A stretch of DNA of 64,000 nucleotides, from the IMG/VR virus record IMGVR_UViG_3300025266_000004, positions 1-64,000 of that record, one strand, 5' to 3'. The notes below the pieces were generated by a model. That model worked only from the letters and a program-made list of their open reading frames with translations. It was not told the origin of the DNA and searched no databases. This document shows, in pieces, positions 1-64,000 of the stretch. How positions within the stretch are numbered: the stretch's first letter is position 1; every line of letters begins with the position of its first letter. The DNA comes from a virus. A program made the position numbers and the translations under genes.

Positions 1-1
1 T

Positions 2-3000
2 AGTGAAGATATAGGTGAATTAAGTTATGATAATTATAATGACTTTGTAAAGAGTAATACATCTACTAATTTACTATCTTTTGATTTAGGTAACGGTAAT
101 TTTGCTTATACTATTCAACCTGTAATAGAAACAAGTATTGGAGGTATATCTCAAGTAGTTAAAGATACACCAATTAAAGAGACTGCTAAAGTTGAGAAGA
201 AACCTACTACACAATTAGCATCTGATGATGCTATGTTAGGTGAGGATTTTAGTCCTAGTCAATTGAATTTATTTGAAGACGATAGTAATAATAAATTTAA
301 TGAAAAAAATATATTTACAGTAACACCAAAACAAAGTGCTGATAAAAAAGCAAAAAGTAAAGCTAAAATATCGAATAAATTTATTGGATTTGCAGACGGT
401 ATAACTGGAAGTAGTACCAAATTGTATACTGAACAAGCTGGTAAATACGCAAATACAGGTAATTATAATAATAAAGATGTAATATTTATTTCAATAGGAG
501 GGAGAAGAGGTCGAACTGATATTAGAAAAATACAACAACAAAAAACAATAAAGGAAACGATAAAAGCATTAGAACTTGGTGCTACTGTTTTAACTGATAA
601 TAAAGATTATACAAATATATCAACATACAATGAAGGAGAAAAATGGTTAAAAAGAGTTTTAGAGTCTAAAAAATACAGTTATAATGAAATTGTCGTTGAC
701 GGTAATAAAATAGGTACATGGACTAAATCTATAAATACTACAATTGGTTATAAAATTAATTACAAAGCTTTACAACAAGAGATAGAAGAAACTGTACTAA
801 TTAAAGGTTTTACAGCTTCTAAACAATCTATTTTAGTTGATGCTATTGCTTATGATATTAATGAACAAGTTATTAATAGCGGAAAATTACAACAAAGTCA
901 AGTTTTTAACAACTGGTTGACATACTTTAAAGAACAAAGAAGTGTATTCTCTGAACAAGGGAGAGATAAAGTAGTTGCTGAGTTTGATAAAATTATTGAT
1001 AGTTTTGATAGTATTAAACTATTTACTTTAAAGAAGGTAGGTAAGATTAATGGTATTCAAATTAAAGCAGATACTACTGTAGATGGATTACGTGATTTAG
1101 AAACACACTTAGAAAAGACTAACTTCAACGATGAAGCTACATTACAATTAGACTCTAAAGATACTGTAAGTGTTAAATTAAAGAGATTCTTTAGTGGTGT
1201 CAACGAATTAGACGAAAATGGTAAAGCAATTAAGCCTTATATGGGTCTTAAGAAATACGTACCATTTGATGTTGTATATAATGAAGTATCAGCTTTACTA
1301 GCTAATACACCTGCTGATTTTGGTTCAATGGTTGACATACTTGAACAGTATACTCAATCTAAGCCTTATTTAGAATCTCTAATAGCTAAGTTACAAAATA
1401 CCGAACAACAAACTAAAGACGAGTTCGTTGTTGCTATGTCGAAGCATAAAGTAGACATGGTTTACTTACTATGGTCTAAAGATGGTAAAACTGGTAATTA
1501 TAATATGATTACTCAAAATAGTAACTCTAATGATATAGCTACAGCTGTAGCAGACAATTGGTATGAAGGTTTAAAATCTAGCAAATATGTAACTAAAAAT
1601 AGTGATAATGAATTAGTTTTAAGTGCTGATATATCTAATGTAATTGAGAAACTAAAGAAATTCTCAAAAGATGAACCAAAGATCGATGAATTAGGTGACT
1701 TTTTAAAGAGTATAGGTATAGATATTGACCCTAGAACTTTGAATGATTTAAAAACTAACGGATTAAGAAGTAGAGGTAAACGTTTAGAGTATAAGCAACT
1801 ATTTAATACAGCTAATGGTGTATTTAATATTATGTTGAACAACTTAGAAAAGACTAAACAATCTAATTTAGTAGATAACAATCCTTTTAAAGATACATCT
1901 ATTAAATCTCTTGCAATTGCAGAAGCTAAATACAACACCAAAGAGTTTAGTAACTCGTTCAAGAATGGTGAAGGTAATACTATATATTCATTTAGTAATA
2001 ACAAGTACTTTGTAGATAGAATTAGAGAGTTAAAAACTAATAATAAACTGCAGAAAGATTTACTTAGTTTATCATATAATGGTAAAAGTGAGTGGTTACA
2101 AGATTTAACAAGTAGAGAAGATAATCTATTTAAGAGGACTTTTAACTACTTCTACTTAGATAGTATTAAGGAATTAGGAAGTACTCAGAAAGGTAAGAAA
2201 TTATCTAATATGTCTGATACTGAACAAGAGATAACTAAACTAGGTTTATTTTGGAATAGAAATACTTCTGTTAAAGAGAAAGGTATCGACAAAAGAATAG
2301 TTAGAATGTTCTATCCAACAATGTCAGATAAGACAACAATGGTTGGTTTAACAACTGTAGCTTACAATACTAAACTAGCTTTAAATGGAGATGTACATAA
2401 AGATACTATTAATAAAGTATACAATTCACTTATAGTACCTGAGATTTCAAGAATTATTAAGTTCCAAGAGGAAGTCAAATCTACTGGTATTAAAGGTTAC
2501 GATAAAGGTGCTAATATAGTATATTCTATTCCTGAGATTAATAATTCTTCTGTATTCAATGAAGATGGAGAGATTGATTTTGATGTACTATCTAATCCTA
2601 CTAAGATTAAAGAATTAAAAGACATAGTAGAACAACATATTGATACATTAACAGAAAATAAATTAAAGTACTGGCAAGAAGTAGGTATTAATACTAAAGA
2701 TTTTATTGATACTAACTATAAGAAATTCGCTACTGAACAAGTTGGTGAACAGAATATGCTAAAATTCTCTGCAACTGATTTTATAGTAAATACATTACTA
2801 ACTAATCAAAATGCTTTTCAATTGTTTATTGGTGATCCTGCTTTGTTCTATAAATCAAAGTCTTCTAATCCTATTAAGAAAGTAGAAGATACATTTGAAA
2901 ATATAGGTAAACGTTTAGCTAGTCAAATAGCACCTGGGATGGATCTTTCTGATAGTGAGAATGATACATACAAACAAGGATTTATTGATGATTACATATC

Positions 3001-6000
3001 TGATTCTAAATTCTTAGATGAGTATAGTAAGGTACTTAGTGAGAACGATTTAAAGGAATACAAAGGTATCGAAGGTACTGATGCACAAGAGTTTACTACT
3101 GTTGCTGAACATCTTTATGTAATGCAAAAATTAGGTAAATTAACTGACAAGCAAATTGACTCTATACAAGATAGAGCTTTAAAAGGTACATTATCAGAAG
3201 AAGAACTAGGTTTAATATTCCAACCTATGAAACCTGTATTTGTAGGTCAACACATGGATAAAGATAATGATGTACAACGTATGTTATATATTAAGTCTTC
3301 TAGTTTTCCACTAGTACCTCAATTGACTAAAGGTTTGGAGATTGACAAATTACGTGTAGCAATGGAACACCCAACTAAAGGAGTTGATAGAGTTTCATTT
3401 AGCACAGCTAATAAAGTTGGTGATTTCGCTAAACCTACTACAGTTTTTGATACTGATGGTAATGTAGTTGCTGATTTAGATTTATCGTCTACTACTTTAA
3501 AACTAGAAAGAAAGTATTTCAAGATACAACAAGAAGTACCTTATAAAGCTAGTAAAGAGAAGATTAATGATGGTTCTCAACAAAGAAAGTTATTGTTTGC
3601 TAATATACTAGATGTCGAAGGTGTCAAAGAACTTAAAGCTGAGTATGAGGAAACATATAGACAATTATATGAGAACGATTACAAGGACTTAATACAGGAA
3701 TTAGATGTTCAACCTGATGGTTCTTTTGATAGATTTCAGTTACATGATGTACTAATCAAAGAAGCAGAAGATAGAAACTATAGTATAAATGATATACAAT
3801 CATTGAAAATAGATGAGAAAGGACACTTTGTATATCCACTTGCTTTTAATAATTCTGCATCTAAGTTTGAAGCTTTGCTAACATCTATTGTTGATAACAG
3901 AGTTAGAAAGAAGAAATTCAGAGGTAATTCTTATGTCTTAGGTACAGAAGAAGGATTCAAGTTTGCTAATAGTGTAGAAGAAACTAATTTAAATGCTTCA
4001 TCTATTGTATATACTAAAGATTGGACAGGTGAATTAAGACCTCAACGCTCTGAAACAGTAGACGGTAAAAAAGTAGTACAACCTGCTGAGATATTAATAC
4101 CTTTTAAATTCAGAGATAAGAATGGTAAATTACTAAACGCTAAAGACTTTGTAAATGCTGACGGAACATTAGATACAACTAAGTTAGATGAAGATATACT
4201 TAAGACTTTCGGGTTCAGAATACCGACACAAGGTTTAAATAGTATGTCATATATGAAGGTAGTTGGTTTCCTACCTAAATCAGCAGGTGATTTAATCATT
4301 GCACCTAGAGAATTTACTATTCAAATGGGTAGTGATTTTGATGTTGATAAACTATACTCATATATGTATAATACTGTTGAGTATAATGGTAATATTAGAG
4401 TTATAAATGATAAGTTAGTACAAGAGATTAAAGCTGATTTTGATGTTGAGAATTTAGATGAGTTGAAAGCTGAGTTTAATAAACAGGAACTTAAAGATGC
4501 TATTAAAGAGTATGGTGTAATTATTGAAAAAGCACAAATTGACTTTGATAATGGTATAGATAACGAACAGACTGGTGAACAACTAGAAGCTTTGTATGAT
4601 AAATTACAAGATAGTAAAGAGCTTAAAATGCTTGCTAAGTACGACCTCGATACTGTAAATACGATTAATTCTATTATTACAGGCAAGTACGCCTTACAGA
4701 ACAAGCTACTTGATATACATTTCGATATATTAGCTAATCCTGATAAGAGAATACAAAGTCAGATACTAGAACCTCTAGGATTTGGTACTCTTAAAGACGA
4801 TGCGGCTAAGATTGATGGATATTTAAAAGAGGATAAGATATTTAGTCCTTTATCAGATGAGTATCAAAAGATGAAATATATTAACGCAACTGCTGGTAAA
4901 GCAGGTGTAGGTGTATTTAGTATGGATAGTGTTTTTAATGCTTTATTACAAGGTGTAACAGAAGGTGTAGAATTAGTAGATATTAAAGGTAAAGCCATAT
5001 CTATTAAATTTGGTAAACATACTTCTAATGCTTTATCTGATAGTAAATCTGTTAAGGGTACAAGATATAAATCACAAGTTATTGCGGCTTATCAATCTGC
5101 TGCTGTAGATAACGAGAAAGAACAAATCTTAGACAAGTTAAATATCAACTCTCACACATTTGATGTAATTGCTATACTGAATCAGGTTGGATTTGAGGAA
5201 GATGTTGTTACAGCACTCATTAATCAACCTATTATTAGAGAGTATGTAAAACAAGTTATTAAAGCTAATGACATTACTAGTGGGAATATTAGTAATGTAG
5301 AGAGTTTTGTATATGATGAATTACGTAAACTATATAAATCTAATGTATACAAGTTTGATACACATAGTAATTTAGCTGATAAGAGTGCTAATGATATGTT
5401 AGAGAATATTAAGAATGTTCAAAACACATTATCGTATAATAATATACAATTAGCTGTTTTAGATAAGTTTTTATCACTTAAAGGTAAAGGTCTACAACTA
5501 AAAGAAATACAAAGTACAATCAATAGTGATAGTGCAGGTCTAAGTAAGTCTTTAATAGAGACACAAGCTAAACAAAGTTCTATTTTAAGTCTATATGGTA
5601 ATAAAGGTTTTTCAAATATTGAAAAACTTATTGGTGACTATAAGAGTGAAGCTGAGTTGAATGATCTTTCTGAGGAAGAGCAAGAGAAGTATTCACATTA
5701 TGCTGGATTAACGTACATTAAACCAAGTACTATTAATGGTTATGTAGCTGTATATGGACTAGCTTTAAATAACAAGATGTGGAGTAATGAATTTCATTAC
5801 CACAAAACAAATGTTAATAAAGCTTTTGATACTATAGTTAAACTTACTGGTAAAGAAGATGTATCTGTATCACAACAAAATACTCTAAAACAAGAGGTAT
5901 GGGGTAATATTAAGTCATATTTATTTACATCTCCTGAGAGTAACTTGTATAATAAAGATGTTACACAGTTACGTAACGAGTTATTGTTTGATAATGAAAC

Positions 6001-9000
6001 TAATGAATCACTAGCAACTAAGATTAAAGACTTACAAGGTTCTTCTATAGGTGTTAAGAATGCTTTTTTAAATAAGTTATCAACTAATATACAGAAAGGA
6101 CAAAAACCTTCTTTAGTTACATTCAATGCTAGTACTGGTGAGAACTTTGACGAGACTAATATATATGCTGCTTTTGTTGAACTATTAGTTAATGATAGAA
6201 AAATCAATGAAACTCTTACTACTAGAGAGCTTGCTGAGGACTTAATTAGATACCAATTTTTAACAGGTGGTTTACAACAAGCTAAACAGTTTATTAAGTA
6301 TATTCCTGTAGCATATTTAAACGAGATTGGTTTTTCTAAGTATTTAGATACCTCAATTGAAGGTTTAGATGCTGGATTTGTTAGACAATTCGTGCAAAAC
6401 AATGCAGGTAAAGCACCTAGACTGACAGAAGATATTTATGGTAGTGATGTTAGTAAGCTTGAGAAGTTTACTGTACCTACTGAGAGTATTGCTAAATTTA
6501 GTGATGCACTTGGTAATCTTTTACCTTACATATCTGTATATAATGGGTCTGCTGAATCTGGTTATAGTTTATATGAGAATGACGGTAATGGTACTTATCA
6601 TAAGATTGATACTTTAGGTAGTACTGATTTCAAAGAGTATAACATTAATAGTACATATGCTACTTCTACAATCAAATCTAATAACACTAATACTAAACTT
6701 GAAAGACCTACTTATACTAAGTCTACACCTGTTATCGAAGAATCTGAAATATTAAATTCTTATGGTATTAGTTTTACTACTAGTGAGACAGAACGTACAA
6801 GAAATTTTTTAACAAACGTTAAGAATAATAGTAATAACAAATTGTACAAGGTGTTAGCAGGTAAAATGTTAGACAACATTGATAAAACTAATACACCTTT
6901 AGTACTTGATAAAACTATTAATACAGATGGTAAACATTTAGACGGTACAGTATTCATTAATCCTAATAGAATTAAATCTACTGAACAACTAGAGAAGGTT
7001 TTACTACATGAATTAGTCCACGCATTTACTGTAAAAGGTTTAGAAGGTGGTAGTAGAAGTGCTGTAAGAATCAAAGGTTTATTCAATGAGTTTAAAGACA
7101 GTTTAAGTAAAGAAGAATTACAAACCGTATTAACTAAATTAGGTAAAATAAGAAAAGGTGAAAATATTACTTTCTCTCAAAATGAATTAGATGTTATATA
7201 CGGTGGTGTTAACGTTAAAGAGTTTGTAGCTTTAGTAATGACTTCAAAAGATATGCAGAAGTTGTTAAACAAAACTATGTATCTTAAAGATAAGAACTTC
7301 TTATTAGAACTTATAGATAGAATAGTTGAGGTGCTAAATACACTAGGACTTAAAAAGAGTTCAGATTTAAAGTTTGCTATACATGATATATTTGATTTAA
7401 TAGATTCTGTTGAAGCTACGAGTGAAGACTTTTTACCTAGTCAAGCTAGTACTTTTGAACTACAGATGAAGTTAGGTGTAATGAATAAGGATGGTAGTCA
7501 TGTGAAATATGATAATGTAAATGTTAGTAAATTGAAGAAAGAATTTGCCGATAAACTACCTAAAGGTTATACTATAAAAACACATAAAGTTGAGAACAAA
7601 ACTGTATTTTACGTTCAGCCGTTAATAGAAGAATATAGCGTCACAGTGGATGAAGACACCAACAAAGGAAGATATGGTAAATTTGGGAAACTAGTAAGGG
7701 AAACTGATAGTAGAATATCTTACATCAAATCGACTATTAGTAAAGCTAAACAAAGTGGTGATTTCAAAACTGCTATTGATCAGGAAGCGAGACTTGAAGA
7801 AGTTGAAAGTGATTTAGAGAGATTACTAGATGCAACTAAGTTAGAAGATATTGCTTTTTACGCTGAAAAAGATATCGCTGAGATAGGTGGTATATTAGAG
7901 AATCCAAATGCTACAGCTGAGAATTTAGATAAGGCTGAAAAGTTGATTCATATATGGCAAAAAGGTATTGATTTGTTCTTTTCTAAGGAAGAGAAAACAA
8001 GTGATATACTAGTAGATGAATTTGCTAAGTATCAAGTTAAAGCTGATAGACTAGGTGACAGACTAGCTAATAAACAAAATGAGGTAGCAAGGAAATTGAT
8101 TACTAGATTGACTGGTAAAGATATTAGTATTGCAGAAGCTTTTAAGGAGTTTAAAGATGTCAACGGTTTAACGTCTAGAACCCTCGATATCTCCCATGCT
8201 GACAATATTCTATTACAGGCTATTTGGAAAAATGTAAAATTAGCGAATAACGAAGCTAGACTTGAGACTGAAAAAGTTGTTAAGTCTGTAGACGAATTGA
8301 TTAGTAACGCTGATAGTTCTCTAGGTAAGGGTAGAGATAAGTATAAAATCTTTAAACAACTTACTAAAGGTGGTGAATGGACTGGTGATTTAGTTCACAG
8401 GTTCTCTAAAGAGTATTTCGATGAGAAAAGTACTAAGCTAAATAAAGCTAATAGAGTTAATACAAAAGCTGGTTGGAATAGTTACTTCAAATGGAGAAAA
8501 GAGAATGAGTTAATATTCGATGTTAGAATGTTATTTCCTGATACTGATTTATATACTACAACTTTACCTCAAAAAGTGACTGATAATCATATTAAAGAGT
8601 TAAAAGGTAATTTAGGTGAAAAGGGATATAAGAATTTCTATTCTAAGTTAAGTAAGAAATTAGAGCAATTTAAGATTCTAAGAGAACTTGAACAAGATAG
8701 AATTGAGTTAATGAACTTAGAACCTAGAGAGCAGGAGAAACAACTTAAGTTATGGGATTATAAAAATTCACCTTATTACGCTAGTGAAAGTTTCGCTACA
8801 GGAAAAGGATTAATAATTGATAAGAAGTTAATCAACTCTAAAGGTGCTGAACATACAATTGTAGTACCTAAAAAGATAGATAGTAAAGGTAATACAACAA
8901 AATGGTATGATTCTAGTTTTGAACAGATAGAAGATAATGACGCTTTATCTAATTTATATGATTATATGTTAGATACTTTTAATACGTTAAATACTATTCT

Positions 9001-11008
9001 ACCTGATAATCAAAAAAGAAGAATTAGAGAGAACACTGTACCTGAGATTAAGAAGAGTATTATTGAAGCTTTTTCAGATAATGGTATCAAAGGTGGTTTA
9101 GGTTCATGGTATAACAAGTTAATTCAAGATATATCAGTTAATGAACTAAGTGATACAACTTATGCAGAGAAAGATGCTGTAACTGGTGAAGTTAAGAAAC
9201 AACTTAAAGTTAAACACATTGTAGATAATACAGAGAAGTTTAAGGAGTTAATGAAGAGGGGTAGAATAGAGTTTGAGTTAGCTAACAACAAGAAACCTAA
9301 TATTGACGATATACATAAGATAAGAGACAATGTTAATAAGGAGTTATTAAAGGAGAAGTCATTTGATTTAGGTGTTATTATTAAAGCTTACAGTGGTGCT
9401 GTTTTAGCTTACAAACATAAATCTGTAGTTGAATCTGAATTAAAGCTTGTTAATAGTATTTTATCTAATGCTAAAGAGACTGAGTTTAATGCACAAGGAG
9501 GGAAACTTAAAACACCAGATGGTACACTAGCTAAAAAATCACAAGCTGATTCATACGTTAATGTCAAGGCAATGCTCAAACATTATACTGATAACTTCTA
9601 TGATGTAGGTAAGAAACTAGAAGGTGTTAGTGGTAAGAAGAGTTATACACCTCAACAGAAGAAAGAGAAGAAGAACATTGAACAACTGTTAGCTGAAAAT
9701 GAAGTAGCTTTTACTGAGAATAAGATAGATGAAAAGAAACGTGACTTAAATAAGAGTACACTTACTGAACAACTAGATAATTTAGGTTCTAATAAAGTAG
9801 CTTCTAAAATAGGTGATAAAGCTTTACAATATGTCCAACTTAAGGGTATGGCATATAATGTTATTAGTGGTTTTTCTAATATGGCTTTCGGTTTTGTTGA
9901 TAATATAACAGCTGCTGCTGATGGTAGGCTTTATAGTGGTAAAGATTACCGTAAAGGTTTTGGTATGGTACTACGTAGTATAGGAGGTAAATCAGAAGAT
10001 GCTAAGAAGATTACAAATCTAATGAAACATTTAGACGTATTAAAGGACGCATCGGATGAACTTTTCGAATCGTCTTCTAAGTCTGTTTTACAGAAAAGAA
10101 TGAAGCATTTAGCACCCTATGAAGTACAGAAACGTACAGAATACATAAATCAAGCACCTATTATGATTGCTATGTTAAATAGTAATAAAGTAGAAGGTAA
10201 AGAAACAACTTTATGGGAGTCTCTAAATGAAGATGGCTCAATCAAAGAAGGTAGTGGTTTAACTAAGAAACAACTTGATGATTTTAAAGTCAAATTAGAT
10301 CAAACGATTAAGATGCTTCACGGGAATTATGATACTGATTCAACTATAATGGGTAAAGCAACTATAACAGGCAGGGCTTTGATGCAGTTTAGAACATGGA
10401 TGTTTGAGGGTGCTCATAAGAGGTTCGGAGCTGAGAAGTTTGATAGTAATTTAGGTCTTACAAGAAAAGGTAGATACAGGAGTATATATGAAAATTTAGA
10501 TGTAAGTGCATTGATAACTACAAGTAAAGTACTACTTAAGAAACTTACTTTTAATACAGCTTTTAAGAATACTAAGTTTGAAGATAGATTTAATGAAGTT
10601 GATGCTGCTAATATGAAAGCTAACTTAACTGAGCTAATGATATACATGGGTCTATATGGAATGAGTATATTACTAAAGATGTCAATGGACGATGAAGATG
10701 AAAAGAATAACTTTATAGGTAATCATTTACTTAATCAAATGTTAAGACTTGAAACAGATATTACATTCTATACTAGTCCTGTTTCTTTTGAAGCCTTAAC
10801 TAAAAGTTCTGTACCTGCAATGTCATTGATAACAGATGTCGGACAATGGTTTGAAGCTACTGGTAAATTTGTAATTGGAGAAGATGAGATTAAATCAGGT
10901 GTTAATAGTGGTGATAGTAGATTACTAAGAGAGACATCACAAATGATCCCATTAGGTACACAAATCTATAGAATAAAAAGTGCAGGTAGTCAAATATTTG
11001 ATAAATAG
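2..11008 (+). CDS. Giant virion RNA polymerase polyprotein (crAss-like vRNAP, zincin domain, C-terminal helical cargo region); 5' partial
   Basis: The frame is open from position 2 (SEDIGELSYD...) into the ATG at 233. It contains FRIPTQ and MGSDFDVDK (DxDxD at 4334-4348), typical of crAss-like vRNAP, an HELVH zincin motif at 7007-7021, and a hydrophobic segment near the C-terminus. Confidence 0.92.
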   Translation, partial: SEDIGELSYDNYNDFVKSNTSTNLLSFDLGNGNFAYTIQPVIETSIGGISQVVKDTPIKETAKVEKKPTTQLASDDAMLGEDFSPSQLNLFEDDSNNKFNEKNIFTVTPKQSADKKAKSKAKISNKFIGFADGITGSSTKLYTEQAGKYANTGNYNNKDVIFISIGGRRGRTDIRKIQQQKTIKETIKALELGATVLTDNKDYTNISTYNEGEKWLKRVLESKKYSYNEIVVDGNKIGTWTKSINTTIGYKINYKALQQEIEETVLIKGFTASKQSILVDAIAYDINEQVINSGKLQQSQVFNNWLTYFKEQRSVFSEQGRDKVVAEFDKIIDSFDSIKLFTLKKVGKINGIQIKADTTVDGLRDLETHLEKTNFNDEATLQLDSKDTVSVKLKRFFSGVNELDENGKAIKPYMGLKKYVPFDVVYNEVSALLANTPADFGSMVDILEQYTQSKPYLESLIAKLQNTEQQTKDEFVVAMSKHKVDMVYLLWSKDGKTGNYNMITQNSNSNDIATAVADNWYEGLKSSKYVTKNSDNELVLSADISNVIEKLKKFSKDEPKIDELGDFLKSIGIDIDPRTLNDLKTNGLRSRGKRLEYKQLFNTANGVFNIMLNNLEKTKQSNLVDNNPFKDTSIKSLAIAEAKYNTKEFSNSFKNGEGNTIYSFSNNKYFVDRIRELKTNNKLQKDLLSLSYNGKSEWLQDLTSREDNLFKRTFNYFYLDSIKELGSTQKGKKLSNMSDTEQEITKLGLFWNRNTSVKEKGIDKRIVRMFYPTMSDKTTMVGLTTVAYNTKLALNGDVHKDTINKVYNSLIVPEISRIIKFQEEVKSTGIKGYDKGANIVYSIPEINNSSVFNEDGEIDFDVLSNPTKIKELKDIVEQHIDTLTENKLKYWQEVGINTKDFIDTNYKKFATEQVGEQNMLKFSATDFIVNTLLTNQNAFQLFIGDPALFYKSKSSNPIKKVEDTFENIGKRLASQIAPGMDLSDSENDTYKQGFIDDYISDSKFLDEYSKVLSENDLKEYKGIEGTDAQEFTTVAEHLYVMQKLGKLTDKQIDSIQDRALKGTLSEEELGLIFQPMKPVFVGQHMDKDNDVQRMLYIKSSSFPLVPQLTKGLEIDKLRVAMEHPTKGVDRVSFSTANKVGDFAKPTTVFDTDGNVVADLDLSSTTLKLERKYFKIQQEVPYKASKEKINDGSQQRKLLFANILDVEGVKELKAEYEETYRQLYENDYKDLIQELDVQPDGSFDRFQLHDVLIKEAEDRNYSINDIQSLKIDEKGHFVYPLAFNNSASKFEALLTSIVDNRVRKKKFRGNSYVLGTEEGFKFANSVEETNLNASSIVYTKDWTGELRPQRSETVDGKKVVQPAEILIPFKFRDKNGKLLNAKDFVNADGTLDTTKLDEDILKTFGFRIPTQGLNSMSYMKVVGFLPKSAGDLIIAPREFTIQMGSDFDVDKLYSYMYNTVEYNGNIRVINDKLVQEIKADFDVENLDELKAEFNKQELKDAIKEYGVIIEKAQIDFDNGIDNEQTGEQLEALYDKLQDSKELKMLAKYDLDTVNTINSIITGKYALQNKLLDIHFDILANPDKRIQSQILEPLGFGTLKDDAAKIDGYLKEDKIFSPLSDEYQKMKYINATAGKAGVGVFSMDSVFNALLQGVTEGVELVDIKGKAISIKFGKHTSNALSDSKSVKGTRYKSQVIAAYQSAAVDNEKEQILDKLNINSHTFDVIAILNQVGFEEDVVTALINQPIIREYVKQVIKANDITSGNISNVESFVYDELRKLYKSNVYKFDTHSNLADKSANDMLENIKNVQNTLSYNNIQLAVLDKFLSLKGKGLQLKEIQSTINSDSAGLSKSLIETQAKQSSILSLYGNKGFSNIEKLIGDYKSEAELNDLSEEEQEKYSHYAGLTYIKPSTINGYVAVYGLALNNKMWSNEFHYHKTNVNKAFDTIVKLTGKEDVSVSQQNTLKQEVWGNIKSYLFTSPESNLYNKDVTQLRNELLFDNETNESLATKIKDLQGSSIGVKNAFLNKLSTNIQKGQKPSLVTFNASTGENFDETNIYAAFVELLVNDRKINETLTTRELAEDLIRYQFLTGGLQQAKQFIKYIPVAYLNEIGFSKYLDTSIEGLDAGFVRQFVQNNAGKAPRLTEDIYGSDVSKLEKFTVPTESIAKFSDALGNLLPYISVYNGSAESGYSLYENDGNGTYHKIDTLGSTDFKEYNINSTYATSTIKSNNTNTKLERPTYTKSTPVIEESEILNSYGISFTTSETERTRNFLTNVKNNSNNKLYKVLAGKMLDNIDKTNTPLVLDKTINTDGKHLDGTVFINPNRIKSTEQLEKVLLHELVHAFTVKGLEGGSRSAVRIKGLFNEFKDSLSKEELQTVLTKLGKIRKGENITFSQNELDVIYGGVNVKEFVALVMTSKDMQKLLNKTMYLKDKNFLLELIDRIVEVLNTLGLKKSSDLKFAIHDIFDLIDSVEATSEDFLPSQASTFELQMKLGVMNKDGSHVKYDNVNVSKLKKEFADKLPKGYTIKTHKVENKTVFYVQPLIEEYSVTVDEDTNKGRYGKFGKLVRETDSRISYIKSTISKAKQSGDFKTAIDQEARLEEVESDLERLLDATKLEDIAFYAEKDIAEIGGILENPNATAENLDKAEKLIHIWQKGIDLFFSKEEKTSDILVDEFAKYQVKADRLGDRLANKQNEVARKLITRLTGKDISIAEAFKEFKDVNGLTSRTLDISHADNILLQAIWKNVKLANNEARLETEKVVKSVDELISNADSSLGKGRDKYKIFKQLTKGGEWTGDLVHRFSKEYFDEKSTKLNKANRVNTKAGWNSYFKWRKENELIFDVRMLFPDTDLYTTTLPQKVTDNHIKELKGNLGEKGYKNFYSKLSKKLEQFKILRELEQDRIELMNLEPREQEKQLKLWDYKNSPYYASESFATGKGLIIDKKLINSKGAEHTIVVPKKIDSKGNTTKWYDSSFEQIEDNDALSNLYDYMLDTFNTLNTILPDNQKRRIRENTVPEIKKSIIEAFSDNGIKGGLGSWYNKLIQDISVNELSDTTYAEKDAVTGEVKKQLKVKHIVDNTEKFKELMKRGRIEFELANNKKPNIDDIHKIRDNVNKELLKEKSFDLGVIIKAYSGAVLAYKHKSVVESELKLVNSILSNAKETEFNAQGGKLKTPDGTLAKKSQADSYVNVKAMLKHYTDNFYDVGKKLEGVSGKKSYTPQQKKEKKNIEQLLAENEVAFTENKIDEKKRDLNKSTLTEQLDNLGSNKVASKIGDKALQYVQLKGMAYNVISGFSNMAFGFVDNITAAADGRLYSGKDYRKGFGMVLRSIGGKSEDAKKITNLMKHLDVLKDASDELFESSSKSVLQKRMKHLAPYEVQKRTEYINQAPIMIAMLNSNKVEGKETTLWESLNEDGSIKEGSGLTKKQLDDFKVKLDQTIKMLHGNYDTDSTIMGKATITGRALMQFRTWMFEGAHKRFGAEKFDSNLGLTRKGRYRSIYENLDVSALITTSKVLLKKLTFNTAFKNTKFEDRFNEVDAANMKANLTELMIYMGLYGMSILLKMSMDDEDEKNNFIGNHLLNQMLRLETDITFYTSPVSFEALTKSSVPAMSLITDVGQWFEATGKFVIGEDEIKSGVNSGDSRLLRETSQMIPLGTQIYRIKSAGSQIFDK

Positions 11009-11030
11009 GATACTAAAACGTACAAGTAAA

Positions 11031-11067
11031 AAAAAGGGTAACGAATTATAAACTCGTTACCCTTTTT
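11031..11067. terminator. Bidirectional intrinsic terminator
   Basis: 14-bp inverted repeat AAAAAGGGTAACGA/TCGTTACCCTTTTT between convergent gene blocks. Confidence 0.9.
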
Positions 11068-11125
11068 ACTGCTTAAAATCACAATTACCACATTGTAATT
11101 TGTCTTATACTGAACAACAATACGT

Positions 11126-11521
11126 TTAATTTCCTGTACTCGATTCTAAAGAGGTTATATTATCCTTACAAATAGTACATATAGTAGCAAAAGGCTTATA
11201 CTGTGCATGGTTAGTCCCTGATATTAGTTTCTTACAATACACACCACCTTGTTTATTCAATAAATGAACAGTACCAAATTGAGGTGAAAACCTATAATAA
11301 TACTCATTATTTATCCTCTCATGTTTTCTTGACATAGGAGTATCTAATGTAGGTACATTATTTTTACCACTTCTTCTTAATATTTCAGATTTTACATCTA
11401 AAATTTCAGTAACTAGTTCACCTATTTCTATAGGTGTCAATTTACTAAGTATATGTGTATTGTTAGAAAATGTAAAATCTTCTAATCTTTCTAGTAGTTT
11501 AGCTTCTTGTTGTTCAGTCAT
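11126..11521 (-). CDS. Hypothetical protein, possible C-terminal Zn-binding motif
   Basis: 131-aa ORF in operon context, with H, C and CxxC residues near the C-terminus. Confidence 0.6.
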   Translation of the reverse strand: MTEQQEAKLLERLEDFTFSNNTHILSKLTPIEIGELVTEILDVKSEILRRSGKNNVPTLDTPMSRKHERINNEYYYRFSPQFGTVHLLNKQGGVYCKKLISGTNHAQYKPFATICTICKDNITSLESSTGN

Positions 11522-11526
11522 TTCAT

Positions 11527-11883
11527 TTATTTTTTAATTAAGCATATATCATTTACATCTATAACACTCATTGTATAACTCTTAATTGTTATTTGATAAA
11601 CAGGTTGTACTTGTGGGTGGATGAATACTTTGTCACCAACTTTTATCTCTGAGTTTTTACTTGCAAGTGTAGACATATTAATAACTGCAACACCTTCTGT
11701 TTGTAGTTTTTTAATTTGTGCTTTTTTAGCACTTTCTGCATCTAGTTCAATAACACTTTTGAGTATTCTAGGTACTACTACATTAATCAAGTTACCTTGT
11801 GGTAAATAGTCTTGAAATAATGCAATGATGTCTCTATCATTTAATATTTTGTCTTCTGCTCCAATAATTGTTTTGTTTTCCAT
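11527..11883 (-). CDS. GroES/Cpn10-like co-chaperonin
   Basis: 118 aa. The YLPQGNLINV, EIKVGDKVF and IDVNDICLI segments resemble GroES signatures. Confidence 0.6.
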   Translation of the reverse strand: MENKTIIGAEDKILNDRDIIALFQDYLPQGNLINVVVPRILKSVIELDAESAKKAQIKKLQTEGVAVINMSTLASKNSEIKVGDKVFIHPQVQPVYQITIKSYTMSVIDVNDICLIKK

Positions 11884-11903
11884 CTTTTATTTATTTTATT
11901 TGT

Positions 11904-12455
11904 TTATAATCCACTATATTTTATGCCCATTTTTTGACCCTTAATTGGAGGTACTAATTCAACTATCTCTCCACATTCTTCCCATATTAACTTAGGTAAC
12001 TGTTCTATTATCTCAGTTTTACCTGTTTTCAGTATCCCCATTGGTACTAAGTTCGACTTTGTAGGAATTAGAGTTTTCAAGAATGTTTCTCTCTCTTTTT
12101 TCAAAGCTTTTACAGATCTCTCAATACTATCTAATTCGTCCCAGTAAATATCATTACAGTCATCAAACTTAAAAAATGTATAAGTAGGTGCATGAGAAAC
12201 AGTTGCACCAAATATCCTTGTAGGTTTACCGTTCTCTAGATTTCTAAGTGTATCTTCTCGTATAGCTTCCTTCACTTCAGAGTCTTTTAAAACCTCTTCG
12301 GAAATCTTTGCCATCTTCTTAAGTATAATACCTGCTTTACACTCATCTATATCACCATCTATTATATTCTGTTTAATTAGTGCTACAGTCTCTTTTAGAT
12401 TTACAGGTTTATTTAAATCAAATATAGCTAATCCTTTGTCTTTTTCTTTACTCAT
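11904..12455 (-). CDS. Hypothetical phage protein
   Basis: 183-aa ORF in operon context. Confidence 0.7.
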   Translation of the reverse strand: MSKEKDKGLAIFDLNKPVNLKETVALIKQNIIDGDIDECKAGIILKKMAKISEEVLKDSEVKEAIREDTLRNLENGKPTRIFGATVSHAPTYTFFKFDDCNDIYWDELDSIERSVKALKKERETFLKTLIPTKSNLVPMGILKTGKTEIIEQLPKLIWEECGEIVELVPPIKGQKMGIKYSGL

Positions 12456-12459
12456 ATTA

Positions 12460-12621
12460 TTATCTTTTTATTTTTATAAATTGTCCTATATAATGTACTA
12501 CTCCACCTACAATAGCTACATCAAACCCTCTAGGTCTATATCCACTATTTACTAGACTTTTTACTTTCTTTTCATAGTTTACTACACTACTTTCTTTTAA
12601 TATTTTTACATCATGTTTCAT
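12460..12621 (-). CDS. Small hypothetical protein (53 aa, not in ORF track)
   Basis: MKHDVKILKESSVVNYEKKVKSLVNSGYRPRG... fills the gap between its neighbours exactly. Confidence 0.7.
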   Translation of the reverse strand: MKHDVKILKESSVVNYEKKVKSLVNSGYRPRGFDVAIVGGVVHYIGQFIKIKR

Positions 12622-12625
12622 AATT

Positions 12626-13276
12626 TTAAAATTTTATACCTTTAGTTAATTCGATATCTATATTATCTAGCATACCATTAGTGTTTATATTTTTGCCATA
12701 AAAACCACTACAACTGTCTATTTCTTCGAGTTCAAAATAAGGGTTATCGTCTATAACACTTTTTTCTTTATACACTTTTTTATACTCTAGTTTCTCAAAT
12801 AGTGTATAACCATAAACCTCTCCACTTAAATAAGTATTCCAAGTTTCAATTAAACCTTCTGCATAATACTTAGCTATTTCTTCGTCTGTTAAATCTTTAC
12901 ACTTTTCGTTACTTTGTCTTTGTAAATCAAAATCTAGTTCTTTTTTATTAACTATTACATAACCAGTTGAACTAACATCAAAATTAGAATGTGGATTATC
13001 TAACATTAAACGTACTCCGCTGTGTATATACGCATACACCGTAAATATATAAAAATTATCTAACTTTGACAAATCTAAATCATGGTCTAAAATAGTACCT
13101 GTTTTCTCATCTAAATAATCATATATATACTTAGGTGGAAATCCTTTTCTAGTTACTTGTAGACTACTGTGTTCATATACTAAAAATATATCAGTATTAC
13201 CATTAGTGTTAGGACTCTCTGCAAAGTGGTCTTGTGTTATTTTAATTATGTGGTTATTATTTAATTCGTATTTCAT
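12626..13276 (-). CDS. Hypothetical phage protein
   Basis: 216-aa ORF containing YAYIHSG and GEVYGY segments. Confidence 0.75.
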   Translation of the reverse strand: MKYELNNNHIIKITQDHFAESPNTNGNTDIFLVYEHSSLQVTRKGFPPKYIYDYLDEKTGTILDHDLDLSKLDNFYIFTVYAYIHSGVRLMLDNPHSNFDVSSTGYVIVNKKELDFDLQRQSNEKCKDLTDEEIAKYYAEGLIETWNTYLSGEVYGYTLFEKLEYKKVYKEKSVIDDNPYFELEEIDSCSGFYGKNINTNGMLDNIDIELTKGIKF

Positions 13277-13279
13277 AAT

Positions 13280-13582
13280 TTATTTATATTTTGTGTAAGT
13301 ACATCTGTACCTTTCGTTTTTACGTAAAATAGATTTTTCTCTATTATTAATACTTCTAATAATTTTATCTTTTGTGTGTAATGAAATGTCACCTGTCATA
13401 CTATTTGCTAAGTTAATCGCTATCTTCCATATAGTAACTAGATGTTCTTTATTAAAAGCAAAACCTTCATATCTATTACCAAATAAAATACAATAATCTT
13501 CTTTTACTTCTTTCTTATCTAGTGCTGTGTAACCATTTTGATATATGGTACAAACTTTTTTACACTCTTGCCAGTTTTTCAT
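13280..13582 (-). CDS. Hypothetical protein
   Basis: 100-aa ORF, tightly packed with neighbours. Confidence 0.6.
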   Translation of the reverse strand: MKNWQECKKVCTIYQNGYTALDKKEVKEDYCILFGNRYEGFAFNKEHLVTIWKIAINLANSMTGDISLHTKDKIIRSINNREKSILRKNERYRCTYTKYK

Positions 13583-13588
13583 AATTGT

Positions 13589-13984
13589 TTATTTTCTTTT
13601 ACTTCTCCCATCAGGTTTACCTCTATTTTCATCTATTCCAAATGTCGTAAAGTAGTACTGATAATTAAAGACAGTAATAGTATCATAGCTATTACAATTG
13701 TCTACTGTGTTACTGTCTTCTTTATCAATATCGTACTCTTTATATAATCTAACATAAGCCTTACCGTGTTTACCAACACCCATGTATTGCACTTTGTACT
13801 TCTTATTAATTATATAACCATCTAAATTATAGTCTCCATTTGTAGATTGAATACATTTACAAAACATAACTACAGAAGCAGTCATTTGATGTGGAAGTTT
13901 GAAAGTAGTTCCATTACTACTCTCAGTTAAACTTTCTTCTTTCTTTGTAGTATTCGTTACACTACTTTTAATTTTAAAATTCAT
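13589..13984 (-). CDS. Hypothetical protein with N-terminal FKIK motif
   Basis: 131 aa, starting MNFKIKSSVTNT. Confidence 0.65.
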   Translation of the reverse strand: MNFKIKSSVTNTTKKEESLTESSNGTTFKLPHQMTASVVMFCKCIQSTNGDYNLDGYIINKKYKVQYMGVGKHGKAYVRLYKEYDIDKEDSNTVDNCNSYDTITVFNYQYYFTTFGIDENRGKPDGRSKRK

Positions 13985-14406
13985 AAGACTAAAAATTGTT
14001 TTGTAAATTCTATTTGATCTTCTACAAACTTACCATTTCTTAAATAGTAAGCTGCTTGATATACTATCTCAATTCTTAAAAGTCTTTGTTCATAAGGTAA
14101 ATCCTTTAAATATTCACAATGTTTTTTGTAAGTTAAGTATTCACCTTTTAAACTAAAGTCATAATCATGTTTAAAATGTATATAATCATGCCAAATTCTA
14201 AAACACAAATTCAATGTCTTAGACTCGAATATGTTATTAGTCGAATTACCATCTAAATTAATCAGTATATTACCATTATTAAACATACCTTTTAAAAAAG
14301 CATAACTATAGTTTTTATTCACAAAAGATACTTTATAATTTTCAATTATCTTTATATAGTTATCTACTAGTACTTTCTCTAGTTTTTTACTTGCTATTTT
14401 ACTCAT
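13981..14406 (-). CDS. Hypothetical protein with HDxxH putative metal-binding motif
   Basis: FRIWHDYIH motif; short overlaps with both neighbours. Confidence 0.6.
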   Translation of the reverse strand: MSKIASKKLEKVLVDNYIKIIENYKVSFVNKNYSYAFLKGMFNNGNILINLDGNSTNNIFESKTLNLCFRIWHDYIHFKHDYDFSLKGEYLTYKKHCEYLKDLPYEQRLLRIEIVYQAAYYLRNGKFVEDQIEFTKQFLVL

Positions 14407-15616
14407 AATCTCTAATTGTTATACCTACAGCGTGAAATGGTAAAGATTTTGGTGCTTTCGTCCTTTCATAAAACTCTACAGTTAGCATTTTACCAATATA
14501 GTTTAATTTATTATCTAAGTACTCAGCTTTCTGCTCATGTGTACCCTCTGCAACAACTGTAAAGGTGTGTTCATTGATATTGTTTATACACTTAAACATA
14601 CCTAGATTTTCCTTCTTCTTCATAGGTATTACATCAAGTATTCTAAACTCTGCACTTTCCTTACGTTTAAGCTTAGTCATAGTAGAAGGTCTTCCACCAA
14701 ATTTATACGTAGCGTTCTCGTCTCTGAATATACCACCTTCAAAACCTTGGATAATCCAGTTGTTCGTACAAATTTGAGCACTCTCGTCACTTGGAATTAT
14801 AATAGTTGGAACTAAATTTACAGAAGGAAAACTAAACATCTCAAATACACCCCTTAAATTTGTTAATCTGTTCACTTGTTTAATCATTGGAACAGCTAAA
14901 TCAAATACCTCAAAAGTAACTAAAGCACTATTTAAATTTCTTTTTGTAACAGCAGATTTAATATCTGATAATATATAACCATGAATATATAATTCACCGT
15001 CTAGTATTATTTCCTTATTTGGATATGTAGAAATAAAATGTATAAATAGTGGTTTTAGTTCTTCTTCAATGTGTTCTAATACTGAGTAAACTAACCCACT
15101 TTTAGACTTTAAAACTACTTTATCATTTTCAAATATAGCAAAACATCTTACTCCATTTATCTTAGGTTGTCCATAACAAGGGAACTTAATTTTAGGTGTC
15201 TTTGTACCATCAGAATCAGTCTTATAATAAGGTTGAGCTCGCATTGGTTGCAGAGTACCTGATTTATCTGTATTGAACTTAGGTAATGTAGCATCTAGTA
15301 CAAATAGTAAATCATCCTCATTCTCAGGTACAGTTGTAATATTATGTTCACCAGTCGTTTTATAACCTGTAAGTTGTTTATGTCTCCATTTCGAGTTCAT
15401 TTCATTACAGGCTTGGACGAAAGGTGTAGTTTCATTACTTTTACCTATGTTCTTACCTATAAGTATAGATGATGATCTCTTAACAAGTTTACCACCTAAC
15501 AAACCATCTTCTGTAATAATTATACCTCTATTTAGCTCAGTGTCATTAATACATCTTGCTTTCCATACTTTAATTCTACCTTTACTATCTCTAGCATATA
15601 AATTTTCTAATGTCAT
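14399..15616 (-). CDS. lig: ATP-dependent DNA ligase
   Basis: KINGVR (motif I), LDGELY, FDL, EGGIFR and KLK motifs, plus a C-terminal OB-fold-like region. Confidence 0.93.
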   Translation of the reverse strand: MTLENLYARDSKGRIKVWKARCINDTELNRGIIITEDGLLGGKLVKRSSSILIGKNIGKSNETTPFVQACNEMNSKWRHKQLTGYKTTGEHNITTVPENEDDLLFVLDATLPKFNTDKSGTLQPMRAQPYYKTDSDGTKTPKIKFPCYGQPKINGVRCFAIFENDKVVLKSKSGLVYSVLEHIEEELKPLFIHFISTYPNKEIILDGELYIHGYILSDIKSAVTKRNLNSALVTFEVFDLAVPMIKQVNRLTNLRGVFEMFSFPSVNLVPTIIIPSDESAQICTNNWIIQGFEGGIFRDENATYKFGGRPSTMTKLKRKESAEFRILDVIPMKKKENLGMFKCINNINEHTFTVVAEGTHEQKAEYLDNKLNYIGKMLTVEFYERTKAPKSLPFHAVGITIRDYE

Positions 15617-15618
15617 AA

Positions 15619-16062
15619 TTATACTTTTAATATTAATAAATAAGGACTAGTAGTTTTCTTTATTACATCATTAAAAACACTAGTAGGTGTTCTAAATGCT
15701 TGATACATCATTGGCATACCACTAACAGGATGTGTATCACCTATCCATCTATCATCAGCTGCAACTGCATCAGTAACCCAAACTCCTGTATTCTGTTCTT
15801 CTTCTGTTAAAGGTGCTACAGCTTTAATATCTGTAGCTTCCATTGTATCAACGTGTCCAAACATTAATATATGTCTCATTGTTATATGATTTCTTCCTAA
15901 ATTAGGTACACCTTCAATCTCTTTATAGTTGTGTACTCCATTTACATTCTTTTCTACTAATTCTTTCAATGTTTCAATATCTTGTTCTTCAATCTCTAAA
16001 ACATAATTTTTTGTACCATTTGATTTTTTATAAACTAAATGGGTACTAATAATATTTATCAT
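15619..16062 (-). CDS. Hypothetical protein
   Basis: 147-aa ORF between ligase and primase. Confidence 0.65.
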   Translation of the reverse strand: MINIISTHLVYKKSNGTKNYVLEIEEQDIETLKELVEKNVNGVHNYKEIEGVPNLGRNHITMRHILMFGHVDTMEATDIKAVAPLTEEEQNTGVWVTDAVAADDRWIGDTHPVSGMPMMYQAFRTPTSVFNDVIKKTTSPYLLILKV

Positions 16063-17149
16063 AATCTTTATATTTAAGTCTTAATTCTTCTCTAGTATTA
16101 CTATAATACTCTTTCGTTTCATTAACTAAATTTAATACGTAATCTAATCCGTTGGCTTTTAGTAAATCTGTGTAATCCTTTTGTTTGTGTGGTAATTTGT
16201 TCTTGTGTACATCTTGTGTTATAAAAAGAGGTTGAATACCGTATTCTTCCTTTAGTTTTTTAGCCATTATCTTACCTGTTCTATCAAAGTCCATTAGACT
16301 GAATATAAAATCAAAATGTCTAGTAAGGTAATTATAATCTTCTCTAGCTAGTAAGTGTGTTTCTGAGGCTGGCGCAACAGCCTGTAATAAAGAAGTTGTA
16401 CGTATGGAGACTACATCTTTATAGGACTTCGTAACAATACAAACTTCACCACAAGTTAATTTACTCTTTCCCTGTAGTATAGTAGTATTAGTAACAAATC
16501 TTACTTTCTTTCTAAAAGGATAGTATACTTTAATCTCTCTAATACCATTTTCATCTAAACCAAAGTCATATACATAAGCAGGATTCTTAGGATTATATTC
16601 ATACCTTAGTATTCCATTTACATGTACAGTCTCCGCAGGATATATATCAAAAAACTTTAAAGCACCACTACCAACATAGTATTGATTCCAATAATCACTA
16701 TCTACTTTTTTCCACTCTCTTTTAGTGTACAATATAACAGTCTTTTTACTTACATTCTTTACAAAATCATCATCATAAAGTTTTATAGTCTTTTTAGTTA
16801 TTTTATTCTTGTACTTATGTAGGTTAAAATCAGAAGCTATTTGATCTAGTATAATACCAAATCCATTCTTAGAATTAGAATTAACTCTTAGCTGTCTTCC
16901 TACAAGGTCATAACAATCACCCCAAAAGTGACCATTCCAGTCTTTCGCTCTAAGTCTACTACCATTATATTTGAAACCAAATGTAGGTGTTTTATCAGGA
17001 CGTAAAGGACTTAGTATTAAATTACCTGTCATAACACAATCAGTAATAGTACCAATATCTAATTCTAGGTAATGTGCAAAAATCTCTTCTTGATTAAGAT
17101 TTTGCATTATGTAATCTTTAGTTAATTTAGGTAATATTCCATATCTCAT
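16046..17149 (-). CDS. DNA primase (crAss-like DnaG/TOPRIM)
   Basis: N-terminal SPLRPDKTPTF, plus TOPRIM-like TKSYKDV, DFDRTG and KDYTD. Confidence 0.85.
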   Translation of the reverse strand: MRYGILPKLTKDYIMQNLNQEEIFAHYLELDIGTITDCVMTGNLILSPLRPDKTPTFGFKYNGSRLRAKDWNGHFWGDCYDLVGRQLRVNSNSKNGFGIILDQIASDFNLHKYKNKITKKTIKLYDDDFVKNVSKKTVILYTKREWKKVDSDYWNQYYVGSGALKFFDIYPAETVHVNGILRYEYNPKNPAYVYDFGLDENGIREIKVYYPFRKKVRFVTNTTILQGKSKLTCGEVCIVTKSYKDVVSIRTTSLLQAVAPASETHLLAREDYNYLTRHFDFIFSLMDFDRTGKIMAKKLKEEYGIQPLFITQDVHKNKLPHKQKDYTDLLKANGLDYVLNLVNETKEYYSNTREELRLKYKDYDKYY

Positions 17150-17161
17150 ATATTATTACAT

Positions 17162-17192
17162 AAAAAAGGCAATTAATCTCTTAATTGCCTTT
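17162..17192 (-). terminator. Intrinsic terminator
   Basis: AAAGGCAATTAA-tctc-TTAATTGCCTTT hairpin with a U-run on the minus strand. Confidence 0.8.
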
Positions 17193-17213
17193 CGTTTAGT
17201 TGTTTACTTATTA

Positions 17214-17840
17214 TTAAAATACTTTTTCACCTTCGTCTTCGAAGTCAAAATCGTCCTCTTTAAAGTTACTAGGTGTATCATCATCATCAGTACTTGAAGA
17301 AGCACTCACTTGTTCAATTACATCATATTTTAAATTAACAGATAAAGTTCTATATGGTCTATCCTCTACAACCTTCTCAAGAAAGTTAGGACTTAAAGGA
17401 AATCCAGCTCTACCATTAAAATATATTACTTTAATGTGAACTAGAGACTTTTCATATACACCTTCAAAAGCTTTAGCTATCATATCAAAGTACTGTTCCC
17501 AGTTCTTAGCTTTAGTACCAATACCTTTCTCAGGAAATACTGCGAAAGCTTCATAAATATGTTTTACTCTAGTATTAAAACCGTCTGCTTTCGTTTGATA
17601 CTTAGCATCATCTTCATTAATTAGAAACTCTCTGTGTATGTACTCTTTCCCATCAGTAGCTTTAAAATGAAAGTCTAAAACTTTCGACTCCTCTGAATCT
17701 TTGTTTGTAAATATATGTGATTTAACAGACAGTAAGTAAGCCTTTGGAAAAATATATTTACCATCTTCTCCTTTATATGGAGGTTCAATAGGTGTTAAAT
17801 TTCTTGACTTAGTTTCTGTTGTTATTCCAAAATTACTCAT
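17214..17840 (-). CDS. Putative ssDNA-binding protein
   Basis: Beta-rich core with a very acidic tail ending in F, located next to the primase. Confidence 0.6.
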   Translation of the reverse strand: MSNFGITTETKSRNLTPIEPPYKGEDGKYIFPKAYLLSVKSHIFTNKDSEESKVLDFHFKATDGKEYIHREFLINEDDAKYQTKADGFNTRVKHIYEAFAVFPEKGIGTKAKNWEQYFDMIAKAFEGVYEKSLVHIKVIYFNGRAGFPLSPNFLEKVVEDRPYRTLSVNLKYDVIEQVSASSSTDDDDTPSNFKEDDFDFEDEGEKVF

Positions 17841-17889
17841 ATTCTTTGTTTTTATATTATTTTTAACTATTATCTAACTACTTTAATGT

Positions 17890-17924
17890 AATAAAGGTGC
17901 TATTGTTATTATAGCACCTTTATT
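17890..17924 (-). terminator. Hairpin, probable terminator
   Basis: AATAAAGGTGCTA/TAGCACCTTTATT inverted repeat. Confidence 0.7.
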
Positions 17925-17942
17925 ATTATACAGAATCTTTAA

Positions 17943-18386
17943 TTACTCTGCTCCTTCTTCGTCTGAATCATCAGAACTTACACCTCTCTTAGACTTAGGC
18001 TTAATTTCACCTTTAACTAATACGAAATACTTATCTCCTGACTCTTCATCTACTAAAGGATTTTCAACATCTAACGTATATTCATGTAAATTAGTTGGTT
18101 CACCTTCTAATTTTCTCCATGCGTTAGTCGAACTGAAATTCAAACTAGCAGATTTACCAGCTAATTTAGAACCATTTCCTGCACCTGTTCCTTTACCAAT
18201 AATCATACAATCAGCACCTTCTACTTCAGCATTGTGCATTACTACATAATCTTCAGCTGAGACACCCATTAATTCAGCAGCTGCTTGAGATAATCTCATA
18301 GTTCCTTCAGTAGGACTAGTAGTTACGCTTGCAACTGTTGATTTAGGTGCTCTTGTATTCGTGATTTGGCTTTTAATTTTAAACAT
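17943..18386 (-). CDS. Replication-region protein with N-terminal MFKIK motif and acidic tail
   Basis: 147 aa, ending SSDDSDEEGAE. Confidence 0.7.
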   Translation of the reverse strand: MFKIKSQITNTRAPKSTVASVTTSPTEGTMRLSQAAAELMGVSAEDYVVMHNAEVEGADCMIIGKGTGAGNGSKLAGKSASLNFSSTNAWRKLEGEPTNLHEYTLDVENPLVDEESGDKYFVLVKGEIKPKSKRGVSSDDSDEEGAE

Positions 18387-18415
18387 AATTTTTAATTTTT
18401 AATTGTTATACTAAT

Positions 18416-19324
18416 TTACTTTTGTTCTTTATCCAGTTCGTCTGAATTTTTATTGTTGTGGTCTTCTATGATTACAGCATCTTCTATAACTACTTCTTCA
18501 ACATCATTGTTTGTTTGTACACTCATTATTGGTGTCTCTTTTATTTCATACTTGATGTTATGCGAGTCTGTTATTTCTGAGGTTTCATATAAACCATTTA
18601 ATACATCATCTGCTACGATTCTAAAACCAATAGCCATTACTCTATTACGGAGCATTGTTTTTTTATTATTTTTCCAGTTGTCCTTTTCGTGTAAATTTTT
18701 AAACTCTGAATAATAATAAGTTAGAGTAGTATCTAATATTTGACCATCTCCTAATGTTCTTTTAAAACGAATAGTTGTTTTATAGTCAATTACCTTACCC
18801 GAAACCTTAACTCTTAGTTTCTTTTGGTCTGCATCTTTAGGGTCTATATAAATCTGATGAAGTTCATCATCAAAATCTTCCTTTCTAATTACATTTTTAT
18901 CTGCTGTTAAGTACCCATAAACAGGTTTGTAATCTTCTAATATTTCATAATGTACATTAGCCTTAATTGCAAGACTTGTCATAATATGAATACCAGTAGA
19001 ACTAGAAGTATCTGATATATAATGTAGTTGCTCTATTGAAGTAACAGGGTCTAAGCCTAGTGCTTTACCTTTCATTACAGCAAATATAGAGTTCTTGTTC
19101 AACTTCTTACCCATCATTAAACCACTAAGAGGATTAATTCCTATTTCATGACTTAACATAATAGACGCTATAATATCTTGCGGATTATCATGTGGAATCA
19201 TCTTTGACTTCGCTAAGTCCTCACTAACTTTCTCCAACTGTATTGGAGTCATTTTAGTAAGGTCTAAGCTTGTCAATTCAGTAGTTAGACTGTTTGTAGA
19301 TTTCTTATTTATTTCTTCTGCCAT
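18416..19324 (-). CDS. RecT/Bet-like ssDNA-annealing recombinase (putative)
   Basis: EIGINP and ALGLDP helical segments, NWKNNKKTMLRNR, DVLNGLYETSE, and an acidic tail. Confidence 0.6.
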   Translation of the reverse strand: MAEEINKKSTNSLTTELTSLDLTKMTPIQLEKVSEDLAKSKMIPHDNPQDIIASIMLSHEIGINPLSGLMMGKKLNKNSIFAVMKGKALGLDPVTSIEQLHYISDTSSSTGIHIMTSLAIKANVHYEILEDYKPVYGYLTADKNVIRKEDFDDELHQIYIDPKDADQKKLRVKVSGKVIDYKTTIRFKRTLGDGQILDTTLTYYYSEFKNLHEKDNWKNNKKTMLRNRVMAIGFRIVADDVLNGLYETSEITDSHNIKYEIKETPIMSVQTNNDVEEVVIEDAVIIEDHNNKNSDELDKEQK

Positions 19325-19391
19325 TTTTTTATGATTTTATAATTAAACAGTAGTGTTTAGTTACTTTTAATTGCCATGTTTAAATCATACT

Positions 19392-19399
19392 CAAATATA
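19392..19399 (-). promoter_or_regulatory. Bacteroidota sigma-A -7 promoter element (TAnnTTTG)
   Basis: The minus strand reads TATATTTG in the intergenic gap about 70 nt upstream of the recombinase-like gene. Confidence 0.6.
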
Positions 19400-19430
19400 C
19401 GATATATATTTCGTTAAAAAAAACTTTATA

Positions 19431-19937
19431 TCACTTTTTTTGAATATTTTTTTTTAATTTTTCTATCTCATTCCAAAACTGTAGCTTTATAAAATCTGTA
19501 ATACTTGGTAACCCTATATTCTCCTTTATAGCGTATTTAACAAGTCGTTTAATTTTTGTATGCTTCACTTTAGAAAAATCTATTTCCTCAGTATACAGTA
19601 TCTTAAATTGATACTTATCAATAGATTTTTGTTGTATAGGATATATTTCATATATTTCATAAGCACCGTATTTATCTAATAAATACTTATTAAGTTTCTC
19701 AGTTGTTACATACTTATTAATCTCTGTAGTACTATTAGTCACTTTAAGTAAACCTCTAGCTACTAAATCATCTATATTTCTTTGTCCTATTGTCGTATTG
19801 TCATTAGAAGGGTATAAACCTATATATCTCCTTAGTAGACTGAACTTTTTAGTGTGCAAAGTGTACAAATAAAAAAACTGTACTTGTGTTATACCTAAAT
19901 CTTCTAAAGTATCTACATATTCTTTTAAATTTATCAT
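19431..19937 (-). CDS. Hypothetical protein, possible winged-HTH
   Basis: 168 aa; IDDLVARGLLKV resembles a wHTH segment. Confidence 0.55.
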   Translation of the reverse strand: MINLKEYVDTLEDLGITQVQFFYLYTLHTKKFSLLRRYIGLYPSNDNTTIGQRNIDDLVARGLLKVTNSTTEINKYVTTEKLNKYLLDKYGAYEIYEIYPIQQKSIDKYQFKILYTEEIDFSKVKHTKIKRLVKYAIKENIGLPSITDFIKLQFWNEIEKLKKNIQKK

Positions 19938-21364
19938 TTTATTTCATATTTTATTTCGTTAATTGTATTTACATTTATTATTTCGTGTATAGAACTGTAT
20001 TGTCTACTAGTTAACCACTCTTGATCTTTAGTATGTTTAAAATATATGTTAATAAGTAGTGCTTTTTCATACTTACCGTCTTTATTAACCCTTTTAACTC
20101 TTCCGCCTCTTTGTTTATACTGTATAGGATTCGATGTACCACTAGTAGTAAGACCTAAATCAATATCATTTTCATCAAAACCTCTATCTAATGCACTTGC
20201 TGTACACATAATTCGAGCTACATTACTTCTAAACAATTCAATAGCTCTTTTCTTTAGTCTAGTTATTCCATGTTTAGATACTTTACCAGTCTTAAGATTA
20301 GGTAACATCTGAGTTTGTAGATTACTATGATAAGCAACACTCACAAGCTCATCTATTTCATCTTTCAGTTTGTCACAAAGTTCATCAGCGAAATCAGTTG
20401 ATTGACTAAAACAAATAGTCTTCAAAGTATTAAACTTTTTAAGTACTTCTACAGCACAATCTAGCTTAGTATTAGAATTATATAACAACTCCTTTCTTTT
20501 CCTAGTATAAGCCATCAAAGACTTAGCGTACATAATGATTGCAAAAGGACTCCAATTCTTATTTATTTCGTTATTCTCAGGAGTAGATGGTAAATTAGGT
20601 TTCCACCCGTTAGCTTCAGCCCACTTTCTACACCATTCCATATTACGAAGTTCAACACCTCTTTCGTCCTTACCACCACCTAGACATTTAGTACTTAATG
20701 AAAATCCTTGGTCACCAAACATTTGAAGTAGTTCTGTAATAGATTCAGAATAGTGTTCATACTGTTTTCTTTCATCAGGCTTTAAATCAATTCCTAAATT
20801 GTATTCAATAAAGTTTGAAAGCCACCCTTCCTCAATAGCTTCTTCTTCTGTTATATAATCAACAACAGGACAATACACATCAAGTATATCACTAACTTCC
20901 TTTCTATCTTTATATGTAGCAGTTAGTCCAAGTAGAAATTTAGTCATAACAATATCACCTCTTAATAAAGCTTGTCGGTCTTCATTGACGTACTCATGTA
21001 TCTCATCGAGGATAGACATATAACAACTTACTCTTTCCAATGCACCCATAACTGTATTAATAACACGAATCTTGAAGTATTTTTCAAGTACTGCTTTACT
21101 ATCAAAATAATCTAGTATTTTGTCTTCCCATTGTTCTTTCATAGGAACACTAGGTACAGTAATATGAAAAGTATAATCAAAATCATGCTCTATATTAGCT
21201 TCAATAATATTACTACATATTAATAAAGTAGTAAACGTCTTACCAAAACCAGTAGGATATACAAGTGTACCGTGTCCATTCTTAATACTACCTTGTATCT
21301 TACTTGTCTTCCACTTCTGTCCACCTTGTACTTGTCGAGAAAATTTATCATCGTCTATCTTCAT
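19934..21364 (-). CDS. Superfamily 2 (DExH) helicase
   Basis: PTGFGKT, DEIH, GLTAT and QRGGRVKR motifs. Confidence 0.9.
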   Translation of the reverse strand: MKIDDDKFSRQVQGGQKWKTSKIQGSIKNGHGTLVYPTGFGKTFTTLLICSNIIEANIEHDFDYTFHITVPSVPMKEQWEDKILDYFDSKAVLEKYFKIRVINTVMGALERVSCYMSILDEIHEYVNEDRQALLRGDIVMTKFLLGLTATYKDRKEVSDILDVYCPVVDYITEEEAIEEGWLSNFIEYNLGIDLKPDERKQYEHYSESITELLQMFGDQGFSLSTKCLGGGKDERGVELRNMEWCRKWAEANGWKPNLPSTPENNEINKNWSPFAIIMYAKSLMAYTRKRKELLYNSNTKLDCAVEVLKKFNTLKTICFSQSTDFADELCDKLKDEIDELVSVAYHSNLQTQMLPNLKTGKVSKHGITRLKKRAIELFRSNVARIMCTASALDRGFDENDIDLGLTTSGTSNPIQYKQRGGRVKRVNKDGKYEKALLINIYFKHTKDQEWLTSRQYSSIHEIINVNTINEIKYEIK

Positions 21365-21367
21365 ATA

Positions 21368-21661
21368 TTAAGCTTTTTTAAAATGGTGTGAAACAAACGG
21401 TTGTGTAGGGTATTCTTTCAAATATACAACACCACAATTCATATCACTTAAATCGGCATTAACAAACTCTAATACATTATATGTTTTATCTTCTTTTATA
21501 TTGTCGTATAAATCAGAATATAAATTTATTATATTAACTTTGTCTTTAGCTTTAAATTCAGTATTCGGTATTTCTATTGGTTCTCTTCTTTTCAGAGGAG
21601 GATTTTTATATCCTTTAGCAGGTGGTTTTTTAATCTTTAATTTTATTTTTATTTTAGTCAT
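21368..21661 (-). CDS. Hypothetical protein
   Basis: 97 aa with a basic KIKIKLKIK N-terminus. Confidence 0.6.
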   Translation of the reverse strand: MTKIKIKLKIKKPPAKGYKNPPLKRREPIEIPNTEFKAKDKVNIINLYSDLYDNIKEDKTYNVLEFVNADLSDMNCGVVYLKEYPTQPFVSHHFKKA

Positions 21662-22350
21662 AATTTTATTATATTATACTGTAGTCCGACACCAATGTAA
21701 ATCTTAGGTGTAAAATCACTTGTTATACCGTAACTTACATTCGGTCCAATACCAATCTTTTTATCTTTAAGTTTGATTCTATATGTTCTTGTATCTTTTA
21801 CAGAACTATAAGGATTGTAATTAGTCACTTTAGCATATGGTAAACTCTTAAATAAAGAGATTTTCTCTCTACCTATTACTACACTATATTTATTCTTAAC
21901 TTTGAAATTCAATAATGTACTATCTTTAGTAGCTACTATATTATAATCAACCCATTTGTCATTGTATAAAGTTGTATATACAGCGTTAGAGTCTTTGTAA
22001 AATACATTAGTTACAGAAGACTTGTCTATATTAGTTTCACCTTCAAATACTGTAGCAGAACCACCTCTCTTAATTTCCTTCTTAAAATCATTCACTGTGT
22101 TCTGTAATTCTAGTATTAAAGAATCAGTTGTTTTAAATCTTAGAAAGTTATTAATATCAGTAGTCTCTATAGCTTCTCTTTTAGTCACCTCTCTGTTGTA
22201 TTTGTCTCTATACCGTGATATTTCACTATTAACGGCTGATACAACATTCGACATATCATTATATCTACTTGTTTTAACAGACAATAAGATATACAAAAGA
22301 ATACTAACTACAGTACCTAAAATAGCTACATATTTATATATTTTTTCCAT
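21658..22350 (-). CDS. Membrane-anchored protein, possibly spanin-like
   Basis: N-terminal TM helix, coiled-coil region, and C-terminal amphipathic beta-strands (IGIGPNVSYG...YIGVGLQYN). Confidence 0.5.
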   Translation of the reverse strand: MEKIYKYVAILGTVVSILLYILLSVKTSRYNDMSNVVSAVNSEISRYRDKYNREVTKREAIETTDINNFLRFKTTDSLILELQNTVNDFKKEIKRGGSATVFEGETNIDKSSVTNVFYKDSNAVYTTLYNDKWVDYNIVATKDSTLLNFKVKNKYSVVIGREKISLFKSLPYAKVTNYNPYSSVKDTRTYRIKLKDKKIGIGPNVSYGITSDFTPKIYIGVGLQYNIIKL

Positions 22351-22400
22351 AGTGGTTTCGTGGTTTTGTGGTTTTACAAATTGGTTCTTCTACGGTATTA

Positions 22401-24650
22401 TTACTTAGTCCAAGTGTCTTTCACTTCGTAGTCTGCGCCCATCTTAAAATTATGTAAATATCTATTAGAAACTTCACACATTTTATCAGCTATATATTGA
22501 GGGAAGAATTCATACTTCTTTGTGTCCTTAAAATCATATATCAATTCATCATGTACTTGTCCTAACATATTACAATCCCAGTTATTCTTATCAATATCAG
22601 CTTGTATCTCTACCATTGCCTCTTTTAACATATCTGCCTGAGTTCCACTAATAGGAATATTTCGAGCCTGTCCATCGACTGCTATCTTATCCATAAAGTC
22701 TAACTCATAATTATACTTTTTAGCATCCAAAACTTTAGGAAACCAAATCCTAGAATTAGTTCTTCTATTAAGTACTAAGTAACCTTTATCTAAAGCTCTA
22801 TTAACATTATTCTCAACCATTCTAAATGTGTCAGGTATTTCAGATTTAATTGAAGCTATATAAATAGCACCTTCAAATTTAGGTATATTAAGAGTTTTTC
22901 CAGCTTTTTTATCATGACAACCGTAAACACTACCAAAAGTCAAGTTTTTACATGGTTTTCTATGTGATTTATTGTTGACTTTTTTGGATACTTCGAAATT
23001 CTTTGCTTTATCTAACAAATCCTTAATCATATCTCTATTTTCAACAGTCTTTTGTAACTTTCCTGTCTCCCAGTCACTTTTTGCTTTCTTAAATCTATCG
23101 TGATATATCTTTTTCCACCCAGCCATAGCCATATGAGAGTGTATATCTTTACTAGACAACTCAAGTAGACGTGCATCTTGTGCTTTACTAGCCATTACAG
23201 TAATTTCTGCACCACTTAAATCACAAGTTATAACTTTATACCCTTCATCTGTACCAAAACATTCTCTTAAATCTATTTTAGCAGGTACATTTTGATTATT
23301 AAACTTGTCAGGTTCACTTCTACCACCTCCTGAATTAAGTCTACTATTAGCAGTAAAACACTGTCCAAAAGAAGTATGTAATTTACCAGTTATAGGATTA
23401 ATCTTTTCAAGGTAATTCTCACCAAAGTTATTAATCTCTGTTTGAGCACCTTTATAAGTAGACAGTAGACCTAAGAAACCAGCCATAGGAGTATCAAAAT
23501 TGGTAATCAAAAAAGCTTCTAACTCTTTAGAATTAGTAGTAAATTCATCACCTGATATCCTCTTAACTATCTTACCTTTAGTATTAATTGAAGGCACAGC
23601 ATAATTACTTTTTTTAGTAGGTAGTGTTTGACCTAATCTACTAAAGATTTCAACTATTTGTGTAGAACTACCGTAATTGATATTACCAACATTCTGTTTA
23701 GGTTTACTAGCAATACCAGTTAAAGCTTTTAAACTAACAGGTTCACCAAATAGCCCTACATTGACTTGTGAAATAGGTTTATTTCTAACTCTATCAAACT
23801 TACCACCAACCATAAACAACCTCTCATTAGTACCTTTCAGTAAAGTATCTCTTAAAGTTCTTACAGTTTTATCTAGTTCACATTGTGTTTCATATACGAT
23901 TTCTTTGTTCTTATTAATGTTCTCAGTCCACTTCTCTTTATTCAGTATATAACCTCTTAATTCAGCTAATCCTAAAACTCTTGACAAAGGAAACTCAATA
24001 CCATCTAATAAAAAGTGCATATCATGTTTATCAATGAACACCATTTGAGCAAGTCTTAACTTGAATAAAGGAGCAATATCACCAGCAGCATATTCAATCT
24101 GATCATTAGTAAAAGAAAACCTGTCCTTATTACCACCTACAAACTGCATACGAACATCTTTATCCATAGCTTCAGGTTTCTCTCTAAGTCTACGCATTAA
24201 AACATTATCTAATCTAGCACTTAAACCCATATTTTGTACAAGTCTTTGTTCAGCTAACATAGTATCATATATAATCTTGAAGTCTATATTCCAGTGTTGC
24301 TTAGACATCTTATAATCAAACTTAAGATTATGACCAAGAAGACAAACTTCGTCTTTATAATCATCTAATCTATCTGTTACATAAGCTCTTATAAAACTAT
24401 CTGTACAGTCAATTATAAACTGATGTTCTTCATTACCAAGAATAATCAATAAAGGATGACTCTTATAAGCATCTAAACCAGTAGTCTCTAAATCATACCC
24501 TAATAAAGGTTTACCATTGTGTTTGTGTTTTGCATTTATTATTAAATCATCTAAAAAATCATCCAAGATGTTTAAGTCTTTGGATGATTTTAAAGCGATA
24601 ACTTCACTACTTTTTACAGTCTTGTTTTTATCTGAGTAGAAATATATCAT
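22401..24650 (-). CDS. polA: DNA polymerase family A with 3'-5' exonuclease
   Basis: Exonuclease motifs DLETTG, HNLKFD and YAAGD; polymerase motifs DLSGAE, RKPCKNLTFGSVYG and QVHDE. Confidence 0.95.
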   Translation of the reverse strand: MIYFYSDKNKTVKSSEVIALKSSKDLNILDDFLDDLIINAKHKHNGKPLLGYDLETTGLDAYKSHPLLIILGNEEHQFIIDCTDSFIRAYVTDRLDDYKDEVCLLGHNLKFDYKMSKQHWNIDFKIIYDTMLAEQRLVQNMGLSARLDNVLMRRLREKPEAMDKDVRMQFVGGNKDRFSFTNDQIEYAAGDIAPLFKLRLAQMVFIDKHDMHFLLDGIEFPLSRVLGLAELRGYILNKEKWTENINKNKEIVYETQCELDKTVRTLRDTLLKGTNERLFMVGGKFDRVRNKPISQVNVGLFGEPVSLKALTGIASKPKQNVGNINYGSSTQIVEIFSRLGQTLPTKKSNYAVPSINTKGKIVKRISGDEFTTNSKELEAFLITNFDTPMAGFLGLLSTYKGAQTEINNFGENYLEKINPITGKLHTSFGQCFTANSRLNSGGGRSEPDKFNNQNVPAKIDLRECFGTDEGYKVITCDLSGAEITVMASKAQDARLLELSSKDIHSHMAMAGWKKIYHDRFKKAKSDWETGKLQKTVENRDMIKDLLDKAKNFEVSKKVNNKSHRKPCKNLTFGSVYGCHDKKAGKTLNIPKFEGAIYIASIKSEIPDTFRMVENNVNRALDKGYLVLNRRTNSRIWFPKVLDAKKYNYELDFMDKIAVDGQARNIPISGTQADMLKEAMVEIQADIDKNNWDCNMLGQVHDELIYDFKDTKKYEFFPQYIADKMCEVSNRYLHNFKMGADYEVKDTWTK

Positions 24651-25159
24651 TTTACATTTTTTAAATTAATAGAGTCTTTAGCAAAAATTACATAATTACT
24701 CCAATGTTTAATTATTTTTGTATCTTTTGGTAAATCATAAGATAATTGTATAAATAAAGCATCTTCTAAAGCACCTTCATAAGAGTCCCATACTCCACCT
24801 AAATTAGGACCACAATGAACACTCCATCCTAAATTAGTGCCACCATCATGCTTACACATAGCCCAATAATAACCACTTGCGTTTCTATGTATCTCAATGT
24901 GTACACCTCTAGTCTCTCTAATGTATCTTTGTAAAAGTGATTGTGTAGGAGCTGTATAATAATTACTACATAAATGTTTATAATTGTGATTTTCAAACAA
25001 ATCTTCTAAATCTACTCTAAAATCTACATCTGTACTACTACCGTTTTCTAAGTAAGGTTCAAGTAATTTTCCATCTTTATAGTAATGTAAACATTCTATT
25101 TCAAACCCTTTTTCTTTAGCTAATTTAGCTGTCTTGAAACTAATTAATTCATCTTTCAT
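24647..25159 (-). CDS. Hypothetical phage protein
   Basis: 170 aa with AKLAKEKGF and APTQSLLQRYIRE segments. Confidence 0.7.
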   Translation of the reverse strand: MKDELISFKTAKLAKEKGFEIECLHYYKDGKLLEPYLENGSSTDVDFRVDLEDLFENHNYKHLCSNYYTAPTQSLLQRYIRETRGVHIEIHRNASGYYWAMCKHDGGTNLGWSVHCGPNLGGVWDSYEGALEDALFIQLSYDLPKDTKIIKHWSNYVIFAKDSINLKNVK

Positions 25160-25524
25160 TTTGTCTGTTTTAGTTTATCAATATATAAAGGATCTTCCGC
25201 ATACCCGCGGTCAACTAAAAATGTATAGTAATCACCACCTTTAAAGTGTCTCTTTTGCCATCTTGAATAATAGTCTACACTATCTTTCCAGTTATCAAAC
25301 TTAATATACTGTTTCTTATAGTAGAATCCGAAAATATTATTAACGTCTCTACTACAATTTACACACTTTAAATGACCTGTCTCTAATAGTATCTGCTTTA
25401 GTACTATATCCTTATGTTCAATTGTCGTACTATTCAAGTATTTTTCTACACTATCGCGGTTTTGCGAATAGCCTGTAATAGAAAGAATTGTGGTTGTCGA
25501 CATTAATAATATTATCTTTTTCAT
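25156..25524 (-). CDS. GH73 glucosaminidase-like peptidoglycan hydrolase with signal peptide
   Basis: LETG, NNIFG and YAEDPLY motifs; N-terminal signal-like segment ending GYS-Q. Confidence 0.8.
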   Translation of the reverse strand: MKKIILLMSTTTILSITGYSQNRDSVEKYLNSTTIEHKDIVLKQILLETGHLKCVNCSRDVNNIFGFYYKKQYIKFDNWKDSVDYYSRWQKRHFKGGDYYTFLVDRGYAEDPLYIDKLKQTK

Positions 25525-25528
25525 ATTG

Positions 25529-25762
25529 TTATTTGTTATTTTTATAGAATATTGTATTAGTATTAGTAACTTCTATTTCTAATCCTTCTATAAAGAACCA
25601 ATTATCTTTTGTTCTTACTATTTTAGTTACTCCTTTTTTACCAACTTCATAATCATCATACCAATCTTGGTAACCATCTTGTAGATTACCATTTTGATGC
25701 CAATTTGTTATTAATCTGATAATTTCTTTATTCTCTATAATTTCTTCATAATCTTCATCCAT
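25529..25762 (-). CDS. Hypothetical protein
   Basis: 77-aa ORF, tightly packed. Confidence 0.6.
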   Translation of the reverse strand: MDEDYEEIIENKEIIRLITNWHQNGNLQDGYQDWYDDYEVGKKGVTKIVRTKDNWFFIEGLEIEVTNTNTIFYKNNK

Positions 25763-25764
25763 AA

Positions 25765-25992
25765 TTATACCATTTCAAATTTATACACTTTTCTTTCTCC
25801 TGCAATAGCTTGTGCAAGTTGTTTACAATTAGCATGACTAGGGTTAAATTGACTACTTGGTGTAACTACTTGTTTCTCTTTACAATCACCTTGAATATCT
25901 AATTCTCCTAAATAGATAACTAACTTAGTACCACCACTAGTCTTAGTTTTAACTTCATTCTCACTTGTTACTCCTTTTATTGTTTCTAACAT
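25765..25992 (-). CDS. Hypothetical protein
   Basis: 75-aa ORF, tightly packed. Confidence 0.6.
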   Translation of the reverse strand: MLETIKGVTSENEVKTKTSGGTKLVIYLGELDIQGDCKEKQVVTPSSQFNPSHANCKQLAQAIAGERKVYKFEMV

Positions 25993-26006
25993 TTTATTTG
26001 TTTTTA

Positions 26007-27422
26007 TTATATAAATATATTTGCTTGTTTACTTGCTCTCGATAGAGCTACATACCATAATCTTAATCTGTCGTCTCTCTTTTTACATTTATTTAAGTTT
26101 TTACCATTAATAACTACATTTTTAAATGTACTTCCTTGAGTTTTATGTACAGTACAACAGTATCCATAATCTAAGTCCTTTTTAACTACTAGAATACCAT
26201 CTTTTGTAATATCCGACATCACTAAATTGTCGTTCTTAAACTCGTAGTACTGTTTCCATGCTCTACTATTCTGTTTAGCTTCATTCAATTTCTCTATATG
26301 AAGCTCTGTAAATAGCTTATGTCCTCCAGGTGCTACAATAAATATCTGTATATCCTTTCCTTTAGCTGGAATTAGAACAAGTTGATAACCTTTAATACCA
26401 TACTTATTGATTTTAGGTGCATAAGTCTTAATAGTATACTCTTCACTGTTGATTAAAGATAAATTTCCACTCTTATTTATGATACCTTTATAAGCCATTA
26501 GTAAATCATCATGTGTAACAATCAGTTTAGGATTAGTGAATATAATATTCCTAATGAAATCATTCCAATCGTTAACATTCTTATTTGTCCATCCTATATA
26601 CTTAACAAACTCCTTATCATCATCATAAGCAGGTGAATCTCTAAATAAATCAGTTATTGTACCTTCTAATTTTTTCTTATCATTAGTAATAATGTAACCT
26701 TCACCTTTATTATTAATATCTTCATTAGGTTTTGATAAATCTATAATAGACTTATTAGTACCATTAATAATATCATTCCTAACTTTAGCTATCAACTCAA
26801 GTAGAGGGTTGCCTTTCTCTTGCCTAACAATCTCTGTCAGTACTTCAAGATTCTTTACTTTAGTAAAAGTAGAACTCATACTCTCATTAATAGGAGGTAG
26901 TTGGTAAGGATCACCTACATATAGTATTTTAACATTCCAAAACTGTGCCCTTGTCCTTGTCAATCTATCAAGTTCATAGTTTACCATTGAACATTCATCA
27001 ATAATAATCAATTTATAATCTTGAATAAGCTCCTCAGCAAGTTGTGCAAAAACAGGCATATTAATATTATACTTGTCTAGCTCAACATTAGGTCTTAAAC
27101 CTAGTAAGGATTGTAATGTTCTACCAGCTGTCTTAGTCTTTACAGATATTACTTTCTTAGCTTTGTGAGTAGGTGCTGTAACACATATATTACCTTTATT
27201 GTAGTACTTATACTTCTTAATAACTTCTTGTATATATGAATCTACTAAGGTTGTTTTACCTGTACCTGCAAAACCTTGTAAAGTAAATACTACACTAGTA
27301 TTATCTTTGTCAGACCATTCAATCATCTTTTTAAGTACATCTTGTTGTGATGTTGTTAATGGTATTCCGTCTCTTGTTATGTATGTCTCTACTTCATTGT
27401 TAATTGTGTCTTTAATTTTCAT
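26007..27422 (-). CDS. SF1B Dda/RecD2-like helicase
   Basis: GFAGTGKTT, IIDECSM, GDPYQLPP, TVHKTQGSTF and YVALSRA motifs. Confidence 0.92.
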   Translation of the reverse strand: MKIKDTINNEVETYITRDGIPLTTSQQDVLKKMIEWSDKDNTSVVFTLQGFAGTGKTTLVDSYIQEVIKKYKYYNKGNICVTAPTHKAKKVISVKTKTAGRTLQSLLGLRPNVELDKYNINMPVFAQLAEELIQDYKLIIIDECSMVNYELDRLTRTRAQFWNVKILYVGDPYQLPPINESMSSTFTKVKNLEVLTEIVRQEKGNPLLELIAKVRNDIINGTNKSIIDLSKPNEDINNKGEGYIITNDKKKLEGTITDLFRDSPAYDDDKEFVKYIGWTNKNVNDWNDFIRNIIFTNPKLIVTHDDLLMAYKGIINKSGNLSLINSEEYTIKTYAPKINKYGIKGYQLVLIPAKGKDIQIFIVAPGGHKLFTELHIEKLNEAKQNSRAWKQYYEFKNDNLVMSDITKDGILVVKKDLDYGYCCTVHKTQGSTFKNVVINGKNLNKCKKRDDRLRLWYVALSRASKQANIFI

Positions 27423-28035
27423 TTTTGTATGTTATTGGTAATATGTATTTACCTGTTTTATTATAGTGTAATATAGCTATAGCAGTAAGACAAGTTAAAT
27501 AACTGTGACGTTCTAGTGGTTCGATATAAAATAACTTTAGTATTAAATCAGATATTCCATCTTTTCCTTTATAATAAAACAAATTATCAAAGTCTTTACC
27601 CTTTATAATGTTTATTGTATTAGTTATAATAGGTAAAGTTTTATATATAGTACCGTCAATCTTTTCACAATGTATTCTATTTGTTCTATATGTGACTCTT
27701 CTCTCTACATCTTCAGGTGTCTTACAATAAAACATATTAATCTCTTTTATCTTATTAATAGTCAATGTAAAGTTGTGTGGACTCTCTCTTGTTACTTCGT
27801 TATATATATAAACATCTAATATACCTGCTACTGTCTTACTAGGAACATCAAAAAATTCAGATAGTTTAATAATATACTCTTTTTTGTCCATTTCTATAGA
27901 CTGTAGACCCTCTGCATCCTTGATAGACTCTAAGAATGAGTCGTAACTACTAGAATAGTACTCTAAATCGTTTCTCTCTCTTTTCATGAATAATATAGTG
28001 TTTTTGGTGTTTGAGGTTCTTAAATTCGTGTACAA
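27412..28035 (-). CDS. Hypothetical protein (true start probably at MKRERN)
   Basis: ORF in operon context. Confidence 0.6.
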   Translation of the reverse strand: MYTNLRTSNTKNTILFMKRERNDLEYYSSSYDSFLESIKDAEGLQSIEMDKKEYIIKLSEFFDVPSKTVAGILDVYIYNEVTRESPHNFTLTINKIKEINMFYCKTPEDVERRVTYRTNRIHCEKIDGTIYKTLPIITNTINIIKGKDFDNLFYYKGKDGISDLILKLFYIEPLERHSYLTCLTAIAILHYNKTGKYILPITYKNEN

Positions 28036-28076
28036 TCGTTCAAAAGATTTTGAATATTGAAACCTCAGCGACTTAA

Positions 28077-28427
28077 TTATTTGATTATATCTAGTATTTT
28101 AGTACTATCTACGTTATACATAATATAGTGTTTTTTAGTACCTTTATCACATACAAAGAACCTATAACCTGATTTTGATTTAATATCAACACTTACATTA
28201 GTCTTTGTACACTTAATTATAATAGAATTATCAACAAAGTTTTGAAAGTCTGTATCACAAGTCTGTACATAGTCCTTAATAATAGTCTTATTAAAGTCTG
28301 ATATAGTTATGTCTTCATCTGTTGTAATAATGTAATTATCAATATACTCTTTAGGTTTTTTGACTACTACCTTTCTTTCCTTTTTAGGTTTTTTGGTAGT
28401 AGTCAACATCTCTTTTATTTTAAACAT
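28077..28427 (-). CDS. Hypothetical protein with N-terminal MFKIK motif
   Basis: 116 aa, starting MFKIKEMLTTTKKPK. Confidence 0.65.
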   Translation of the reverse strand: MFKIKEMLTTTKKPKKERKVVVKKPKEYIDNYIITTDEDITISDFNKTIIKDYVQTCDTDFQNFVDNSIIIKCTKTNVSVDIKSKSGYRFFVCDKGTKKHYIMYNVDSTKILDIIK

Positions 28428-28434
28428 AAATTTA

Positions 28435-28803
28435 TTAATTTGTTATAGTTGTTATTACTGAGTTTTTTATTACAATAGTATAACCATCAATACTAATTTT
28501 ACCATTACCATTCAGAATACCAATTTGATTTTCTACCTCTTTAGTTAATATTTGTTTTTGAACACTCTCAATATCTAATTTTCCAACTCTTTCTAAATAT
28601 CTTAATATAGCGTGTTCTGAAACTATTATTCCTTTGTCATTAACTAACTTAGTTTTTTCTTTTTCTCTAGCTTTAATTTCAGTGTTACAAATAGTCAATC
28701 TACGTTGTTCGTCTTTTATATTTGTTCTTAGTCTGTCTCTATGCTCATATGATATTCTTAAAGCAGTATTTATAGTCTTTAGTTTATTTCTATCTATTGA
28801 CAT
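28435..28803 (-). CDS. Hypothetical phage protein
   Basis: Coiled-coil region followed by VSEHAILRYLER. Confidence 0.7.
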   Translation of the reverse strand: MSIDRNKLKTINTALRISYEHRDRLRTNIKDEQRRLTICNTEIKAREKEKTKLVNDKGIIVSEHAILRYLERVGKLDIESVQKQILTKEVENQIGILNGNGKISIDGYTIVIKNSVITTITN

Positions 28804-29135
28804 ACTATTGACCCTCCTATCTCCATATTAAATACCTTACTATCGTCATTTCTAACAGGTTTATATTGACTAACATAAGTACCACCATTAGACTTATAAT
28901 TAATGTAAAAACCTTTAATGTTATCGTATGTAGATTTAATCTTTATTGTCTTTGATTGTTGAGGTGATAAAGTAAATGTGAAATAATCACTTGATATAGT
29001 ATAATCAGTAGTACATTTGTTACTAATGTTTACAGTATATTCAATCTCTGTTACTTGTATCTGTCTCAATGGTTCAGTTTCTTTATTACAGGCTATTACT
29101 CCCAATAGCATTGCAAACATTATTAATTTTTTCAT
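28794..29135 (-). CDS. Lipoprotein
   Basis: Signal peptide with a lipobox-like end, MKKLIMFAMLLGVIA-C. Confidence 0.7.
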   Translation of the reverse strand: MKKLIMFAMLLGVIACNKETEPLRQIQVTEIEYTVNISNKCTTDYTISSDYFTFTLSPQQSKTIKIKSTYDNIKGFYINYKSNGGTYVSQYKPVRNDDSKVFNMEIGGSIVCQ

Positions 29136-29143
29136 TTGTTTAT

Positions 29144-29635
29144 TTATTTTAAGATTTCTTTTGCTCTTGTTACTGTGTTATACGTTATACCACAATAAGT
29201 GTCTATTTTAATAAAATTACTAGATTGTTCTAATAACATATCTGAATCATCGTCTAGTATAACATAAGATTCGATAGTTTCTTTAGTTTTTTTTAACCAT
29301 GTTTGGATCTCGAACCCTCTAGGTAAACTTCCACCGATTCCTGCAGGTGGGTATATCTTTGGTGTTTTATCTATTAATTCACCAGTTATTCCAACACCTT
29401 TCAACAATTCTTTTAAATCATTAACAGGAACACCTTGTCTCCATGTCGATGATAAGACTATTTTAGCGTTAGTTTCATCTGTTAATCTATTCACTAAAGC
29501 AACACATCTAGGATCAAACCATCTTCTTTTTTCGTGGTCTACTATACCACCACATAATTCTTTATATTCTTTCCAACCTTTAAACCAAATTTCATGATTT
29601 AATACTCCATCTATATCTAAAAATATTACCTTCAT
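29144..29635 (-). CDS. HAD-family phosphatase (Swiss-Army-Knife RNA-repair-like type)
   Basis: FLDIDGVL, IVLSSTWR and YVILDD motifs. Confidence 0.85.
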   Translation of the reverse strand: MKVIFLDIDGVLNHEIWFKGWKEYKELCGGIVDHEKRRWFDPRCVALVNRLTDETNAKIVLSSTWRQGVPVNDLKELLKGVGITGELIDKTPKIYPPAGIGGSLPRGFEIQTWLKKTKETIESYVILDDDSDMLLEQSSNFIKIDTYCGITYNTVTRAKEILK

Positions 29636-29734
29636 TGTCTTGTTTTATAAAACCACCCGTTTAACCTGCTCCCTACACTATCTATTCCTAGGTGTATATC
29701 CGTGCAAAGGGTTTGGTGGTTTATGTGTTAATTA

Positions 29735-29872
29735 TTAATATAAGCCTATACCTTTTATAACCATTAGTCCGTTAATAAAATCGTATAATTTTACTTGTCT
29801 TTTGGTCTTATCAAATTCACATCTTTTCCACGATGCTTTTATTATTGTATTTTCTAATTTAAAATATATCAT
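29735..29872 (-). CDS. Small hypothetical protein (45 aa, not in ORF track)
   Basis: MIYFKLENTIIKASWKRC..., with an ATGA overlap onto the upstream gene. Confidence 0.5.
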   Translation of the reverse strand: MIYFKLENTIIKASWKRCEFDKTKRQVKLYDFINGLMVIKGIGLY

Positions 29873-30186
29873 ACTTCTACTAATTCTCTATGAAATAATT
29901 CTTCTAATTCGTTCTCTCCTAAATCATTAAATTCAGCACAATCTTTAGCTAACTCTAACAACTTTAAAAAGTTATCATGTGTAAACGAAAATCGTGCTAA
30001 GTTGTAACAGTTATAAGGTTCTAAATCATCTAATGAAATTTCTGATATTGTACAACCTAAAATACCTGCTTGGTTAACCATGTTATAAATGAATGTAATA
30101 TGGTATATTTCACCCTCTACTACCCATTTATGTTGAGGTATCTCTTTAGGTTTATTTTTACTGTTATTACATCTACATTCTATCAT
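29869..30186 (-). CDS. Hypothetical phage protein
   Basis: 105-aa ORF. Confidence 0.65.
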   Translation of the reverse strand: MIECRCNNSKNKPKEIPQHKWVVEGEIYHITFIYNMVNQAGILGCTISEISLDDLEPYNCYNLARFSFTHDNFLKLLELAKDCAEFNDLGENELEELFHRELVEV

Positions 30187-30605
30187 CCTTTGTTTTTTAG
30201 TTTATTGTACTCTTTCTTTAACTTCTCTAACTTCTCATAATAATCTCTATCAATGAGCATACAATTCTCATCTTTAATCTGCTTTAATACATGGTGTAAA
30301 TTACCAATCCTATGAGTATCTAATGTAGACAATTCTTTCGCTACGTCCTCAATTGATTGAATAACAGTGTTAGCAGTCTTATCATCTCTATTGTAAATCT
30401 CTTTGATGTCCCTGTCTACATTATGCTTACTCTCAACTTTTAAAACATGAGCAGCGTTCTTACTTCTCCCATTAAATACACTAGTACCTCTAAGCTCTAC
30501 TTGCATCTCAAATATAATATGTGATGCAAGTACCATTTTTATATAGTTGTATCTTAGTTCGTTCCCTTTTTCACTCATCCTATAAAGATTTCCATAAGTA
30601 TACAA
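30183..30605 (-). CDS. Hypothetical protein
   Basis: ORF in operon context; the start may be at the internal MSEKG. Confidence 0.6.
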   Translation of the reverse strand: MYTYGNLYRMSEKGNELRYNYIKMVLASHIIFEMQVELRGTSVFNGRSKNAAHVLKVESKHNVDRDIKEIYNRDDKTANTVIQSIEDVAKELSTLDTHRIGNLHHVLKQIKDENCMLIDRDYYEKLEKLKKEYNKLKNKG

Positions 30606-30840
30606 CTACACAAATACAAATCACTATTAAAATAGTAACTACAGTGAATGGTTTCTTCATAGGTACTTGTTCGTACATTTCTATTGGTTTATGTAGTTGT
30701 ATAGTCGTATTAGACCATTTACTTCTTACCATTATGCAGTCATCAGTAATACTCTCTAATACTACAGGTGTCTTACCTACTTTGTTACCGTACACATCTC
30801 TTACTCGAGCTGGTATTGTAAATTCTTCTCCTATTTCCAT
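30580..30840 (-). CDS. Small protein with C-terminal TM helix
   Basis: Hydrophobic stretch VVTILIVICICVVVYLW. Confidence 0.6.
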   Translation of the reverse strand: MEIGEEFTIPARVRDVYGNKVGKTPVVLESITDDCIMVRSKWSNTTIQLHKPIEMYEQVPMKKPFTVVTILIVICICVVVYLWKSL

Positions 30841-30842
30841 AT

Positions 30843-31262
30843 CTATATTATTTTACTGTTAATAATTGTATAACTAAAATATAAATAACAAGTGTCTTCT
30901 TTGTCACCGTTACTATGTACTTTAATCTTACCTTCTTGTGCTATTTGCGTAAACTCCTCAATCTTTATAAAAGTGAAAGGTTTGTCTACTTTTTTACTTA
31001 GTTTTGATTCTAGTAATTGACTAACATTAGAACTGTTTAAATCAATATCTAAAATCTCTACATGAATTTGCCAATTGTTGGCTTTATATAGTTTTTCTCT
31101 TAGTGTTTTATTTCTATCAGAATACCCTCTTAAGTGGTACTTTAAATTACCCATTTCATCGACTCTTCTTTTAGTGTTCTCATCAAACTTTTCTTGTAAT
31201 TTCTTTTGTCTTAATGCACTTGTCTTTATACTTACAAGTCCCATTGCTGTTAGTATTCCCAT
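30843..31262 (-). CDS. Hypothetical protein
   Basis: 139-aa ORF. Confidence 0.6.
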   Translation of the reverse strand: MGILTAMGLVSIKTSALRQKKLQEKFDENTKRRVDEMGNLKYHLRGYSDRNKTLREKLYKANNWQIHVEILDIDLNSSNVSQLLESKLSKKVDKPFTFIKIEEFTQIAQEGKIKVHSNGDKEDTCYLYFSYTIINSKII

Positions 31263-31346
31263 AATGTCTTTCTTTTTAGTTTAAAATGTGTAATTCATTG
31301 ATTTTCTGCAAGTTACAACTAAATTATAATATATCCTAATACTATT

Positions 31347-31520
31347 TTAATTGTTTATTAGATAGTAATATACAGCCCAACTTACAGCACATGATATACT
31401 TGCGAATTTGTTATTCAATCTTTGTGTTTTGTAATATGTTACTGTAGTACCTATATAATCAAGTGTAAACTTAATACAAATTAGGAATACTATTGCTTCT
31501 ATTATTAGTTCTATGTTCAT
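31347..31520 (-). CDS. Small membrane protein (57 aa, not in ORF track)
   Basis: MNIELIIEAIVFLICIKF..., with two hydrophobic stretches. Confidence 0.55.
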   Translation of the reverse strand: MNIELIIEAIVFLICIKFTLDYIGTTVTYYKTQRLNNKFASISCAVSWAVYYYLINN

Positions 31521-31521
31521 G

Positions 31522-31740
31522 TTATACTATTTTATGTTGTGGATATTTAGTATCCATTGGTTTATAATTTTCTCCACTTGTTTTACCACAAGTTTTACAT
31601 TCCATTTTAGGTATTACTTTACTATGAAAATAGGCATCATCATAACCTGATACACCTTTTTCTTCAGTATTACAATGCTCACATACCATTATAGCTGTAA
31701 AATCTCTTCTATTTTGGTTAGTAATTTTCTTTATCTTCGT
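31522..31740 (-). CDS. Zn-ribbon phage protein, apparent ACG start
   Basis: (T)KIKKITNQNRRDFTAIMVCEHC...CKTC has two CxxC motifs; an A-rich leader precedes the ACG. Confidence 0.6.
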   Translation of the reverse strand, partial: TKIKKITNQNRRDFTAIMVCEHCNTEEKGVSGYDDAYFHSKVIPKMECKTCGKTSGENYKPMDTKYPQHKIV

Positions 31741-31750
31741 CGTTTGTTTT

Positions 31751-32032
31751 TTAGTGGTAATCTCTATATATTTTATATTTACCGTACTTCTCTTCATATG
31801 TAGTAAGTAGTTTTCGTCTAATACCTTGTGCGACATCTGCTTGACTACCACACAAACCAATAACTCCCCTTAGTATATGAATACTAGCTTCCATAGTTAG
31901 TATCTCTTGTAAAGCTTCAGCTTGTTCAACAGTCACCATATCTACTGCACTACCATCACCGTCATAATCAATTTCTTTACCTTCTTTAGCAAAGTATTCA
32001 TGTGCTAATGTTAACTCTAAATTTACTCTCAT
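31751..32032 (-). CDS. Hypothetical protein
   Basis: 93-aa ORF with an ATGA overlap. Confidence 0.6.
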   Translation of the reverse strand: MRVNLELTLAHEYFAKEGKEIDYDGDGSAVDMVTVEQAEALQEILTMEASIHILRGVIGLCGSQADVAQGIRRKLLTTYEEKYGKYKIYRDYH

Positions 32033-32499
32033 CGTTTATTTCTTTTTTGTGATTTACGTTTAGCTTTACGTTTAGCTTTGTTCTTAGCATTAGTTTTAGC
32101 TTCTTTTTCGTCGTTGTGTTTGTCGCCTATAATAGTATCTAAATTGTGATTTGATTCAGGAATTAAATATCTTAGTACTTCATCATCACGACGTACTTCT
32201 TCAATAGTCTTTTCTTTACAGTTCATAAATATTACGTTTTTCTGTTGTTCTACTACTAATTCAGATAGTGTAGTAGTTAAATTAGTTCTACCATGATCTA
32301 TATGACCAATTATTCCCATATTTTTCGGAAGTATAGGTAATGTAAAATCTAACTTACCACTATCTCTTAAAATACGACCAAAACGTTGTGGGTGTCTTCT
32401 TGCTTTATAATTTAAAAACCTAGTACGTGTACTAATAATGTTTCTACCATAGTAACACTCAGGGTGGTCTTTCTCTGTCCATTCTTCAAAATTGTTCAT
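32029..32499 (-). CDS. Hypothetical protein with EF-Tu G1-like peptide and basic tail
   Basis: NMGIIGHIDHGRTNLT; C-terminus KNKAKRKAKRKSQKRNKR. Confidence 0.65.
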   Translation of the reverse strand: MNNFEEWTEKDHPECYYGRNIISTRTRFLNYKARRHPQRFGRILRDSGKLDFTLPILPKNMGIIGHIDHGRTNLTTTLSELVVEQQKNVIFMNCKEKTIEEVRRDDEVLRYLIPESNHNLDTIIGDKHNDEKEAKTNAKNKAKRKAKRKSQKRNKR

Positions 32500-32502
32500 A
32501 TA

Positions 32503-32709
32503 CTATGTTATGTAATTAATTAATATTAAACTACTCAATACAAACAAAAGACTTTCAAGTGTTATGTCAGTAGTTTCTTTTTTTTCTTTAGTTCTATTTT
32601 TAAGCTCAGTGAATATTCTTTTAAGCTTAGTAAAGGTTACTATAAAACTAGTCACTGCTAGCATCATTATTACTGTCTCCATAGTTCTATAGGTTTTTAA
32701 TTTCTTCAA
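32503..32709 (-). CDS. Small membrane protein
   Basis: Two hydrophobic segments. Confidence 0.5.
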   Translation of the reverse strand: MKKLKTYRTMETVIMMLAVTSFIVTFTKLKRIFTELKNRTKEKKETTDITLESLLFVLSSLILINYIT

Positions 32710-33109
32710 TTACTTCTTCCCAGTATTGTATTATTACTTTATTGTTTTTATGAAGAGATTCAATAACAACTTCAGCACATAAAACAGCTTGAACTTTAGC
32801 TGCTATTTGTTCTTTAATATGATCTTCTTTTGAGTAGTCAAATATATTGCCTCTAAAAAATTTATTACCTAGTTCGTTAGCTTTCTCTTTAGGTGTTAAC
32901 ACGTCATCCTTTTGATCTGAAGATTTATCCTGTATTACAGCTTCAATAGGTTCTCTATCAAATAGTATTAAATAATATCTATTATCTGCTTCTAAATACT
33001 TTATAGGTTCAGATACATTAATAATATTCCAGCCTCTTTTACTCCATCCGTTTAACTCGTTGACAATGTCATCATCAATAGATACTTGTACATTTCTAAA
33101 TTCTTTCAT
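32687..33109 (-). CDS. Hypothetical phage protein
   Basis: C-terminal TPKEKANEL...YWEEVIEEI module. Confidence 0.65.
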   Translation of the reverse strand: MKEFRNVQVSIDDDIVNELNGWSKRGWNIINVSEPIKYLEADNRYYLILFDREPIEAVIQDKSSDQKDDVLTPKEKANELGNKFFRGNIFDYSKEDHIKEQIAAKVQAVLCAEVVIESLHKNNKVIIQYWEEVIEEIKNL

Positions 33110-33120
33110 AATTCTATAGT

Positions 33121-33546
33121 TTAATTGTTATCTTCTAAAAAGACATTTGTATGTCTCTTTTCTACTTTCTTGTTCCCTAAATCGTCCATTACACTACTTA
33201 TATAATATAAAGTTACAATAGTTAATTGTATATCAGTTTCTTTATTAGTTACTCTAGTGAACATCTTCTTATACCTTCTTTTTCTACTATAAAATATATA
33301 GTACATTGGTATATGTTTGCAAAAACAATTTATAATACCTCTTTCTACTTTCCATTGCCTGCTTAATTTAGCTCTTCTAGAAAAGTCATACTCTAGTTCA
33401 TGTGTTATATGAAAATGAATTATACCGACAATTACTAAAATAGACATTACTCCCATTAATATAAATGGTAAATAAGGGTGTATAAAATGTGATAAAAAAA
33501 TCACACCCATTACTGATATTACTAATTCTCCTACTCCTAAATACAT
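33121..33546 (-). CDS. Membrane protein
   Basis: Two N-terminal hydrophobic helices. Confidence 0.6.
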   Translation of the reverse strand: MYLGVGELVISVMGVIFLSHFIHPYLPFILMGVMSILVIVGIIHFHITHELEYDFSRRAKLSRQWKVERGIINCFCKHIPMYYIFYSRKRRYKKMFTRVTNKETDIQLTIVTLYYISSVMDDLGNKKVEKRHTNVFLEDNN

Positions 33547-33550
33547 AGTA

Positions 33551-33853
33551 TTATACTTTAGTTTGTCCTGTTAAAATAGGTGCTTTACCTGTCTTCACGT
33601 AATTTGTTACAGTCTTCGAATTGAATACATAACAAATACTCGCTTTGTCATTGAATAAAATGATACTATTATCTTTGTCACCTATTATTTCACTGTATCT
33701 ATTGAACGAGAAAGGAGTACTATCAAAATCTAGTTTAGTATCGTACATTCTCAACTCTCTTGACGCACCACCTACAAACATGAATTTCTTCATTACAGGC
33801 TTAGACACTATACCATTTTCTATTAATTTCTCTATTAGTTTTATTATATACAT
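33551..33853 (-). CDS. Hypothetical protein
   Basis: 100-aa ORF. Confidence 0.6.
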   Translation of the reverse strand: MYIIKLIEKLIENGIVSKPVMKKFMFVGGASRELRMYDTKLDFDSTPFSFNRYSEIIGDKDNSIILFNDKASICYVFNSKTVTNYVKTGKAPILTGQTKV

Positions 33854-33885
33854 TATTTTATTGTTATTAGTTCTAGGTTCATAAT

Positions 33886-34785
33886 TTAATTAAATATCTC
33901 GTCTATTAATGTAAATAGTTTTGTCTGTTCTAATTTAAAACTATCTTTCTCCTTTGTTTGTACATTTCTTAGTACTTTTATTAGAGCACCAAAATAAGCT
34001 ACGTCAACACCAATTAATTGTTCTTCTAAAACATTGACATCGTTCAAGTCTAAAAGTGATATTTGGTACATTATTTTAAGGTACTCACCTGCACCTATTT
34101 TATATCCTCTTAAAATGAACTTTTTACTTCTTATTATAGATGTTAAAGGATATAAAGAACCTTGGTATCCCAATTGTTTAGTTAAAAGTGACTCTACAGC
34201 TTCTTTATTAGTCACTAAACCATCTTCCATTGTGAAATAATTAGTAGCATGAATAAAATCAAAGCTTTTATGTATCTCTTCAACAGTACCACTGAATCTT
34301 GTAACCACTTGAACGTCATTAGAAAGACTTATTGCATTAGGTGAGAAATAATCAGGTGTGTATTTATTCTTTTCAATATCTTCAACCTTATTACTTTTGT
34401 TTACTCCAGTACCACCTTGATCACCACCTATAAGTAATCTTACTTGTCCTTCTTTGAGGTTATCTACAGCCATAGTAAATTGATTACTTATACCGTATGA
34501 GTTATAAGCTTCTACTGTTGTGTAAACATCTTTTAATATACTATTTAATACAGTTATATCTCTATGATTCTTAGTATAATAAATAGCTAGTCTTTCAAGT
34601 ACGGATATATCCGTAATATAGACATCATAATCATTGACATCTTCATTAAGAAATAAAGATGCTATACAACCACCACTGACAACTAGATTATCTCTAACAT
34701 CTTTAGCTAGGTTTTTGTCTGTTATAGTAGACAACCATTCAAACATCTTCTTTCTTATTACTTTTGTTATTGTTTTCTTTTGCAT
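33886..34785 (-). CDS. Pol-beta-superfamily nucleotidyltransferase (poly(A) polymerase/CCA head-domain-like)
   Basis: VVSGGCIASL...VNDYDVY (GG and DxD), FDF, and RSKKFILRGY. Confidence 0.75.
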   Translation of the reverse strand: MQKKTITKVIRKKMFEWLSTITDKNLAKDVRDNLVVSGGCIASLFLNEDVNDYDVYITDISVLERLAIYYTKNHRDITVLNSILKDVYTTVEAYNSYGISNQFTMAVDNLKEGQVRLLIGGDQGGTGVNKSNKVEDIEKNKYTPDYFSPNAISLSNDVQVVTRFSGTVEEIHKSFDFIHATNYFTMEDGLVTNKEAVESLLTKQLGYQGSLYPLTSIIRSKKFILRGYKIGAGEYLKIMYQISLLDLNDVNVLEEQLIGVDVAYFGALIKVLRNVQTKEKDSFKLEQTKLFTLIDEIFN

Positions 34786-34789
34786 AGTT

Positions 34790-35308
34790 CTATTTGTTTA
34801 ACATGAGTATTATAAACCCAATGATTAATAAGTATGTAAGAATAGTTACATATCTGTATATTCTATTCTCTTTTACTTGTTTATCTATTTCTACACTAAA
34901 TAAATCTTGTGTTATTTTATACTTTTGAATAGTATTATCTTTAGCTTGCATGATACCATCTAATTTAATTAGTTCAATATTATGCTCTTCCTCTAGTCGT
35001 CTATTAGTTTTCATTAGTTGTCTATTAGTCTTAAGTAATTGTTCTAATTCAAACTCATGTGTGCCCTTTAATGTTATATCTTCTTTAAAGTCTACTTCTC
35101 TGTATGTTAAAGTAAGTATTGTGTTATCTTCTCTACCTTCAAGTTCGATGTTTCTTTTACTGAATGTGAAAATAGGCTCTAAATTGTCCATTCCAATCTT
35201 TTTTATCAGATCACGAAGCATCATATCTTTTGTTATAATCTCTGCTTTTTCAGGTGTAACAGACCGACCGATCTGATTTTCTATTATCTCTTCTATTATA
35301 TGTTTCAT
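34790..35308 (-). CDS. Coiled-coil protein with C-terminal TM helix
   Basis: 172 aa; hydrophobic C-terminus. Confidence 0.6.
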   Translation of the reverse strand: MKHIIEEIIENQIGRSVTPEKAEIITKDMMLRDLIKKIGMDNLEPIFTFSKRNIELEGREDNTILTLTYREVDFKEDITLKGTHEFELEQLLKTNRQLMKTNRRLEEEHNIELIKLDGIMQAKDNTIQKYKITQDLFSVEIDKQVKENRIYRYVTILTYLLIIGFIILMLNK

Positions 35309-35493
35309 TTTATATTTAATTTAATTATTTTATAATCATCATTTAACATAACACTCTTATATGAATTAGCACTTCTAAAACCTTTGAATATCTTAGCTTT
35401 GGTTACATCATCAGAAGTACAACTCACACCATCAGTGTTATAATATACAAATTCCTTTGTTGTTTTATGTATTATTATACGTAGGTCTAACAT
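35305..35493 (-). CDS. Small hypothetical protein
   Basis: 62 aa, tightly packed. Confidence 0.55.
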   Translation of the reverse strand: MLDLRIIIHKTTKEFVYYNTDGVSCTSDDVTKAKIFKGFRSANSYKSVMLNDDYKIIKLNIK

Positions 35494-35501
35494 AGTTATA
35501 T

Positions 35502-36179
35502 TTAGTCTTGAAAGGGTATTCTACTGTTACCTTTATGTTTGTCTTTGAATTTATGTATATTACTAACTTTCACAAGTTGTCTAGTATGGTGAAAAGGTGG
35601 TATACCTTCTATTATTACATATTTTTCTTCTTTTATTATTAACACAAATAGTATTTTATGTGTTTGTATAAGACCACTAGTACTATTCAATACATTATCG
35701 TATACTTTAAGTTCCACGTAAGCATAATCAGTTGTAGTTTCTTTTAGTTTGGTTACTTCCTCTAGTCTGTCTTTCAGTTCTTTTACTGGGAATACATTAG
35801 TAGGTTTATATGGATTATAATCTACTAATTCTTTTAGTAAATCTACATCAACTATATCATCTATACTACCACCACTAGTTAACCACTCATTGTACCAATC
35901 CTCTGCCATTTTACTTTGAATAGGTGCATTAGTTACTACTTCCTTAACTGGTTTGTCTAGTAATTTAGCTCTTATTGAGTATTCTATACTTTTACATTCA
36001 AGACTAAAACCATTATTTTTATATTCTATGAATACTGATTGACAATAGTCTTGTTTTGTTATCTTTAGAGGTTCTATAGTAATTAGACAATCAGGTGTTC
36101 TAAATTCTACAAAAATAGTATCTTTACTGTCTATTATTCTTTGTATATCTTGTACTATTAAATCTGCTATTGTTGTCAT
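35502..36179 (-). CDS. Hypothetical protein
   Basis: 225-aa ORF. Confidence 0.65.
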   Translation of the reverse strand: MTTIADLIVQDIQRIIDSKDTIFVEFRTPDCLITIEPLKITKQDYCQSVFIEYKNNGFSLECKSIEYSIRAKLLDKPVKEVVTNAPIQSKMAEDWYNEWLTSGGSIDDIVDVDLLKELVDYNPYKPTNVFPVKELKDRLEEVTKLKETTTDYAYVELKVYDNVLNSTSGLIQTHKILFVLIIKEEKYVIIEGIPPFHHTRQLVKVSNIHKFKDKHKGNSRIPFQD

Positions 36180-36222
36180 ATTATTGTGTGTTTATTAAAT
36201 TATGTGATAAAGTTTTAAATTA

Positions 36223-36540
36223 TCATATATAATTAGGTACGTCTTTTTCTTCTCTCTTGTGTTCAAAAGTAATCACTAAATCAATGTAATCACCCACTAT
36301 CGAATATGTTATAATATCGAACTTGTAATCAATCTCTTTGATAGCTGTAAGAATACGTTCTTCTTTAGTTGCTTTACCTTCTATTAAACGCCTTAGTTTA
36401 TCTTGATGTTCATATACTCTTTTCTTTTGTTCACCTTCATATTCTCCAAATGATAATCTATCATCTGTTTTATGCCACTGTTCATCTCGTTTAAATCTAG
36501 TGTTATAATATTCTTCGTACCCTTCTAAATTAAATGTCAT
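36223..36540 (-). CDS. Hypothetical protein
   Basis: 105 aa, preceded by a TTTAACAACAAA leader. Confidence 0.65.
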   Translation of the reverse strand: MTFNLEGYEEYYNTRFKRDEQWHKTDDRLSFGEYEGEQKKRVYEHQDKLRRLIEGKATKEERILTAIKEIDYKFDIITYSIVGDYIDLVITFEHKREEKDVPNYI

Positions 36541-36560
36541 AGTGTTTGTTGTTAAATGTG

Positions 36561-36881
36561 TTATAATAGTTCTGATATCTTATTTATTATATATAGTATT
36601 AATATCATTAATAGTACAATTGGTATTGCTATACCAACCACGATACCTACTATTGGTGATAGTACTATTAAGAGTATCATATTAAACATTATCTCTGTAT
36701 CATAGTGTTCATCTTTTCTTCGTCTTCTTTCAAGTATTATTTGATATACTGCAAAACATATAACTATAAGAGAACCAATAATACTTATAATAATATGTAT
36801 ATTGTTATCGTTTATGAATATCATTTGTTCTTCTGTCATTATGTGTTTTAAATTATTTGTTAAGTGTTCTCCAATCATCAA
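36561..36881 (-). CDS. Small membrane protein
   Basis: Long hydrophobic segments; the true start is probably MTEEQ. Confidence 0.6.
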   Translation of the reverse strand: MMIGEHLTNNLKHIMTEEQMIFINDNNIHIIISIIGSLIVICFAVYQIILERRRRKDEHYDTEIMFNMILLIVLSPIVGIVVGIAIPIVLLMILILYIINKISELL

Positions 36882-37164
36882 ATACAGCTATTACTTTATC
36901 TATTTCAAACTCTTTTGCAAAACTAAATGTTAAAATATCCATATCTTTAGGGTCTAAAATACTCTGTATATCATTATTTCTATATGCTTTAGCTCTCAGT
37001 CTACGTATAAATGTTCTAACTTTAATAATTAGTATCATCTTATCTGTGTTACTATTACTTAAACGAACTTTAAACTCATTTATTTCATCTAAATATTCTT
37101 TTACATTTTTAAATACTATAATAGTCTCTGTAATACTGTGTGGTATTTCATCATCTTTGTTCAT
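36853..37164 (-). CDS. Hypothetical protein
   Basis: 103-aa ORF. Confidence 0.6.
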   Translation of the reverse strand: MNKDDEIPHSITETIIVFKNVKEYLDEINEFKVRLSNSNTDKMILIIKVRTFIRRLRAKAYRNNDIQSILDPKDMDILTFSFAKEFEIDKVIAVFDDWRTLNK

Positions 37165-37167
37165 AGT

Positions 37168-37329
37168 TTATCTGTTATATATTGCTAATGTATTTATTAC
37201 TATTATTATTATACATAACCATGCTATTACACCCATTGTTATCTCTACAAATCGTTTATATATTGTGTATGTCTTAAAAAAGAATAAATGGTATGTCGCT
37301 TCAAGGTATTTATATATGTATTTCTTCAT
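37168..37329 (-). CDS. Small membrane peptide (start MKKYIYK)
   Basis: C-terminal hydrophobic helix; a variant of the leader motif lies upstream. Confidence 0.5.
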   Translation of the reverse strand: MKKYIYKYLEATYHLFFFKTYTIYKRFVEITMGVIAWLCIIIIVINTLAIYNR

Positions 37330-37372
37330 GTTATTGTTTATTGTTAAATGTGTTAATATAATGTTATAAAAC

Positions 37373-37482
37373 ACCAATCTAAATAGTACATCTTCTCTGT
37401 GCCTTAAATGTCTGACGGATGGTGTACTTTCAATATATACTTCAACGATTCAAAGCTCCATGTATATATCTATTAGATTGGT
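37373..37482 (-). ncRNA. Candidate structured RNA element (three-way junction)
   Basis: 10-bp closing stem ACCAATCTAA/TTAGATTGGT with two internal stems; no ORF. Confidence 0.45.
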
Positions 37483-37493
37483 ATTGTAATTAG

Positions 37494-37595
37494 TAGTCAA
37501 GACAGGATTCGAACCTGTAAAACTGCTACCTCGTAAGGTTTCGTCATAATACCCATGGATTTACATACTGCGTCTACCAGTTTCGCCACTTGACT
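37494..37595 (-). tRNA. tRNA-like RNA with non-canonical anticodon domain (isotype undetermined)
   Basis: Acceptor stem AGTCAAG/CTTGACT, D arm GCG-AAACTGGTAGA-CGC, T arm ACAGG-TTCGAAT-CCTGT, and about 50 nt between D and T arms with no clean anticodon stem-loop. Confidence 0.75.
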
Positions 37596-37610
37596 ATTAT
37601 AATTAATACT

Positions 37611-37927
37611 CTATTTTATATATTTAAAGTTATGGTGATTGATATACTCTATATCATCTAATCTATTATCTCTTTCAACAAAGTCTTCTTTGTTAGTTAC
37701 CTCTTTAAATTTATTAGTACGTACTACCTCATTACCACCTCTATATATACCAAAGTATCTCCAACTTGTTAATTCATAGAATAACCTACTACAGTTTCTA
37801 ATCTCATCTCTAGTAGTTACAGCGGTAACATTAGGCACTGTTTCTTTAATTGTTTTAACAGTAGTAGTTTCAATATTTAATTCTGTTGTAGTCTCCTCTG
37901 TTGTACTATATACTATTATTGTTTGCA
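37611..37927 (-). CDS. Hypothetical early protein
   Basis: About 105 aa, with the leader motif upstream. Confidence 0.6.
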
Positions 37928-37952
37928 TATCTTTGGTTTATTTGTTGTTAAA

Positions 37953-38429
37953 TTATCCTATTGTCCATCTGTAGACTATACAAGATTCTGAACATTTGAT
38001 TCTTTTCTCAGTATCACCATCTTTAACTATACGATATTTAATATTATCAATAGTTACAGTTCTTAGTATAGTATATATTTCAGGTTTTCCGTATAGTTTA
38101 CAACCACCACCTTTGTCTTCATATGATATATTCTCTTCTATATCAGAACTAGTAGCAGTCTTTTCTCTTTGTCTAATTTCAGCTTTTTCTTCTAGTATAA
38201 TCTCACCTTTATAAATATTATATTCCTTACTCTTTGAACTGTGCCATTGAATAGCAAATATATCAAAACTAATCTTATACATAGATTTGATGATATCTTC
38301 AACTAATTCACAACCAATGAAATCATTATGAGTAAGACCTACTTCCTCCCATTCTCCACTATCATTGAGAATATGTGATATAATATATTTAGAATACTTT
38401 ACTCTGTTGTTTATGTCTGTTATTTCCAT
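37953..38429 (-). CDS. Hypothetical early protein
   Basis: 158 aa, with the leader motif upstream. Confidence 0.65.
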   Translation of the reverse strand: MEITDINNRVKYSKYIISHILNDSGEWEEVGLTHNDFIGCELVEDIIKSMYKISFDIFAIQWHSSKSKEYNIYKGEIILEEKAEIRQREKTATSSDIEENISYEDKGGGCKLYGKPEIYTILRTVTIDNIKYRIVKDGDTEKRIKCSESCIVYRWTIG

Positions 38430-38457
38430 TATTATTTGTGTTTGTTGTTAAAATATA

Positions 38458-38604
38458 ATATAAACTCTCTTATCTACTATCAATTGTAGATGTACATAAA
38501 GACTAATAACTCATACTACTTGAATCTAGTACTTAGTCACAAGAATTGAACTTGACTCTCTCTAGATATAGACCACTACTTGTGTTATTAAAGAGAGTTT
38601 ATAT
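38458..38604 (-). ncRNA. Candidate structured RNA element (multibranch)
   Basis: Perfect 14-bp closing stem ATATAAACTCTCTT/AAGAGAGTTTATAT with nested stems. Confidence 0.5.
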
Positions 38605-38625
38605 AATATGTTGTAATACTATTTG

Positions 38626-38697
38626 TTACAGTATTGTAAATAGTATTATAAACACCATTGTAAAATCTACACCAATATAGACTGTTAAATGTTATAA
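38626..38697. repeat. Intergenic repeat, copy A
   Basis: Shares TATAAACACCATTGTAAAAT and TGTAAAATCTACAC...AAATGTTATAA with copy B. Confidence 0.8.
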
Positions 38698-38913
38698 TTT
38701 GTACACTTTAATTATATACTCTATTTCCTTTTTCCAAAATCTTACAGGATTGTTTAAATCATTAGCTACAATAAATGTCTTATTGTTAATTGCTTTAATA
38801 GAGTCTTTCCAATATTTAATATAATTATTATAATGACTTGTATTATGTCTTAAATCAAAGTCTTTTTTCTTTTGTAATTTGATCTTATAATTATCTACTT
38901 GTCCATTGTCCAT
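38692..38913 (-). CDS. Hypothetical early protein
   Basis: 73 aa, with the leader motif upstream. Confidence 0.55.
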   Translation of the reverse strand: MDNGQVDNYKIKLQKKKDFDLRHNTSHYNNYIKYWKDSIKAINNKTFIVANDLNNPVRFWKKEIEYIIKVYKL

Positions 38914-38946
38914 TTTATTTGTTGTTAAATCCGTTGTTATAATATG

Positions 38947-39417
38947 TTATAAATATGGTGTTGTATCATTACTTACAACATATTTAAGAGTATCTTTCAT
39001 CGAATCCATTTCAGCTTCAAATTCCTCTATTTCTTTGTCTGTGTGATTACCTGAATAAATACATTTATTATCAACGAATAAACTACAACCAGGTCTGTAC
39101 TGTTTATTGTATAGTAAATGACTACGAAGATTAGTAGCTTTAACGCCATTAATAACATGACCTCCATTACCATATAATCTTAGTACAGAATGTATTGTTT
39201 CACTAGAATTTACATCTAAAATACTATTCTTAATTATATACTCTCTACAATTTTGTATTGCAACTGTTCTTGCGTGTGCTTCTCTCTCTGCTACATCAGG
39301 TATAGGATTTTTTACTACTATACCACTTAAAAAATGTGTACTAAAAAATAGATGAATGTCAGAGCCATTAGCATCAGGTTTGATATGTAGTTTATACAAT
39401 TCTATTAGTTCTTTCAT
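38947..39417 (-). CDS. Hypothetical early protein
   Basis: 156-aa ORF. Confidence 0.65.
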   Translation of the reverse strand: MKELIELYKLHIKPDANGSDIHLFFSTHFLSGIVVKNPIPDVAEREAHARTVAIQNCREYIIKNSILDVNSSETIHSVLRLYGNGGHVINGVKATNLRSHLLYNKQYRPGCSLFVDNKCIYSGNHTDKEIEEFEAEMDSMKDTLKYVVSNDTTPYL

Positions 39418-39442
39418 GTTGTTAAATATTATTTGTTATATT

Positions 39443-39550
39443 ACTTATTACAGCAGTGTAAATGTCACTATAAACACCATTGTAAAATTGTACAACTATT
39501 ATTTGTACTTTTGTAAAATCTACACTAATATACACTGTAAAATGTTATAA
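39443..39550. repeat. Intergenic repeat, copy B
   Basis: The 21-mer ACTTATTACAGCAGTGTAAAT is identical to 39921-39941; the remainder matches copy A with an insertion of about 30 bp. Confidence 0.8.
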
Positions 39551-39888
39551 AATGACAATACACAACAAACACTTATTCGCTTGTTAGTGTATTATACAGT
39601 TTAGGTCTATTAAATCCCTTATAAATTAATTCTTATTGTAACTATTTTCATGGTGCACAAAGTTATTATTAGAACGCAGAATATTACCACTTGTAGCTCT
39701 GTTAAACAGTCACTACTACCTTTACTTAATAAATGTCTAAGTAATTATTAGAGTACTTTAGTCTCTCTATTTATGTGCTTATATAATTGACCATTCTGAT
39801 ATGTAGTGTAATCTAGTTACAGTAATTGTTAATTTATAATTTGATAATCCCTCTATTTAGGAGGTTTAATCTGTTGCGTATTGTCATT
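39551..39888 (-). ncRNA. Candidate large structured ncRNA (about 340 nt)
   Basis: 17-bp terminal stem (one G-U on the minus strand) and several nested helices; no ORF in the track. Confidence 0.55.
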
Positions 39889-39920
39889 AAATGTATTATT
39901 GTGTACTTATTAATTGTAGT

Positions 39921-40030
39921 ACTTATTACAGCAGTGTAAATAGTACTATAAGTAGCATTGTGTAATTATTAAACTATTACGAAGCCTTTTGTGTAATATG
40001 TCGTAAAAACCACTAAACTATGTGATAAAA
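39921..40030. repeat. Intergenic repeat, copy C (diverged)
   Basis: ACTTATTACAGCAGTGTAAATAGTACTATAA...CATTG matches the start of copies A and B. Confidence 0.65.
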
Positions 40031-40117
40031 TATGACTAAAATGGTGAAATAATCGTGATTTGAGTATTAGGAACGTATGAAAAGGTGTATATTTATAATA
40101 GAGTGGTATAATAGGAG

Positions 40118-40182
40118 CTAGAGGGTTTGGTTTCTAAGCGACCAGCGGGAGCTGGTGTCCGTCGGTATACCATCCCCTCTAG
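40118..40182. other. GC-rich interrupted hairpin
   Basis: CTAGAGGG/CCCTCTAG, TGGT/ACCA and ACCAGC-GGGA-GCTGGT. Confidence 0.6.
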
Positions 40183-40213
40183 TATCCCAAGCATCTAATT
40201 ATTCACCCAAATT

Positions 40214-40960
40214 TCAATCTGCAAATTCAACTCTCCCAAAATTAACTGTATAATCAACACCACCTACTCTATAATGGTACTCACCTTTTACATTATCAAC
40301 AGCAGTTACTTTAGCTACTCTTTCTGCATCTTCTTTCCAGTATATCCAATGATCCACTAAATCGTGCTTTCTATCAACATTTTCACACTTATCTCCACCT
40401 TTATCTTCGTCTACTAATTTAGTAAATCTAGAATGTGTATTACGAAGCATCTTTCCCTTATAATAATGATATATATGTTCACCATATTCAATGTGTTCAG
40501 TAGTTCCAACTCCGTGAATAGTAAATGTACCTTCGTTAAGTAGTGTAAACCCTCTACCTACTAAACTATGTGTTCTACTAATCACTCCAGGTGTTAATTC
40601 GTCTTTATTAACAGGTACATAAACATCATCCTCACTATGTATCCCAAGAGTATCAGCTTGTCCTTTTAAACCTTCAGCGTATTCAGCATTACTAACTTCA
40701 ATTGCTTTACCCATCTTTTGATATGTAGTTTCACATAAATCTAAGTCAGGTGATTTCAGTACTGTAATATCAAACAAAGCTATAAGTATTATATGTGCAA
40801 AATCATCTATAATCAATATAAGTTTAAAATCATTACTTTTAGATTGATGGACAGCATCTAAAACACCTTTAAAAGTCATCCCACTGTTCTTTTCTTCAAT
40901 TTCCACTGTAGAACCTACTAAACTATTTAGTTTCTCTACTATTATATCTCTTGTATTCAT
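40214..40960 (-). CDS. Hypothetical early protein
   Basis: 248-aa ORF. Confidence 0.7.
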   Translation of the reverse strand: MNTRDIIVEKLNSLVGSTVEIEEKNSGMTFKGVLDAVHQSKSNDFKLILIIDDFAHIILIALFDITVLKSPDLDLCETTYQKMGKAIEVSNAEYAEGLKGQADTLGIHSEDDVYVPVNKDELTPGVISRTHSLVGRGFTLLNEGTFTIHGVGTTEHIEYGEHIYHYYKGKMLRNTHSRFTKLVDEDKGGDKCENVDRKHDLVDHWIYWKEDAERVAKVTAVDNVKGEYHYRVGGVDYTVNFGRVEFAD

Positions 40961-40970
40961 ATCTCTTTAT

Positions 40971-41096
40971 TTATTTGTTTTTAAAATCATAACAAGCAAG
41001 TATTACACCACTATAATGTACACTAAAACCAACTACTACATTACTACTTGTTATAAATACTAATTCACCATTCTCATTAATCTTATAACTACTCAT
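40971..41096 (-). CDS. Small hypothetical protein (41 aa, not in ORF track)
   Basis: MSSYKINENGELVFIT..., with leader AAATAAAGAT-ATG. Confidence 0.45.
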   Translation of the reverse strand: MSSYKINENGELVFITSSNVVVGFSVHYSGVILACYDFKNK

Positions 41097-41143
41097 ATCT
41101 TTATTTGTTGAAATCTAAGCCACAGTATACCAGTAAATACTAG

Positions 41144-41293
41144 TTAACCTACTAGCATTACTTGACTATACATCTCTGTTAGCCCTGTTATTTCTGTCTT
41201 TACGAATTTAGGTGTGTCAACTCTTAACATACCATTAGTATCAACAACGAGATTACCCATTGTTAATACTTCAGTTTCTTTCTTCTTTCTCAT
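41144..41293 (-). CDS. Small hypothetical protein (49 aa, not in ORF track)
   Basis: MRKKKETEVLTMGNL..., with a TAATG overlap onto the upstream gene. Confidence 0.55.
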   Translation of the reverse strand: MRKKKETEVLTMGNLVVDTNGMLRVDTPKFVKTEITGLTEMYSQVMLVG

Positions 41294-41589
41294 TAGTTAC
41301 AAGCTATCATTTCATTTATGGTAAACTTGTTATTGTACCATTTCTCAATGTGGAACACACCCTTACGAATATATCCTCTAACCTCAACTAAATGAGGTAT
41401 TGCTTTGATATCACCTCTGTTGAACACAGCAGGTATGAAATCACTATTATTTTCAATATTATTAACGTCACTATTATTGACATCAACAATACCATCAGTA
41501 TATACTACTCTAATCCTAGGTAATACTCTATTTATTTTCTTTGGTTCTTTATTATTTGACATAATGTGGTAAATTAGTTGGTTAAACAA
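41293..41589 (-). CDS. Hypothetical early protein (true start probably MSNNK)
   Basis: ORF in early-gene context. Confidence 0.55.
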   Translation of the reverse strand: MFNQLIYHIMSNNKEPKKINRVLPRIRVVYTDGIVDVNNSDVNNIENNSDFIPAVFNRGDIKAIPHLVEVRGYIRKGVFHIEKWYNNKFTINEMIACN

Positions 41590-41665
41590 AAGCTATAAGT
41601 ATAGTTACAGTGCTCATAGCACCTGCAAGTATCCCAAGCATAAAATGTATCTTAGATTCATTCAT
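41582..41665 (-). CDS. 27-aa membrane peptide (not in ORF track)
   Basis: MNESKIHFMLGILAGAMSTVTILIAFV. Confidence 0.4.
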   Translation of the reverse strand: MNESKIHFMLGILAGAMSTVTILIAFV

Positions 41666-41929
41666 AATAAGCAGTATTTAGGTATTAAAACAATAACTAC
41701 ACTATAGTATTACCTATAGCATAGTTATTATAAACACTTACAAGGTTCTCATCCTTGAATTACTCAGGTGATTAATAAAGTTCGTCAGCCTCTCTTGGTT
41801 AGTTGGTAGAATATAACTTGTTGTACATTTCTTTACCTATGTACACATTATATTCTACTGATTGTTTAACTTTATTAATTTGCACCTCAACCCTCTATGA
41901 TTGGGTAAATGTTTATTATTTAAATGATA

Positions 41930-42358
41930 TTAGAAAGGCATATCATCATCACCTTTATCAGCAGATGCTACAGGAGCACTTGGTTGAGCTATTGCTTGAC
42001 GCATTGCTACATCAATCAATTGATTAGTAGCTCTAGTACTCAATGCAATAGATTCATTAGTATTCTTTGGAAAGTCTTTTCCGTATACTCCTTCTTCGCC
42101 GTCCTTCTTAATATAAGTATCCCCAGCTTTCACATTCTCTACATCCATTGACATAGTACTACCACCAGTCTGTACTAAAAGCTTTAATACGAAAGCATTT
42201 GGTGCACCACATCTAGTAGCTAGTCTAGCTAGTTGTCCACTAGATTGTTTGAATACACCAGTAGCACTTGGATTGTCTGCTGATTTGTTTGTTACAATTA
42301 CACCAGTACCGTCAGCGTTAATTTGAATTTCTTTGATTGTTAATGTTACATTTTTCAT
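41930..42358 (-). CDS. First early gene; protein with SSB-type C-terminal tail
   Basis: 142 aa, ending ...SADKGDDDMPF. Confidence 0.75.
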   Translation of the reverse strand: MKNVTLTIKEIQINADGTGVIVTNKSADNPSATGVFKQSSGQLARLATRCGAPNAFVLKLLVQTGGSTMSMDVENVKAGDTYIKKDGEEGVYGKDFPKNTNESIALSTRATNQLIDVAMRQAIAQPSAPVASADKGDDDMPF

Positions 42359-42594
42359 AAGTCTTAAAGTTTAAAAGTTAATAAGTTATTATATTATTCT
42401 ACTACCTATTCGTTATAAGTAGATTTTGAGGATTAAAAACACCATCGGGGTGATTCAATCCAAAATTTAGTGAGGGGGGATGAATGGAGGTGGTTCTCGC
42501 TTCGACATATATCCCCACTTTTATTTCTACAAATTTTTATTTTTTATATCCACTTTACCATCATCCAATACGTCGCCTAGTATATATGCCAGAG

Positions 42595-42766
42595 AGTCTC
42601 CTAATATCTTGTGTTTAATATCTTGTGTCATCTATGTCTAATATCTCCCGATTTATCATTTGTAGAGTCTCCGAATAGTCTCAATTTCACCATGTTGTAA
42701 AGTCTCCAAATAGTCGCTAAGTCGGCATGTCGAATAGTCTCCAGAATCTCACTTTATATAGTCTCC
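42595..42766 (+). repeat. AGTCTCC iteron-like direct repeats
   Basis: Exact copies start at 42595, 42666, 42701, 42736 and 42760, with further variants nearby. Confidence 0.75.
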
Positions 42767-43374
42767 AATCAGCAGTCTAAAAATCTCAATTATCACCACC
42801 TTGTACAGTCTTTACAATCTCCAGTTATATACCACTCTATACACTTGTAAAACCACCATTGTAGATTGTACTATATAGAGACACCGTGACACCATTTTTT
42901 CATTAACGGCTAGACACCAAGTAGAGCAGTCTAAATAGTTGTTCAATATTTAGAGTAGGATTTGGGATGGGATTTGGAGTGCTCTAAAAGATGATACTTT
43001 AGATACCAAAGATGAACCTATAATAAACACCATGTGGACTGCTATAAATTGTTATATAGTATATGGTGCATTGGTGACTCCACGAGTGGGTATAAAAAAT
43101 CCCATATACATTGGTGTAGTATATAGGTGTGGTGTTTTCTTGTTACCTTGAATAAGATATTTAAAGGTACAAGAAATTCCTGACATATCCTAATTTTGTC
43201 GTACATTATTTCAAATTAAATTTGGCGTATCAGCCTGTAATGTAGAAAATAGTGACGTGGTGGTTCTACTATTTGGAGGTATTTAAAAATAATGAAATAA
43301 AGACTATACATAATTAGGTTTTACGGTTTATTGTCTATATATTAGTGTATCTTTAGGCAGAAGAACTCACAGCA

Positions 43375-43809
43375 ATGAAATTAGATACTACAATACAGCA
43401 TATTTTAGACGTTATTAATCGTGAGGTTAATGATGAGATGGATATAGATTTAGACGATGACACTGTCTTAGATATTATTAATAGTCAATTCAGTGGTATT
43501 GCTGGATATACAAAAGACAAGAAAGTCGTTAAGCTAGACTACTTCGGTAAATTTAAGATTGCTGATGGTCGGGAAGATTACGTAACAAAAGGTAGATTAA
43601 AGAACATTATGGTATATTTAGGAAACATTGAAATACTACCTGATTATAGGTATGTTATTGAAGACAGAGAAGAGGTTGATTATCATTCTATAGTTAAGTT
43701 TGTAGATAGTCAGCTTAAGAGTAAGATTGGTATTGCTACTATAGTTGATAAAATTAAGGTTGTAATAGATGGTGTTAATACACCTTTAAAACACTTAACA
43801 AATGATTAA
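43375..43809 (+). CDS. IHF/HU-like DNA-binding protein
   Basis: IINSQF...VKLDYFGKF is an HU/IHF-like signature; it is the first gene of the late block. Confidence 0.6.
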   Translation: MKLDTTIQHILDVINREVNDEMDIDLDDDTVLDIINSQFSGIAGYTKDKKVVKLDYFGKFKIADGREDYVTKGRLKNIMVYLGNIEILPDYRYVIEDREEVDYHSIVKFVDSQLKSKIGIATIVDKIKVVIDGVNTPLKHLTND

Positions 43810-44485
43810 GATATTTAATGTCTCACGGACTAATGAACTAACTATTGATTTAGCTGTTGTTAAATCTATTCCTGAGTTCAAGAAGATAGTAACTAGAGAT
43901 AAGGGAAGTTCGGGTGATTCTGATGGTAGAAAGAAGTATAGAGCAGACAAAGAAATGATCTATGTATACTACTTAGCTGATTTAAGGAGTCCTCCTAGAC
44001 TTGATGGTAAGAGTGAGAGAGATATACATGATTACGCTGTTACTTCTGCTGGTTTAGAAGAAAGCTATCAGGTGGATGAGGTAATTGAGATTGCTATAGC
44101 AAAGTATAAAGAGATACAGTTGGACACACCTGAACTTAGACTTTTAAATTCACTTTTAAGGGGTCTTGTTATGTCTAGTAAAGTTGTAGACGTTATTACT
44201 GATAAGATAGAGACTGATTTAGATTTTTACGCTAATGGTGGCTTGGCTACAACAGCTGAGACTTTAGCAGACTTAGAGAGTGACAGTGTAGAACTTAAAC
44301 CTGATGCTAGTGCAATGCTTTCTAACTTGATTGGAAATATGAATGAAATCAGTAAGATGGGTAGTTCTGTAAACAAGGCTATCACAACTGTTAAAGATGT
44401 ATACGAGAAAGTTAAGCAACAAATGAGTGAAGACGATGCTATAAGAGGTGGTGGAACAATCAACCCAAGAGAAATGCCAAATTAA
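43802..44485 (+). CDS. Helical protein of the late block (possible terminase small subunit)
   Basis: 227 aa ending IRGGGTINPRE; located upstream of TerL. Confidence 0.5.
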   Translation: MIKIFNVSRTNELTIDLAVVKSIPEFKKIVTRDKGSSGDSDGRKKYRADKEMIYVYYLADLRSPPRLDGKSERDIHDYAVTSAGLEESYQVDEVIEIAIAKYKEIQLDTPELRLLNSLLRGLVMSSKVVDVITDKIETDLDFYANGGLATTAETLADLESDSVELKPDASAMLSNLIGNMNEISKMGSSVNKAITTVKDVYEKVKQQMSEDDAIRGGGTINPREMPN

Positions 44486-44503
44486 TATTAAATAAATAGA
44501 TAT

Positions 44504-45247
44504 ATGAATTATTATTTAGACACAGAATTTCACGAGTACAAAAAGAAGCCTTTTATAGGTAAAGCTATAGATACTATAGAACTTATTTCAATAGGTATTG
44601 TAGCAGAAGATGATAGAGAGTATTATGCTGTTAGTAACGAGTTTGATTTAAAAGCTACTTGGAGTAATGAATGGTTAAGAGATAACGTACTATTAAATAT
44701 TGTACACGACTTAGCTAGAAAAGATTACAAAGAGAAAGACGCTTATATGCACGATTTCGGTAGTTATACAAATTGGTTAAAGTATATAAAAAAAGGGAAT
44801 AACTGGGAAAAAACATGGTACAAGAGAAGTAAAGAACTTATTAATAAGTATGGTAAATCAAGAGAACAAATAGCTACTGAGATTAAAGAGTTTGTGACAA
44901 TGTCAAATGTACTAACCTTCGAACTTAGTCCTAATAGTATTAGTCCTGTTAATATGACACCTATTAATTTCTACGCATACTACGCTGACTATGATTGGGT
45001 AGTATTCTGTTGGTTATTTGGACGTATGATTGACCTACCAAAAGGATTCCCAATGTACTGTATAGATTTAAAGCAAGAGTTAGACAATAAGGCTATTGAT
45101 TTTGAAAAAGAGAGTTGGATTGGGAAAGGTAATGGAGTGGAATATCTTAAAGATAGAATAGAGTATCCTAAACAAGATAACGAACATAATGCTCTTGACG
45201 ATGCTAAATGGAATTTAAAACTACATAAGTTTATACAATCACTATGA
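44504..45247 (+). CDS. DEDDh 3'-5' exoribonuclease (Rv2179c/DUF5051-like)
   Basis: YLDTEF, LISIGIV, YADYDWV and HNALDDA motifs. Confidence 0.85.
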   Translation: MNYYLDTEFHEYKKKPFIGKAIDTIELISIGIVAEDDREYYAVSNEFDLKATWSNEWLRDNVLLNIVHDLARKDYKEKDAYMHDFGSYTNWLKYIKKGNNWEKTWYKRSKELINKYGKSREQIATEIKEFVTMSNVLTFELSPNSISPVNMTPINFYAYYADYDWVVFCWLFGRMIDLPKGFPMYCIDLKQELDNKAIDFEKESWIGKGNGVEYLKDRIEYPKQDNEHNALDDAKWNLKLHKFIQSL

Positions 45248-46266
45248 GTACTATAAATTACACTGAAAAACGTATTATACAATTCGACGAACCTTCTCAT
45301 ACTTATACAGATGAAAGGGGAAATGAATATACATCTGCTACTACACTTATAGGTAAGTATCAGAAACCTTTTGACAGAAGATACTATCTAATGTGGACAG
45401 CTTTAAAAAGAAACAACTACAAGTTAAAATATAGTGATACTAATGCTACACAGCATATTATTACGATTAGAACTACGGGTGGTTTTAAAGACTTCAAACT
45501 TAAGTATCTTTATGATAACGAAAAGAGGATTTTAAACATATCTACTGATGCAGTTGCGGCTGAGTGGGAACATACAACTGATATAGCTTGTGACAAAGGT
45601 AACGATAAGCATAATTTCTTAGAGGATGAAATAAATAAATTTAGTTCTACACAGAATATACAATTAGATGCTCTACGTAAAGCTCAATCAGATATTAATT
45701 TCACTGGTAATTCTCTTAATAGAAAAGCACTTGATAATAGTGCTATAAGAAATAAACACCCTGAGATTTACAGTCTTTTAGTTAAGTACTTAAATGAAGG
45801 TTGGACTATACACGCAGAGAAGAGAGTATATAGTGCTTATCTTCTTGTAGCAGGTATGATTGATGTTCTTTTAACTAAGGGCAATAAATTCAAGATACTT
45901 GATTGGAAAACTAATAAGAATGAGTTGCATTTTGAAGCAGGTTATTATAAGAAGGATTTGAATGGTGTTGTATCTAAAGAATGGGTTAGAAAGAATGACA
46001 CGTTCCTGTTCCCTATAAATAATGTAAGTTACTGTAAAGGTAAAGTGTACACATTACAATTAAGTCTGTACGCACATATATTAGAGCTATGGGGATTTGA
46101 ATGTGACGAACTAATACTCTGCCATATAAGAGATATACCGAATGGTAATAAGTTTGGAGTAGTGAATGAACAGACTGAATTTAAGGTGAAGTTCTATGAT
46201 ATAAAGTTCTTAAAGACAGATATACGTAAGATGCTTACACACTTTATAAAGACAGGTAGGAAGTAG
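45244..46266 (+). CDS. PD-(D/E)xK nuclease
   Basis: FDEPSHTY, AGMIDVL, ILDWKT and YTLQLSLY motifs. Confidence 0.85.
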   Translation: MSTINYTEKRIIQFDEPSHTYTDERGNEYTSATTLIGKYQKPFDRRYYLMWTALKRNNYKLKYSDTNATQHIITIRTTGGFKDFKLKYLYDNEKRILNISTDAVAAEWEHTTDIACDKGNDKHNFLEDEINKFSSTQNIQLDALRKAQSDINFTGNSLNRKALDNSAIRNKHPEIYSLLVKYLNEGWTIHAEKRVYSAYLLVAGMIDVLLTKGNKFKILDWKTNKNELHFEAGYYKKDLNGVVSKEWVRKNDTFLFPINNVSYCKGKVYTLQLSLYAHILELWGFECDELILCHIRDIPNGNKFGVVNEQTEFKVKFYDIKFLKTDIRKMLTHFIKTGRK

Positions 46267-46338
46267 TAATGTCAACACTTGTAGTTAATCATATTACAGG
46301 CTTAGACACAAATAGTAAATAACAAATAAATAAATAAG

Positions 46339-46815
46339 ATGAAAAATTACATTGGAACAAAACAACTATTAGCAAAGCCTATGACATTAGGTGAATATAA
46401 TAAGTACAGAGGATGGGATTTACCTACTGATGAAGACGGTAATAAAAAAGGTTATTTAGTAGAGTACGTAGATAGTACAGACGCTAATCACCCTGATCAT
46501 AAAGGATATATTTCTTGGAGTCCTGTAGAAGCTTTTGAAAAAGCATATAGAACTACTGACGGTTTGACATTTGGATTAGCTATAGAAGCTCTTAAACAAG
46601 GTAAGAAAGTAGCTAGAAAAGGATGGAATGGAAAAGGAATGTGGTTAAGATATATTAATCCTTACCATAATACACAATATTCAATAGCCGAATTATCAGA
46701 CATTGAAGGTACATTAATGCCATATATTGCAATGAAAACTGTAGATAACGGTCTAATACCTTGGTTAGCTAATCAAACGGATATTATAATTGAAGATTGG
46801 ATAATAGTTGAATAA
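46339..46815 (+). CDS. DUF2829 / Tad2-like anti-defence protein with an extra N-terminal domain
   Basis: TFGLAIEALKQGKKVARKGWNGKGM...PWLANQTDIIIEDW matches the DUF2829 pattern. Confidence 0.8.
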   Translation: MKNYIGTKQLLAKPMTLGEYNKYRGWDLPTDEDGNKKGYLVEYVDSTDANHPDHKGYISWSPVEAFEKAYRTTDGLTFGLAIEALKQGKKVARKGWNGKGMWLRYINPYHNTQYSIAELSDIEGTLMPYIAMKTVDNGLIPWLANQTDIIIEDWIIVE

Positions 46816-46818
46816 GAT

Positions 46819-47448
46819 ATGAGTAAATATATATATTTATTAGATGCAGGTCACGGTGGTATAGATGATAATAACGTCTATACCACTAGTGGTAAAAGGA
46901 GTCCTATTTGGAAAGATACAAATGAACAGTATTTCGAAGGAGAAGGTAATAGAATAATAAGAGACGAATTAGCTGTTGAACTAAGTCGTAAAGGTATTAA
47001 GTATCATTACGTTTCAGTAGGTAGTAAGGATGTCGGTTTAAAAGAACGTGTTGCTGTAATCAATGCTTATTGTGATGCTTACGGTAAAGACAATGTGATA
47101 CTTATTTCTATACATTCTAACGGTGCTTCAAACCCTCTTGGACAAGGATGGGAAGTATATACTAGTAGAGGACAAACTAAGAGTGATCCTATAGCTACTG
47201 TATTTTACAATGAAGCCTTACAAGAGTTTCCACGTAGAAAGTTTAGAAAAGATACTAAGGATGGTGATGTTGATAAAGAAGCTAATTTTTATATTATAGC
47301 AAAGAGTAAATGTCGTGCTATACTAACAGAGAATTTCTTTATGACAAATAAGTATGAATGTCAGAATATTTTACTAACTAAATCAGGTCTAAGTAAAATA
47401 GCAAACTTACACCTCAACGGAATATTACAAGTAGAAAAGAAATTATAA
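46819..47448 (+). CDS. N-acetylmuramoyl-L-alanine amidase (Amidase_3) endolysin
   Basis: LDAGHGG, SIHSN and ILTENFFM motifs. Confidence 0.92.
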   Translation: MSKYIYLLDAGHGGIDDNNVYTTSGKRSPIWKDTNEQYFEGEGNRIIRDELAVELSRKGIKYHYVSVGSKDVGLKERVAVINAYCDAYGKDNVILISIHSNGASNPLGQGWEVYTSRGQTKSDPIATVFYNEALQEFPRRKFRKDTKDGDVDKEANFYIIAKSKCRAILTENFFMTNKYECQNILLTKSGLSKIANLHLNGILQVEKKL

Positions 47449-47449
47449 A

Positions 47450-49543
47450 ATGGCTATTAGTTACGAGAACGGTTTATATAAGAATGATGATGATTTAACA
47501 TTTGTTAATATGGAGTACTTTCGTGAACCTGCGAAGTACTTTTTAAAGCATGGTGTTTATACACACGAACCGTTTGGTTCTCCTAGATACCTTGCGTATT
47601 GGGACGAACAAGATAAAAGATGTAGAGAAGGATATACTGTAGGTGGTGTTACTTTAACAGGTGAACATTATGGGTATTTAAACTTTGCACAAATCAAGGT
47701 AACACAAGATGCTAATAAGTCTGCTTATAAAGAAGCTAAGAAGGATGGACATACTCAAAAAGCAAAGAGACAATCAGCTGAGAAGAAAGTTACTTTTCCT
47801 GATTTCTATGATGGTGATTACCATTACTTTAAAGCTAAGGAGTTCGCTAGGGAACAAGGTCTTCATTTATGTGTAGGTAAAGCTAGACGTAAGGGATACT
47901 CATATAAGAATGGTTGGATTGGTGCTAACAGGTATAACTTATATCCACAGAGTATTACTGTGATAGGTGCATTCTCTAGTAGTTATCTATATCCTCGTGG
48001 TACTATGTCGATGGTTAAAGAATATCTTGATTTTCTTAATAAACATACTGATTGGGAAAAGAAGAGACTACTTAGTAATATGTCTCATATGAAGTCTGGT
48101 TATAAGTATGTAGGACAAGATGAAGAGCATGGTTTCTTAAGTGAGGTTATTGCTGTTAGTTTTGGACCTGCTAATCCAGGTGCAGCTAGGGGTAAAGATG
48201 GTACTCTATTTATGTTTGAAGAAGCAGGTAAGTTTCCTAATCTAATTGAGAGTTTAACATCTACTGCTCCTGCTGTAGAGGATGGTGTCTTTGTTACTGG
48301 TCAAATACTTATATTTGGTACTGGTGGAGATGATGCTTCTAACTGGGATGGGTTCGAGGAAATATTCTATGACCCTGAGACTTATAATATGCTTGCTTTT
48401 GATAATATATGGGATGACAATGCTGAAGGTACTTCATGTGGTTTCTTTGTACCTCAAATAAGAAACCTCCCAGGTTTTATAGATAAGGACGGTAATAGTT
48501 TAACTGCTGCTGCTTTAGAACATGAGACATCTATTAGAGATAGTATTAAGAAGACATCTAAAACTAGTACTAAGTTAAGTGGTTACCAAATGGAGTACCC
48601 TAACAAACCTAGTGAAGCTTTTGCAAGGAATACAAATAACATCTTCCCTACTATTGAGATTGATGCACAACTAAAGCTAGTACAGAATGATGGTAATATT
48701 AAATACCTAGGTAGACAAGGTGTTTATAAAGATACTGCAAAAGGTGTTATACTAGTACAAGAAGATACAAAAGGAAAAGATTATGAATACATTAAAGAAT
48801 TTCCACTTAAAAAAGGTAGCCATGTCGATGTTGATGGGTGTATTGTTGAATTTCAACCTCCTTACACTTTACCTGATGGTAGAATACCTCAAGGTTTATA
48901 TAGGATATGGAATGACCCTTATGCACAGGACAAAGACACTGATGCGATAACTACAAAGGATTCTCTAGGAGCTACTTATGTATATGAGGTTACTAATAGG
49001 TTTACAGGAAGTAAAGGAGATATTCTAGTAGCTGCTTATGTAGGTAGACCACCGTCTATGGATGCGTACAATAAACAACTATATCTTTTAGCTAAGAGAT
49101 ACGGTGGTGCCCCAGGTATGGTACAGTTCGAGAATGATAGGGGTGATGTAAAGAATTACTTTAAGAAGATGAAAGCATATCATTTACTTGCTGACGAACC
49201 TGAGGTAACATGGAAACGAGAACTCCAATCAGCTAAGACTGGAAGGGTTAAAGGTATCATGATGAATGCTAAGAGAAAAGGTACTGCCGCAATCTATTTA
49301 AGGGATTGGCTTTTAGATAAGAGAGGAGAAGACGAGAACGGCAACGATGTTTTGAATTTAAACTATATATACGACGAAGGACTACTAAAAGAGTTGCTAA
49401 AGTGGCATATAAAAGGTAACTTCGATAGAGTTTCGGCAATGCTTGTTGGTATGTTCGATTATAGAGAGGTTGAGACACAGGAAGAAATACAGGCTACGGG
49501 TGGTGCTCAGAATAATTTTTTCAGTAAGAGTTTATTTAAATAA
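47450..49543 (+). CDS. terL: Terminase large subunit (crAss-like)
   Basis: KARRKGYSY (Walker A variant), FEEAGKF, GTGG, DPY and GNFDRVSA motifs. Confidence 0.93.
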   Translation: MAISYENGLYKNDDDLTFVNMEYFREPAKYFLKHGVYTHEPFGSPRYLAYWDEQDKRCREGYTVGGVTLTGEHYGYLNFAQIKVTQDANKSAYKEAKKDGHTQKAKRQSAEKKVTFPDFYDGDYHYFKAKEFAREQGLHLCVGKARRKGYSYKNGWIGANRYNLYPQSITVIGAFSSSYLYPRGTMSMVKEYLDFLNKHTDWEKKRLLSNMSHMKSGYKYVGQDEEHGFLSEVIAVSFGPANPGAARGKDGTLFMFEEAGKFPNLIESLTSTAPAVEDGVFVTGQILIFGTGGDDASNWDGFEEIFYDPETYNMLAFDNIWDDNAEGTSCGFFVPQIRNLPGFIDKDGNSLTAAALEHETSIRDSIKKTSKTSTKLSGYQMEYPNKPSEAFARNTNNIFPTIEIDAQLKLVQNDGNIKYLGRQGVYKDTAKGVILVQEDTKGKDYEYIKEFPLKKGSHVDVDGCIVEFQPPYTLPDGRIPQGLYRIWNDPYAQDKDTDAITTKDSLGATYVYEVTNRFTGSKGDILVAAYVGRPPSMDAYNKQLYLLAKRYGGAPGMVQFENDRGDVKNYFKKMKAYHLLADEPEVTWKRELQSAKTGRVKGIMMNAKRKGTAAIYLRDWLLDKRGEDENGNDVLNLNYIYDEGLLKELLKWHIKGNFDRVSAMLVGMFDYREVETQEEIQATGGAQNNFFSKSLFK

Positions 49544-49552
49544 TAATATAGT

Positions 49553-51874
49553 ATGAATGTATTTCCAAAACAGAAGGTTAAGACTTCTGAAAAACTTAAG
49601 ATAAATAAAGGTGACGACTTTCCTCAATGGGGTAAGGATAACATGGATTTTCTTATAGATAACATTGGTAGTGATTATGAGAAGCTAGAAATGCAATCTT
49701 TAATGCGTGTAGCAGAAGGGTACATTGACCAAGAGTTATATAGTTATGTATTGAATCCTTATAATACTGATACAGGTAAGAATAGAAACTTTCCTGCAAG
49801 ACTGAGAAACTATGATATAATTAGTCCTGTTATATATAGTTTTCTAGGTGAGAAGAGTAAGAAGCCTAATAACTTTCAAGTAGTTGCTGTTAATGAGGAT
49901 GCACCAAATATGTTTACTGAGAAGTTACATGGTGAAATGTCTAAGTTATTAAATCAGCAGTTTATTAATAATCTTAATGAGCTTGGTGTTGATACTGGGA
50001 TGCAGAGTAAAGAAGGTACACCAAGTGCTCAAGATTTCTATAAAGAGTTTGCTACTTCTTATAGTGATGCAAGAGCTATAAAGGGACAGGAATCACTCAA
50101 TATATTGAAGTATGATCTTGACATCAAAGATAAAATGCAGACAGCTTTCTATTACTGGCTAGTACTCGGAAGGGTCATTACATATAAGGACGTACACAGA
50201 AATGATGTTAGCTACGATGTAGTTCACCCTATTGAAATGACTTACTCTAAGAGTCCTAATTTACCATACATAGAAGATGGTAACTGGGCATTGAGAAAGT
50301 TTAAGATGAATGTTAATGATGTTATTGATAGATGGAGAGACGACTTAGATGATAAAACTATTGACCTATTAGAGAACTTAGGTGACTCTTTACATAACAG
50401 TGAAATCAATCACTTTAATGAGATTGCTACTAATAGTCAATTCAATCATGATTCAGATGGTTTGTTAGATGTTTATCACGGTACTTGGAAGTCATTTAAG
50501 TTAATAGGTATATTAAAGTATAGTGACGAACTAGGAATTGAGAGAGAGAAAGAAGTTGATGAGAAGTATAAAATAGATAAAAGCATAGGTGATTTAAGTA
50601 TTAAATGGGAATGGATAAACGAAGTTTGGGAATGTTGGAGAATAGATGAAAGTATCTACTTAGACTGTAGACCTATTAAAGTACAAAGAGATGAAATGAA
50701 TAACAGCTCTGTATGTAAACTACCTTATAATGGTAGAACTTGGTTTAGTGAAACAAATAATATTAAGTCTGTTCTTAAAGAAGGTATTGATTATCAAACT
50801 CTATATAATATATATCACTATAGAGCTGAAATGACAATGGCTAGAAATAAGGATAAACTACTTATGATGCCAATGGGTATTTTACCAAAGGAATGGGGTG
50901 ATGATGCAATGGAGAATTTTATGTACTATGCGGAAGCTACAGGAATAGGTTGGATAGATGAGAGTAGACCAGGTGCTATGGCTGCTTTACAATCTATTAA
51001 AGCAGTAGATTTATCACTGTCTCAATATTTCTCTGCTATGTATGAAGCTATGCAAGCTATAAAACAAGAGTGGTGGGATAGTGTTGGAATGAACAGACAG
51101 AGATATGGAGATACTAAAGCTAGTGATGGTAAAGGTGTTAATGAACAAGCAATCTTTAGAAGCTCTGTAATAACAGAGGAGTTGTTTAGACAATTTGGTA
51201 AGTTCGAAGAGAAGGATTTAAATGGTCTATTAGACTATTCTAAGTTAGCTTGGATTGACGGTAAAAGAGGTTCTTATATAGGTAGTGACGGTAGAGCTGA
51301 ATTATATGATGTCGATAGTCTTCAACACATGGAGAGTCAGTACGGTATATTTGCTAAAGATCAAAGTGATGAGAATGAGAAACTAGAGACTATGAAGAGT
51401 ATTGCTTTAACGTTTGCTCAAAATGGTAGTAAGCCAGGTCTTATATCAGAGATAATAGATAGTAGTAACTTTAGTCAAACAAAGACTCATTTAGCTAACT
51501 TAGATAAGATGGAAGATGAGAGATTGAAAGCTGAACAAAAAGCTGAACAAGAATCTAATGAACGTATTCAACAAATGGTTAATGAGAATGACGAGAAAAA
51601 TAGAGAAGCCGCTAAGTATAAAGTCGATATGGATTATAAACGACATATTGATGGTAAGAAGATAGATGCTAAATTAGCTATTAACTTGAAAGACGATATT
51701 GCACCTGTAGATGATACTTTAGATTATTTAAAAGAGAGTAATCAAAATGCTACAAATAGAGAACAGATGCAAAGAACTAGCGACTTAGAGAATAAGAAAC
51801 TAGACATTGAAAGAGAAGGAATGCGTAGTGCTGAAAATATAGCTAGAGAGAATAAAAATAAACACGATAAGTAA
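49553..51874 (+). CDS. Portal protein
   Basis: 773 aa directly after TerL; FPARLRNYDII, KLPYNG and RQRYG segments resemble crAss-like portals. Confidence 0.88.
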   Translation: MNVFPKQKVKTSEKLKINKGDDFPQWGKDNMDFLIDNIGSDYEKLEMQSLMRVAEGYIDQELYSYVLNPYNTDTGKNRNFPARLRNYDIISPVIYSFLGEKSKKPNNFQVVAVNEDAPNMFTEKLHGEMSKLLNQQFINNLNELGVDTGMQSKEGTPSAQDFYKEFATSYSDARAIKGQESLNILKYDLDIKDKMQTAFYYWLVLGRVITYKDVHRNDVSYDVVHPIEMTYSKSPNLPYIEDGNWALRKFKMNVNDVIDRWRDDLDDKTIDLLENLGDSLHNSEINHFNEIATNSQFNHDSDGLLDVYHGTWKSFKLIGILKYSDELGIEREKEVDEKYKIDKSIGDLSIKWEWINEVWECWRIDESIYLDCRPIKVQRDEMNNSSVCKLPYNGRTWFSETNNIKSVLKEGIDYQTLYNIYHYRAEMTMARNKDKLLMMPMGILPKEWGDDAMENFMYYAEATGIGWIDESRPGAMAALQSIKAVDLSLSQYFSAMYEAMQAIKQEWWDSVGMNRQRYGDTKASDGKGVNEQAIFRSSVITEELFRQFGKFEEKDLNGLLDYSKLAWIDGKRGSYIGSDGRAELYDVDSLQHMESQYGIFAKDQSDENEKLETMKSIALTFAQNGSKPGLISEIIDSSNFSQTKTHLANLDKMEDERLKAEQKAEQESNERIQQMVNENDEKNREAAKYKVDMDYKRHIDGKKIDAKLAINLKDDIAPVDDTLDYLKESNQNATNREQMQRTSDLENKKLDIEREGMRSAENIARENKNKHDK

Positions 51875-51949
51875 TATAAAAAAATAATATAGAATAAGAA
51901 CCTATATAATAAATTGTAAATATCAAAACAAATACATAAATTTAGAAAT

Positions 51950-53239
51950 ATGAAAATTAACGGAACAAATAAGGCATTTAATAAGCCACTTGTGAACTAT
52001 GGTGACGTAGTGTTTAGAAGAGAAGATATAGAGATAGGTAGTCTATTAGATGGTGACGCTTTTAGTGGTAATGAAAGTGGAGGTAATAGTAATACTGAGG
52101 ACACTACTAACACTAATACTAATACTGAGGATAATCAAAATACTAATACGAATGTCAATCAAGAGGATAATAATCAAGAGGACAATCAAAATACTAACAC
52201 TGAGCAAAATACAGACACTGAGCAGGGTACTAACACTGAGCAAGCTGTTGATTTAACAGATGAAGAATTTAAAGCTGAATTACTAGAAAAGTACAAAGGT
52301 ACAGATGTTGATGAAGAAGGTAACATTGTAGATGATAAGGGAGAGATTATAAAGAAGGTAGATGAAATTGAAGAATACGCTAGTGACGAAGTACCTTTTA
52401 TTAATGAGATACAAACTACTTTAGGGTATGAGATACTTGGTGAAGATGGTGCTCCTGTACAGTACGAAGATACTACTGAAGGTATTGCACAATATGTGTC
52501 TGATTCAGCAGGTCAACAAGCTACTAGTCAAATAAATAAATTTTTAGATACTTTCCCTGAGCTTACAGACTTACATAATCATCTTGCAACTGGTGGTAAT
52601 GTAAATAACTTTTATGCTACTGAACAAGATTGGTCAAATACTGAATTAGATAAGTCTAATAAATCACAGTTAAGGTCTGTTATAAAAGAAGATTTCTTAT
52701 CCAAAGGAATGGATGAAGGGACGATTGATACTATGTTAGATACTTTTGACGACACTGGTAAATTGTTTGAGATGTCCAAAGTAAGTAAACAAGCTAGGAT
52801 TGATACTAAACTTGAAACTGCTAGAGTTAACCAACAAAAAGTAGACAAGCAAAAAGAAGATAGACAAAATAATATTGTTGCACACTGGAATGAAATTAAG
52901 ACAGTTGTAACAAATGGTAAGTTAAAGAACATTAATATACCTAAAGCAGAACAAGACGATTTCTATAACTATGTATCTAAAGCTGTTGACAGTAATGGTA
53001 ATAGTCAAGATATGGTTGACAGACAAAAAGAAGACAAAGAAACTACTTTAATGATGTCTTTTTGGAGATACAAAGGATATGACTTAAATAAACTTGTTAA
53101 ATCTATGGTAGCACAAGAGAAAGCTACTTCTATGAGACAACGTATTACTAAGAACGTACCTAAGCATAAACGAAATGTTATTAAGAAACCTATATCAGGT
53201 GCTCAAAATACAGACATTAATATAAACAATTTTCAATAG
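51950..53239 (+). CDS. Acidic protein between portal and MCP (scaffold-like)
   Basis: Position in the head module; low-complexity N/T/E/Q N-terminal region. Confidence 0.65.
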   Translation: MKINGTNKAFNKPLVNYGDVVFRREDIEIGSLLDGDAFSGNESGGNSNTEDTTNTNTNTEDNQNTNTNVNQEDNNQEDNQNTNTEQNTDTEQGTNTEQAVDLTDEEFKAELLEKYKGTDVDEEGNIVDDKGEIIKKVDEIEEYASDEVPFINEIQTTLGYEILGEDGAPVQYEDTTEGIAQYVSDSAGQQATSQINKFLDTFPELTDLHNHLATGGNVNNFYATEQDWSNTELDKSNKSQLRSVIKEDFLSKGMDEGTIDTMLDTFDDTGKLFEMSKVSKQARIDTKLETARVNQQKVDKQKEDRQNNIVAHWNEIKTVVTNGKLKNINIPKAEQDDFYNYVSKAVDSNGNSQDMVDRQKEDKETTLMMSFWRYKGYDLNKLVKSMVAQEKATSMRQRITKNVPKHKRNVIKKPISGAQNTDININNFQ

Positions 53240-53269
53240 TAAATAATAAATATAAACAAATAAACAAAA

Positions 53270-54754
53270 ATGAACGGAAGCAACTCAACTAATGCTAGAG
53301 TCTTGTATCACGATAGACATGACTCTACAGGGTTTACAAATGAGAATACATTAGCTAATGCCTTACTCTCAAAACCAGATCAATTAAATCCTGTAATCAC
53401 TCACCTACAAGGTAGAGAAGATAATAGGTTTCCATTGTCTTTTATGACAGAAGGACAAAAAGGTGGAACACGAACTATTGAACTTAATGATGTACAATAT
53501 GATTGGAATACTTTTAGAAGATTAAGAACTACTGATACAGTTGTTTCTAGTGCATATACTTCTTCTAGTAAAGCAGGTATTGGTCACGGTTACTTCTATG
53601 TTACTTTTAAAGAGAACTGGTTAAAGCAACAAAGAACTGTTGAATCACCTAATGGTACTCGTGCTAGAATCATGGGTAAAGCAATGCAAGATGGTAGTAA
53701 TTTTAAATATACTTTACAAATTATTACAACTGATATTGGAGCATTTGTAGATCCTACTCAATTTGCTGCTGGAACTATATGGGGTTCTGTAGGTGGATCG
53801 TCTGTTTCTGAATCATACTCTAAGGGTAATGAAAGTAATGTTACAACTCCAGGTAAAATAAAGAATCAAATTAACTTCTTAAGAAAGAGTTATGAGATAG
53901 GTGGAAATTTAGCTAACAAGACTGTCGAAGTTCAGTTTAATGTTAATGGTAAAATGACTAACTACTGGATTGATTTCGAGAGATGGCAACATATGATTGA
54001 TTGGAAAGCTTCTTGTGAAGAGGAGTACTGGTATTCTACTTATAATAGAAACTCTAGTGGTGTTGTTACAATGAATGACCCTGATACTGGATTACCTATT
54101 CCAATGGGAGCTGGTTTATTAGATCAAATTCCTAATCATGATACGTATAGTGAATTGACTGCACAGAAGATTAAAAGAACTGTTGCTGATGTTATGTATG
54201 GTGCTACTGATACAGGTAACATGGACATTACTTTATATACTGGTGAAGGTGGAGCTGAAGAGTTTGACAACGCTATGAAAGATGAAGCTAGTGGATTCAA
54301 TCTTGTAGCTAACGCTAATGTAGGTGATAAATTCGTTAAAGGTGGTACTGGAAGTAGAAACTTAATGTATGGTGCTTACTTTACTCAATATCAACACGTA
54401 GATGGACATACAGTTACTCTTAAAAAGGTTAACTTATTCGATCATGGTGGTAGAGCTGCTGTATCTAACAGACATCCTGTTACAGGTAAACCTCTTGAAT
54501 CATATAGAATGGTATTTGTGGATCAATCTGTTTACGATGGTGAAAGAAATGTTCAAATGGTTACTCAAAAAGGAAGAGGAATGATTACTGGTATACTTAA
54601 GGGTATGGCGCCGACTCCTTATGACTTTAAAGGTAACAACGATATGAACATCGCTACTGATCAAGATAAGTCTAGTGTACATTTCTTATCTGCTAAGGGT
54701 GTTGCTATTAGACGTAATACACATTGTTTCCAATTAACGTGTGATATTTCATAA
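53270..54754 (+). CDS. Major capsid protein (crAss-like)
   Basis: 494 aa with RFPLSFMTEG, GAGLLDQI, YTGEGG and ESYRM segments, followed by a strong terminator. Confidence 0.9.
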   Translation: MNGSNSTNARVLYHDRHDSTGFTNENTLANALLSKPDQLNPVITHLQGREDNRFPLSFMTEGQKGGTRTIELNDVQYDWNTFRRLRTTDTVVSSAYTSSSKAGIGHGYFYVTFKENWLKQQRTVESPNGTRARIMGKAMQDGSNFKYTLQIITTDIGAFVDPTQFAAGTIWGSVGGSSVSESYSKGNESNVTTPGKIKNQINFLRKSYEIGGNLANKTVEVQFNVNGKMTNYWIDFERWQHMIDWKASCEEEYWYSTYNRNSSGVVTMNDPDTGLPIPMGAGLLDQIPNHDTYSELTAQKIKRTVADVMYGATDTGNMDITLYTGEGGAEEFDNAMKDEASGFNLVANANVGDKFVKGGTGSRNLMYGAYFTQYQHVDGHTVTLKKVNLFDHGGRAAVSNRHPVTGKPLESYRMVFVDQSVYDGERNVQMVTQKGRGMITGILKGMAPTPYDFKGNNDMNIATDQDKSSVHFLSAKGVAIRRNTHCFQLTCDIS

Positions 54755-54778
54755 GAATAAATAATAATTATAATGTAT

Positions 54779-54805
54779 AAGGGTGTAGGAGACTACACCC
54801 TTTTT
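54779..54805 (+). terminator. Intrinsic terminator after MCP
   Basis: AAGGGTGTAG-gaga-CTACACCCTT followed by TTT. Confidence 0.88.
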
Positions 54806-54822
54806 AAACAAAAATTAAAACG

Positions 54823-55710
54823 ATGGAAGAAAAGATAGTTTATATAAGAAGAAAAGAAGGAATTAAAAGCTCATTAGGAGAAGACACAACTGACCATATT
54901 TGGAAGATCGGTTCATCTTTTAAAGGTACTATGCCATTAAAGGGTTTAACTATTGAAGAAGAGAATAAATATTTACCTGAGATACTAGGTATAAATGCAG
55001 GTTCAGCTGAATGGGGTAAACAAGTTAGAAATTACTGGAAAAACATTAGTGCTATTATACCAGCAGGAGAAGGTAAAAAACTTGATATAACAACAGAAAA
55101 AGGTGTTCCTGTAAATATAGTTGAATACATCTTATGGAAGTATTGTTTAGTATATAGTAAAGTAGCTAATTCAAAAGAAGATTTAGCAAAGAGTCCAAAG
55201 ATTAGATTTTTTATCTATAGCAGTGAAGAAGAACAAGCTAAGAAATTAGTTAACTTTAAAGTAATGAAAAAAGCTAATAAGTTGTTCCTTGACCTTGAAA
55301 GTAAAAAGGATAATGCTTTTGCTGTATTACGTATTTTTACAAGTGAGCGTTACCTATTAGAAGAAGCTAATTTACCAATACATAATATTGATAAGGTTTC
55401 ACAAGATGCAAAAGATATGTTATTATATGATATATCAATTAATAAAATCACTGTTAATAGATTCATCGAAATAGCAGAAGACAAACACTTGTTAACACAA
55501 TCATTTATTGAAGAATGTATAGAGTATAGCACATTACAAAGAGTAGCTAATACAACTACTATTATAATGGACAAAACAACTATTGGTAATACAATGGACG
55601 AAGCTATTGCTTTTATAACTGATAAATCTAATTCTAAAACTTTATTAGAGTTGAAAGCAAAAATGAATAACATGACTAATAAGAATTATAATGAGTCTAA
55701 AGATAAATAA
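54823..55710 (+). CDS. Virion-module protein downstream of MCP
   Basis: 295 aa; position in the structural block. Confidence 0.65.
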   Translation: MEEKIVYIRRKEGIKSSLGEDTTDHIWKIGSSFKGTMPLKGLTIEEENKYLPEILGINAGSAEWGKQVRNYWKNISAIIPAGEGKKLDITTEKGVPVNIVEYILWKYCLVYSKVANSKEDLAKSPKIRFFIYSSEEEQAKKLVNFKVMKKANKLFLDLESKKDNAFAVLRIFTSERYLLEEANLPIHNIDKVSQDAKDMLLYDISINKITVNRFIEIAEDKHLLTQSFIEECIEYSTLQRVANTTTIIMDKTTIGNTMDEAIAFITDKSNSKTLLELKAKMNNMTNKNYNESKDK

Positions 55711-55714
55711 CTAA

Positions 55715-56773
55715 ATGTTAGTACAAGAAATGCACATAGGTGTTGATGTAGGGGTACAGAAACTAAACACCGATACTTTGGATAATATATCACCTGAGCA
55801 AAAAGATTGGATTCTTAATGAGGCTCAGTTAAGGTTTGTAAAGAACCGTGTTAATCCTAAATCTAATCCCAAAAATGAAGGTTTTGAAATGACTTTTAAA
55901 AGGTATGAAGATTTAGAGGACATATACGAACACAAACCTTTAGACGTGTATATTGAAGATAACGAAGTGCAATTCAGCGTACTACCATATAACTATTTTC
56001 TCCCTATTGAAGGAGAACCTAGTGTTATATATAATTGTAATAATGTAACAAAAAGTATAGTATCAGTCATAGAACTGAATTGTGTAGTACCTTTCTTAAA
56101 CGATTCTTCTGCCACTCCCTTTAACGGGTTTAGAATTACTCTACTACAAGGTGTTACACAAACTATACTTTTTGACATTAATGATTATAAGTTTACTAGT
56201 AATGTTGCTAATGGACAAATCAATTCTACTGAGGAACGATTTTATATTGTTCATCATATTATTGAAGTTATTAATAGAACTAGAACAGATATTGAAGTAT
56301 ATTGGGAGACGTACAAAAATGTATATACTCCCAATTCTTTTATCTTTGTTAGTAAAGATGTTACTTTAACATCTATTCAAGTTGGTAGTACAGTGTACAA
56401 TTTTACACAAGTTAGTTTAAATGTTTACCAAACAACTGATAATAATATAGGTAAACAACCTGCTAGATTGGTTACAACAAAGACTAGGGAACTTTTAAAG
56501 CACCCTTTTTTAACAACTAAGTATGATAGTCCTATATTTAACATTAGTAATAAAATGATTAAAACCTATCACAATCAAAGGTTTATATTACACACTTTTT
56601 ACTTATCTTATATTAGGAAACCTAGACTAATAAGCTTATCTTTAGAACAATCATGTGAGCTTAATAGTAACTTTCATGAAGAGATTGTTGATATTGCTGT
56701 ACAACTTATAAAATCAAGAATCGAAGCTAAGGATTATGGTAGTATTATCAATGAGAATCTACTTAAAGAATAA
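55715..56773 (+). CDS. Tail ring / head-tail connector protein
   Basis: LNEAQLRFVK N-terminus and YIRKP...HEEIVDIAV C-terminus, typical of crAss-like ring proteins. Confidence 0.7.
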   Translation: MLVQEMHIGVDVGVQKLNTDTLDNISPEQKDWILNEAQLRFVKNRVNPKSNPKNEGFEMTFKRYEDLEDIYEHKPLDVYIEDNEVQFSVLPYNYFLPIEGEPSVIYNCNNVTKSIVSVIELNCVVPFLNDSSATPFNGFRITLLQGVTQTILFDINDYKFTSNVANGQINSTEERFYIVHHIIEVINRTRTDIEVYWETYKNVYTPNSFIFVSKDVTLTSIQVGSTVYNFTQVSLNVYQTTDNNIGKQPARLVTTKTRELLKHPFLTTKYDSPIFNISNKMIKTYHNQRFILHTFYLSYIRKPRLISLSLEQSCELNSNFHEEIVDIAVQLIKSRIEAKDYGSIINENLLKE

Positions 56774-56794
56774 ACAAATATAAATAATAGAAAA

Positions 56795-57748
56795 ATGAAA
56801 AAAATAATAGTATTAAAAAACCTTGCGCTAAATGCAGGTGTCACAGATATTAATGATGTAAATTCAATAACTGAAGGTGCATTAGCTATTTTTACTGATA
56901 AAAATGTACTTTTAACAGTTGGTAATGTTGTAGCTAGTATGTCTGATGTAAAATCAATTAGGTATGTTACTAAGTACGATGGTACAATGCACTGGAGTAA
57001 TGAGATTGTAAGAGAACACGCATCAGTTGATGCACAAGCTTCTAGAGTTGCTGTTAAACCTATTATCTATGTAGGTAATGATTTAGCTACTGGAGCATTG
57101 AATTTACCTGGTACTTTAATACCTGGAACAATTGCTTTTATACGTATTGTAAAAGAGATTCCAATTAGAGAGGTTGGACTAGAGAAACAAAGATTTGAAT
57201 ACGTAGTTAAAACAGGTGATACTGCGGCAACTGTATTAACTGCTATTGTTGCACAGATTAACGGTCGTAGTGATAGATTTGTAGATGCTGCTGTAGTAAC
57301 TGGTAATGTAGGTATTAAATTAACAGTTAGAGACGATGATACTGCTGTTACTGTAGGATTAGATGGTATTTTTGGTAACTCTACTGTTATTAAAGATGGT
57401 ACTAGTAACTCTATAGCATTAGATTACGGTGCAGGAACTTTCAAACAGATTCAAGAGTTAGAAGAGTTTTATAGTCCTTCTAGTGGTAATACTAGTAAAA
57501 TGTATTTAGCATCATACTACTTTAGTAGACAAAATGTAGCTATTACAGGATTGGCTTATGATACTTATACAATCAATTTCCAAAGAAGACACATGAGTGC
57601 TTCATCTACAGAGTTTGCAACTAACCAAGTATTGGTTGTAGCAATGCCTAAGGGAGCTACTTTACAAACAGGTTTCGAAACTATCCAAACTGCTATCTAT
57701 GGATTAGCTGGTGGTAATGAAGAAACTGGTAATGACACAGCAGTCTAA
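56795..57748 (+). CDS. Structural protein (capsid-auxiliary or tail-associated)
   Basis: 317 aa, A/T/G/V-rich, in the structural block. Confidence 0.55.
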   Translation: MKKIIVLKNLALNAGVTDINDVNSITEGALAIFTDKNVLLTVGNVVASMSDVKSIRYVTKYDGTMHWSNEIVREHASVDAQASRVAVKPIIYVGNDLATGALNLPGTLIPGTIAFIRIVKEIPIREVGLEKQRFEYVVKTGDTAATVLTAIVAQINGRSDRFVDAAVVTGNVGIKLTVRDDDTAVTVGLDGIFGNSTVIKDGTSNSIALDYGAGTFKQIQELEEFYSPSSGNTSKMYLASYYFSRQNVAITGLAYDTYTINFQRRHMSASSTEFATNQVLVVAMPKGATLQTGFETIQTAIYGLAGGNEETGNDTAV

Positions 57749-57763
57749 TAAATAATAAAATAG

Positions 57764-59362
57764 ATGAAACTAAGATTTCAAATACTTAGTCCTAATAACA
57801 CTGGAACACCTGACTACAATATCTGTAGTCAGGCTTCTAGTAATGTAGCATTAACAAACACTTCTTTAAAGGTTGTTATAGATGGTACTACTATATTAGA
57901 TACTACTAATTTAGCTACATACACTTTACCTAATGGTACTATAACTACTACTACTAATAGCATTGCTGTTTCAAGCATTCAAAGAGTAAATACAAACTTT
58001 ATTGAAATGACTATAGCAATGACTACTATTCAAGAGATTGATGCTATTATTAATGTAAGTAAAGTAGGTTACCTCCCATATAATAACATATTTAAGTTAT
58101 TCGGATATGATTTAGGTAACAATCTTAATCAGAATAATACAGGTGGTACTGCTATTACCTATAATCCTAATATGGATATTTACCTCGTCAACGAAACAAA
58201 TAACGTTGTAGGTGGTAATCAAACAAAAGCGTTTTCTGTTTTTACACACTATAGAAAACCTTTTACTAATGATATTTATCTATATAATTTATCTAGTACA
58301 CAAGGTGCTATAAAATATGTAGACGCGAATAGTGATAATTTACTTACTGTTCCAAATGGTTTTATAACCGAAAAAGCAACTATAGATATACAACAAGTGG
58401 TTGAGATTAGTGGATATATTAATGGTGTTTATTCTACAATCTCCAGTTGTAGTACATTATTATTAACGGCTAGCAGTGAAGACTACATACCAACATATGA
58501 AGTGAGTACTAATTGTGAAACTAATTGTGGTATTAATGAATGTAGTACTACTATTGATTCTTTAAACAAAGCTAGTACTTTTATTGATTACAGTGGTGTT
58601 GTACAATTGTATATTAATGATGCTATTTCGTACCCTTATCCAACACAAACAATAGAATATAGTTTAATAGATTTTACAGGTAATGAAATAAATAGTCAAG
58701 CTTATAGTTTTACATTAACTTCACCAACATCTTATGTATATAACCATTCAACATACGATTGGTCTAATTTTCCAATACCTGAAGTAGGTGATTATGTATT
58801 ACAGATAAAAATAGGTTCACCTAATATTTATACTTGTACTAAGACACTTAAAATAAAAAGTTGTAATTGGTTCGAAATACAACAAACTAGTTGTGACGAA
58901 TATACTATTACTAATAATTCTTTTGATGATTTAAGTCTTGTTATTACTAAGTTAAATGATACTAAAGTTTTTGAAGCTTATAAGACTATTGTATTTGGTA
59001 ATTTGAGTTCTGTTAAAGAAGTTTTAGCAACTGATGGTTTATATAAATTCAGTGTTACTAGAAACTCTAAAGAATACTCTTTTATAGTTGTTAATTACTG
59101 TGCTATAAAGAACTGTCTAATTAAATATATATCGAGTATCCTATGTCCAGAAGATTGTGGTTGTGAAGAGAATAAGGACACGACTAATTTTAATAGTACT
59201 GTAATGTTAGCTATAACATTCTTTAATATGTTGAACTCAGAGTATAATTTTAATTATATTTATGAAAGTATTGAATCAGATAAATTAGATAGTTTATTTG
59301 AGATTTCTACAGTACTTAATAAACTTAATGAAAATTGTGCTGATAATGACTGTGATTGTTAA
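57764..59362 (+). CDS. Structural or tail-associated protein
   Basis: 532 aa, N/T/S-rich with a Cys-rich C-terminus. Confidence 0.55.
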   Translation: MKLRFQILSPNNTGTPDYNICSQASSNVALTNTSLKVVIDGTTILDTTNLATYTLPNGTITTTTNSIAVSSIQRVNTNFIEMTIAMTTIQEIDAIINVSKVGYLPYNNIFKLFGYDLGNNLNQNNTGGTAITYNPNMDIYLVNETNNVVGGNQTKAFSVFTHYRKPFTNDIYLYNLSSTQGAIKYVDANSDNLLTVPNGFITEKATIDIQQVVEISGYINGVYSTISSCSTLLLTASSEDYIPTYEVSTNCETNCGINECSTTIDSLNKASTFIDYSGVVQLYINDAISYPYPTQTIEYSLIDFTGNEINSQAYSFTLTSPTSYVYNHSTYDWSNFPIPEVGDYVLQIKIGSPNIYTCTKTLKIKSCNWFEIQQTSCDEYTITNNSFDDLSLVITKLNDTKVFEAYKTIVFGNLSSVKEVLATDGLYKFSVTRNSKEYSFIVVNYCAIKNCLIKYISSILCPEDCGCEENKDTTNFNSTVMLAITFFNMLNSEYNFNYIYESIESDKLDSLFEISTVLNKLNENCADNDCDC

Positions 59363-59874
59363 TGTTTTTACGTGTAAATAAAACTACGGTACTTGAAGAG
59401 AAACTAGATAAGGTATTTACTTACTTTAGAAAGAGATTGGTGAACTTACACACTAAAGAAATTAATCAGGACAACCTATTTGGTACTAGTGATATACATA
59501 AAGAAGTACAGATTATTTATATTGCTATTCTTTTAGGTGCTATTGAATACGATAATACACTTAAGATTGAAGATTATGTAGTTGATACTACTAAGTTCAA
59601 GGGCGTACTAGCCTGTAATAGTGTTGACTTATTGGAGGTATATAGATTGTTTGGTTTATTGAATGACGACACTATAGGTATTAATACTGTTAGTATAGAG
59701 ACTACTCATGTTGTCGAACCTAATGTATTTGAAGATACTACTATATATACAAAACACGATATAAAAGAACTATTAAATACTAATGATAGTTGTAAATACG
59801 TTACAACTGGTGAAGAGTTCCATTTAATAGTAGGAAGAGATATTAATAATAACGAAATACATTTAGAAATATAA
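59362..59874 (+). CDS. Hypothetical structural-module protein
   Basis: TAATG overlap with the upstream gene supports a start at 59362. Confidence 0.55.
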   Translation: MFLRVNKTTVLEEKLDKVFTYFRKRLVNLHTKEINQDNLFGTSDIHKEVQIIYIAILLGAIEYDNTLKIEDYVVDTTKFKGVLACNSVDLLEVYRLFGLLNDDTIGINTVSIETTHVVEPNVFEDTTIYTKHDIKELLNTNDSCKYVTTGEEFHLIVGRDINNNEIHLEI

Positions 59875-59875
59875 A

Positions 59876-60580
59876 ATGGTAGAAGGTAAAAAATTGTTAG
59901 AACTAGATTTACAAACAAATCCTAATGATAATGATGGTATATATATATACGATAGTATCACTAAAACTAGTAAAAGAACTACTTTGTCTTATATACAAAG
60001 TTATATTAATATTCAAAGTGGTGTACCTCCTGTGACACCTACACAAGTTAGTCAGAGGTTTGAGTCTGCTAGTAATTATGATATTATTTACACAGGTGCT
60101 AATTTAAATACTGTTGAAACATTACCAACACCTATTACAACTACTGCTATACCGTATAATTTCTTTAAAGATGTTGGATCTATTGTAGAGATAGATTTAG
60201 AATGGGATGTACTATTGACTGTTGTAAATTTTAATTTATTTGATAAAGTTAGTATAAAAGGGAATATAAATGGAACAGCTGTTGCTTTTAGTACTTACGG
60301 TAACGGACAAACAAAAGTATTAAATAGTGTAAAAATAAAATTAATAAATATAGACGGTTCTATATTAAAAGGATTTATAGAGAATACTGATGTTACTACT
60401 TTCGCAGCCAGTGGAGGTGTACGTATGGAAAAGAAAAGAGTAACTTTTAGTCCTACTAGCGATTTAATACTTACAATAGATAGTTTTGAGACTGCAATAA
60501 CTAATTTAACAACTGATACTGCTGTAGTGACTATCTTTAGCTCAACTATGAAAGCATTTAACCCACTTAAACTAACATAA
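59876..60580 (+). CDS. Tail-fibre-associated protein (putative)
   Basis: 234 aa, beta-strand-rich, in the tail region. Confidence 0.5.
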   Translation: MVEGKKLLELDLQTNPNDNDGIYIYDSITKTSKRTTLSYIQSYINIQSGVPPVTPTQVSQRFESASNYDIIYTGANLNTVETLPTPITTTAIPYNFFKDVGSIVEIDLEWDVLLTVVNFNLFDKVSIKGNINGTAVAFSTYGNGQTKVLNSVKIKLINIDGSILKGFIENTDVTTFAASGGVRMEKKRVTFSPTSDLILTIDSFETAITNLTTDTAVVTIFSSTMKAFNPLKLT

Positions 60581-60582
60581 CA

Positions 60583-61140
60583 ATGTCAGAACCATATAGA
60601 CAAGCAAAGGAAGAAGAATTAGTAAGTACACAAGATAGAATTAACTGGAATACAAATAGTACTAAAATGGGGTGGGTTGATTATAATGACTTAAACACAA
60701 GTACGAACCCTATTTCAGTTATAGGTGGTTTAGATTTTGTTGATATAACTAATGACGGAGAAGGAGCTTTTACAAATGTTAACTACCTTCCTTCTAATAT
60801 TACTAGTATATATAACGAAAATACAAATGAATTTAATTGGACACAGTTAAAATTAGGTGATACTATTGACATACGCTTAGATTTAGAAATTACAACTATC
60901 AGTACAAATACAGAAATAGATATTTATTTGTTGATGTCAATAGGTCAAAATCCATATCCTACACCATTTGTAACAGAAAAAAACTATAAAACAGTTGGTA
61001 CTTATAATATAAATGTACTAAATGGTATATATATGGGCGATTTAAATACTTTTAATGGTCCTGCTAAATTTCAAATAAAGTCTGATAAAACCTGTACAAT
61101 TAAAGTCAGAGGATGGTACTGTAAAATAATTAGATATTAA
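60583..61140 (+). CDS. Tail-fibre tip-like protein (putative)
   Basis: GWVDYND...IRLDL beta-sandwich-like sequence. Confidence 0.5.
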   Translation: MSEPYRQAKEEELVSTQDRINWNTNSTKMGWVDYNDLNTSTNPISVIGGLDFVDITNDGEGAFTNVNYLPSNITSIYNENTNEFNWTQLKLGDTIDIRLDLEITTISTNTEIDIYLLMSIGQNPYPTPFVTEKNYKTVGTYNINVLNGIYMGDLNTFNGPAKFQIKSDKTCTIKVRGWYCKIIRY

Positions 61141-61154
61141 ATAATATTACGACA

Positions 61155-62036
61155 ATGACAGTAAAAGAATATAGAGAGTTCTTTCTAAGAAACTCACAAG
61201 TAAACTCAGGAAGTAAAGTAGACAAAGAATTAGGTTTTGATACAACTTATATAATTGAAAATAAGACTGTGTTTAATAGGTTCTTAAAGGGGAATTATCC
61301 TAATGCAGAAGTGTATAAGAAACTGTTCGAATCTGTTACTTTTAAACTTAATGTAGAAGATACTGCACAAGAAGGTGTACAAGGACTTGTTAAATTGTCT
61401 ACTCAGGCACAGTTTGATGCAGGTAACGACTCCGATGCAGACAGTTTTTCATTACAGGCTAAGACAACACAGGTAAAAGCTCACGTAGCAGCGAGTATAA
61501 CAACTGCTGTAGGTAACAGACAGTACACACATCAAAATAATATATCAAATGGCGAGACTGTAACTGCCTCTTTAAATGGTTTAGATCAAGCGGTACAAAC
61601 TACTGAAACAAGTATAAATACGATTAATACTACTCTTACTACTTTATTACCTGTAGGTTCTATTATAATGTGGGCTGGTACTACTGCTCCAACAGGTTGG
61701 AATTTGTGTGATGGGACTAATAGTACACCTAATTTAAAAGGTAGATTTATAGTTGGTTACGATACATCGAATGGAGATTACAATGCAATAGGTAATATAG
61801 GTGGTGCAATGGATGTTACATTAACTGAAGCTCAGTTACCCGCACATTCACACGCACTTAAACAAACTCCAGGTAGTTTAGGTACAGGTACTAATGTCGA
61901 TGTTTTAACTGCTGCTGCAACTACCAGTCAATTAACTTTTAAATCAAATACAACTACAGGTAGTACAGCTGGTAGTGGAAACTCTCATGAGAATAGACCA
62001 CCTTACTATACATTAGCTTATATACAAAAAGCGTAA
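61155..62036 (+). CDS. Tail fibre protein with tail-collar domain
   Basis: PVGSIIMWAG...GWNLCDG...PNLKGRFIVG...HENRPPYYTLAYI. Confidence 0.85.
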   Translation: MTVKEYREFFLRNSQVNSGSKVDKELGFDTTYIIENKTVFNRFLKGNYPNAEVYKKLFESVTFKLNVEDTAQEGVQGLVKLSTQAQFDAGNDSDADSFSLQAKTTQVKAHVAASITTAVGNRQYTHQNNISNGETVTASLNGLDQAVQTTETSINTINTTLTTLLPVGSIIMWAGTTAPTGWNLCDGTNSTPNLKGRFIVGYDTSNGDYNAIGNIGGAMDVTLTEAQLPAHSHALKQTPGSLGTGTNVDVLTAAATTSQLTFKSNTTTGSTAGSGNSHENRPPYYTLAYIQKA

Positions 62037-62038
62037 TT

Positions 62039-62335
62039 ATGAAAGAGATAATTTTAAATAATATTAATCCAATTGATTTTACGGCATACTATATATTAGC
62101 TGTAATAGGTCTATCATTTAGTTTGTTTTTAGAAGCTTATGATACTAAAACAAAAGTAAATATTAAAGATTGGTTTAAAGAGAACAAAAAAAGAATAATA
62201 ATAAACTTAGTTACAATTGTATTTGGAGTATTATTTACAGAGAATATTAGTGGTGTAGAGTTAAACAGTTACACTTCTTTTTTAGCTGGTTTTACTACTG
62301 ATAAGATAATTAAGGTACTGAATAATAAAAAATAA
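62039..62335 (+). CDS. Holin-like membrane protein
   Basis: 98 aa with 2-3 hydrophobic helices. Confidence 0.55.
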   Translation: MKEIILNNINPIDFTAYYILAVIGLSFSLFLEAYDTKTKVNIKDWFKENKKRIIINLVTIVFGVLFTENISGVELNSYTSFLAGFTTDKIIKVLNNKK

Positions 62336-62336
62336 G

Positions 62337-62576
62337 ATGGGAAAAATGATTGGAACATATGTTGACTACTTAAAAGAACATTATATCGGAGGTACATTTG
62401 GATCTATTAGTGCGGTAGGAATAAGTTATTTAGACTTGAATGTTAAAGAGGTTTATGAGATGCTATTAGAAGTATTAAGATTTATAATACTTCTATTTGG
62501 TGCGGTTACTGCTATATTAGCATTTTATGGTAGATATATTAAAAAAGTAAAAACAAAAAAAAATAAAAAGAAATGA
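62337..62576 (+). CDS. Holin-like membrane protein
   Basis: 79 aa with hydrophobic helices and a basic C-terminal tail. Confidence 0.5.
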   Translation: MGKMIGTYVDYLKEHYIGGTFGSISAVGISYLDLNVKEVYEMLLEVLRFIILLFGAVTAILAFYGRYIKKVKTKKNKKK

Positions 62577-62800
62577 GTAGAGAAACAGAAGCTAGATTAG
62601 ATGTTCTTATTGCACAAGTTGATAAGTTACTTAATCCTGACCTTAATAAGTCGTTAGCACATAGTACTTTGTCAGGTGGGGAGAAGCAAATAATAATAGA
62701 CTATACAAATCTAAAAGGTGCTGATATTAAAAGACGTACTTTGCTGTATGATACAGCTGAAAATTTAGTGAGTGATACATACATATTAGCACCTTATTAA
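62573..62800 (+). CDS. Hypothetical protein
   Basis: 75 aa, tightly packed. Confidence 0.55.
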   Translation: MSRETEARLDVLIAQVDKLLNPDLNKSLAHSTLSGGEKQIIIDYTNLKGADIKRRTLLYDTAENLVSDTYILAPY

Positions 62801-62806
62801 AATACT

Positions 62807-63607
62807 ATGGAATATACTAACTTAACTACAGGTGATATAGAATCTGTATATACTAGAAACTACCCCGACCCACTTAACAATAAAGGAGAATTAATATATC
62901 CTTTATTTGCACAAGGTGGTAGTTACGATGAAGACGGTTTAAGACTGTATTTAAATAGTGGAATTTCTGATTCGTACAGTGGAACAGGTGTTGATTGGTT
63001 TGATTTAACATCAAATAGTTTTGATGCTTTATTATATAATGATCCAGTGTACTCGACAAATAACGGTGGACTACTTGCTTTAAATGGAGTAGATAATTAC
63101 GCAGATGTTGACCCTACTTTTGAGGTAGATTTGAGTAAAGAGTTTACTGTTCGTATGATAGTTAATCCTAGTTCTTTGGCTACAAGTAGACACGCATTAG
63201 CTACCTTTAAGACATCTGCTGGAACATCTTTTACAATATTTATATTTGCTTCTAATAATCAAGTTTTGGTAACTAGTATGGGTAACAATATTGTTAATAG
63301 TAGAACTGTTACCCCTCTTATAGCTGACACTTTTAATGAAGTTCTTATAAAGTACAATAATGGAGGTATTACTTTATTAGGTTCTTTTGAGATATACATA
63401 AATCAAGTTGAAGACAGTAGAGCGTCTGGTGCTAATCTTGGGAATGGTACTAATATTACAACTATTGGTGCTGTACCTATAGGTACTGGTAGGTTTTTCC
63501 TTTGGAGAGGTTATATACCTAAAGTCGAAGTGTTTGATAAATTAACAACTACAGCAGAAGATTTAAGTAGATATAATGCTGATAAACTAATATACAATTT
63601 ACCATAA
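62807..63607 (+). CDS. LamG/concanavalin-A-like domain virion protein
   Basis: GLRLYLN...SYSGTGVDWFDL...NGVDNY pattern. Confidence 0.75.
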   Translation: MEYTNLTTGDIESVYTRNYPDPLNNKGELIYPLFAQGGSYDEDGLRLYLNSGISDSYSGTGVDWFDLTSNSFDALLYNDPVYSTNNGGLLALNGVDNYADVDPTFEVDLSKEFTVRMIVNPSSLATSRHALATFKTSAGTSFTIFIFASNNQVLVTSMGNNIVNSRTVTPLIADTFNEVLIKYNNGGITLLGSFEIYINQVEDSRASGANLGNGTNITTIGAVPIGTGRFFLWRGYIPKVEVFDKLTTTAEDLSRYNADKLIYNLP

Positions 63608-63861
63608 TGACAAAATACGGAATAATAAAGATAAACCAACTACCAAAGATATACTTCTCAGAACTACATCAAACTAGTTTTGAGAGTTCTACTAAATCTA
63701 AGAATAAAAAGAAGCTAATTATATCTTTTGATATTGAACCTAGTTTCTTTAATGATATAGTATTTGAGGACATTTTCGGACGTACTTTATTTAGTGGCGA
63801 AGAGGTATCTCAGTTCCCTAAGTTGTTACCGTCTTCAATGATAAATGAGTGGTTGGTGTAA
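63607..63861 (+). CDS. Hypothetical protein
   Basis: 84 aa with a TAATG overlap. Confidence 0.6.
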   Translation: MTKYGIIKINQLPKIYFSELHQTSFESSTKSKNKKKLIISFDIEPSFFNDIVFEDIFGRTLFSGEEVSQFPKLLPSSMINEWLV

Positions 63862-63882
63862 TTAAAATTAAATATAAGAAAG

Positions 63883-64000
63883 ATGAAAATATTATCAATA
63901 TCAGGAGGAGAGACAAAACTTAGTGGTTTAGTAGGTATAGCAAGATCAGTAGTAGTAGAAAAAGGTTATAAACCTGATATTATTACTGGTAATTCTGCTA
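63883..64000 (+). CDS. Patatin-like phospholipase, N-terminal fragment (3' partial)
   Basis: MKILSISGGETKLSGLVG...PDIITGNSA has the glycine-rich loop and the start of a G-x-S-x-G motif. Confidence 0.7.
   Translation, partial: MKILSISGGETKLSGLVGIARSVVVEKGYKPDIITGNSA

Follow-up and report, generated by a model that had tools for sequence, protein, structure and literature searches.

The crAss-like phages are the commonest human gut viruses, and a module order identical to the one described here is known from Cellulophaga phage phi14:2, where the modules are carried by three genes, g067, g066 (the virion RNA polymerase) and g065 (a zincin-bearing 'RNA polymerase associated protein') of 1797, 2180 and 1421 aa, with an HExxH motif following the polymerase. 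In the Flavobacterium psychrophilum phages Fpv3 and FpV4 (Fipvunavirus), the nearest cultured relatives, the gp67-like, RNA polymerase and zincin modules are fused, as they are here, into a 4287-aa 'structural protein' that is followed by a 1596-aa protein. The idea that such a polyprotein is cleaved is already in print: the authors of the gp66 structure proposed cleavage of the fused forms, and suggested that the zincin might activate the RNA polymerase (bioRxiv 10.1101/2020.03.07.982082); no motif for such cleavage is named there, and the word cysteine is absent (0 occurrences). PhicrAss001 holds homologous RNA polymerase-associated cargo, gp47, gp50 and gp49, in its capsid, and this cargo is thought to be ejected partly unfolded; its virion has disulfides in the tail and portal vertex (PMC10172136), and in the accessible part of that study (Bayfield et al. 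2023; PMC10172136) the cargo proteins are not linked to one another. Unlike the gene described here, the PhicrAss001 cargo is encoded by three genes, one on the opposite strand, with terminal cysteines. Further afield, gp50 of coliphage N4 is a giant ejected virion RNA polymerase with a conserved HExxH domain and then a large helical C-terminal domain (PMC13434306), a layout that is shared by the protein considered here.

The window is the whole stretch of DNA that was analysed, 64,000 nucleotides from IMG/VR virus record IMGVR_UViG_3300025266_000004. Its ORF 2..11008 is 5'-open, with the start at contig position 75747, beyond the window, and the cargo polyprotein has a full length of ~4,880-4,960 aa; across aa 2250-2700 the ORF shows 100% identity to P0002, a database protein of 4882 aa. 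The gene closes the structural module, in which it is preceded by genes for the terminase, the portal, the major head protein and the tail ring proteins CrAss_Ring_1/2, just as the phi14:2 genes and the 'huge polyprotein' gene of other crAss-like phages stand at the end of the virion module. Sequence comparisons support its assignment as a putative virion RNA polymerase polyprotein of the crAss-like type that contains an HExxH domain, and whose modules meet at seams J1 and J2:

2..11008, + strand: giant virion cargo polyprotein gene, 3' 3,668 codons (PHROG 16227 'virion structural protein', E 4e-162)
2..241, + strand: end of the gp67-like N-terminal module and acidic linker into seam J1 (aa 1-80), from alignments to P0003, P0004, L001 and P0154
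242..262, + strand: seam peptide J1, EDFSPSQ (aa 81-87)
263..760, + strand: strain-variable inserted cassette (aa 88-253)
761..6700, + strand: gp66-like virion RNA polymerase module (aa 254 to ~2234)
6842..7411, + strand: zincin-like domain (aa 2281-2470)
7424..7444, + strand: seam peptide J2a, EDFLPSQ (aa 2475-2481)
7445..7627, + strand: mini-domain of 61 residues (aa 2482-2542; two helices and a beta-hairpin), between J2a and J2b
7628..7648, + strand: degenerate third seam peptide J2b, EEYSVTV (aa 2543-2549)
7649..11005, + strand: C-terminal helical module (aa 2550-3668)

Unlike phi14:2, then, the window carries the three modules in one ORF, with two additions, a cassette at J1 and, at J2, a mini-domain that has a seam peptide on either side; at J1.5, where phi14:2 splits ahead of its zincin, the window has no motif copy. 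The cassette is missing in a second haplotype (at the contig end) and in P0003, is replaced by a DUF7831 domain at the same position in P0004, and is without relatives in Pfam, PHROG or Atlas. The mini-domain is kept in P0003, P0004 and L001, and the C-terminal module has homologues in the C-terminal part of phi14:2 gp65 and in proteins of 1,100-1,500 aa that split relatives encode separately.

The polymerase signature GSDFDVDKLY (aa 1443-1452), with the catalytic DFDVD at 4334-4348, is invariant in P0002, P0003 and P0004 (alignment A1) and is also found in a 17-sequence consensus. A tblastn search with aa 1018-2448 matched 146 phage records, most of them Crassvirales; the match to phi14:2 g066, the 'Catalytic RNA polymerase subunit', has an E value of 1e-41 and covers 59% of the query, and by blastp gp66 residues 228-1768 align to P0002 1579-3079 (23% identity, E 1e-58). 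Identity to Fpv3/FpV4 over the same aa 1018-2448 is ~29%, with 80% or more of the query covered in 29 records. The records of Fipvunavirus, which holds these closest cultured relatives, are not placed in Crassvirales; the crAss-type ring proteins and RNA polymerase argue for a probable kinship with that order. The zincin-like motif HELVH lies at aa 2336-2340 (7007-7021), its H, E and H are invariant in alignment A1, and homologous HExxH motifs occur in phi14:2 gp65 and Fpv3. Pfam scores fall below threshold for both M76 (14.2 bits, cut-off 25.2) and SprT-like (13.7, cut-off 25.6), and a Foldseek search with the zincin-like domain gave no match at E of 1e-3 or better; weak local matches were to PprI (8slm, prob 0.84) and abylysin (4jiu, prob 0.98 over 65 columns).

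The original prediction singled out EDFSPSQ at 242-262 and EDFLPSQ at 7424-7444 as a repeated motif enclosing the RNA polymerase and the zincin. Translation confirms both heptads in the frame of the ORF, and DFDVD and HELVH both lie between them. A third, degenerate copy, EEYSVTV at 7628-7648, was overlooked at that time; the pattern E[ED][FY][SL].[ST], which was composed after the data were seen, occurs three times in the ORF (aa 81, 2475 and 2543) against 0.078 expected. The same prediction took the differing codons of the two copies as a sign of selection on the protein. Codons do differ at two of the six shared residues (GAG/GAA and GAT/GAC), but F, P, S and Q are written identically, and in the majority codons of the ORF, so that in this window the argument is weak. 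The relative L001 (46% identical) does use different Leu, Pro and Asp codons in its three copies. In the window itself DNA-level identity of the copies ends at the heptad.

Across the whole ORF, the heptad repeat is no more than chance gives: four 7-mer pairs reach at least 6/7 identity, against 4.24 +/- 2.44 expected from 200 shuffles, and 56.5% of the shuffles reach four pairs. Such a count is what would be expected if the copies had no shared function, that is, if J1 carried a conserved linker motif of long standing (acidic-DF[SA]P) to which the J2 copies were similar by chance, by linker composition or because sequence was now and then copied from one linker-coding stretch to the other, and this explanation also gains from the four shared residues with the same codons and from acidic, Pro-rich linkers, which inflate motif density. 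The placement of the copies is another matter, and the positions of the heptads at the two main seams are not chance. When the comparison is limited to the seams (aa 40-130 against aa 2455-2565), the best J1-J2 8-mer scores 31 against 21.0 +/- 2.8, a score reached by 4 of 1000 composition-preserving shuffles; here the seams were fixed by homologue splits, but the limits of the test windows were drawn around the motifs by the analyst.

The exact heptad is confined to the nearest relatives, and elsewhere copy 2 becomes VDYMPNQ, GNYSPDN or TDYLPS, with different motifs at the J2a position in distant fused relatives. At J1, an acidic stretch followed by DF[SA]P is conserved among fused relatives; at the J2b position P0003 has NDYSPYG, P0004 has GNYSVGDN and L001 has YYLPD. 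L001 contains exactly three copies of [FY]LP[DS] in 4,886 aa, at J1, J2a and J2b. The motif class as a whole is 3-6 times denser within the J1 and J2 regions than elsewhere, and frequently stands on both sides of inserted cassettes.

Among 35 full-length fused representatives, the best J1-J2 8-mer is significant (at most 0.05) in 9 by a window-pair control; shuffles that keep composition leave 10 at or below 0.05 and 6 at or below 0.01 (binomial 6e-6, a value that overstates independence because the representatives are interrelated). A significant pair is absent in the other 25 of the 35 by the composition shuffle, a further point for the absence of a shared function. Set against it are the survival of 10 pairs under composition control and the nature of the pairs, which are private to lineages (TEDFSPLV/TEDFMPLV, EDLPAFVG/EDMPAFYG, EDSLDDTI/EDYLDDTI), differ from one lineage to another and match within each protein, 10 of 14 examined patterns occurring exactly twice, at the seams. 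In most fused relatives the J2 private peptide sits at the J2b position (P0002 residues ~3756-3775). Together with the L001 codons and the DNA identity that stops at the heptad, these pairs lead us to regard the absence of any shared function as improbable. Private repeats at the same seams are what one would expect if a single factor that co-evolves with the sites, for instance a built-in protease, read them. The cleavage sites of picornavirus 3C and potyvirus NIa are likewise short peptides repeated at module boundaries in exposed linkers, variable between lineages and constant within a genome, and there the proteases and the cuts are demonstrated. The seam peptides resemble them in being repeated, in exposed linkers and co-varying by lineage; what differs is that cleavage is here a prediction, and that the peptides are borne by a DNA phage's virion protein, which would be ejected.

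Structure prediction is consistent with linkers at the seams. The AF2 model around J2 is otherwise confident (mean pLDDT 79.8), with the zincin-like domain at model residues 1-189, the mini-domain at 200-262 (pLDDT 72-89) and the C-terminal module at pLDDT ~90 from residue 279 onward. Copy 2 occupies residues 195-201, inside a coil of pLDDT below 50 (190-202) between two helices, which upholds its placement in a linker-like stretch rather than within a folded domain, and J2b falls in a second low-confidence coil (263-273). For copy 1 the same placement stands less securely: the heptad is inside an unconfident stretch (residues 32-209, pLDDT below 50), but the alignment is thin there; the model of the cassette is not confident either, and the N-terminal domain of the RNA polymerase module is predicted with pLDDT ~90 from residue ~265.

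The seams are also where relatives split the gene, in agreement with the claim that the heptads bracket a unit at its boundaries. Fpv3 has a single split just after the zincin, at about J2a, and unlike the window Fpv3/FpV4 have Cys at residue 4286 of 4287 in the first protein and at residue 3 of the next; they also differ in lacking DF.P at J1, and the window's alignments to them reach neither heptad. Among the homologues that have a Cys within their first 8 residues, 92 in number, 13 have an N-terminus that projects to P0002 1200-1499 (site 1 = 1437), where split relatives begin their RNA polymerase protein, and 62 have one that projects to 3500-3799 (site 2 = 3689). Taken together, these observations make it quite likely, in our judgement, that the heptads are seam peptides: short acidic-aromatic-x-Pro tags in flexible linkers between the modules of crAss-like cargo polyproteins. 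They would probably mark recognition sites of the chain, and perhaps cut sites.

The cysteines of the split relatives bear on when any cut could be made. The 3,668 aa of the ORF contain none (0). In split relatives, almost all cysteines flank the split, with a lone Cys on each terminus that a split creates: an N-terminal Cys is found at 90 of 114 internal starts but never at the 36 true starts, and all 11 annotated phages follow the rule, three of them with caveats. The pattern suggests that the pieces may be tethered by disulfides, and it indicates that covalent continuity is selected for, which makes cutting by a head protease before ejection unlikely. Maturation cleavage of internal proteins is widespread among tailed phages, and with repeated motifs in accessible linkers it is natural to ask if the motifs are already cleaved while the particle assembles, by the zincin or by a head protease, leaving separate products in the virion. 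If free pieces were acceptable there, split relatives would not need a lone Cys for each new terminus; moreover, neither a prohead protease nor any other peptidase family was found in the subset of ORFs scanned, 32 against Pfam and 18 against PHROGs. We consider maturation inside the capsid very unlikely, and the head protease that had been named as one candidate cutter is disfavoured with it.

Continuity is equally compatible with cutting after delivery and with a connector that stays uncut. Each seam peptide, together with the short helix behind it, might simply hold the modules in register in a chain that is never cut, or, in a variant, dock the modules to a repeated capsid or portal site so that the cargo exits as one ordered thread; in split phages, a C-terminal tail, an N-terminal adaptor and a disulfide would do the same job. 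The terminal-Cys rule accords with this, as does a common portable adaptor of ~35 residues (CPNKN..EWK.LV..VGE..AY) that split N-termini share at J1, J1.5 and J2 alike. Motifs of the same class also persist near the C-terminus of pieces that are already separate, just upstream of the C-terminal Cys (EDFLP in P0154, NFVP in P0139, MFVP in L013), where no cut is needed to part modules, which counts against cutting. Private co-variation is itself compatible with any co-evolving binding partner. At the same time, a connector or docking tag of this kind names no partner, the occurrence of identical peptides at two seams is easier to explain by a single reader than by mutual pairing, and the fused RNAP-zincin-C-module would need to function as a single chain of 4,900 aa where relatives use separate proteins. 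On balance we find it a possible but rather unlikely account.

The reading that we favour, tentatively and with a little less than even confidence, is that the seam peptides are read by one factor, perhaps the HELVH zincin of the polyprotein itself, which would cut after delivery. The chain would remain whole within the virion and be threaded out of the capsid into the cell first; one common co-evolving factor, for which the zincin is our best guess, would then read the three copies (EDFSPSQ, EDFLPSQ and EEYSVTV) and cut at the seams inside the cell, setting free separately the RNAP-zincin unit, the strain-variable cassette and the C-terminal module. In favour of the zincin are its invariant HExxH and the failure to find another peptidase family among the 32 ORFs searched in Pfam and the 18 searched in PHROGs. 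Our literature search found no report of cleavage products with termini at the seam sites. Several observations weigh on the other side. The zincin is retained in phages with fully split genes (phi14:2 gp65), so that polyprotein processing cannot be its sole role; its Pfam scores are below threshold and its Foldseek matches weak; 25 of the 35 fused relatives lack a significant J1-J2 pair; and the N4 virion RNA polymerase, of a T7-like family different from the crAss-like one, has an HExxH domain after its polymerase yet is not known to be cut in the virion.

A broader possibility, to which we give only modest credence, is that the cargo is one covalent thread built to come apart on arrival, with fusion plus protease and fission plus disulfide serving as interchangeable reversible links. 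Where the genes are fused, the built-in zincin would cut lineage-private seam peptides once in the cell; where they are split, pieces joined head to tail by disulfides would be opened by the reducing cytoplasm; and the seams would also be the places at which strain-variable effector cassettes are inserted. These questions touch on how podoviruses pass protein cargo of megadalton size through a narrow tail while keeping its order, and the seam peptides and terminal cysteines bear both on whether the cargo travels as one thread and on its release. Accessory enzyme cassettes also appear to be exchanged at the seams in these phages, a point of relevance to host takeover and counter-defence. The terminal-Cys rule is, in addition, a practical aid for annotation; it flagged a probable wrong start codon in crAss002 gp33.

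The contig is 81,336 bp long at 30% G+C, with the window as its first 64 kb. Judged by its predicted terminase, portal, major head protein and CrAss_Ring_1 and CrAss_Ring_2 tail ring proteins, the genome is that of a crAss-like phage, in which the giant polyprotein gene is the last of the virion module. The polyprotein ORF is open at its 5' end, and the gene start lies at contig position 75747, at the other contig end. The contig's first 117 bases are found again at 79,607 and beyond them the sequences diverge; the assembly thus went once round a genome of ~79.6 kb and ran on into a second haplotype. The complete polyprotein has ~4,880-4,960 residues, and that of the second haplotype is the database protein P0002 (4,882 aa), used here as coordinate reference. 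The two haplotypes can be compared between window 1-1730 and contig 79607-81336 (15607-17336 of L016, the remainder of the contig): the window haplotype has a 166-aa cassette after EDFSPSQ, and the other has DDFSPSP without the cassette, a ~90-aa extra insert before the motif and another indel downstream.

Features of the polyprotein ORF in the window
2..11008, plus strand, 3' part of the polyprotein gene
242..262, plus strand, EDFSPSQ, copy 1, at seam J1
263..760, plus strand, cassette
4334..4348, plus strand, DFDVD of the virion RNA polymerase
6704..6721, plus strand, RPTYTK, before the zincin
7007..7021, plus strand, HELVH of the zincin
7424..7444, plus strand, EDFLPSQ, copy 2, at seam J2a
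7628..7648, plus strand, EEYSVTV, degenerate third copy, at seam J2b, after the 61-residue mini-domain

Both heptads, DFDVD and HELVH are located exactly where the original prediction, which took the heptads for cleavage sites of a self-processing polyprotein, had put them. As a repeat in the whole ORF, however, the heptad pair is within chance, since the observed 7-mer pairs sharing 6 or more of their 7 residues number 4, against 4.24 +/- 2.44 in 200 shuffles, and we dropped it as evidence. The argument that codon differences between the copies betray selection on the protein is also weak, for only the E and D codons differ. The case therefore rests on the location of the copies. A separate idea, that SQLNLF after copy 1 might bind the sliding clamp, was abandoned because the second haplotype and the fused relative P0003 have no SQLNLF.

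Location can be judged from relatives in which the gene is split. The polymerase part of the window ORF has a homologue in phi14:2 g066 (E 1e-41), and phi14:2 carries the same material in three genes, g067, g066 and g065 (1797, 2180 and 1421 aa); Flavobacterium phage Fpv3 carries it in two (4287 + 1596 aa), split directly after the zincin. A search with aa 2251-2850 over 1.84 billion representatives turned up 192 relatives (E<=1e-3), the best 150 of them being taken further. In all, 165 sequences were placed on P0002 with phmmer, 151 of them representatives and 14 annotated CDS. The 92 of these with a cysteine in the first 8 residues were clustered by the P0002 coordinate of their N-terminus.

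N-termini of split proteins on P0002 (number of the 92)
800-899: 2
1200-1499: 13; J1, copy 1 at 1437
2400-2999: 7
3200-3499: 8; J1.5, as in phi14:2 gp65
3500-3799: 62; J2, copy 2 at 3689

By these mappings, each heptad copy lies within tens of residues of one of the two positions at which the gene is most often split. We claim this and nothing finer, because the split J2 N-termini are too diverged to align with the heptads residue by residue, because by eye two mappings are both plausible (the cysteine as the Pro of DFSP, or as the residue before Pro, CPNK), and because the separate gp67-like protein P0154 has EDFLP, a 75-residue cassette and then ..KNCE, keeping both motif and terminal cysteine. 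Short gp67-like pieces ending at J1 are represented by 1 protein among 8000 candidates scored. RPTYTK is kept in P0002, P0003 and P0004 within an otherwise variable stretch, at about the g066/g065 split of phi14:2 (J1.5), where there is no copy of the seam heptad. In the relative L001 the polyprotein is two overlapping ORFs (5849-11890 and 11853-20474, overlap 11853-11890); this break lies inside the polymerase module, off the seams, neither new end bears a cysteine, and it is probably a sequencing frameshift, possibly a programmed one.

The motif is partly conserved in homologues: related peptides stand at the seams of the close relatives P0003, P0004 and L001 (51%, 49% and 46% identical to the window protein), but the exact heptad differs in all three.

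Seam peptides in three fused relatives
J1: P0003 GEFSPA; P0004 GEFGNF, then a DUF7831 cassette; L001 VDFLPD
J2a: P0003 VDYMPNQ; P0004 GNYSPDN; L001 TDYLPS
J2b: P0003 NDYSPYG; P0004 GNYSVGDN; L001 YYLPD

The pattern [FY]LP[DS] occurs exactly three times in the 4,886 aa of L001, with Leu, Pro and Asp codons varying among the copies. In the 36 fused relatives longer than 4,000 aa, an acidic stretch at J1 closes with DF[SA]P or, more loosely, with hydrophobic-[SA]-P, and the distant ones have different motifs at the J2a position. In 35 full-length fused representatives, [DEN][FYW].P occurs per 100 aa 0.174 times at J1, 0.158 at J2 and 0.032-0.091 elsewhere, and a looser pattern 0.241, 0.144 and 0.023-0.063 times, linker composition contributing to both enrichments.

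Some seam pairs are private to a lineage. In the window itself, the score of the J1-J2 match was reached by 4 of 1000 shuffles. The best J1-J2 8-mer by BLOSUM62 in each of the 35 representatives was at <=0.05 in 9 (1.75 expected) against 200 pairs of equal-sized windows from the same protein, and in 10, with 6 at <=0.01, against 200 composition-preserving shuffles of both regions. Such pairs include TEDFSPLV/TEDFMPLV, EDLPAFVG/EDMPAFYG, EDSLDDTI/EDYLDDTI, AEVDPDVD/EEVDPDID and EDMSPKVD/EDLSPVVD; two other fused proteins have the cores SEDLP and ADLPL common to both seams, and 10 of 14 patterns, chosen post hoc, have just two occurrences, one at J1 and one at P0002 ~3705-3775. At the same time, 25 of the 35 representatives have no significant J1-J2 pair. 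That the seam peptides have no shared function is a reading we kept, in third place, and consider improbable.

The structural setting is clearer for copy 2 than for copy 1. In an AlphaFold2 model of aa 2281-2900 (620 residues, 50-row alignment, mean pLDDT 79.8), long low-confidence stretches include model residues 190-202 (J2a) and 263-273 (J2b), and these coils separate the zincin from the mini-domain and the mini-domain from the helical C-module. For aa 1-500 the model is poor (mean pLDDT 57.9); the N-terminal domain of the polymerase, from residue ~265 on, is confident, and copy 1 falls in the unstructured residues 32-209, a placement weakened by thin alignment depth. The linker-like setting proposed for both heptads thus stands for copy 2 and is tentative for copy 1. 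The embedded HExxH domain is invariant, yet its Pfam scores are under thresholds, and Foldseek with the 620-residue model returned no match at E<=1e-3 and so no clear fold for it.

The seams also take up inserts. Fused relatives carry large inserts there, often with a motif copy on each side, among which Walker-A kinase-like and helicase-like domains can be made out by eye; such stretches occupy the J1 cassette site in P0021, P0031, P0029, P0036 and P0050. Precomputed helicase families are recorded for P0005, and DUF7831 lies at the window's cassette site in P0004. The window's own cassette has no Pfam, PHROG or ESM Atlas relative and no confident fold. The window is another fused member, with a strain-variable J1 cassette and a bracketed J2 mini-domain.

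Split pieces have characteristic ends. Upstream pieces share a tail, P..[FL][IV][ST][DE].E[LV][DE].[FY]I[KR].C[KR]G, preceded by hydrophobic-x-Pro (NFVP, MFVP, IAP), and downstream pieces begin with a portable ~35-residue adaptor, CPNKN..EWK.LV..VGE..AY, alike at J1, J1.5 and J2, or alternatively with C.Y.Y.GK. The cysteines in these ends follow a rule. There is none in the window ORF (3,668 residues) or in P0002, P0003 and P0004 (4,804-5,266 residues); the genome's 63 other ORFs have 159 per 18,059 residues. Split relatives have cysteines at the newly made termini, often as a protein's only one: the first protein at its C-terminus, middle ones at both ends, the last at its N-terminus. In phi14:2 the single cysteine of gp67 is its last residue, gp66 (2180 residues) has two, at 3 and 2179, and gp65 one, at 3; in Fpv3 the first protein (4287 residues) has its cysteine at 4286 and the following one at residue 3. 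LMMB, cr111_1, Rudgehvirus, crAss001, DAC15, cr128_1 and cr4_1 have the same terminal cysteines, and the rule is kept in 11 of 11 annotated phages, three with caveats, and in the viral contigs L013 and L014 (loci L002, L003, L004-L012, L013 and L014; proteins P0005-P0153). As annotated, crAss002 gp33 (L004 6794-6900) starts MVLDYS... without cysteine and has its first at residue 35, in Met33-Ser-Cys35; by the rule seen in all the other phages, translation probably begins at Met33 (MSCTPSN...). The IAS record contains X residues and has the polymerase in two CDS, crAss001 gp50 and cr128 gp053 have their C-terminal cysteine 8-9 residues before the end, and a few internal cysteines occur in several polymerases. 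In L012, the annotated genes of cr4_1 gp25 and gp27 have in-frame stops under table-11 translation, which fits stop-codon recoding.

A census of the 151 representatives (150 classified; P0151 has no phmmer domain) found 165 cysteines in 368,322 residues: 91 are among a protein's first 8 residues, 6 among its last 10, and the other 68 lie in between. Of the 36 proteins beginning at the polyprotein's own start none has an N-terminal cysteine, against 90 of the 114 that start internally; restricting the latter to Met-initiated sequences 800 aa or longer gives 85 of 100. A C-terminal cysteine is missing from all 128 proteins that reach the polyprotein end and occurs in 6 of the 22 that end internally, most of the remaining 16 looking fragmentary. 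Among full-length fused proteins, 28 of 35 have no cysteine and 7 have one. Translational coupling is ruled out as the cause by crAss001 gp47, whose C-terminus bears a lone cysteine even though its gene is on the strand opposite gp50 and gp49; the rule thus acts at the protein level rather than at the junctions of genes. Most simply, the layout of the cysteines suggests a head-to-tail disulfide that would tether the ejected cargo proteins to one another. Disulfides elsewhere in crAss001 virions are reported (PMC10172136). No statement of the terminal-cysteine rule was found in the literature searched, which included the gp66 preprint and PMC10172136, and as far as that search reached the rule is new. 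Directly upstream of the polyprotein, ORFs of 664 aa (contig 70625-72619; L016 6625-8619) and 1009 aa (72624-75653; L016 8624-11653) have zero cysteines and may be further ejected cargo; the preceding 1226-aa ORF, by contrast, has 7.

If the seam peptides do work in common, one factor would read them all, and the candidate reader is the embedded HExxH zincin, the only peptidase-like element found. We rank first, tentatively, that the zincin cuts the seams after delivery. Cutting inside the capsid, by comparison, is very unlikely and comes last, with the cysteine rule counting against it. That rule is neutral between post-delivery cutting and our second-ranked reading, a somewhat less probable one in which the peptides are an uncut connector or docking tag. 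Two observations weigh most against cutting: the seam motif persists in pieces that are already separate, and fully split phages retain the zincin. The gp66 preprint had already put forward a fused polyprotein that is probably cleaved and in which the zincin plays a part; to this the seam peptides add a new, testable detail.

Further predicted genes lie elsewhere in the genome. A patatin-like phospholipase domain (contig 64027-64755, L016 27-755; Pfam E 1e-7) is encoded among the tail genes, ahead of the crAss ring proteins. Just before the terminase, window 46339-46815 and 46819-47448 encode a Tad2-like (Thoeris anti-defence 2) protein (Pfam E 1e-24) adjoining an Amidase_3 endolysin (Pfam E 5e-20).

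What the first reader, a model, noticed from the sequence alone, without database searches (positions are those of the whole stretch)
39551..39888. Candidate novel structured ncRNA of about 340 nt in the early region
Seen: an ORF-free segment with nested long-range helices at 39551-39567/39872-39888 (17 bp), 39619-39629/39829-39839 (11 bp), 39637-39644/39814-39821 (8 bp) and 39655-39659/39774-39778, plus inner hairpins. The one imperfection in the outer stem is G-U on the minus strand but A-C on the plus strand, which favours a minus-strand RNA. It is bracketed by repeat copies C and B. I see no tmRNA, RNase P or group I intron hallmarks. Inference: an undescribed phage RNA, possibly a protein sponge, anti-defence RNA or scaffold. 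The AT-rich context raises the chance of spurious pairing.
Basis: partly seen in the sequence, partly recalled or inferred. Interest (0 to 1): 0.72.

Follow-up and report, generated by a model that had tools for sequence, protein, structure and literature searches.

The report
Hairpin-closed noncoding gap, crAss-like phage
A 338-base gene-free stretch in the early region of a marine crAss-like phage has ends that can pair in a 17-base helix, so it may be a processed early RNA, but its interior folds no better than shuffled sequence and no relatives or RNA data exist to test it.

Summary
The window is an 81-kb marine crAss-like phage record with no close relatives. The stretch 39551-39888 is truly ORF-free in all six frames, and no single stop-codon reassignment opens it. 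It lies between two copies (B, C) of a promoter-like repeat on the coding (minus) strand.

The folding signal, however, comes only from the outer 17-bp inverted repeat:
- The whole stretch gives z -4.45 (+) and -4.15 (-).
- Without the outer stem, z is -0.47 (-) and -1.25 (+).
- The 169-nt core gives z +0.15.

The wobble-pair argument for the minus strand is cancelled by two G-U pairs on the plus strand in the inner repeat.

The repeats still look non-random. The only two inverted repeats of at least 16/17 in the genome both close ORF-free gaps just after a cassette copy. The only repeat of at least 22/26 is nested inside this one.

There is no Rfam match, no homologue, no other copy and no RNA run.

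Best reading (about 0.4): a noncoding segment of the early leftward transcript whose closing helix is the functional part, for processing or insulation. It would resemble the abundant early long noncoding RNAs of phage phi14:2.

Rivals are decayed cargo between mobile promoter cassettes, or a DNA-level site. The scan has not found this on other DNA.

The parts
39551..39888 (-). ORF-free 338-nt segment, candidate early noncoding RNA domain or spacer (GC 27.8%)
   Evidence: no ORF; stops dense in all six frames; MFE -75/-74 kcal/mol; z -4.45/-4.15; GC
39872..39888 (-). 5' arm (in minus-strand sense) of the outer 17-bp closing helix
   Evidence: I2, 94% complementary; mean pair probability 0.95-0.97 on minus; one of only two inverted repeats of at least 16/17 in the 81-kb genome
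39551..39567 (-). 3' arm of the outer closing helix. It overlaps the upstream edge of repeat C.
39814..39839 (-). 5' arm of the nested 26-nt imperfect inverted repeat (22/26)
   Evidence: I1, 85%; the only repeat of at least 22/26 in the genome; simulations average 0.275
39619..39644 (-). 3' arm of the nested 26-nt imperfect inverted repeat
39907..40031 (-). Repeat copy B, directly upstream (minus sense) of the segment. It carries a sigma-70-like TTTACA-16-TACAAT site and a 10-codon ATG...TAA cassette at 39958-39926.
   Evidence: (10 of 12 promoter match at 39940-39913, though the site count in the region equals the shuffle expectation)
39429..39553 (-). Repeat copy C, directly downstream of the segment and upstream of the 156-aa gene. 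It has four TTTACA boxes spaced 24, 31 and 24 nt.
38453..38609 (-). Sister element: a 157-nt ORF-free stretch closed by the genome's other 16/17 inverted repeat (38453-38469/38593-38609). It lies directly after repeat copy A (38599-38697) and 23 nt before the start of the 158-aa gene.
   Evidence: (z -2.25 on minus, -2.88 on plus for 38458-38604)
38947..39417 (-). Downstream gene, 156 aa, unknown function (phrog_14040)
40214..40960 (-). Upstream gene, 248 aa, no relatives. The N-terminus gives weak, sub-threshold Sm-like matches.

Best explanation
The stretch is a noncoding part of the early, leftward (minus-strand) transcription unit of a marine crAss-like phage. It would be transcribed from the promoter-like repeat B just upstream, or by read-through from the 248-aa gene. 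The two ends of the 338-nt segment then pair in a 17-bp helix.

The closing helix, not the interior, is the feature that looks selected. I infer that it acts as a processing or insulating stem. It is a double-stranded RNA of the kind host RNase III cuts in rRNA precursors and in T7 early transcripts. Cleavage would release a loop RNA of about 300 nt and separate the upstream message from the message that starts at repeat C. The released RNA may accumulate like the abundant early long noncoding RNAs of phage phi14:2.

Shown: the segment is noncoding; its place is between two repeat copies on the sense strand; the helices exist and are rare in this genome.

Inferred: that it is transcribed, that it is processed, and that it has any role in trans.
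For: 1. Noncoding DNA is rare here. ORFs of at least 45 aa cover 95.4% of the 81-kb genome. Eight of the 9 ORF-free gaps of at least 120 nt lie at 37.4-43.4 kb, and 39551-40213 is the longest.

2. All neighbouring genes are on the minus strand.

3. Repeat B lies directly upstream and holds the best sigma-70-like match of the region.

4. Only two inverted repeats of at least 16/17 with a 30-500 nt gap exist in the genome. Both have both arms inside ORF-free gaps, and each starts just after a repeat copy (A or B). Markov simulations give a mean of 0.77 such repeats per genome. By my own arithmetic, about 0.8% of possible placements put both arms in ORF-free gaps. That expects about 0.006 against 2 observed. 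The thresholds were set after the fact, so this is rough.

5. The only repeat of at least 22/26 in the genome is nested inside the outer one (simulations average 0.275).

6. The outer helix keeps a probability of 0.97 when 914 nt of context are folded.

7. Precedent. In phi14:2 two long early intergenic regions are transcribed above most genes from the earliest time point, and their function is unknown (passages). The first 9 kb of phi14:2 is likewise 25% ORF-free.
Against: - The interior is no more stable than shuffles, so there is no sign of a complex fold.
- The two strands fold equally well, and G-U pairs are split between them. This fits plain Watson-Crick symmetry at the DNA level as well as it fits RNA.
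- No terminator-like site follows on the minus strand.
- Promoter-like matches in the region are no more frequent than in shuffles: 16 found against a mean of 16.1.
- No homologue exists, so there is no covariation test.
- phi14:2's early region shows no inverted repeat of at least 16/17 and no sequence similarity to this arm. The analogy rests on position only.
- One such repeat per genome is close to the chance expectation of 0.77.
Confidence: 0.4

Rival explanations
1. The segment is non-functional cargo. Repeats A, B and C are mobile early-promoter cassettes that shuffle small genes. This resembles the promoter-early stem-loop cassettes of T4-type phages (recalled from Arbiol et al. 2010, not read here). 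On this reading, the stretch between B and C is a decayed or truncated gene, or recombination debris, and its inverted repeats are leftovers of the rearrangement.
For: - B and C are 71% identical over 125 nt and flank the segment.
- The 3' arm of the outer repeat overlaps the edge of the B/C similarity.
- The interior folds like random sequence.
- A 17-codon ORF starts with an ATG inside the 5' arm, at the spot where repeat C is followed by a gene start.
- The flanking genes are orphans, which fits a fast-turnover region.
Against: - No residual protein or DNA similarity to any other part of the window. The only significant tblastn hits were three frames that overlap the segment itself, plus one isolated 22-residue match at E 4e-4; blastn reached at best E 0.066.
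- Phage genomes delete useless DNA quickly, yet this is the longest gap in a 95% coding genome.
- Two nested rare inverted repeats, and a sister element with the same layout after copy A, are hard to explain as debris.
Confidence: 0.28
2. The feature works at the DNA level. The two arms would be paired binding sites for a protein, or the palindromic spacer between two sets of phased TTTACA boxes would be part of a replication origin or of the unknown early promoter of the virion RNA polymerase.
For: - Complementarity is equal on both strands.
- Repeat C carries four TTTACA boxes spaced 24, 31 and 24 nt, and repeat A carries two spaced 24 nt. This looks iteron-like.
- The phi14:2 virion polymerase was assayed on denatured phage DNA, and no common motif was found upstream of its early transcripts (passages). 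A structural DNA signal is therefore not excluded.
Against: - Arms 304 bp apart cannot extrude as a cruciform.
- GC content (27.8%) is no lower than the surroundings, so there is no special unwinding element.
- The arm motif does not recur in a cluster elsewhere: 6 matches with at most 1 mismatch in the window, against 2.96 expected.
- The cumulative GC-skew minimum lies near 42 kb, not here, although gene orientation confounds it.
Confidence: 0.2
3. The segment is a miniature transposable element (MITE), or an invertible DNA segment bounded by its 17-bp terminal inverted repeats.
For: The size (338 bp), AT-richness, lack of coding capacity, terminal repeat of 16/17 and subterminal repeat of 22/26 all resemble bacterial MITEs and invertons (the family descriptions are recalled, not read here).
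Against: - No second copy in the window or in the genome.
- The terminal arm found only chance-level single matches in 9 viral contigs.
- A both-arms pattern found one unrelated hit across the prokaryote genomes.
- There is no clean target-site duplication; the flanks agree at 8 of 11 positions, read.
- The phage has no tyrosine or serine recombinase.
- The contigs of the one DNA run are identical to the window and show no inverted form. Contigs drop rare variants, so this point is weak.
Confidence: 0.05
4. The segment encodes one or more very small proteins, for example the 17-aa ORF at 39887-39834 on the minus strand or the 21-aa hydrophobic ORF from TTG 39874 on the plus strand.
For: Short ORFs exist. 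The repeats themselves carry 10-codon ATG...TAA frames of constant length.
Against: ORFs of this length are expected by chance in AT-rich DNA. None has the TTTAACAAC motif that stands before 5 of the 10 start codons listed in the arm. There are no homologues to test for coding constraint.
Confidence: 0.05

Closest known systems
Early long noncoding RNAs of Cellulophaga crAss-like phage phi14:2 (g004-g005 and g005-g006 intergenic regions)
   Same: Both are marine crAss-like phages. Both have long ORF-free gaps confined to the arm of small early genes: 25% of phi14:2's first 9 kb is ORF-free, and 8 of the 9 long gaps here lie in one 6-kb arm. Both gaps are on the sense strand of the early unit. 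The function in phi14:2 is unknown.
   Different: There is no sequence similarity. phi14:2's early region has no closing inverted repeat of at least 16/17 and no obvious flanking cassette repeats. Expression is shown for phi14:2 and unknown here. The transcript boundaries of the phi14:2 RNAs are in supplementary tables that I could not open.
RNase III processing stems: rRNA precursor stalks and phage T7 early-mRNA sites (textbook knowledge, recalled)
   Same: A long-range or local double-stranded RNA of roughly two helical turns is formed by sequences that flank a unit within a polycistronic transcript. Cleavage releases the unit and sets the message ends.
   Different: The stem here is 17 bp with one G-U, at the short end for RNase III. 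No cleavage data exist. The host and its RNase III are unknown.
Promoter-early stem-loop (PeSL) mobile regulatory cassettes of T4-type phages (recalled, not read here)
   Same: Diverged repeats of about 100 nt that carry early-promoter-like boxes punctuate a region of small orphan early genes.
   Different: The hairpin inside the cassette is not kept in copy C (z +1.0). The cassettes here flank ORF-free segments as well as genes. No recombination products have been seen.
Large phage-associated structured RNAs in Rfam (GOLLD, ROOL, HEARO and similar)
   Same: They are noncoding, hundreds of nucleotides long, and often phage-borne.
   Different: No Rfam model matches even at E up to 10. Those families have many conserved, covarying helices, whereas here the interior fold is at chance level.

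Membership tests
Any Rfam 15 family | Match to a covariance model at or above the gathering score | tested here: not met
   the whole window gives only a tRNA hit at 37494-37595; nothing in 39551-39888 better than E 3.7, and all bit scores are far below the gathering scores.
phi14:2-type early long noncoding RNA of crAss-like phages | Long ORF-free intergenic region within the early arm of a crAss-like phage, on the sense strand | tested here: met
   the major capsid protein is 36-38% identical to Crassvirales. Searches show the ORF-free gap and the minus-strand gene arm. That the arm is 'early' is inferred from gene content and position.
phi14:2-type early long noncoding RNA of crAss-like phages | Abundant transcript from the earliest time of infection | not testable with these tools
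   No RNA run is listed for this DNA. There is no cultured host.
phi14:2-type early long noncoding RNA of crAss-like phages | Sequence or structure homology to the phi14:2 RNAs | tested here: not met
   blastn of 37300-42500 against phi14:2 bases 1-9000 (L003) gave no hit. Searches show no comparable closing repeats.
RNase III processing stem | Stable double-stranded RNA of about 11-22 bp formed by the flanks of the unit | tested here: met
   17 bp, probability 0.95-0.97 on the minus strand, robust to context. This is a prediction only.
RNase III processing stem | Cleavage in the stem, in vivo or in vitro | not testable with these tools
   Needs an experiment.
MITE | Terminal inverted repeats | tested here: met
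   16 of 17.
MITE | Multiple copies, and target-site duplication | tested here: not met
   single copy; no related copy in viral contigs or prokaryote genomes with these ends. The flanks match at 8 of 11 positions only.
Invertible segment (inverton) | Site-specific recombinase, and both orientations present | tested here: not met
   no Phage_integrase or Resolvase domain in the phage; only one orientation in the contigs. The second point is weak, and a host enzyme is not excluded.
Retron noncoding RNA | Adjacent reverse transcriptase | tested here: not met
   no RVT_1 domain in the genome.
Y RNA / Ro ribonucleoprotein (crAss001 has an early TROVE protein) | TROVE-domain protein, and a Y RNA model match | tested here: not met
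   no TROVE domain; no Y RNA or YrlA hit.

The most novel reading that the evidence does not exclude
The early arm of this marine crAss-like phage is an RNA-producing array. Repeated promoter cassettes would each launch a noncoding RNA domain closed by a long-range helix: 157 nt after copy A and 338 nt after copy B. These sit beside a tRNA-like RNA and a GC-rich hairpin RNA. The helices would be processing signals that release stable RNAs used in host takeover or counter-defence, possibly bound by the neighbouring 248-aa protein with a faint Sm-like N-terminus. A bolder variant is that the hairpin-closed elements or cassettes are the still-unknown, structure-dependent early promoters of the crAss virion RNA polymerase.
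Probability: 0.15. Interest if true: 0.7.

Novelty: new member of a known kind. Interest (0 to 1): 0.3.

Why it matters
crAss-like phages are among the most abundant viruses known. In the one marine model studied, the most abundant early transcripts include long noncoding RNAs of unknown function, and the early promoters of the virion RNA polymerase are also unknown.

This unrelated marine crAss-like genome confines nearly all its noncoding DNA to the early arm. It marks two of those gaps with rare closing helices placed just after repeated cassettes. That gives concrete sites for end mapping, RNase III assays and promoter tests.

On present evidence it is a lead, not a discovery. The claim of a large, intricately folded RNA does not survive the shuffle controls.

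Tried and rejected
Relatives:
- The search for related loci with the 156-aa and 248-aa flanking proteins in viral contigs found none. The 156-aa protein in metagenome contigs also found none.
- The search for homologous proteins returned only the protein itself for the 156-aa gene and nothing for the 248-aa gene.
- The terminase found 4 loci at 33% identity only, too distant for noncoding comparison.
- tblastn of the 156-aa protein against phages found 26 records with partial matches, in unrelated Bacillus, Pseudomonas and other phages.
- blastn of 39300-40300 against phages found no match.
- Exact-pattern scans gave 23 and 9 viral loci, all short chance matches with no extended similarity. 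This includes a 26-nt identity to L032 that lies on a gene start there.
- A 21-mer pattern found 0 metagenome hits.
- A both-arms pattern found 1 unrelated Anaerolineales contig.

Expression: no RNA holder is listed. The single DNA run (contigs, possibly the source sample) is identical over 37300-42600. Its one spurious joint has 21-nt sides.

Decayed paralogue: tblastn of 409 open frames of the window, and blastn of the rest of the window, against the segment found nothing real.

Alternative genetic code: rejected.

Retron, Ro/Y RNA, inverton: no RT, TROVE, integrase or resolvase in the genome.

Sm-like partner protein: SM-ATX scores E 9e-4 for the full protein and 1.6e-4 for the N-terminal 90 aa, both below the cut-off. 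LSM scores E 0.13. Atlas structure hits to Rof, LSM and SM-ATX have TM 0.27-0.30 by query. PDB sequence search found 0 hits. The AlphaFold single-sequence model has pLDDT 32.5 and is unusable. This stays a lead only.

Cassette hairpin: it is not conserved in copy C.

Literature:
- Searches were badly targeted and useless.
- One search found 22 papers holding both 'crAss-like' and 'non-coding RNA'; 15 were listed. Only the phi14:2 preprint bears on phage noncoding RNAs.
- One search found 0 papers.
- I read passages (find mode) of 10.1101/2020.03.07.982082 and PMC8375218, not the whole texts.
- Supplements are closed, so the phi14:2 tables with transcript coordinates were not seen.
- Arbiol 2010 (PeSL), the inverton and MITE literature, and RNase III biology are recalled, not read.

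Full report
**What the DNA is.** The window is bases 1-64000 of an 81,336-base IMG/VR virus record, estimated 93% complete. The only public run that holds the stretch is a marine metagenome. The major capsid protein matches Crassvirales phages at 36-38% identity over at least 96% of its length. The terminase, portal and head protein hit phage families. A 3591-aa ORF at 233-11008 is the size of the giant virion RNA polymerase gene of such phages. Genes from about 11 to 42.4 kb run on the minus strand. The stretch from 37.3 to 42.5 kb holds small orphan genes upstream of the replication genes. By analogy with phi14:2 and crAss001 I take this to be the early arm; that is an inference.

**The observation.**
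- In the thermodynamic ensemble these pair with probabilities of 0.90-0.99 on either strand. They persist when the fold is extended to 39300-40213. The 5-bp helix is likely only on the minus strand (0.68 against 0.01).
- The segment is noncoding. No minus-strand ORF reaches 24 aa. Each of the six frames of 39418-40213 has 20-25 stops in 264-265 codons. No single stop reassignment opens more than 106 codons.
- The flanking repeats are real: 39429-39553 and 39907-40031 are 71% identical. A third copy lies at 38599-38697.

**Is it more than chance?**
- The full 338 nt folds better than all 100 dinucleotide shuffles on both strands (z -4.45 and -4.15).
- The excess is entirely the outer stem. Without it, 39571-39868 gives z -0.47 on minus (61 of 200 shuffles fold as well) and -1.25 on plus (20 of 200). 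The 169-nt core gives z +0.15.
- Aligning the left half against the reverse complement of the right half gives z 5.0 with the outer arms and 1.3 without them.
- Against 717 genomic windows of the same length, the candidate ranks in the lowest 47 (+) and 25 (-). After GC correction it ranks 7 and 14. Its borders were chosen to fit the stem, so this is generous.
- The picture of a large multi-helix RNA therefore has no thermodynamic support.

**The inverted repeats themselves do look non-random.**
- Repeats of at least 16/17 with a 30-500 nt gap occur twice in the 81-kb genome. First-order Markov genomes give a mean of 0.77, and 10 of 60 have two or more.
- Both observed repeats lie wholly inside ORF-free gaps. 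Each begins just downstream (minus sense) of a repeat copy: 38453/38593 after copy A, and 39551/39872 after copy B.
- From the gap list, I calculate that only about 0.8% of possible placements put both arms in ORF-free DNA. About 0.006 such repeats are then expected and 2 are seen. This is my own arithmetic with thresholds set after the fact.
- The single repeat of at least 22/26 in the genome is the inner one here (simulations average 0.275), nested within the outer.

**Strand.** The inner repeat has two T-G pairs on plus that become A-C on minus (read), and the two MFEs differ by 1 kcal/mol. Structure gives no strand call. The case for a minus-strand RNA rests on context:
- all neighbouring genes are on minus;
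- repeat B, directly upstream in that sense, has the best sigma-70-like site of the region (TTTACA-16-TACAAT);
- repeats A and C occupy the same position before genes.

Two cautions apply. Promoter-like sites in the region are no more frequent than in shuffles (16 against 16.1). No terminator-like site follows the segment on minus.

**Context.** ORFs of at least 45 aa cover 95.4% of the genome. Eight of the 9 uncovered gaps of at least 120 nt lie between 37.4 and 43.4 kb, and 39551-40213 (663 nt) is the longest. The same arm holds:
- a tRNA-like sequence (Rfam tRNA at 37.8 bits, but no ARAGORN call);
- a 57% GC hairpin at 40118-40182 in a 29% GC gap;
- the 157-nt sister element.

**Precedent.** In crAss-like phage phi14:2, two long early intergenic regions are transcribed above most genes from the first time point. 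They are called long noncoding RNAs of unknown function. No common motif was found upstream of early transcripts (passages of bioRxiv 10.1101/2020.03.07.982082). The first 9 kb of phi14:2 is 25% ORF-free. It shares no sequence with this arm, and has no inverted repeat of at least 16/17 and no comparable cassette repeats.

**What could not be done.** No homologue of the segment or of its flanking genes was found in phage records, IMG/VR, JGI metagenomes, the 5.8-billion-protein set or prokaryote genomes. No RNA run is listed. The one DNA run's contigs are identical to the window and show no inversion.

**Reading.** I rate at about 0.4 that this is a noncoding part of the early leftward transcript in which the closing helix is the functional element. 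The helix would be a processing or insulating stem of the RNase III type. It would free a loop RNA of about 300 nt and uncouple the upstream message from the one that starts at repeat C. The freed RNA may accumulate as in phi14:2. Transcription, cleavage and any trans role are inferred.

**Rivals.**
- Decayed cargo between mobile promoter cassettes (0.28). The random-like interior and the overlap of the arm with the repeat edge favour it. The lack of any residual similarity and the rarity of noncoding DNA in this genome count against it.
- A DNA-level site, such as an origin, paired protein sites, or a structural promoter for the virion polymerase (0.2). Strand symmetry and the phased TTTACA boxes favour it.
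- A MITE or inverton (0.05). There are no other copies, no recombinase and one orientation only.
- Micro-proteins (0.05).

**Comparison and novelty.** The segment belongs to no Rfam family. It is not homologous to the phi14:2 RNAs, and it fails the tests for retron, Ro/Y RNA, MITE and inverton. In position it resembles the phi14:2 early noncoding RNAs. In form it resembles an RNase III processing stalk. I file it as a new, unverified member of a known kind: noncoding early-region RNA in crAss-like phages.

What remains of interest is the arm-wide pattern of cassettes followed by helix-closed gaps.

**Verdict.** Interest 0.3.

Noticed in passing
window 40118-40182 (-): A 65-nt hairpin with 56.9% GC sits in a 29% GC gap, 31 nt after the stop of the 248-aa gene. 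Folding 40105-40200 gives z -3.40 (minus) and -3.19 (plus). No U-tract follows and no Rfam match was found. It could be a terminator-like or stabilising 3' structure, or a small RNA.
   Followed up: partly
window 38453-38609 (-): This is the genome's other inverted repeat of at least 16/17. It closes a 157-nt ORF-free element that starts right after repeat copy A and ends 23 nt before the start codon of the 158-aa gene. The layout is the same as the finding's.
   Followed up: partly
window 37494-37595 (-): Rfam tRNA model match at 37.8 bits (gathering score 29). The acceptor, D and T arms are intact, but about 37 extra nt replace the anticodon arm. ARAGORN calls no tRNA anywhere in the window.
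   Followed up: partly
window 37378-43374: Eight of the 9 ORF-free gaps of at least 120 nt in the 81-kb genome lie in this 6-kb arm, which is about 37% ORF-free. The rest of the genome is about 2% ORF-free (my arithmetic). The first 9 kb of phi14:2 shows the same pattern.
   Followed up: yes
window 38626-38658, 39448-39480, 39926-39958, 42413-42445 (-): There are four 33-nt ATG...TAA frames of exactly 10 codons that encode hydrophobic peptides. Three sit inside repeats A, C and B. The fourth, at the head of the arm, shares ATGGTGTTT. They could be leader peptides or promoter cores. The internal hairpin is not conserved in copy C.
   Followed up: partly
window 40214-40960 (-): The 248-aa orphan protein just upstream of the gap gives faint Sm-like signals at residues 10-49. 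SM-ATX scores E 1.6e-4 at 22.2 bits, below the 29.8 cut-off, and LSM scores E 0.13. The Atlas model resembles the small barrels of Rof, LSM and WYL. The AlphaFold single-sequence model was unusable (pLDDT 32.5).
   Followed up: partly
window 41585-41924: The 338-nt windows starting at 41585 and 41698 are among the most stable in the genome on both strands (-79.7/-87.9 and -81.8/-84.8 kcal/mol). They overlap the 264-nt gap after the 142-aa gene.
   Followed up: no
window 39417, 38913, 38429, 37928, 37328 (-): A TTTAACAA(C/T)AA-type motif stands 2-20 nt before 5 of the 10 start codons listed in the arm (also family D5). It may be a translation-initiation or promoter element typical of this phage or its host.
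   Followed up: no
window 41875-41937 (+): Weak match to the S15-Flavobacteria ribosomal leader model: 26.9 bits against a gathering score of 46.5, E 2. It is probably chance. I mention it only because a Flavobacteriia host is plausible.
   Followed up: no
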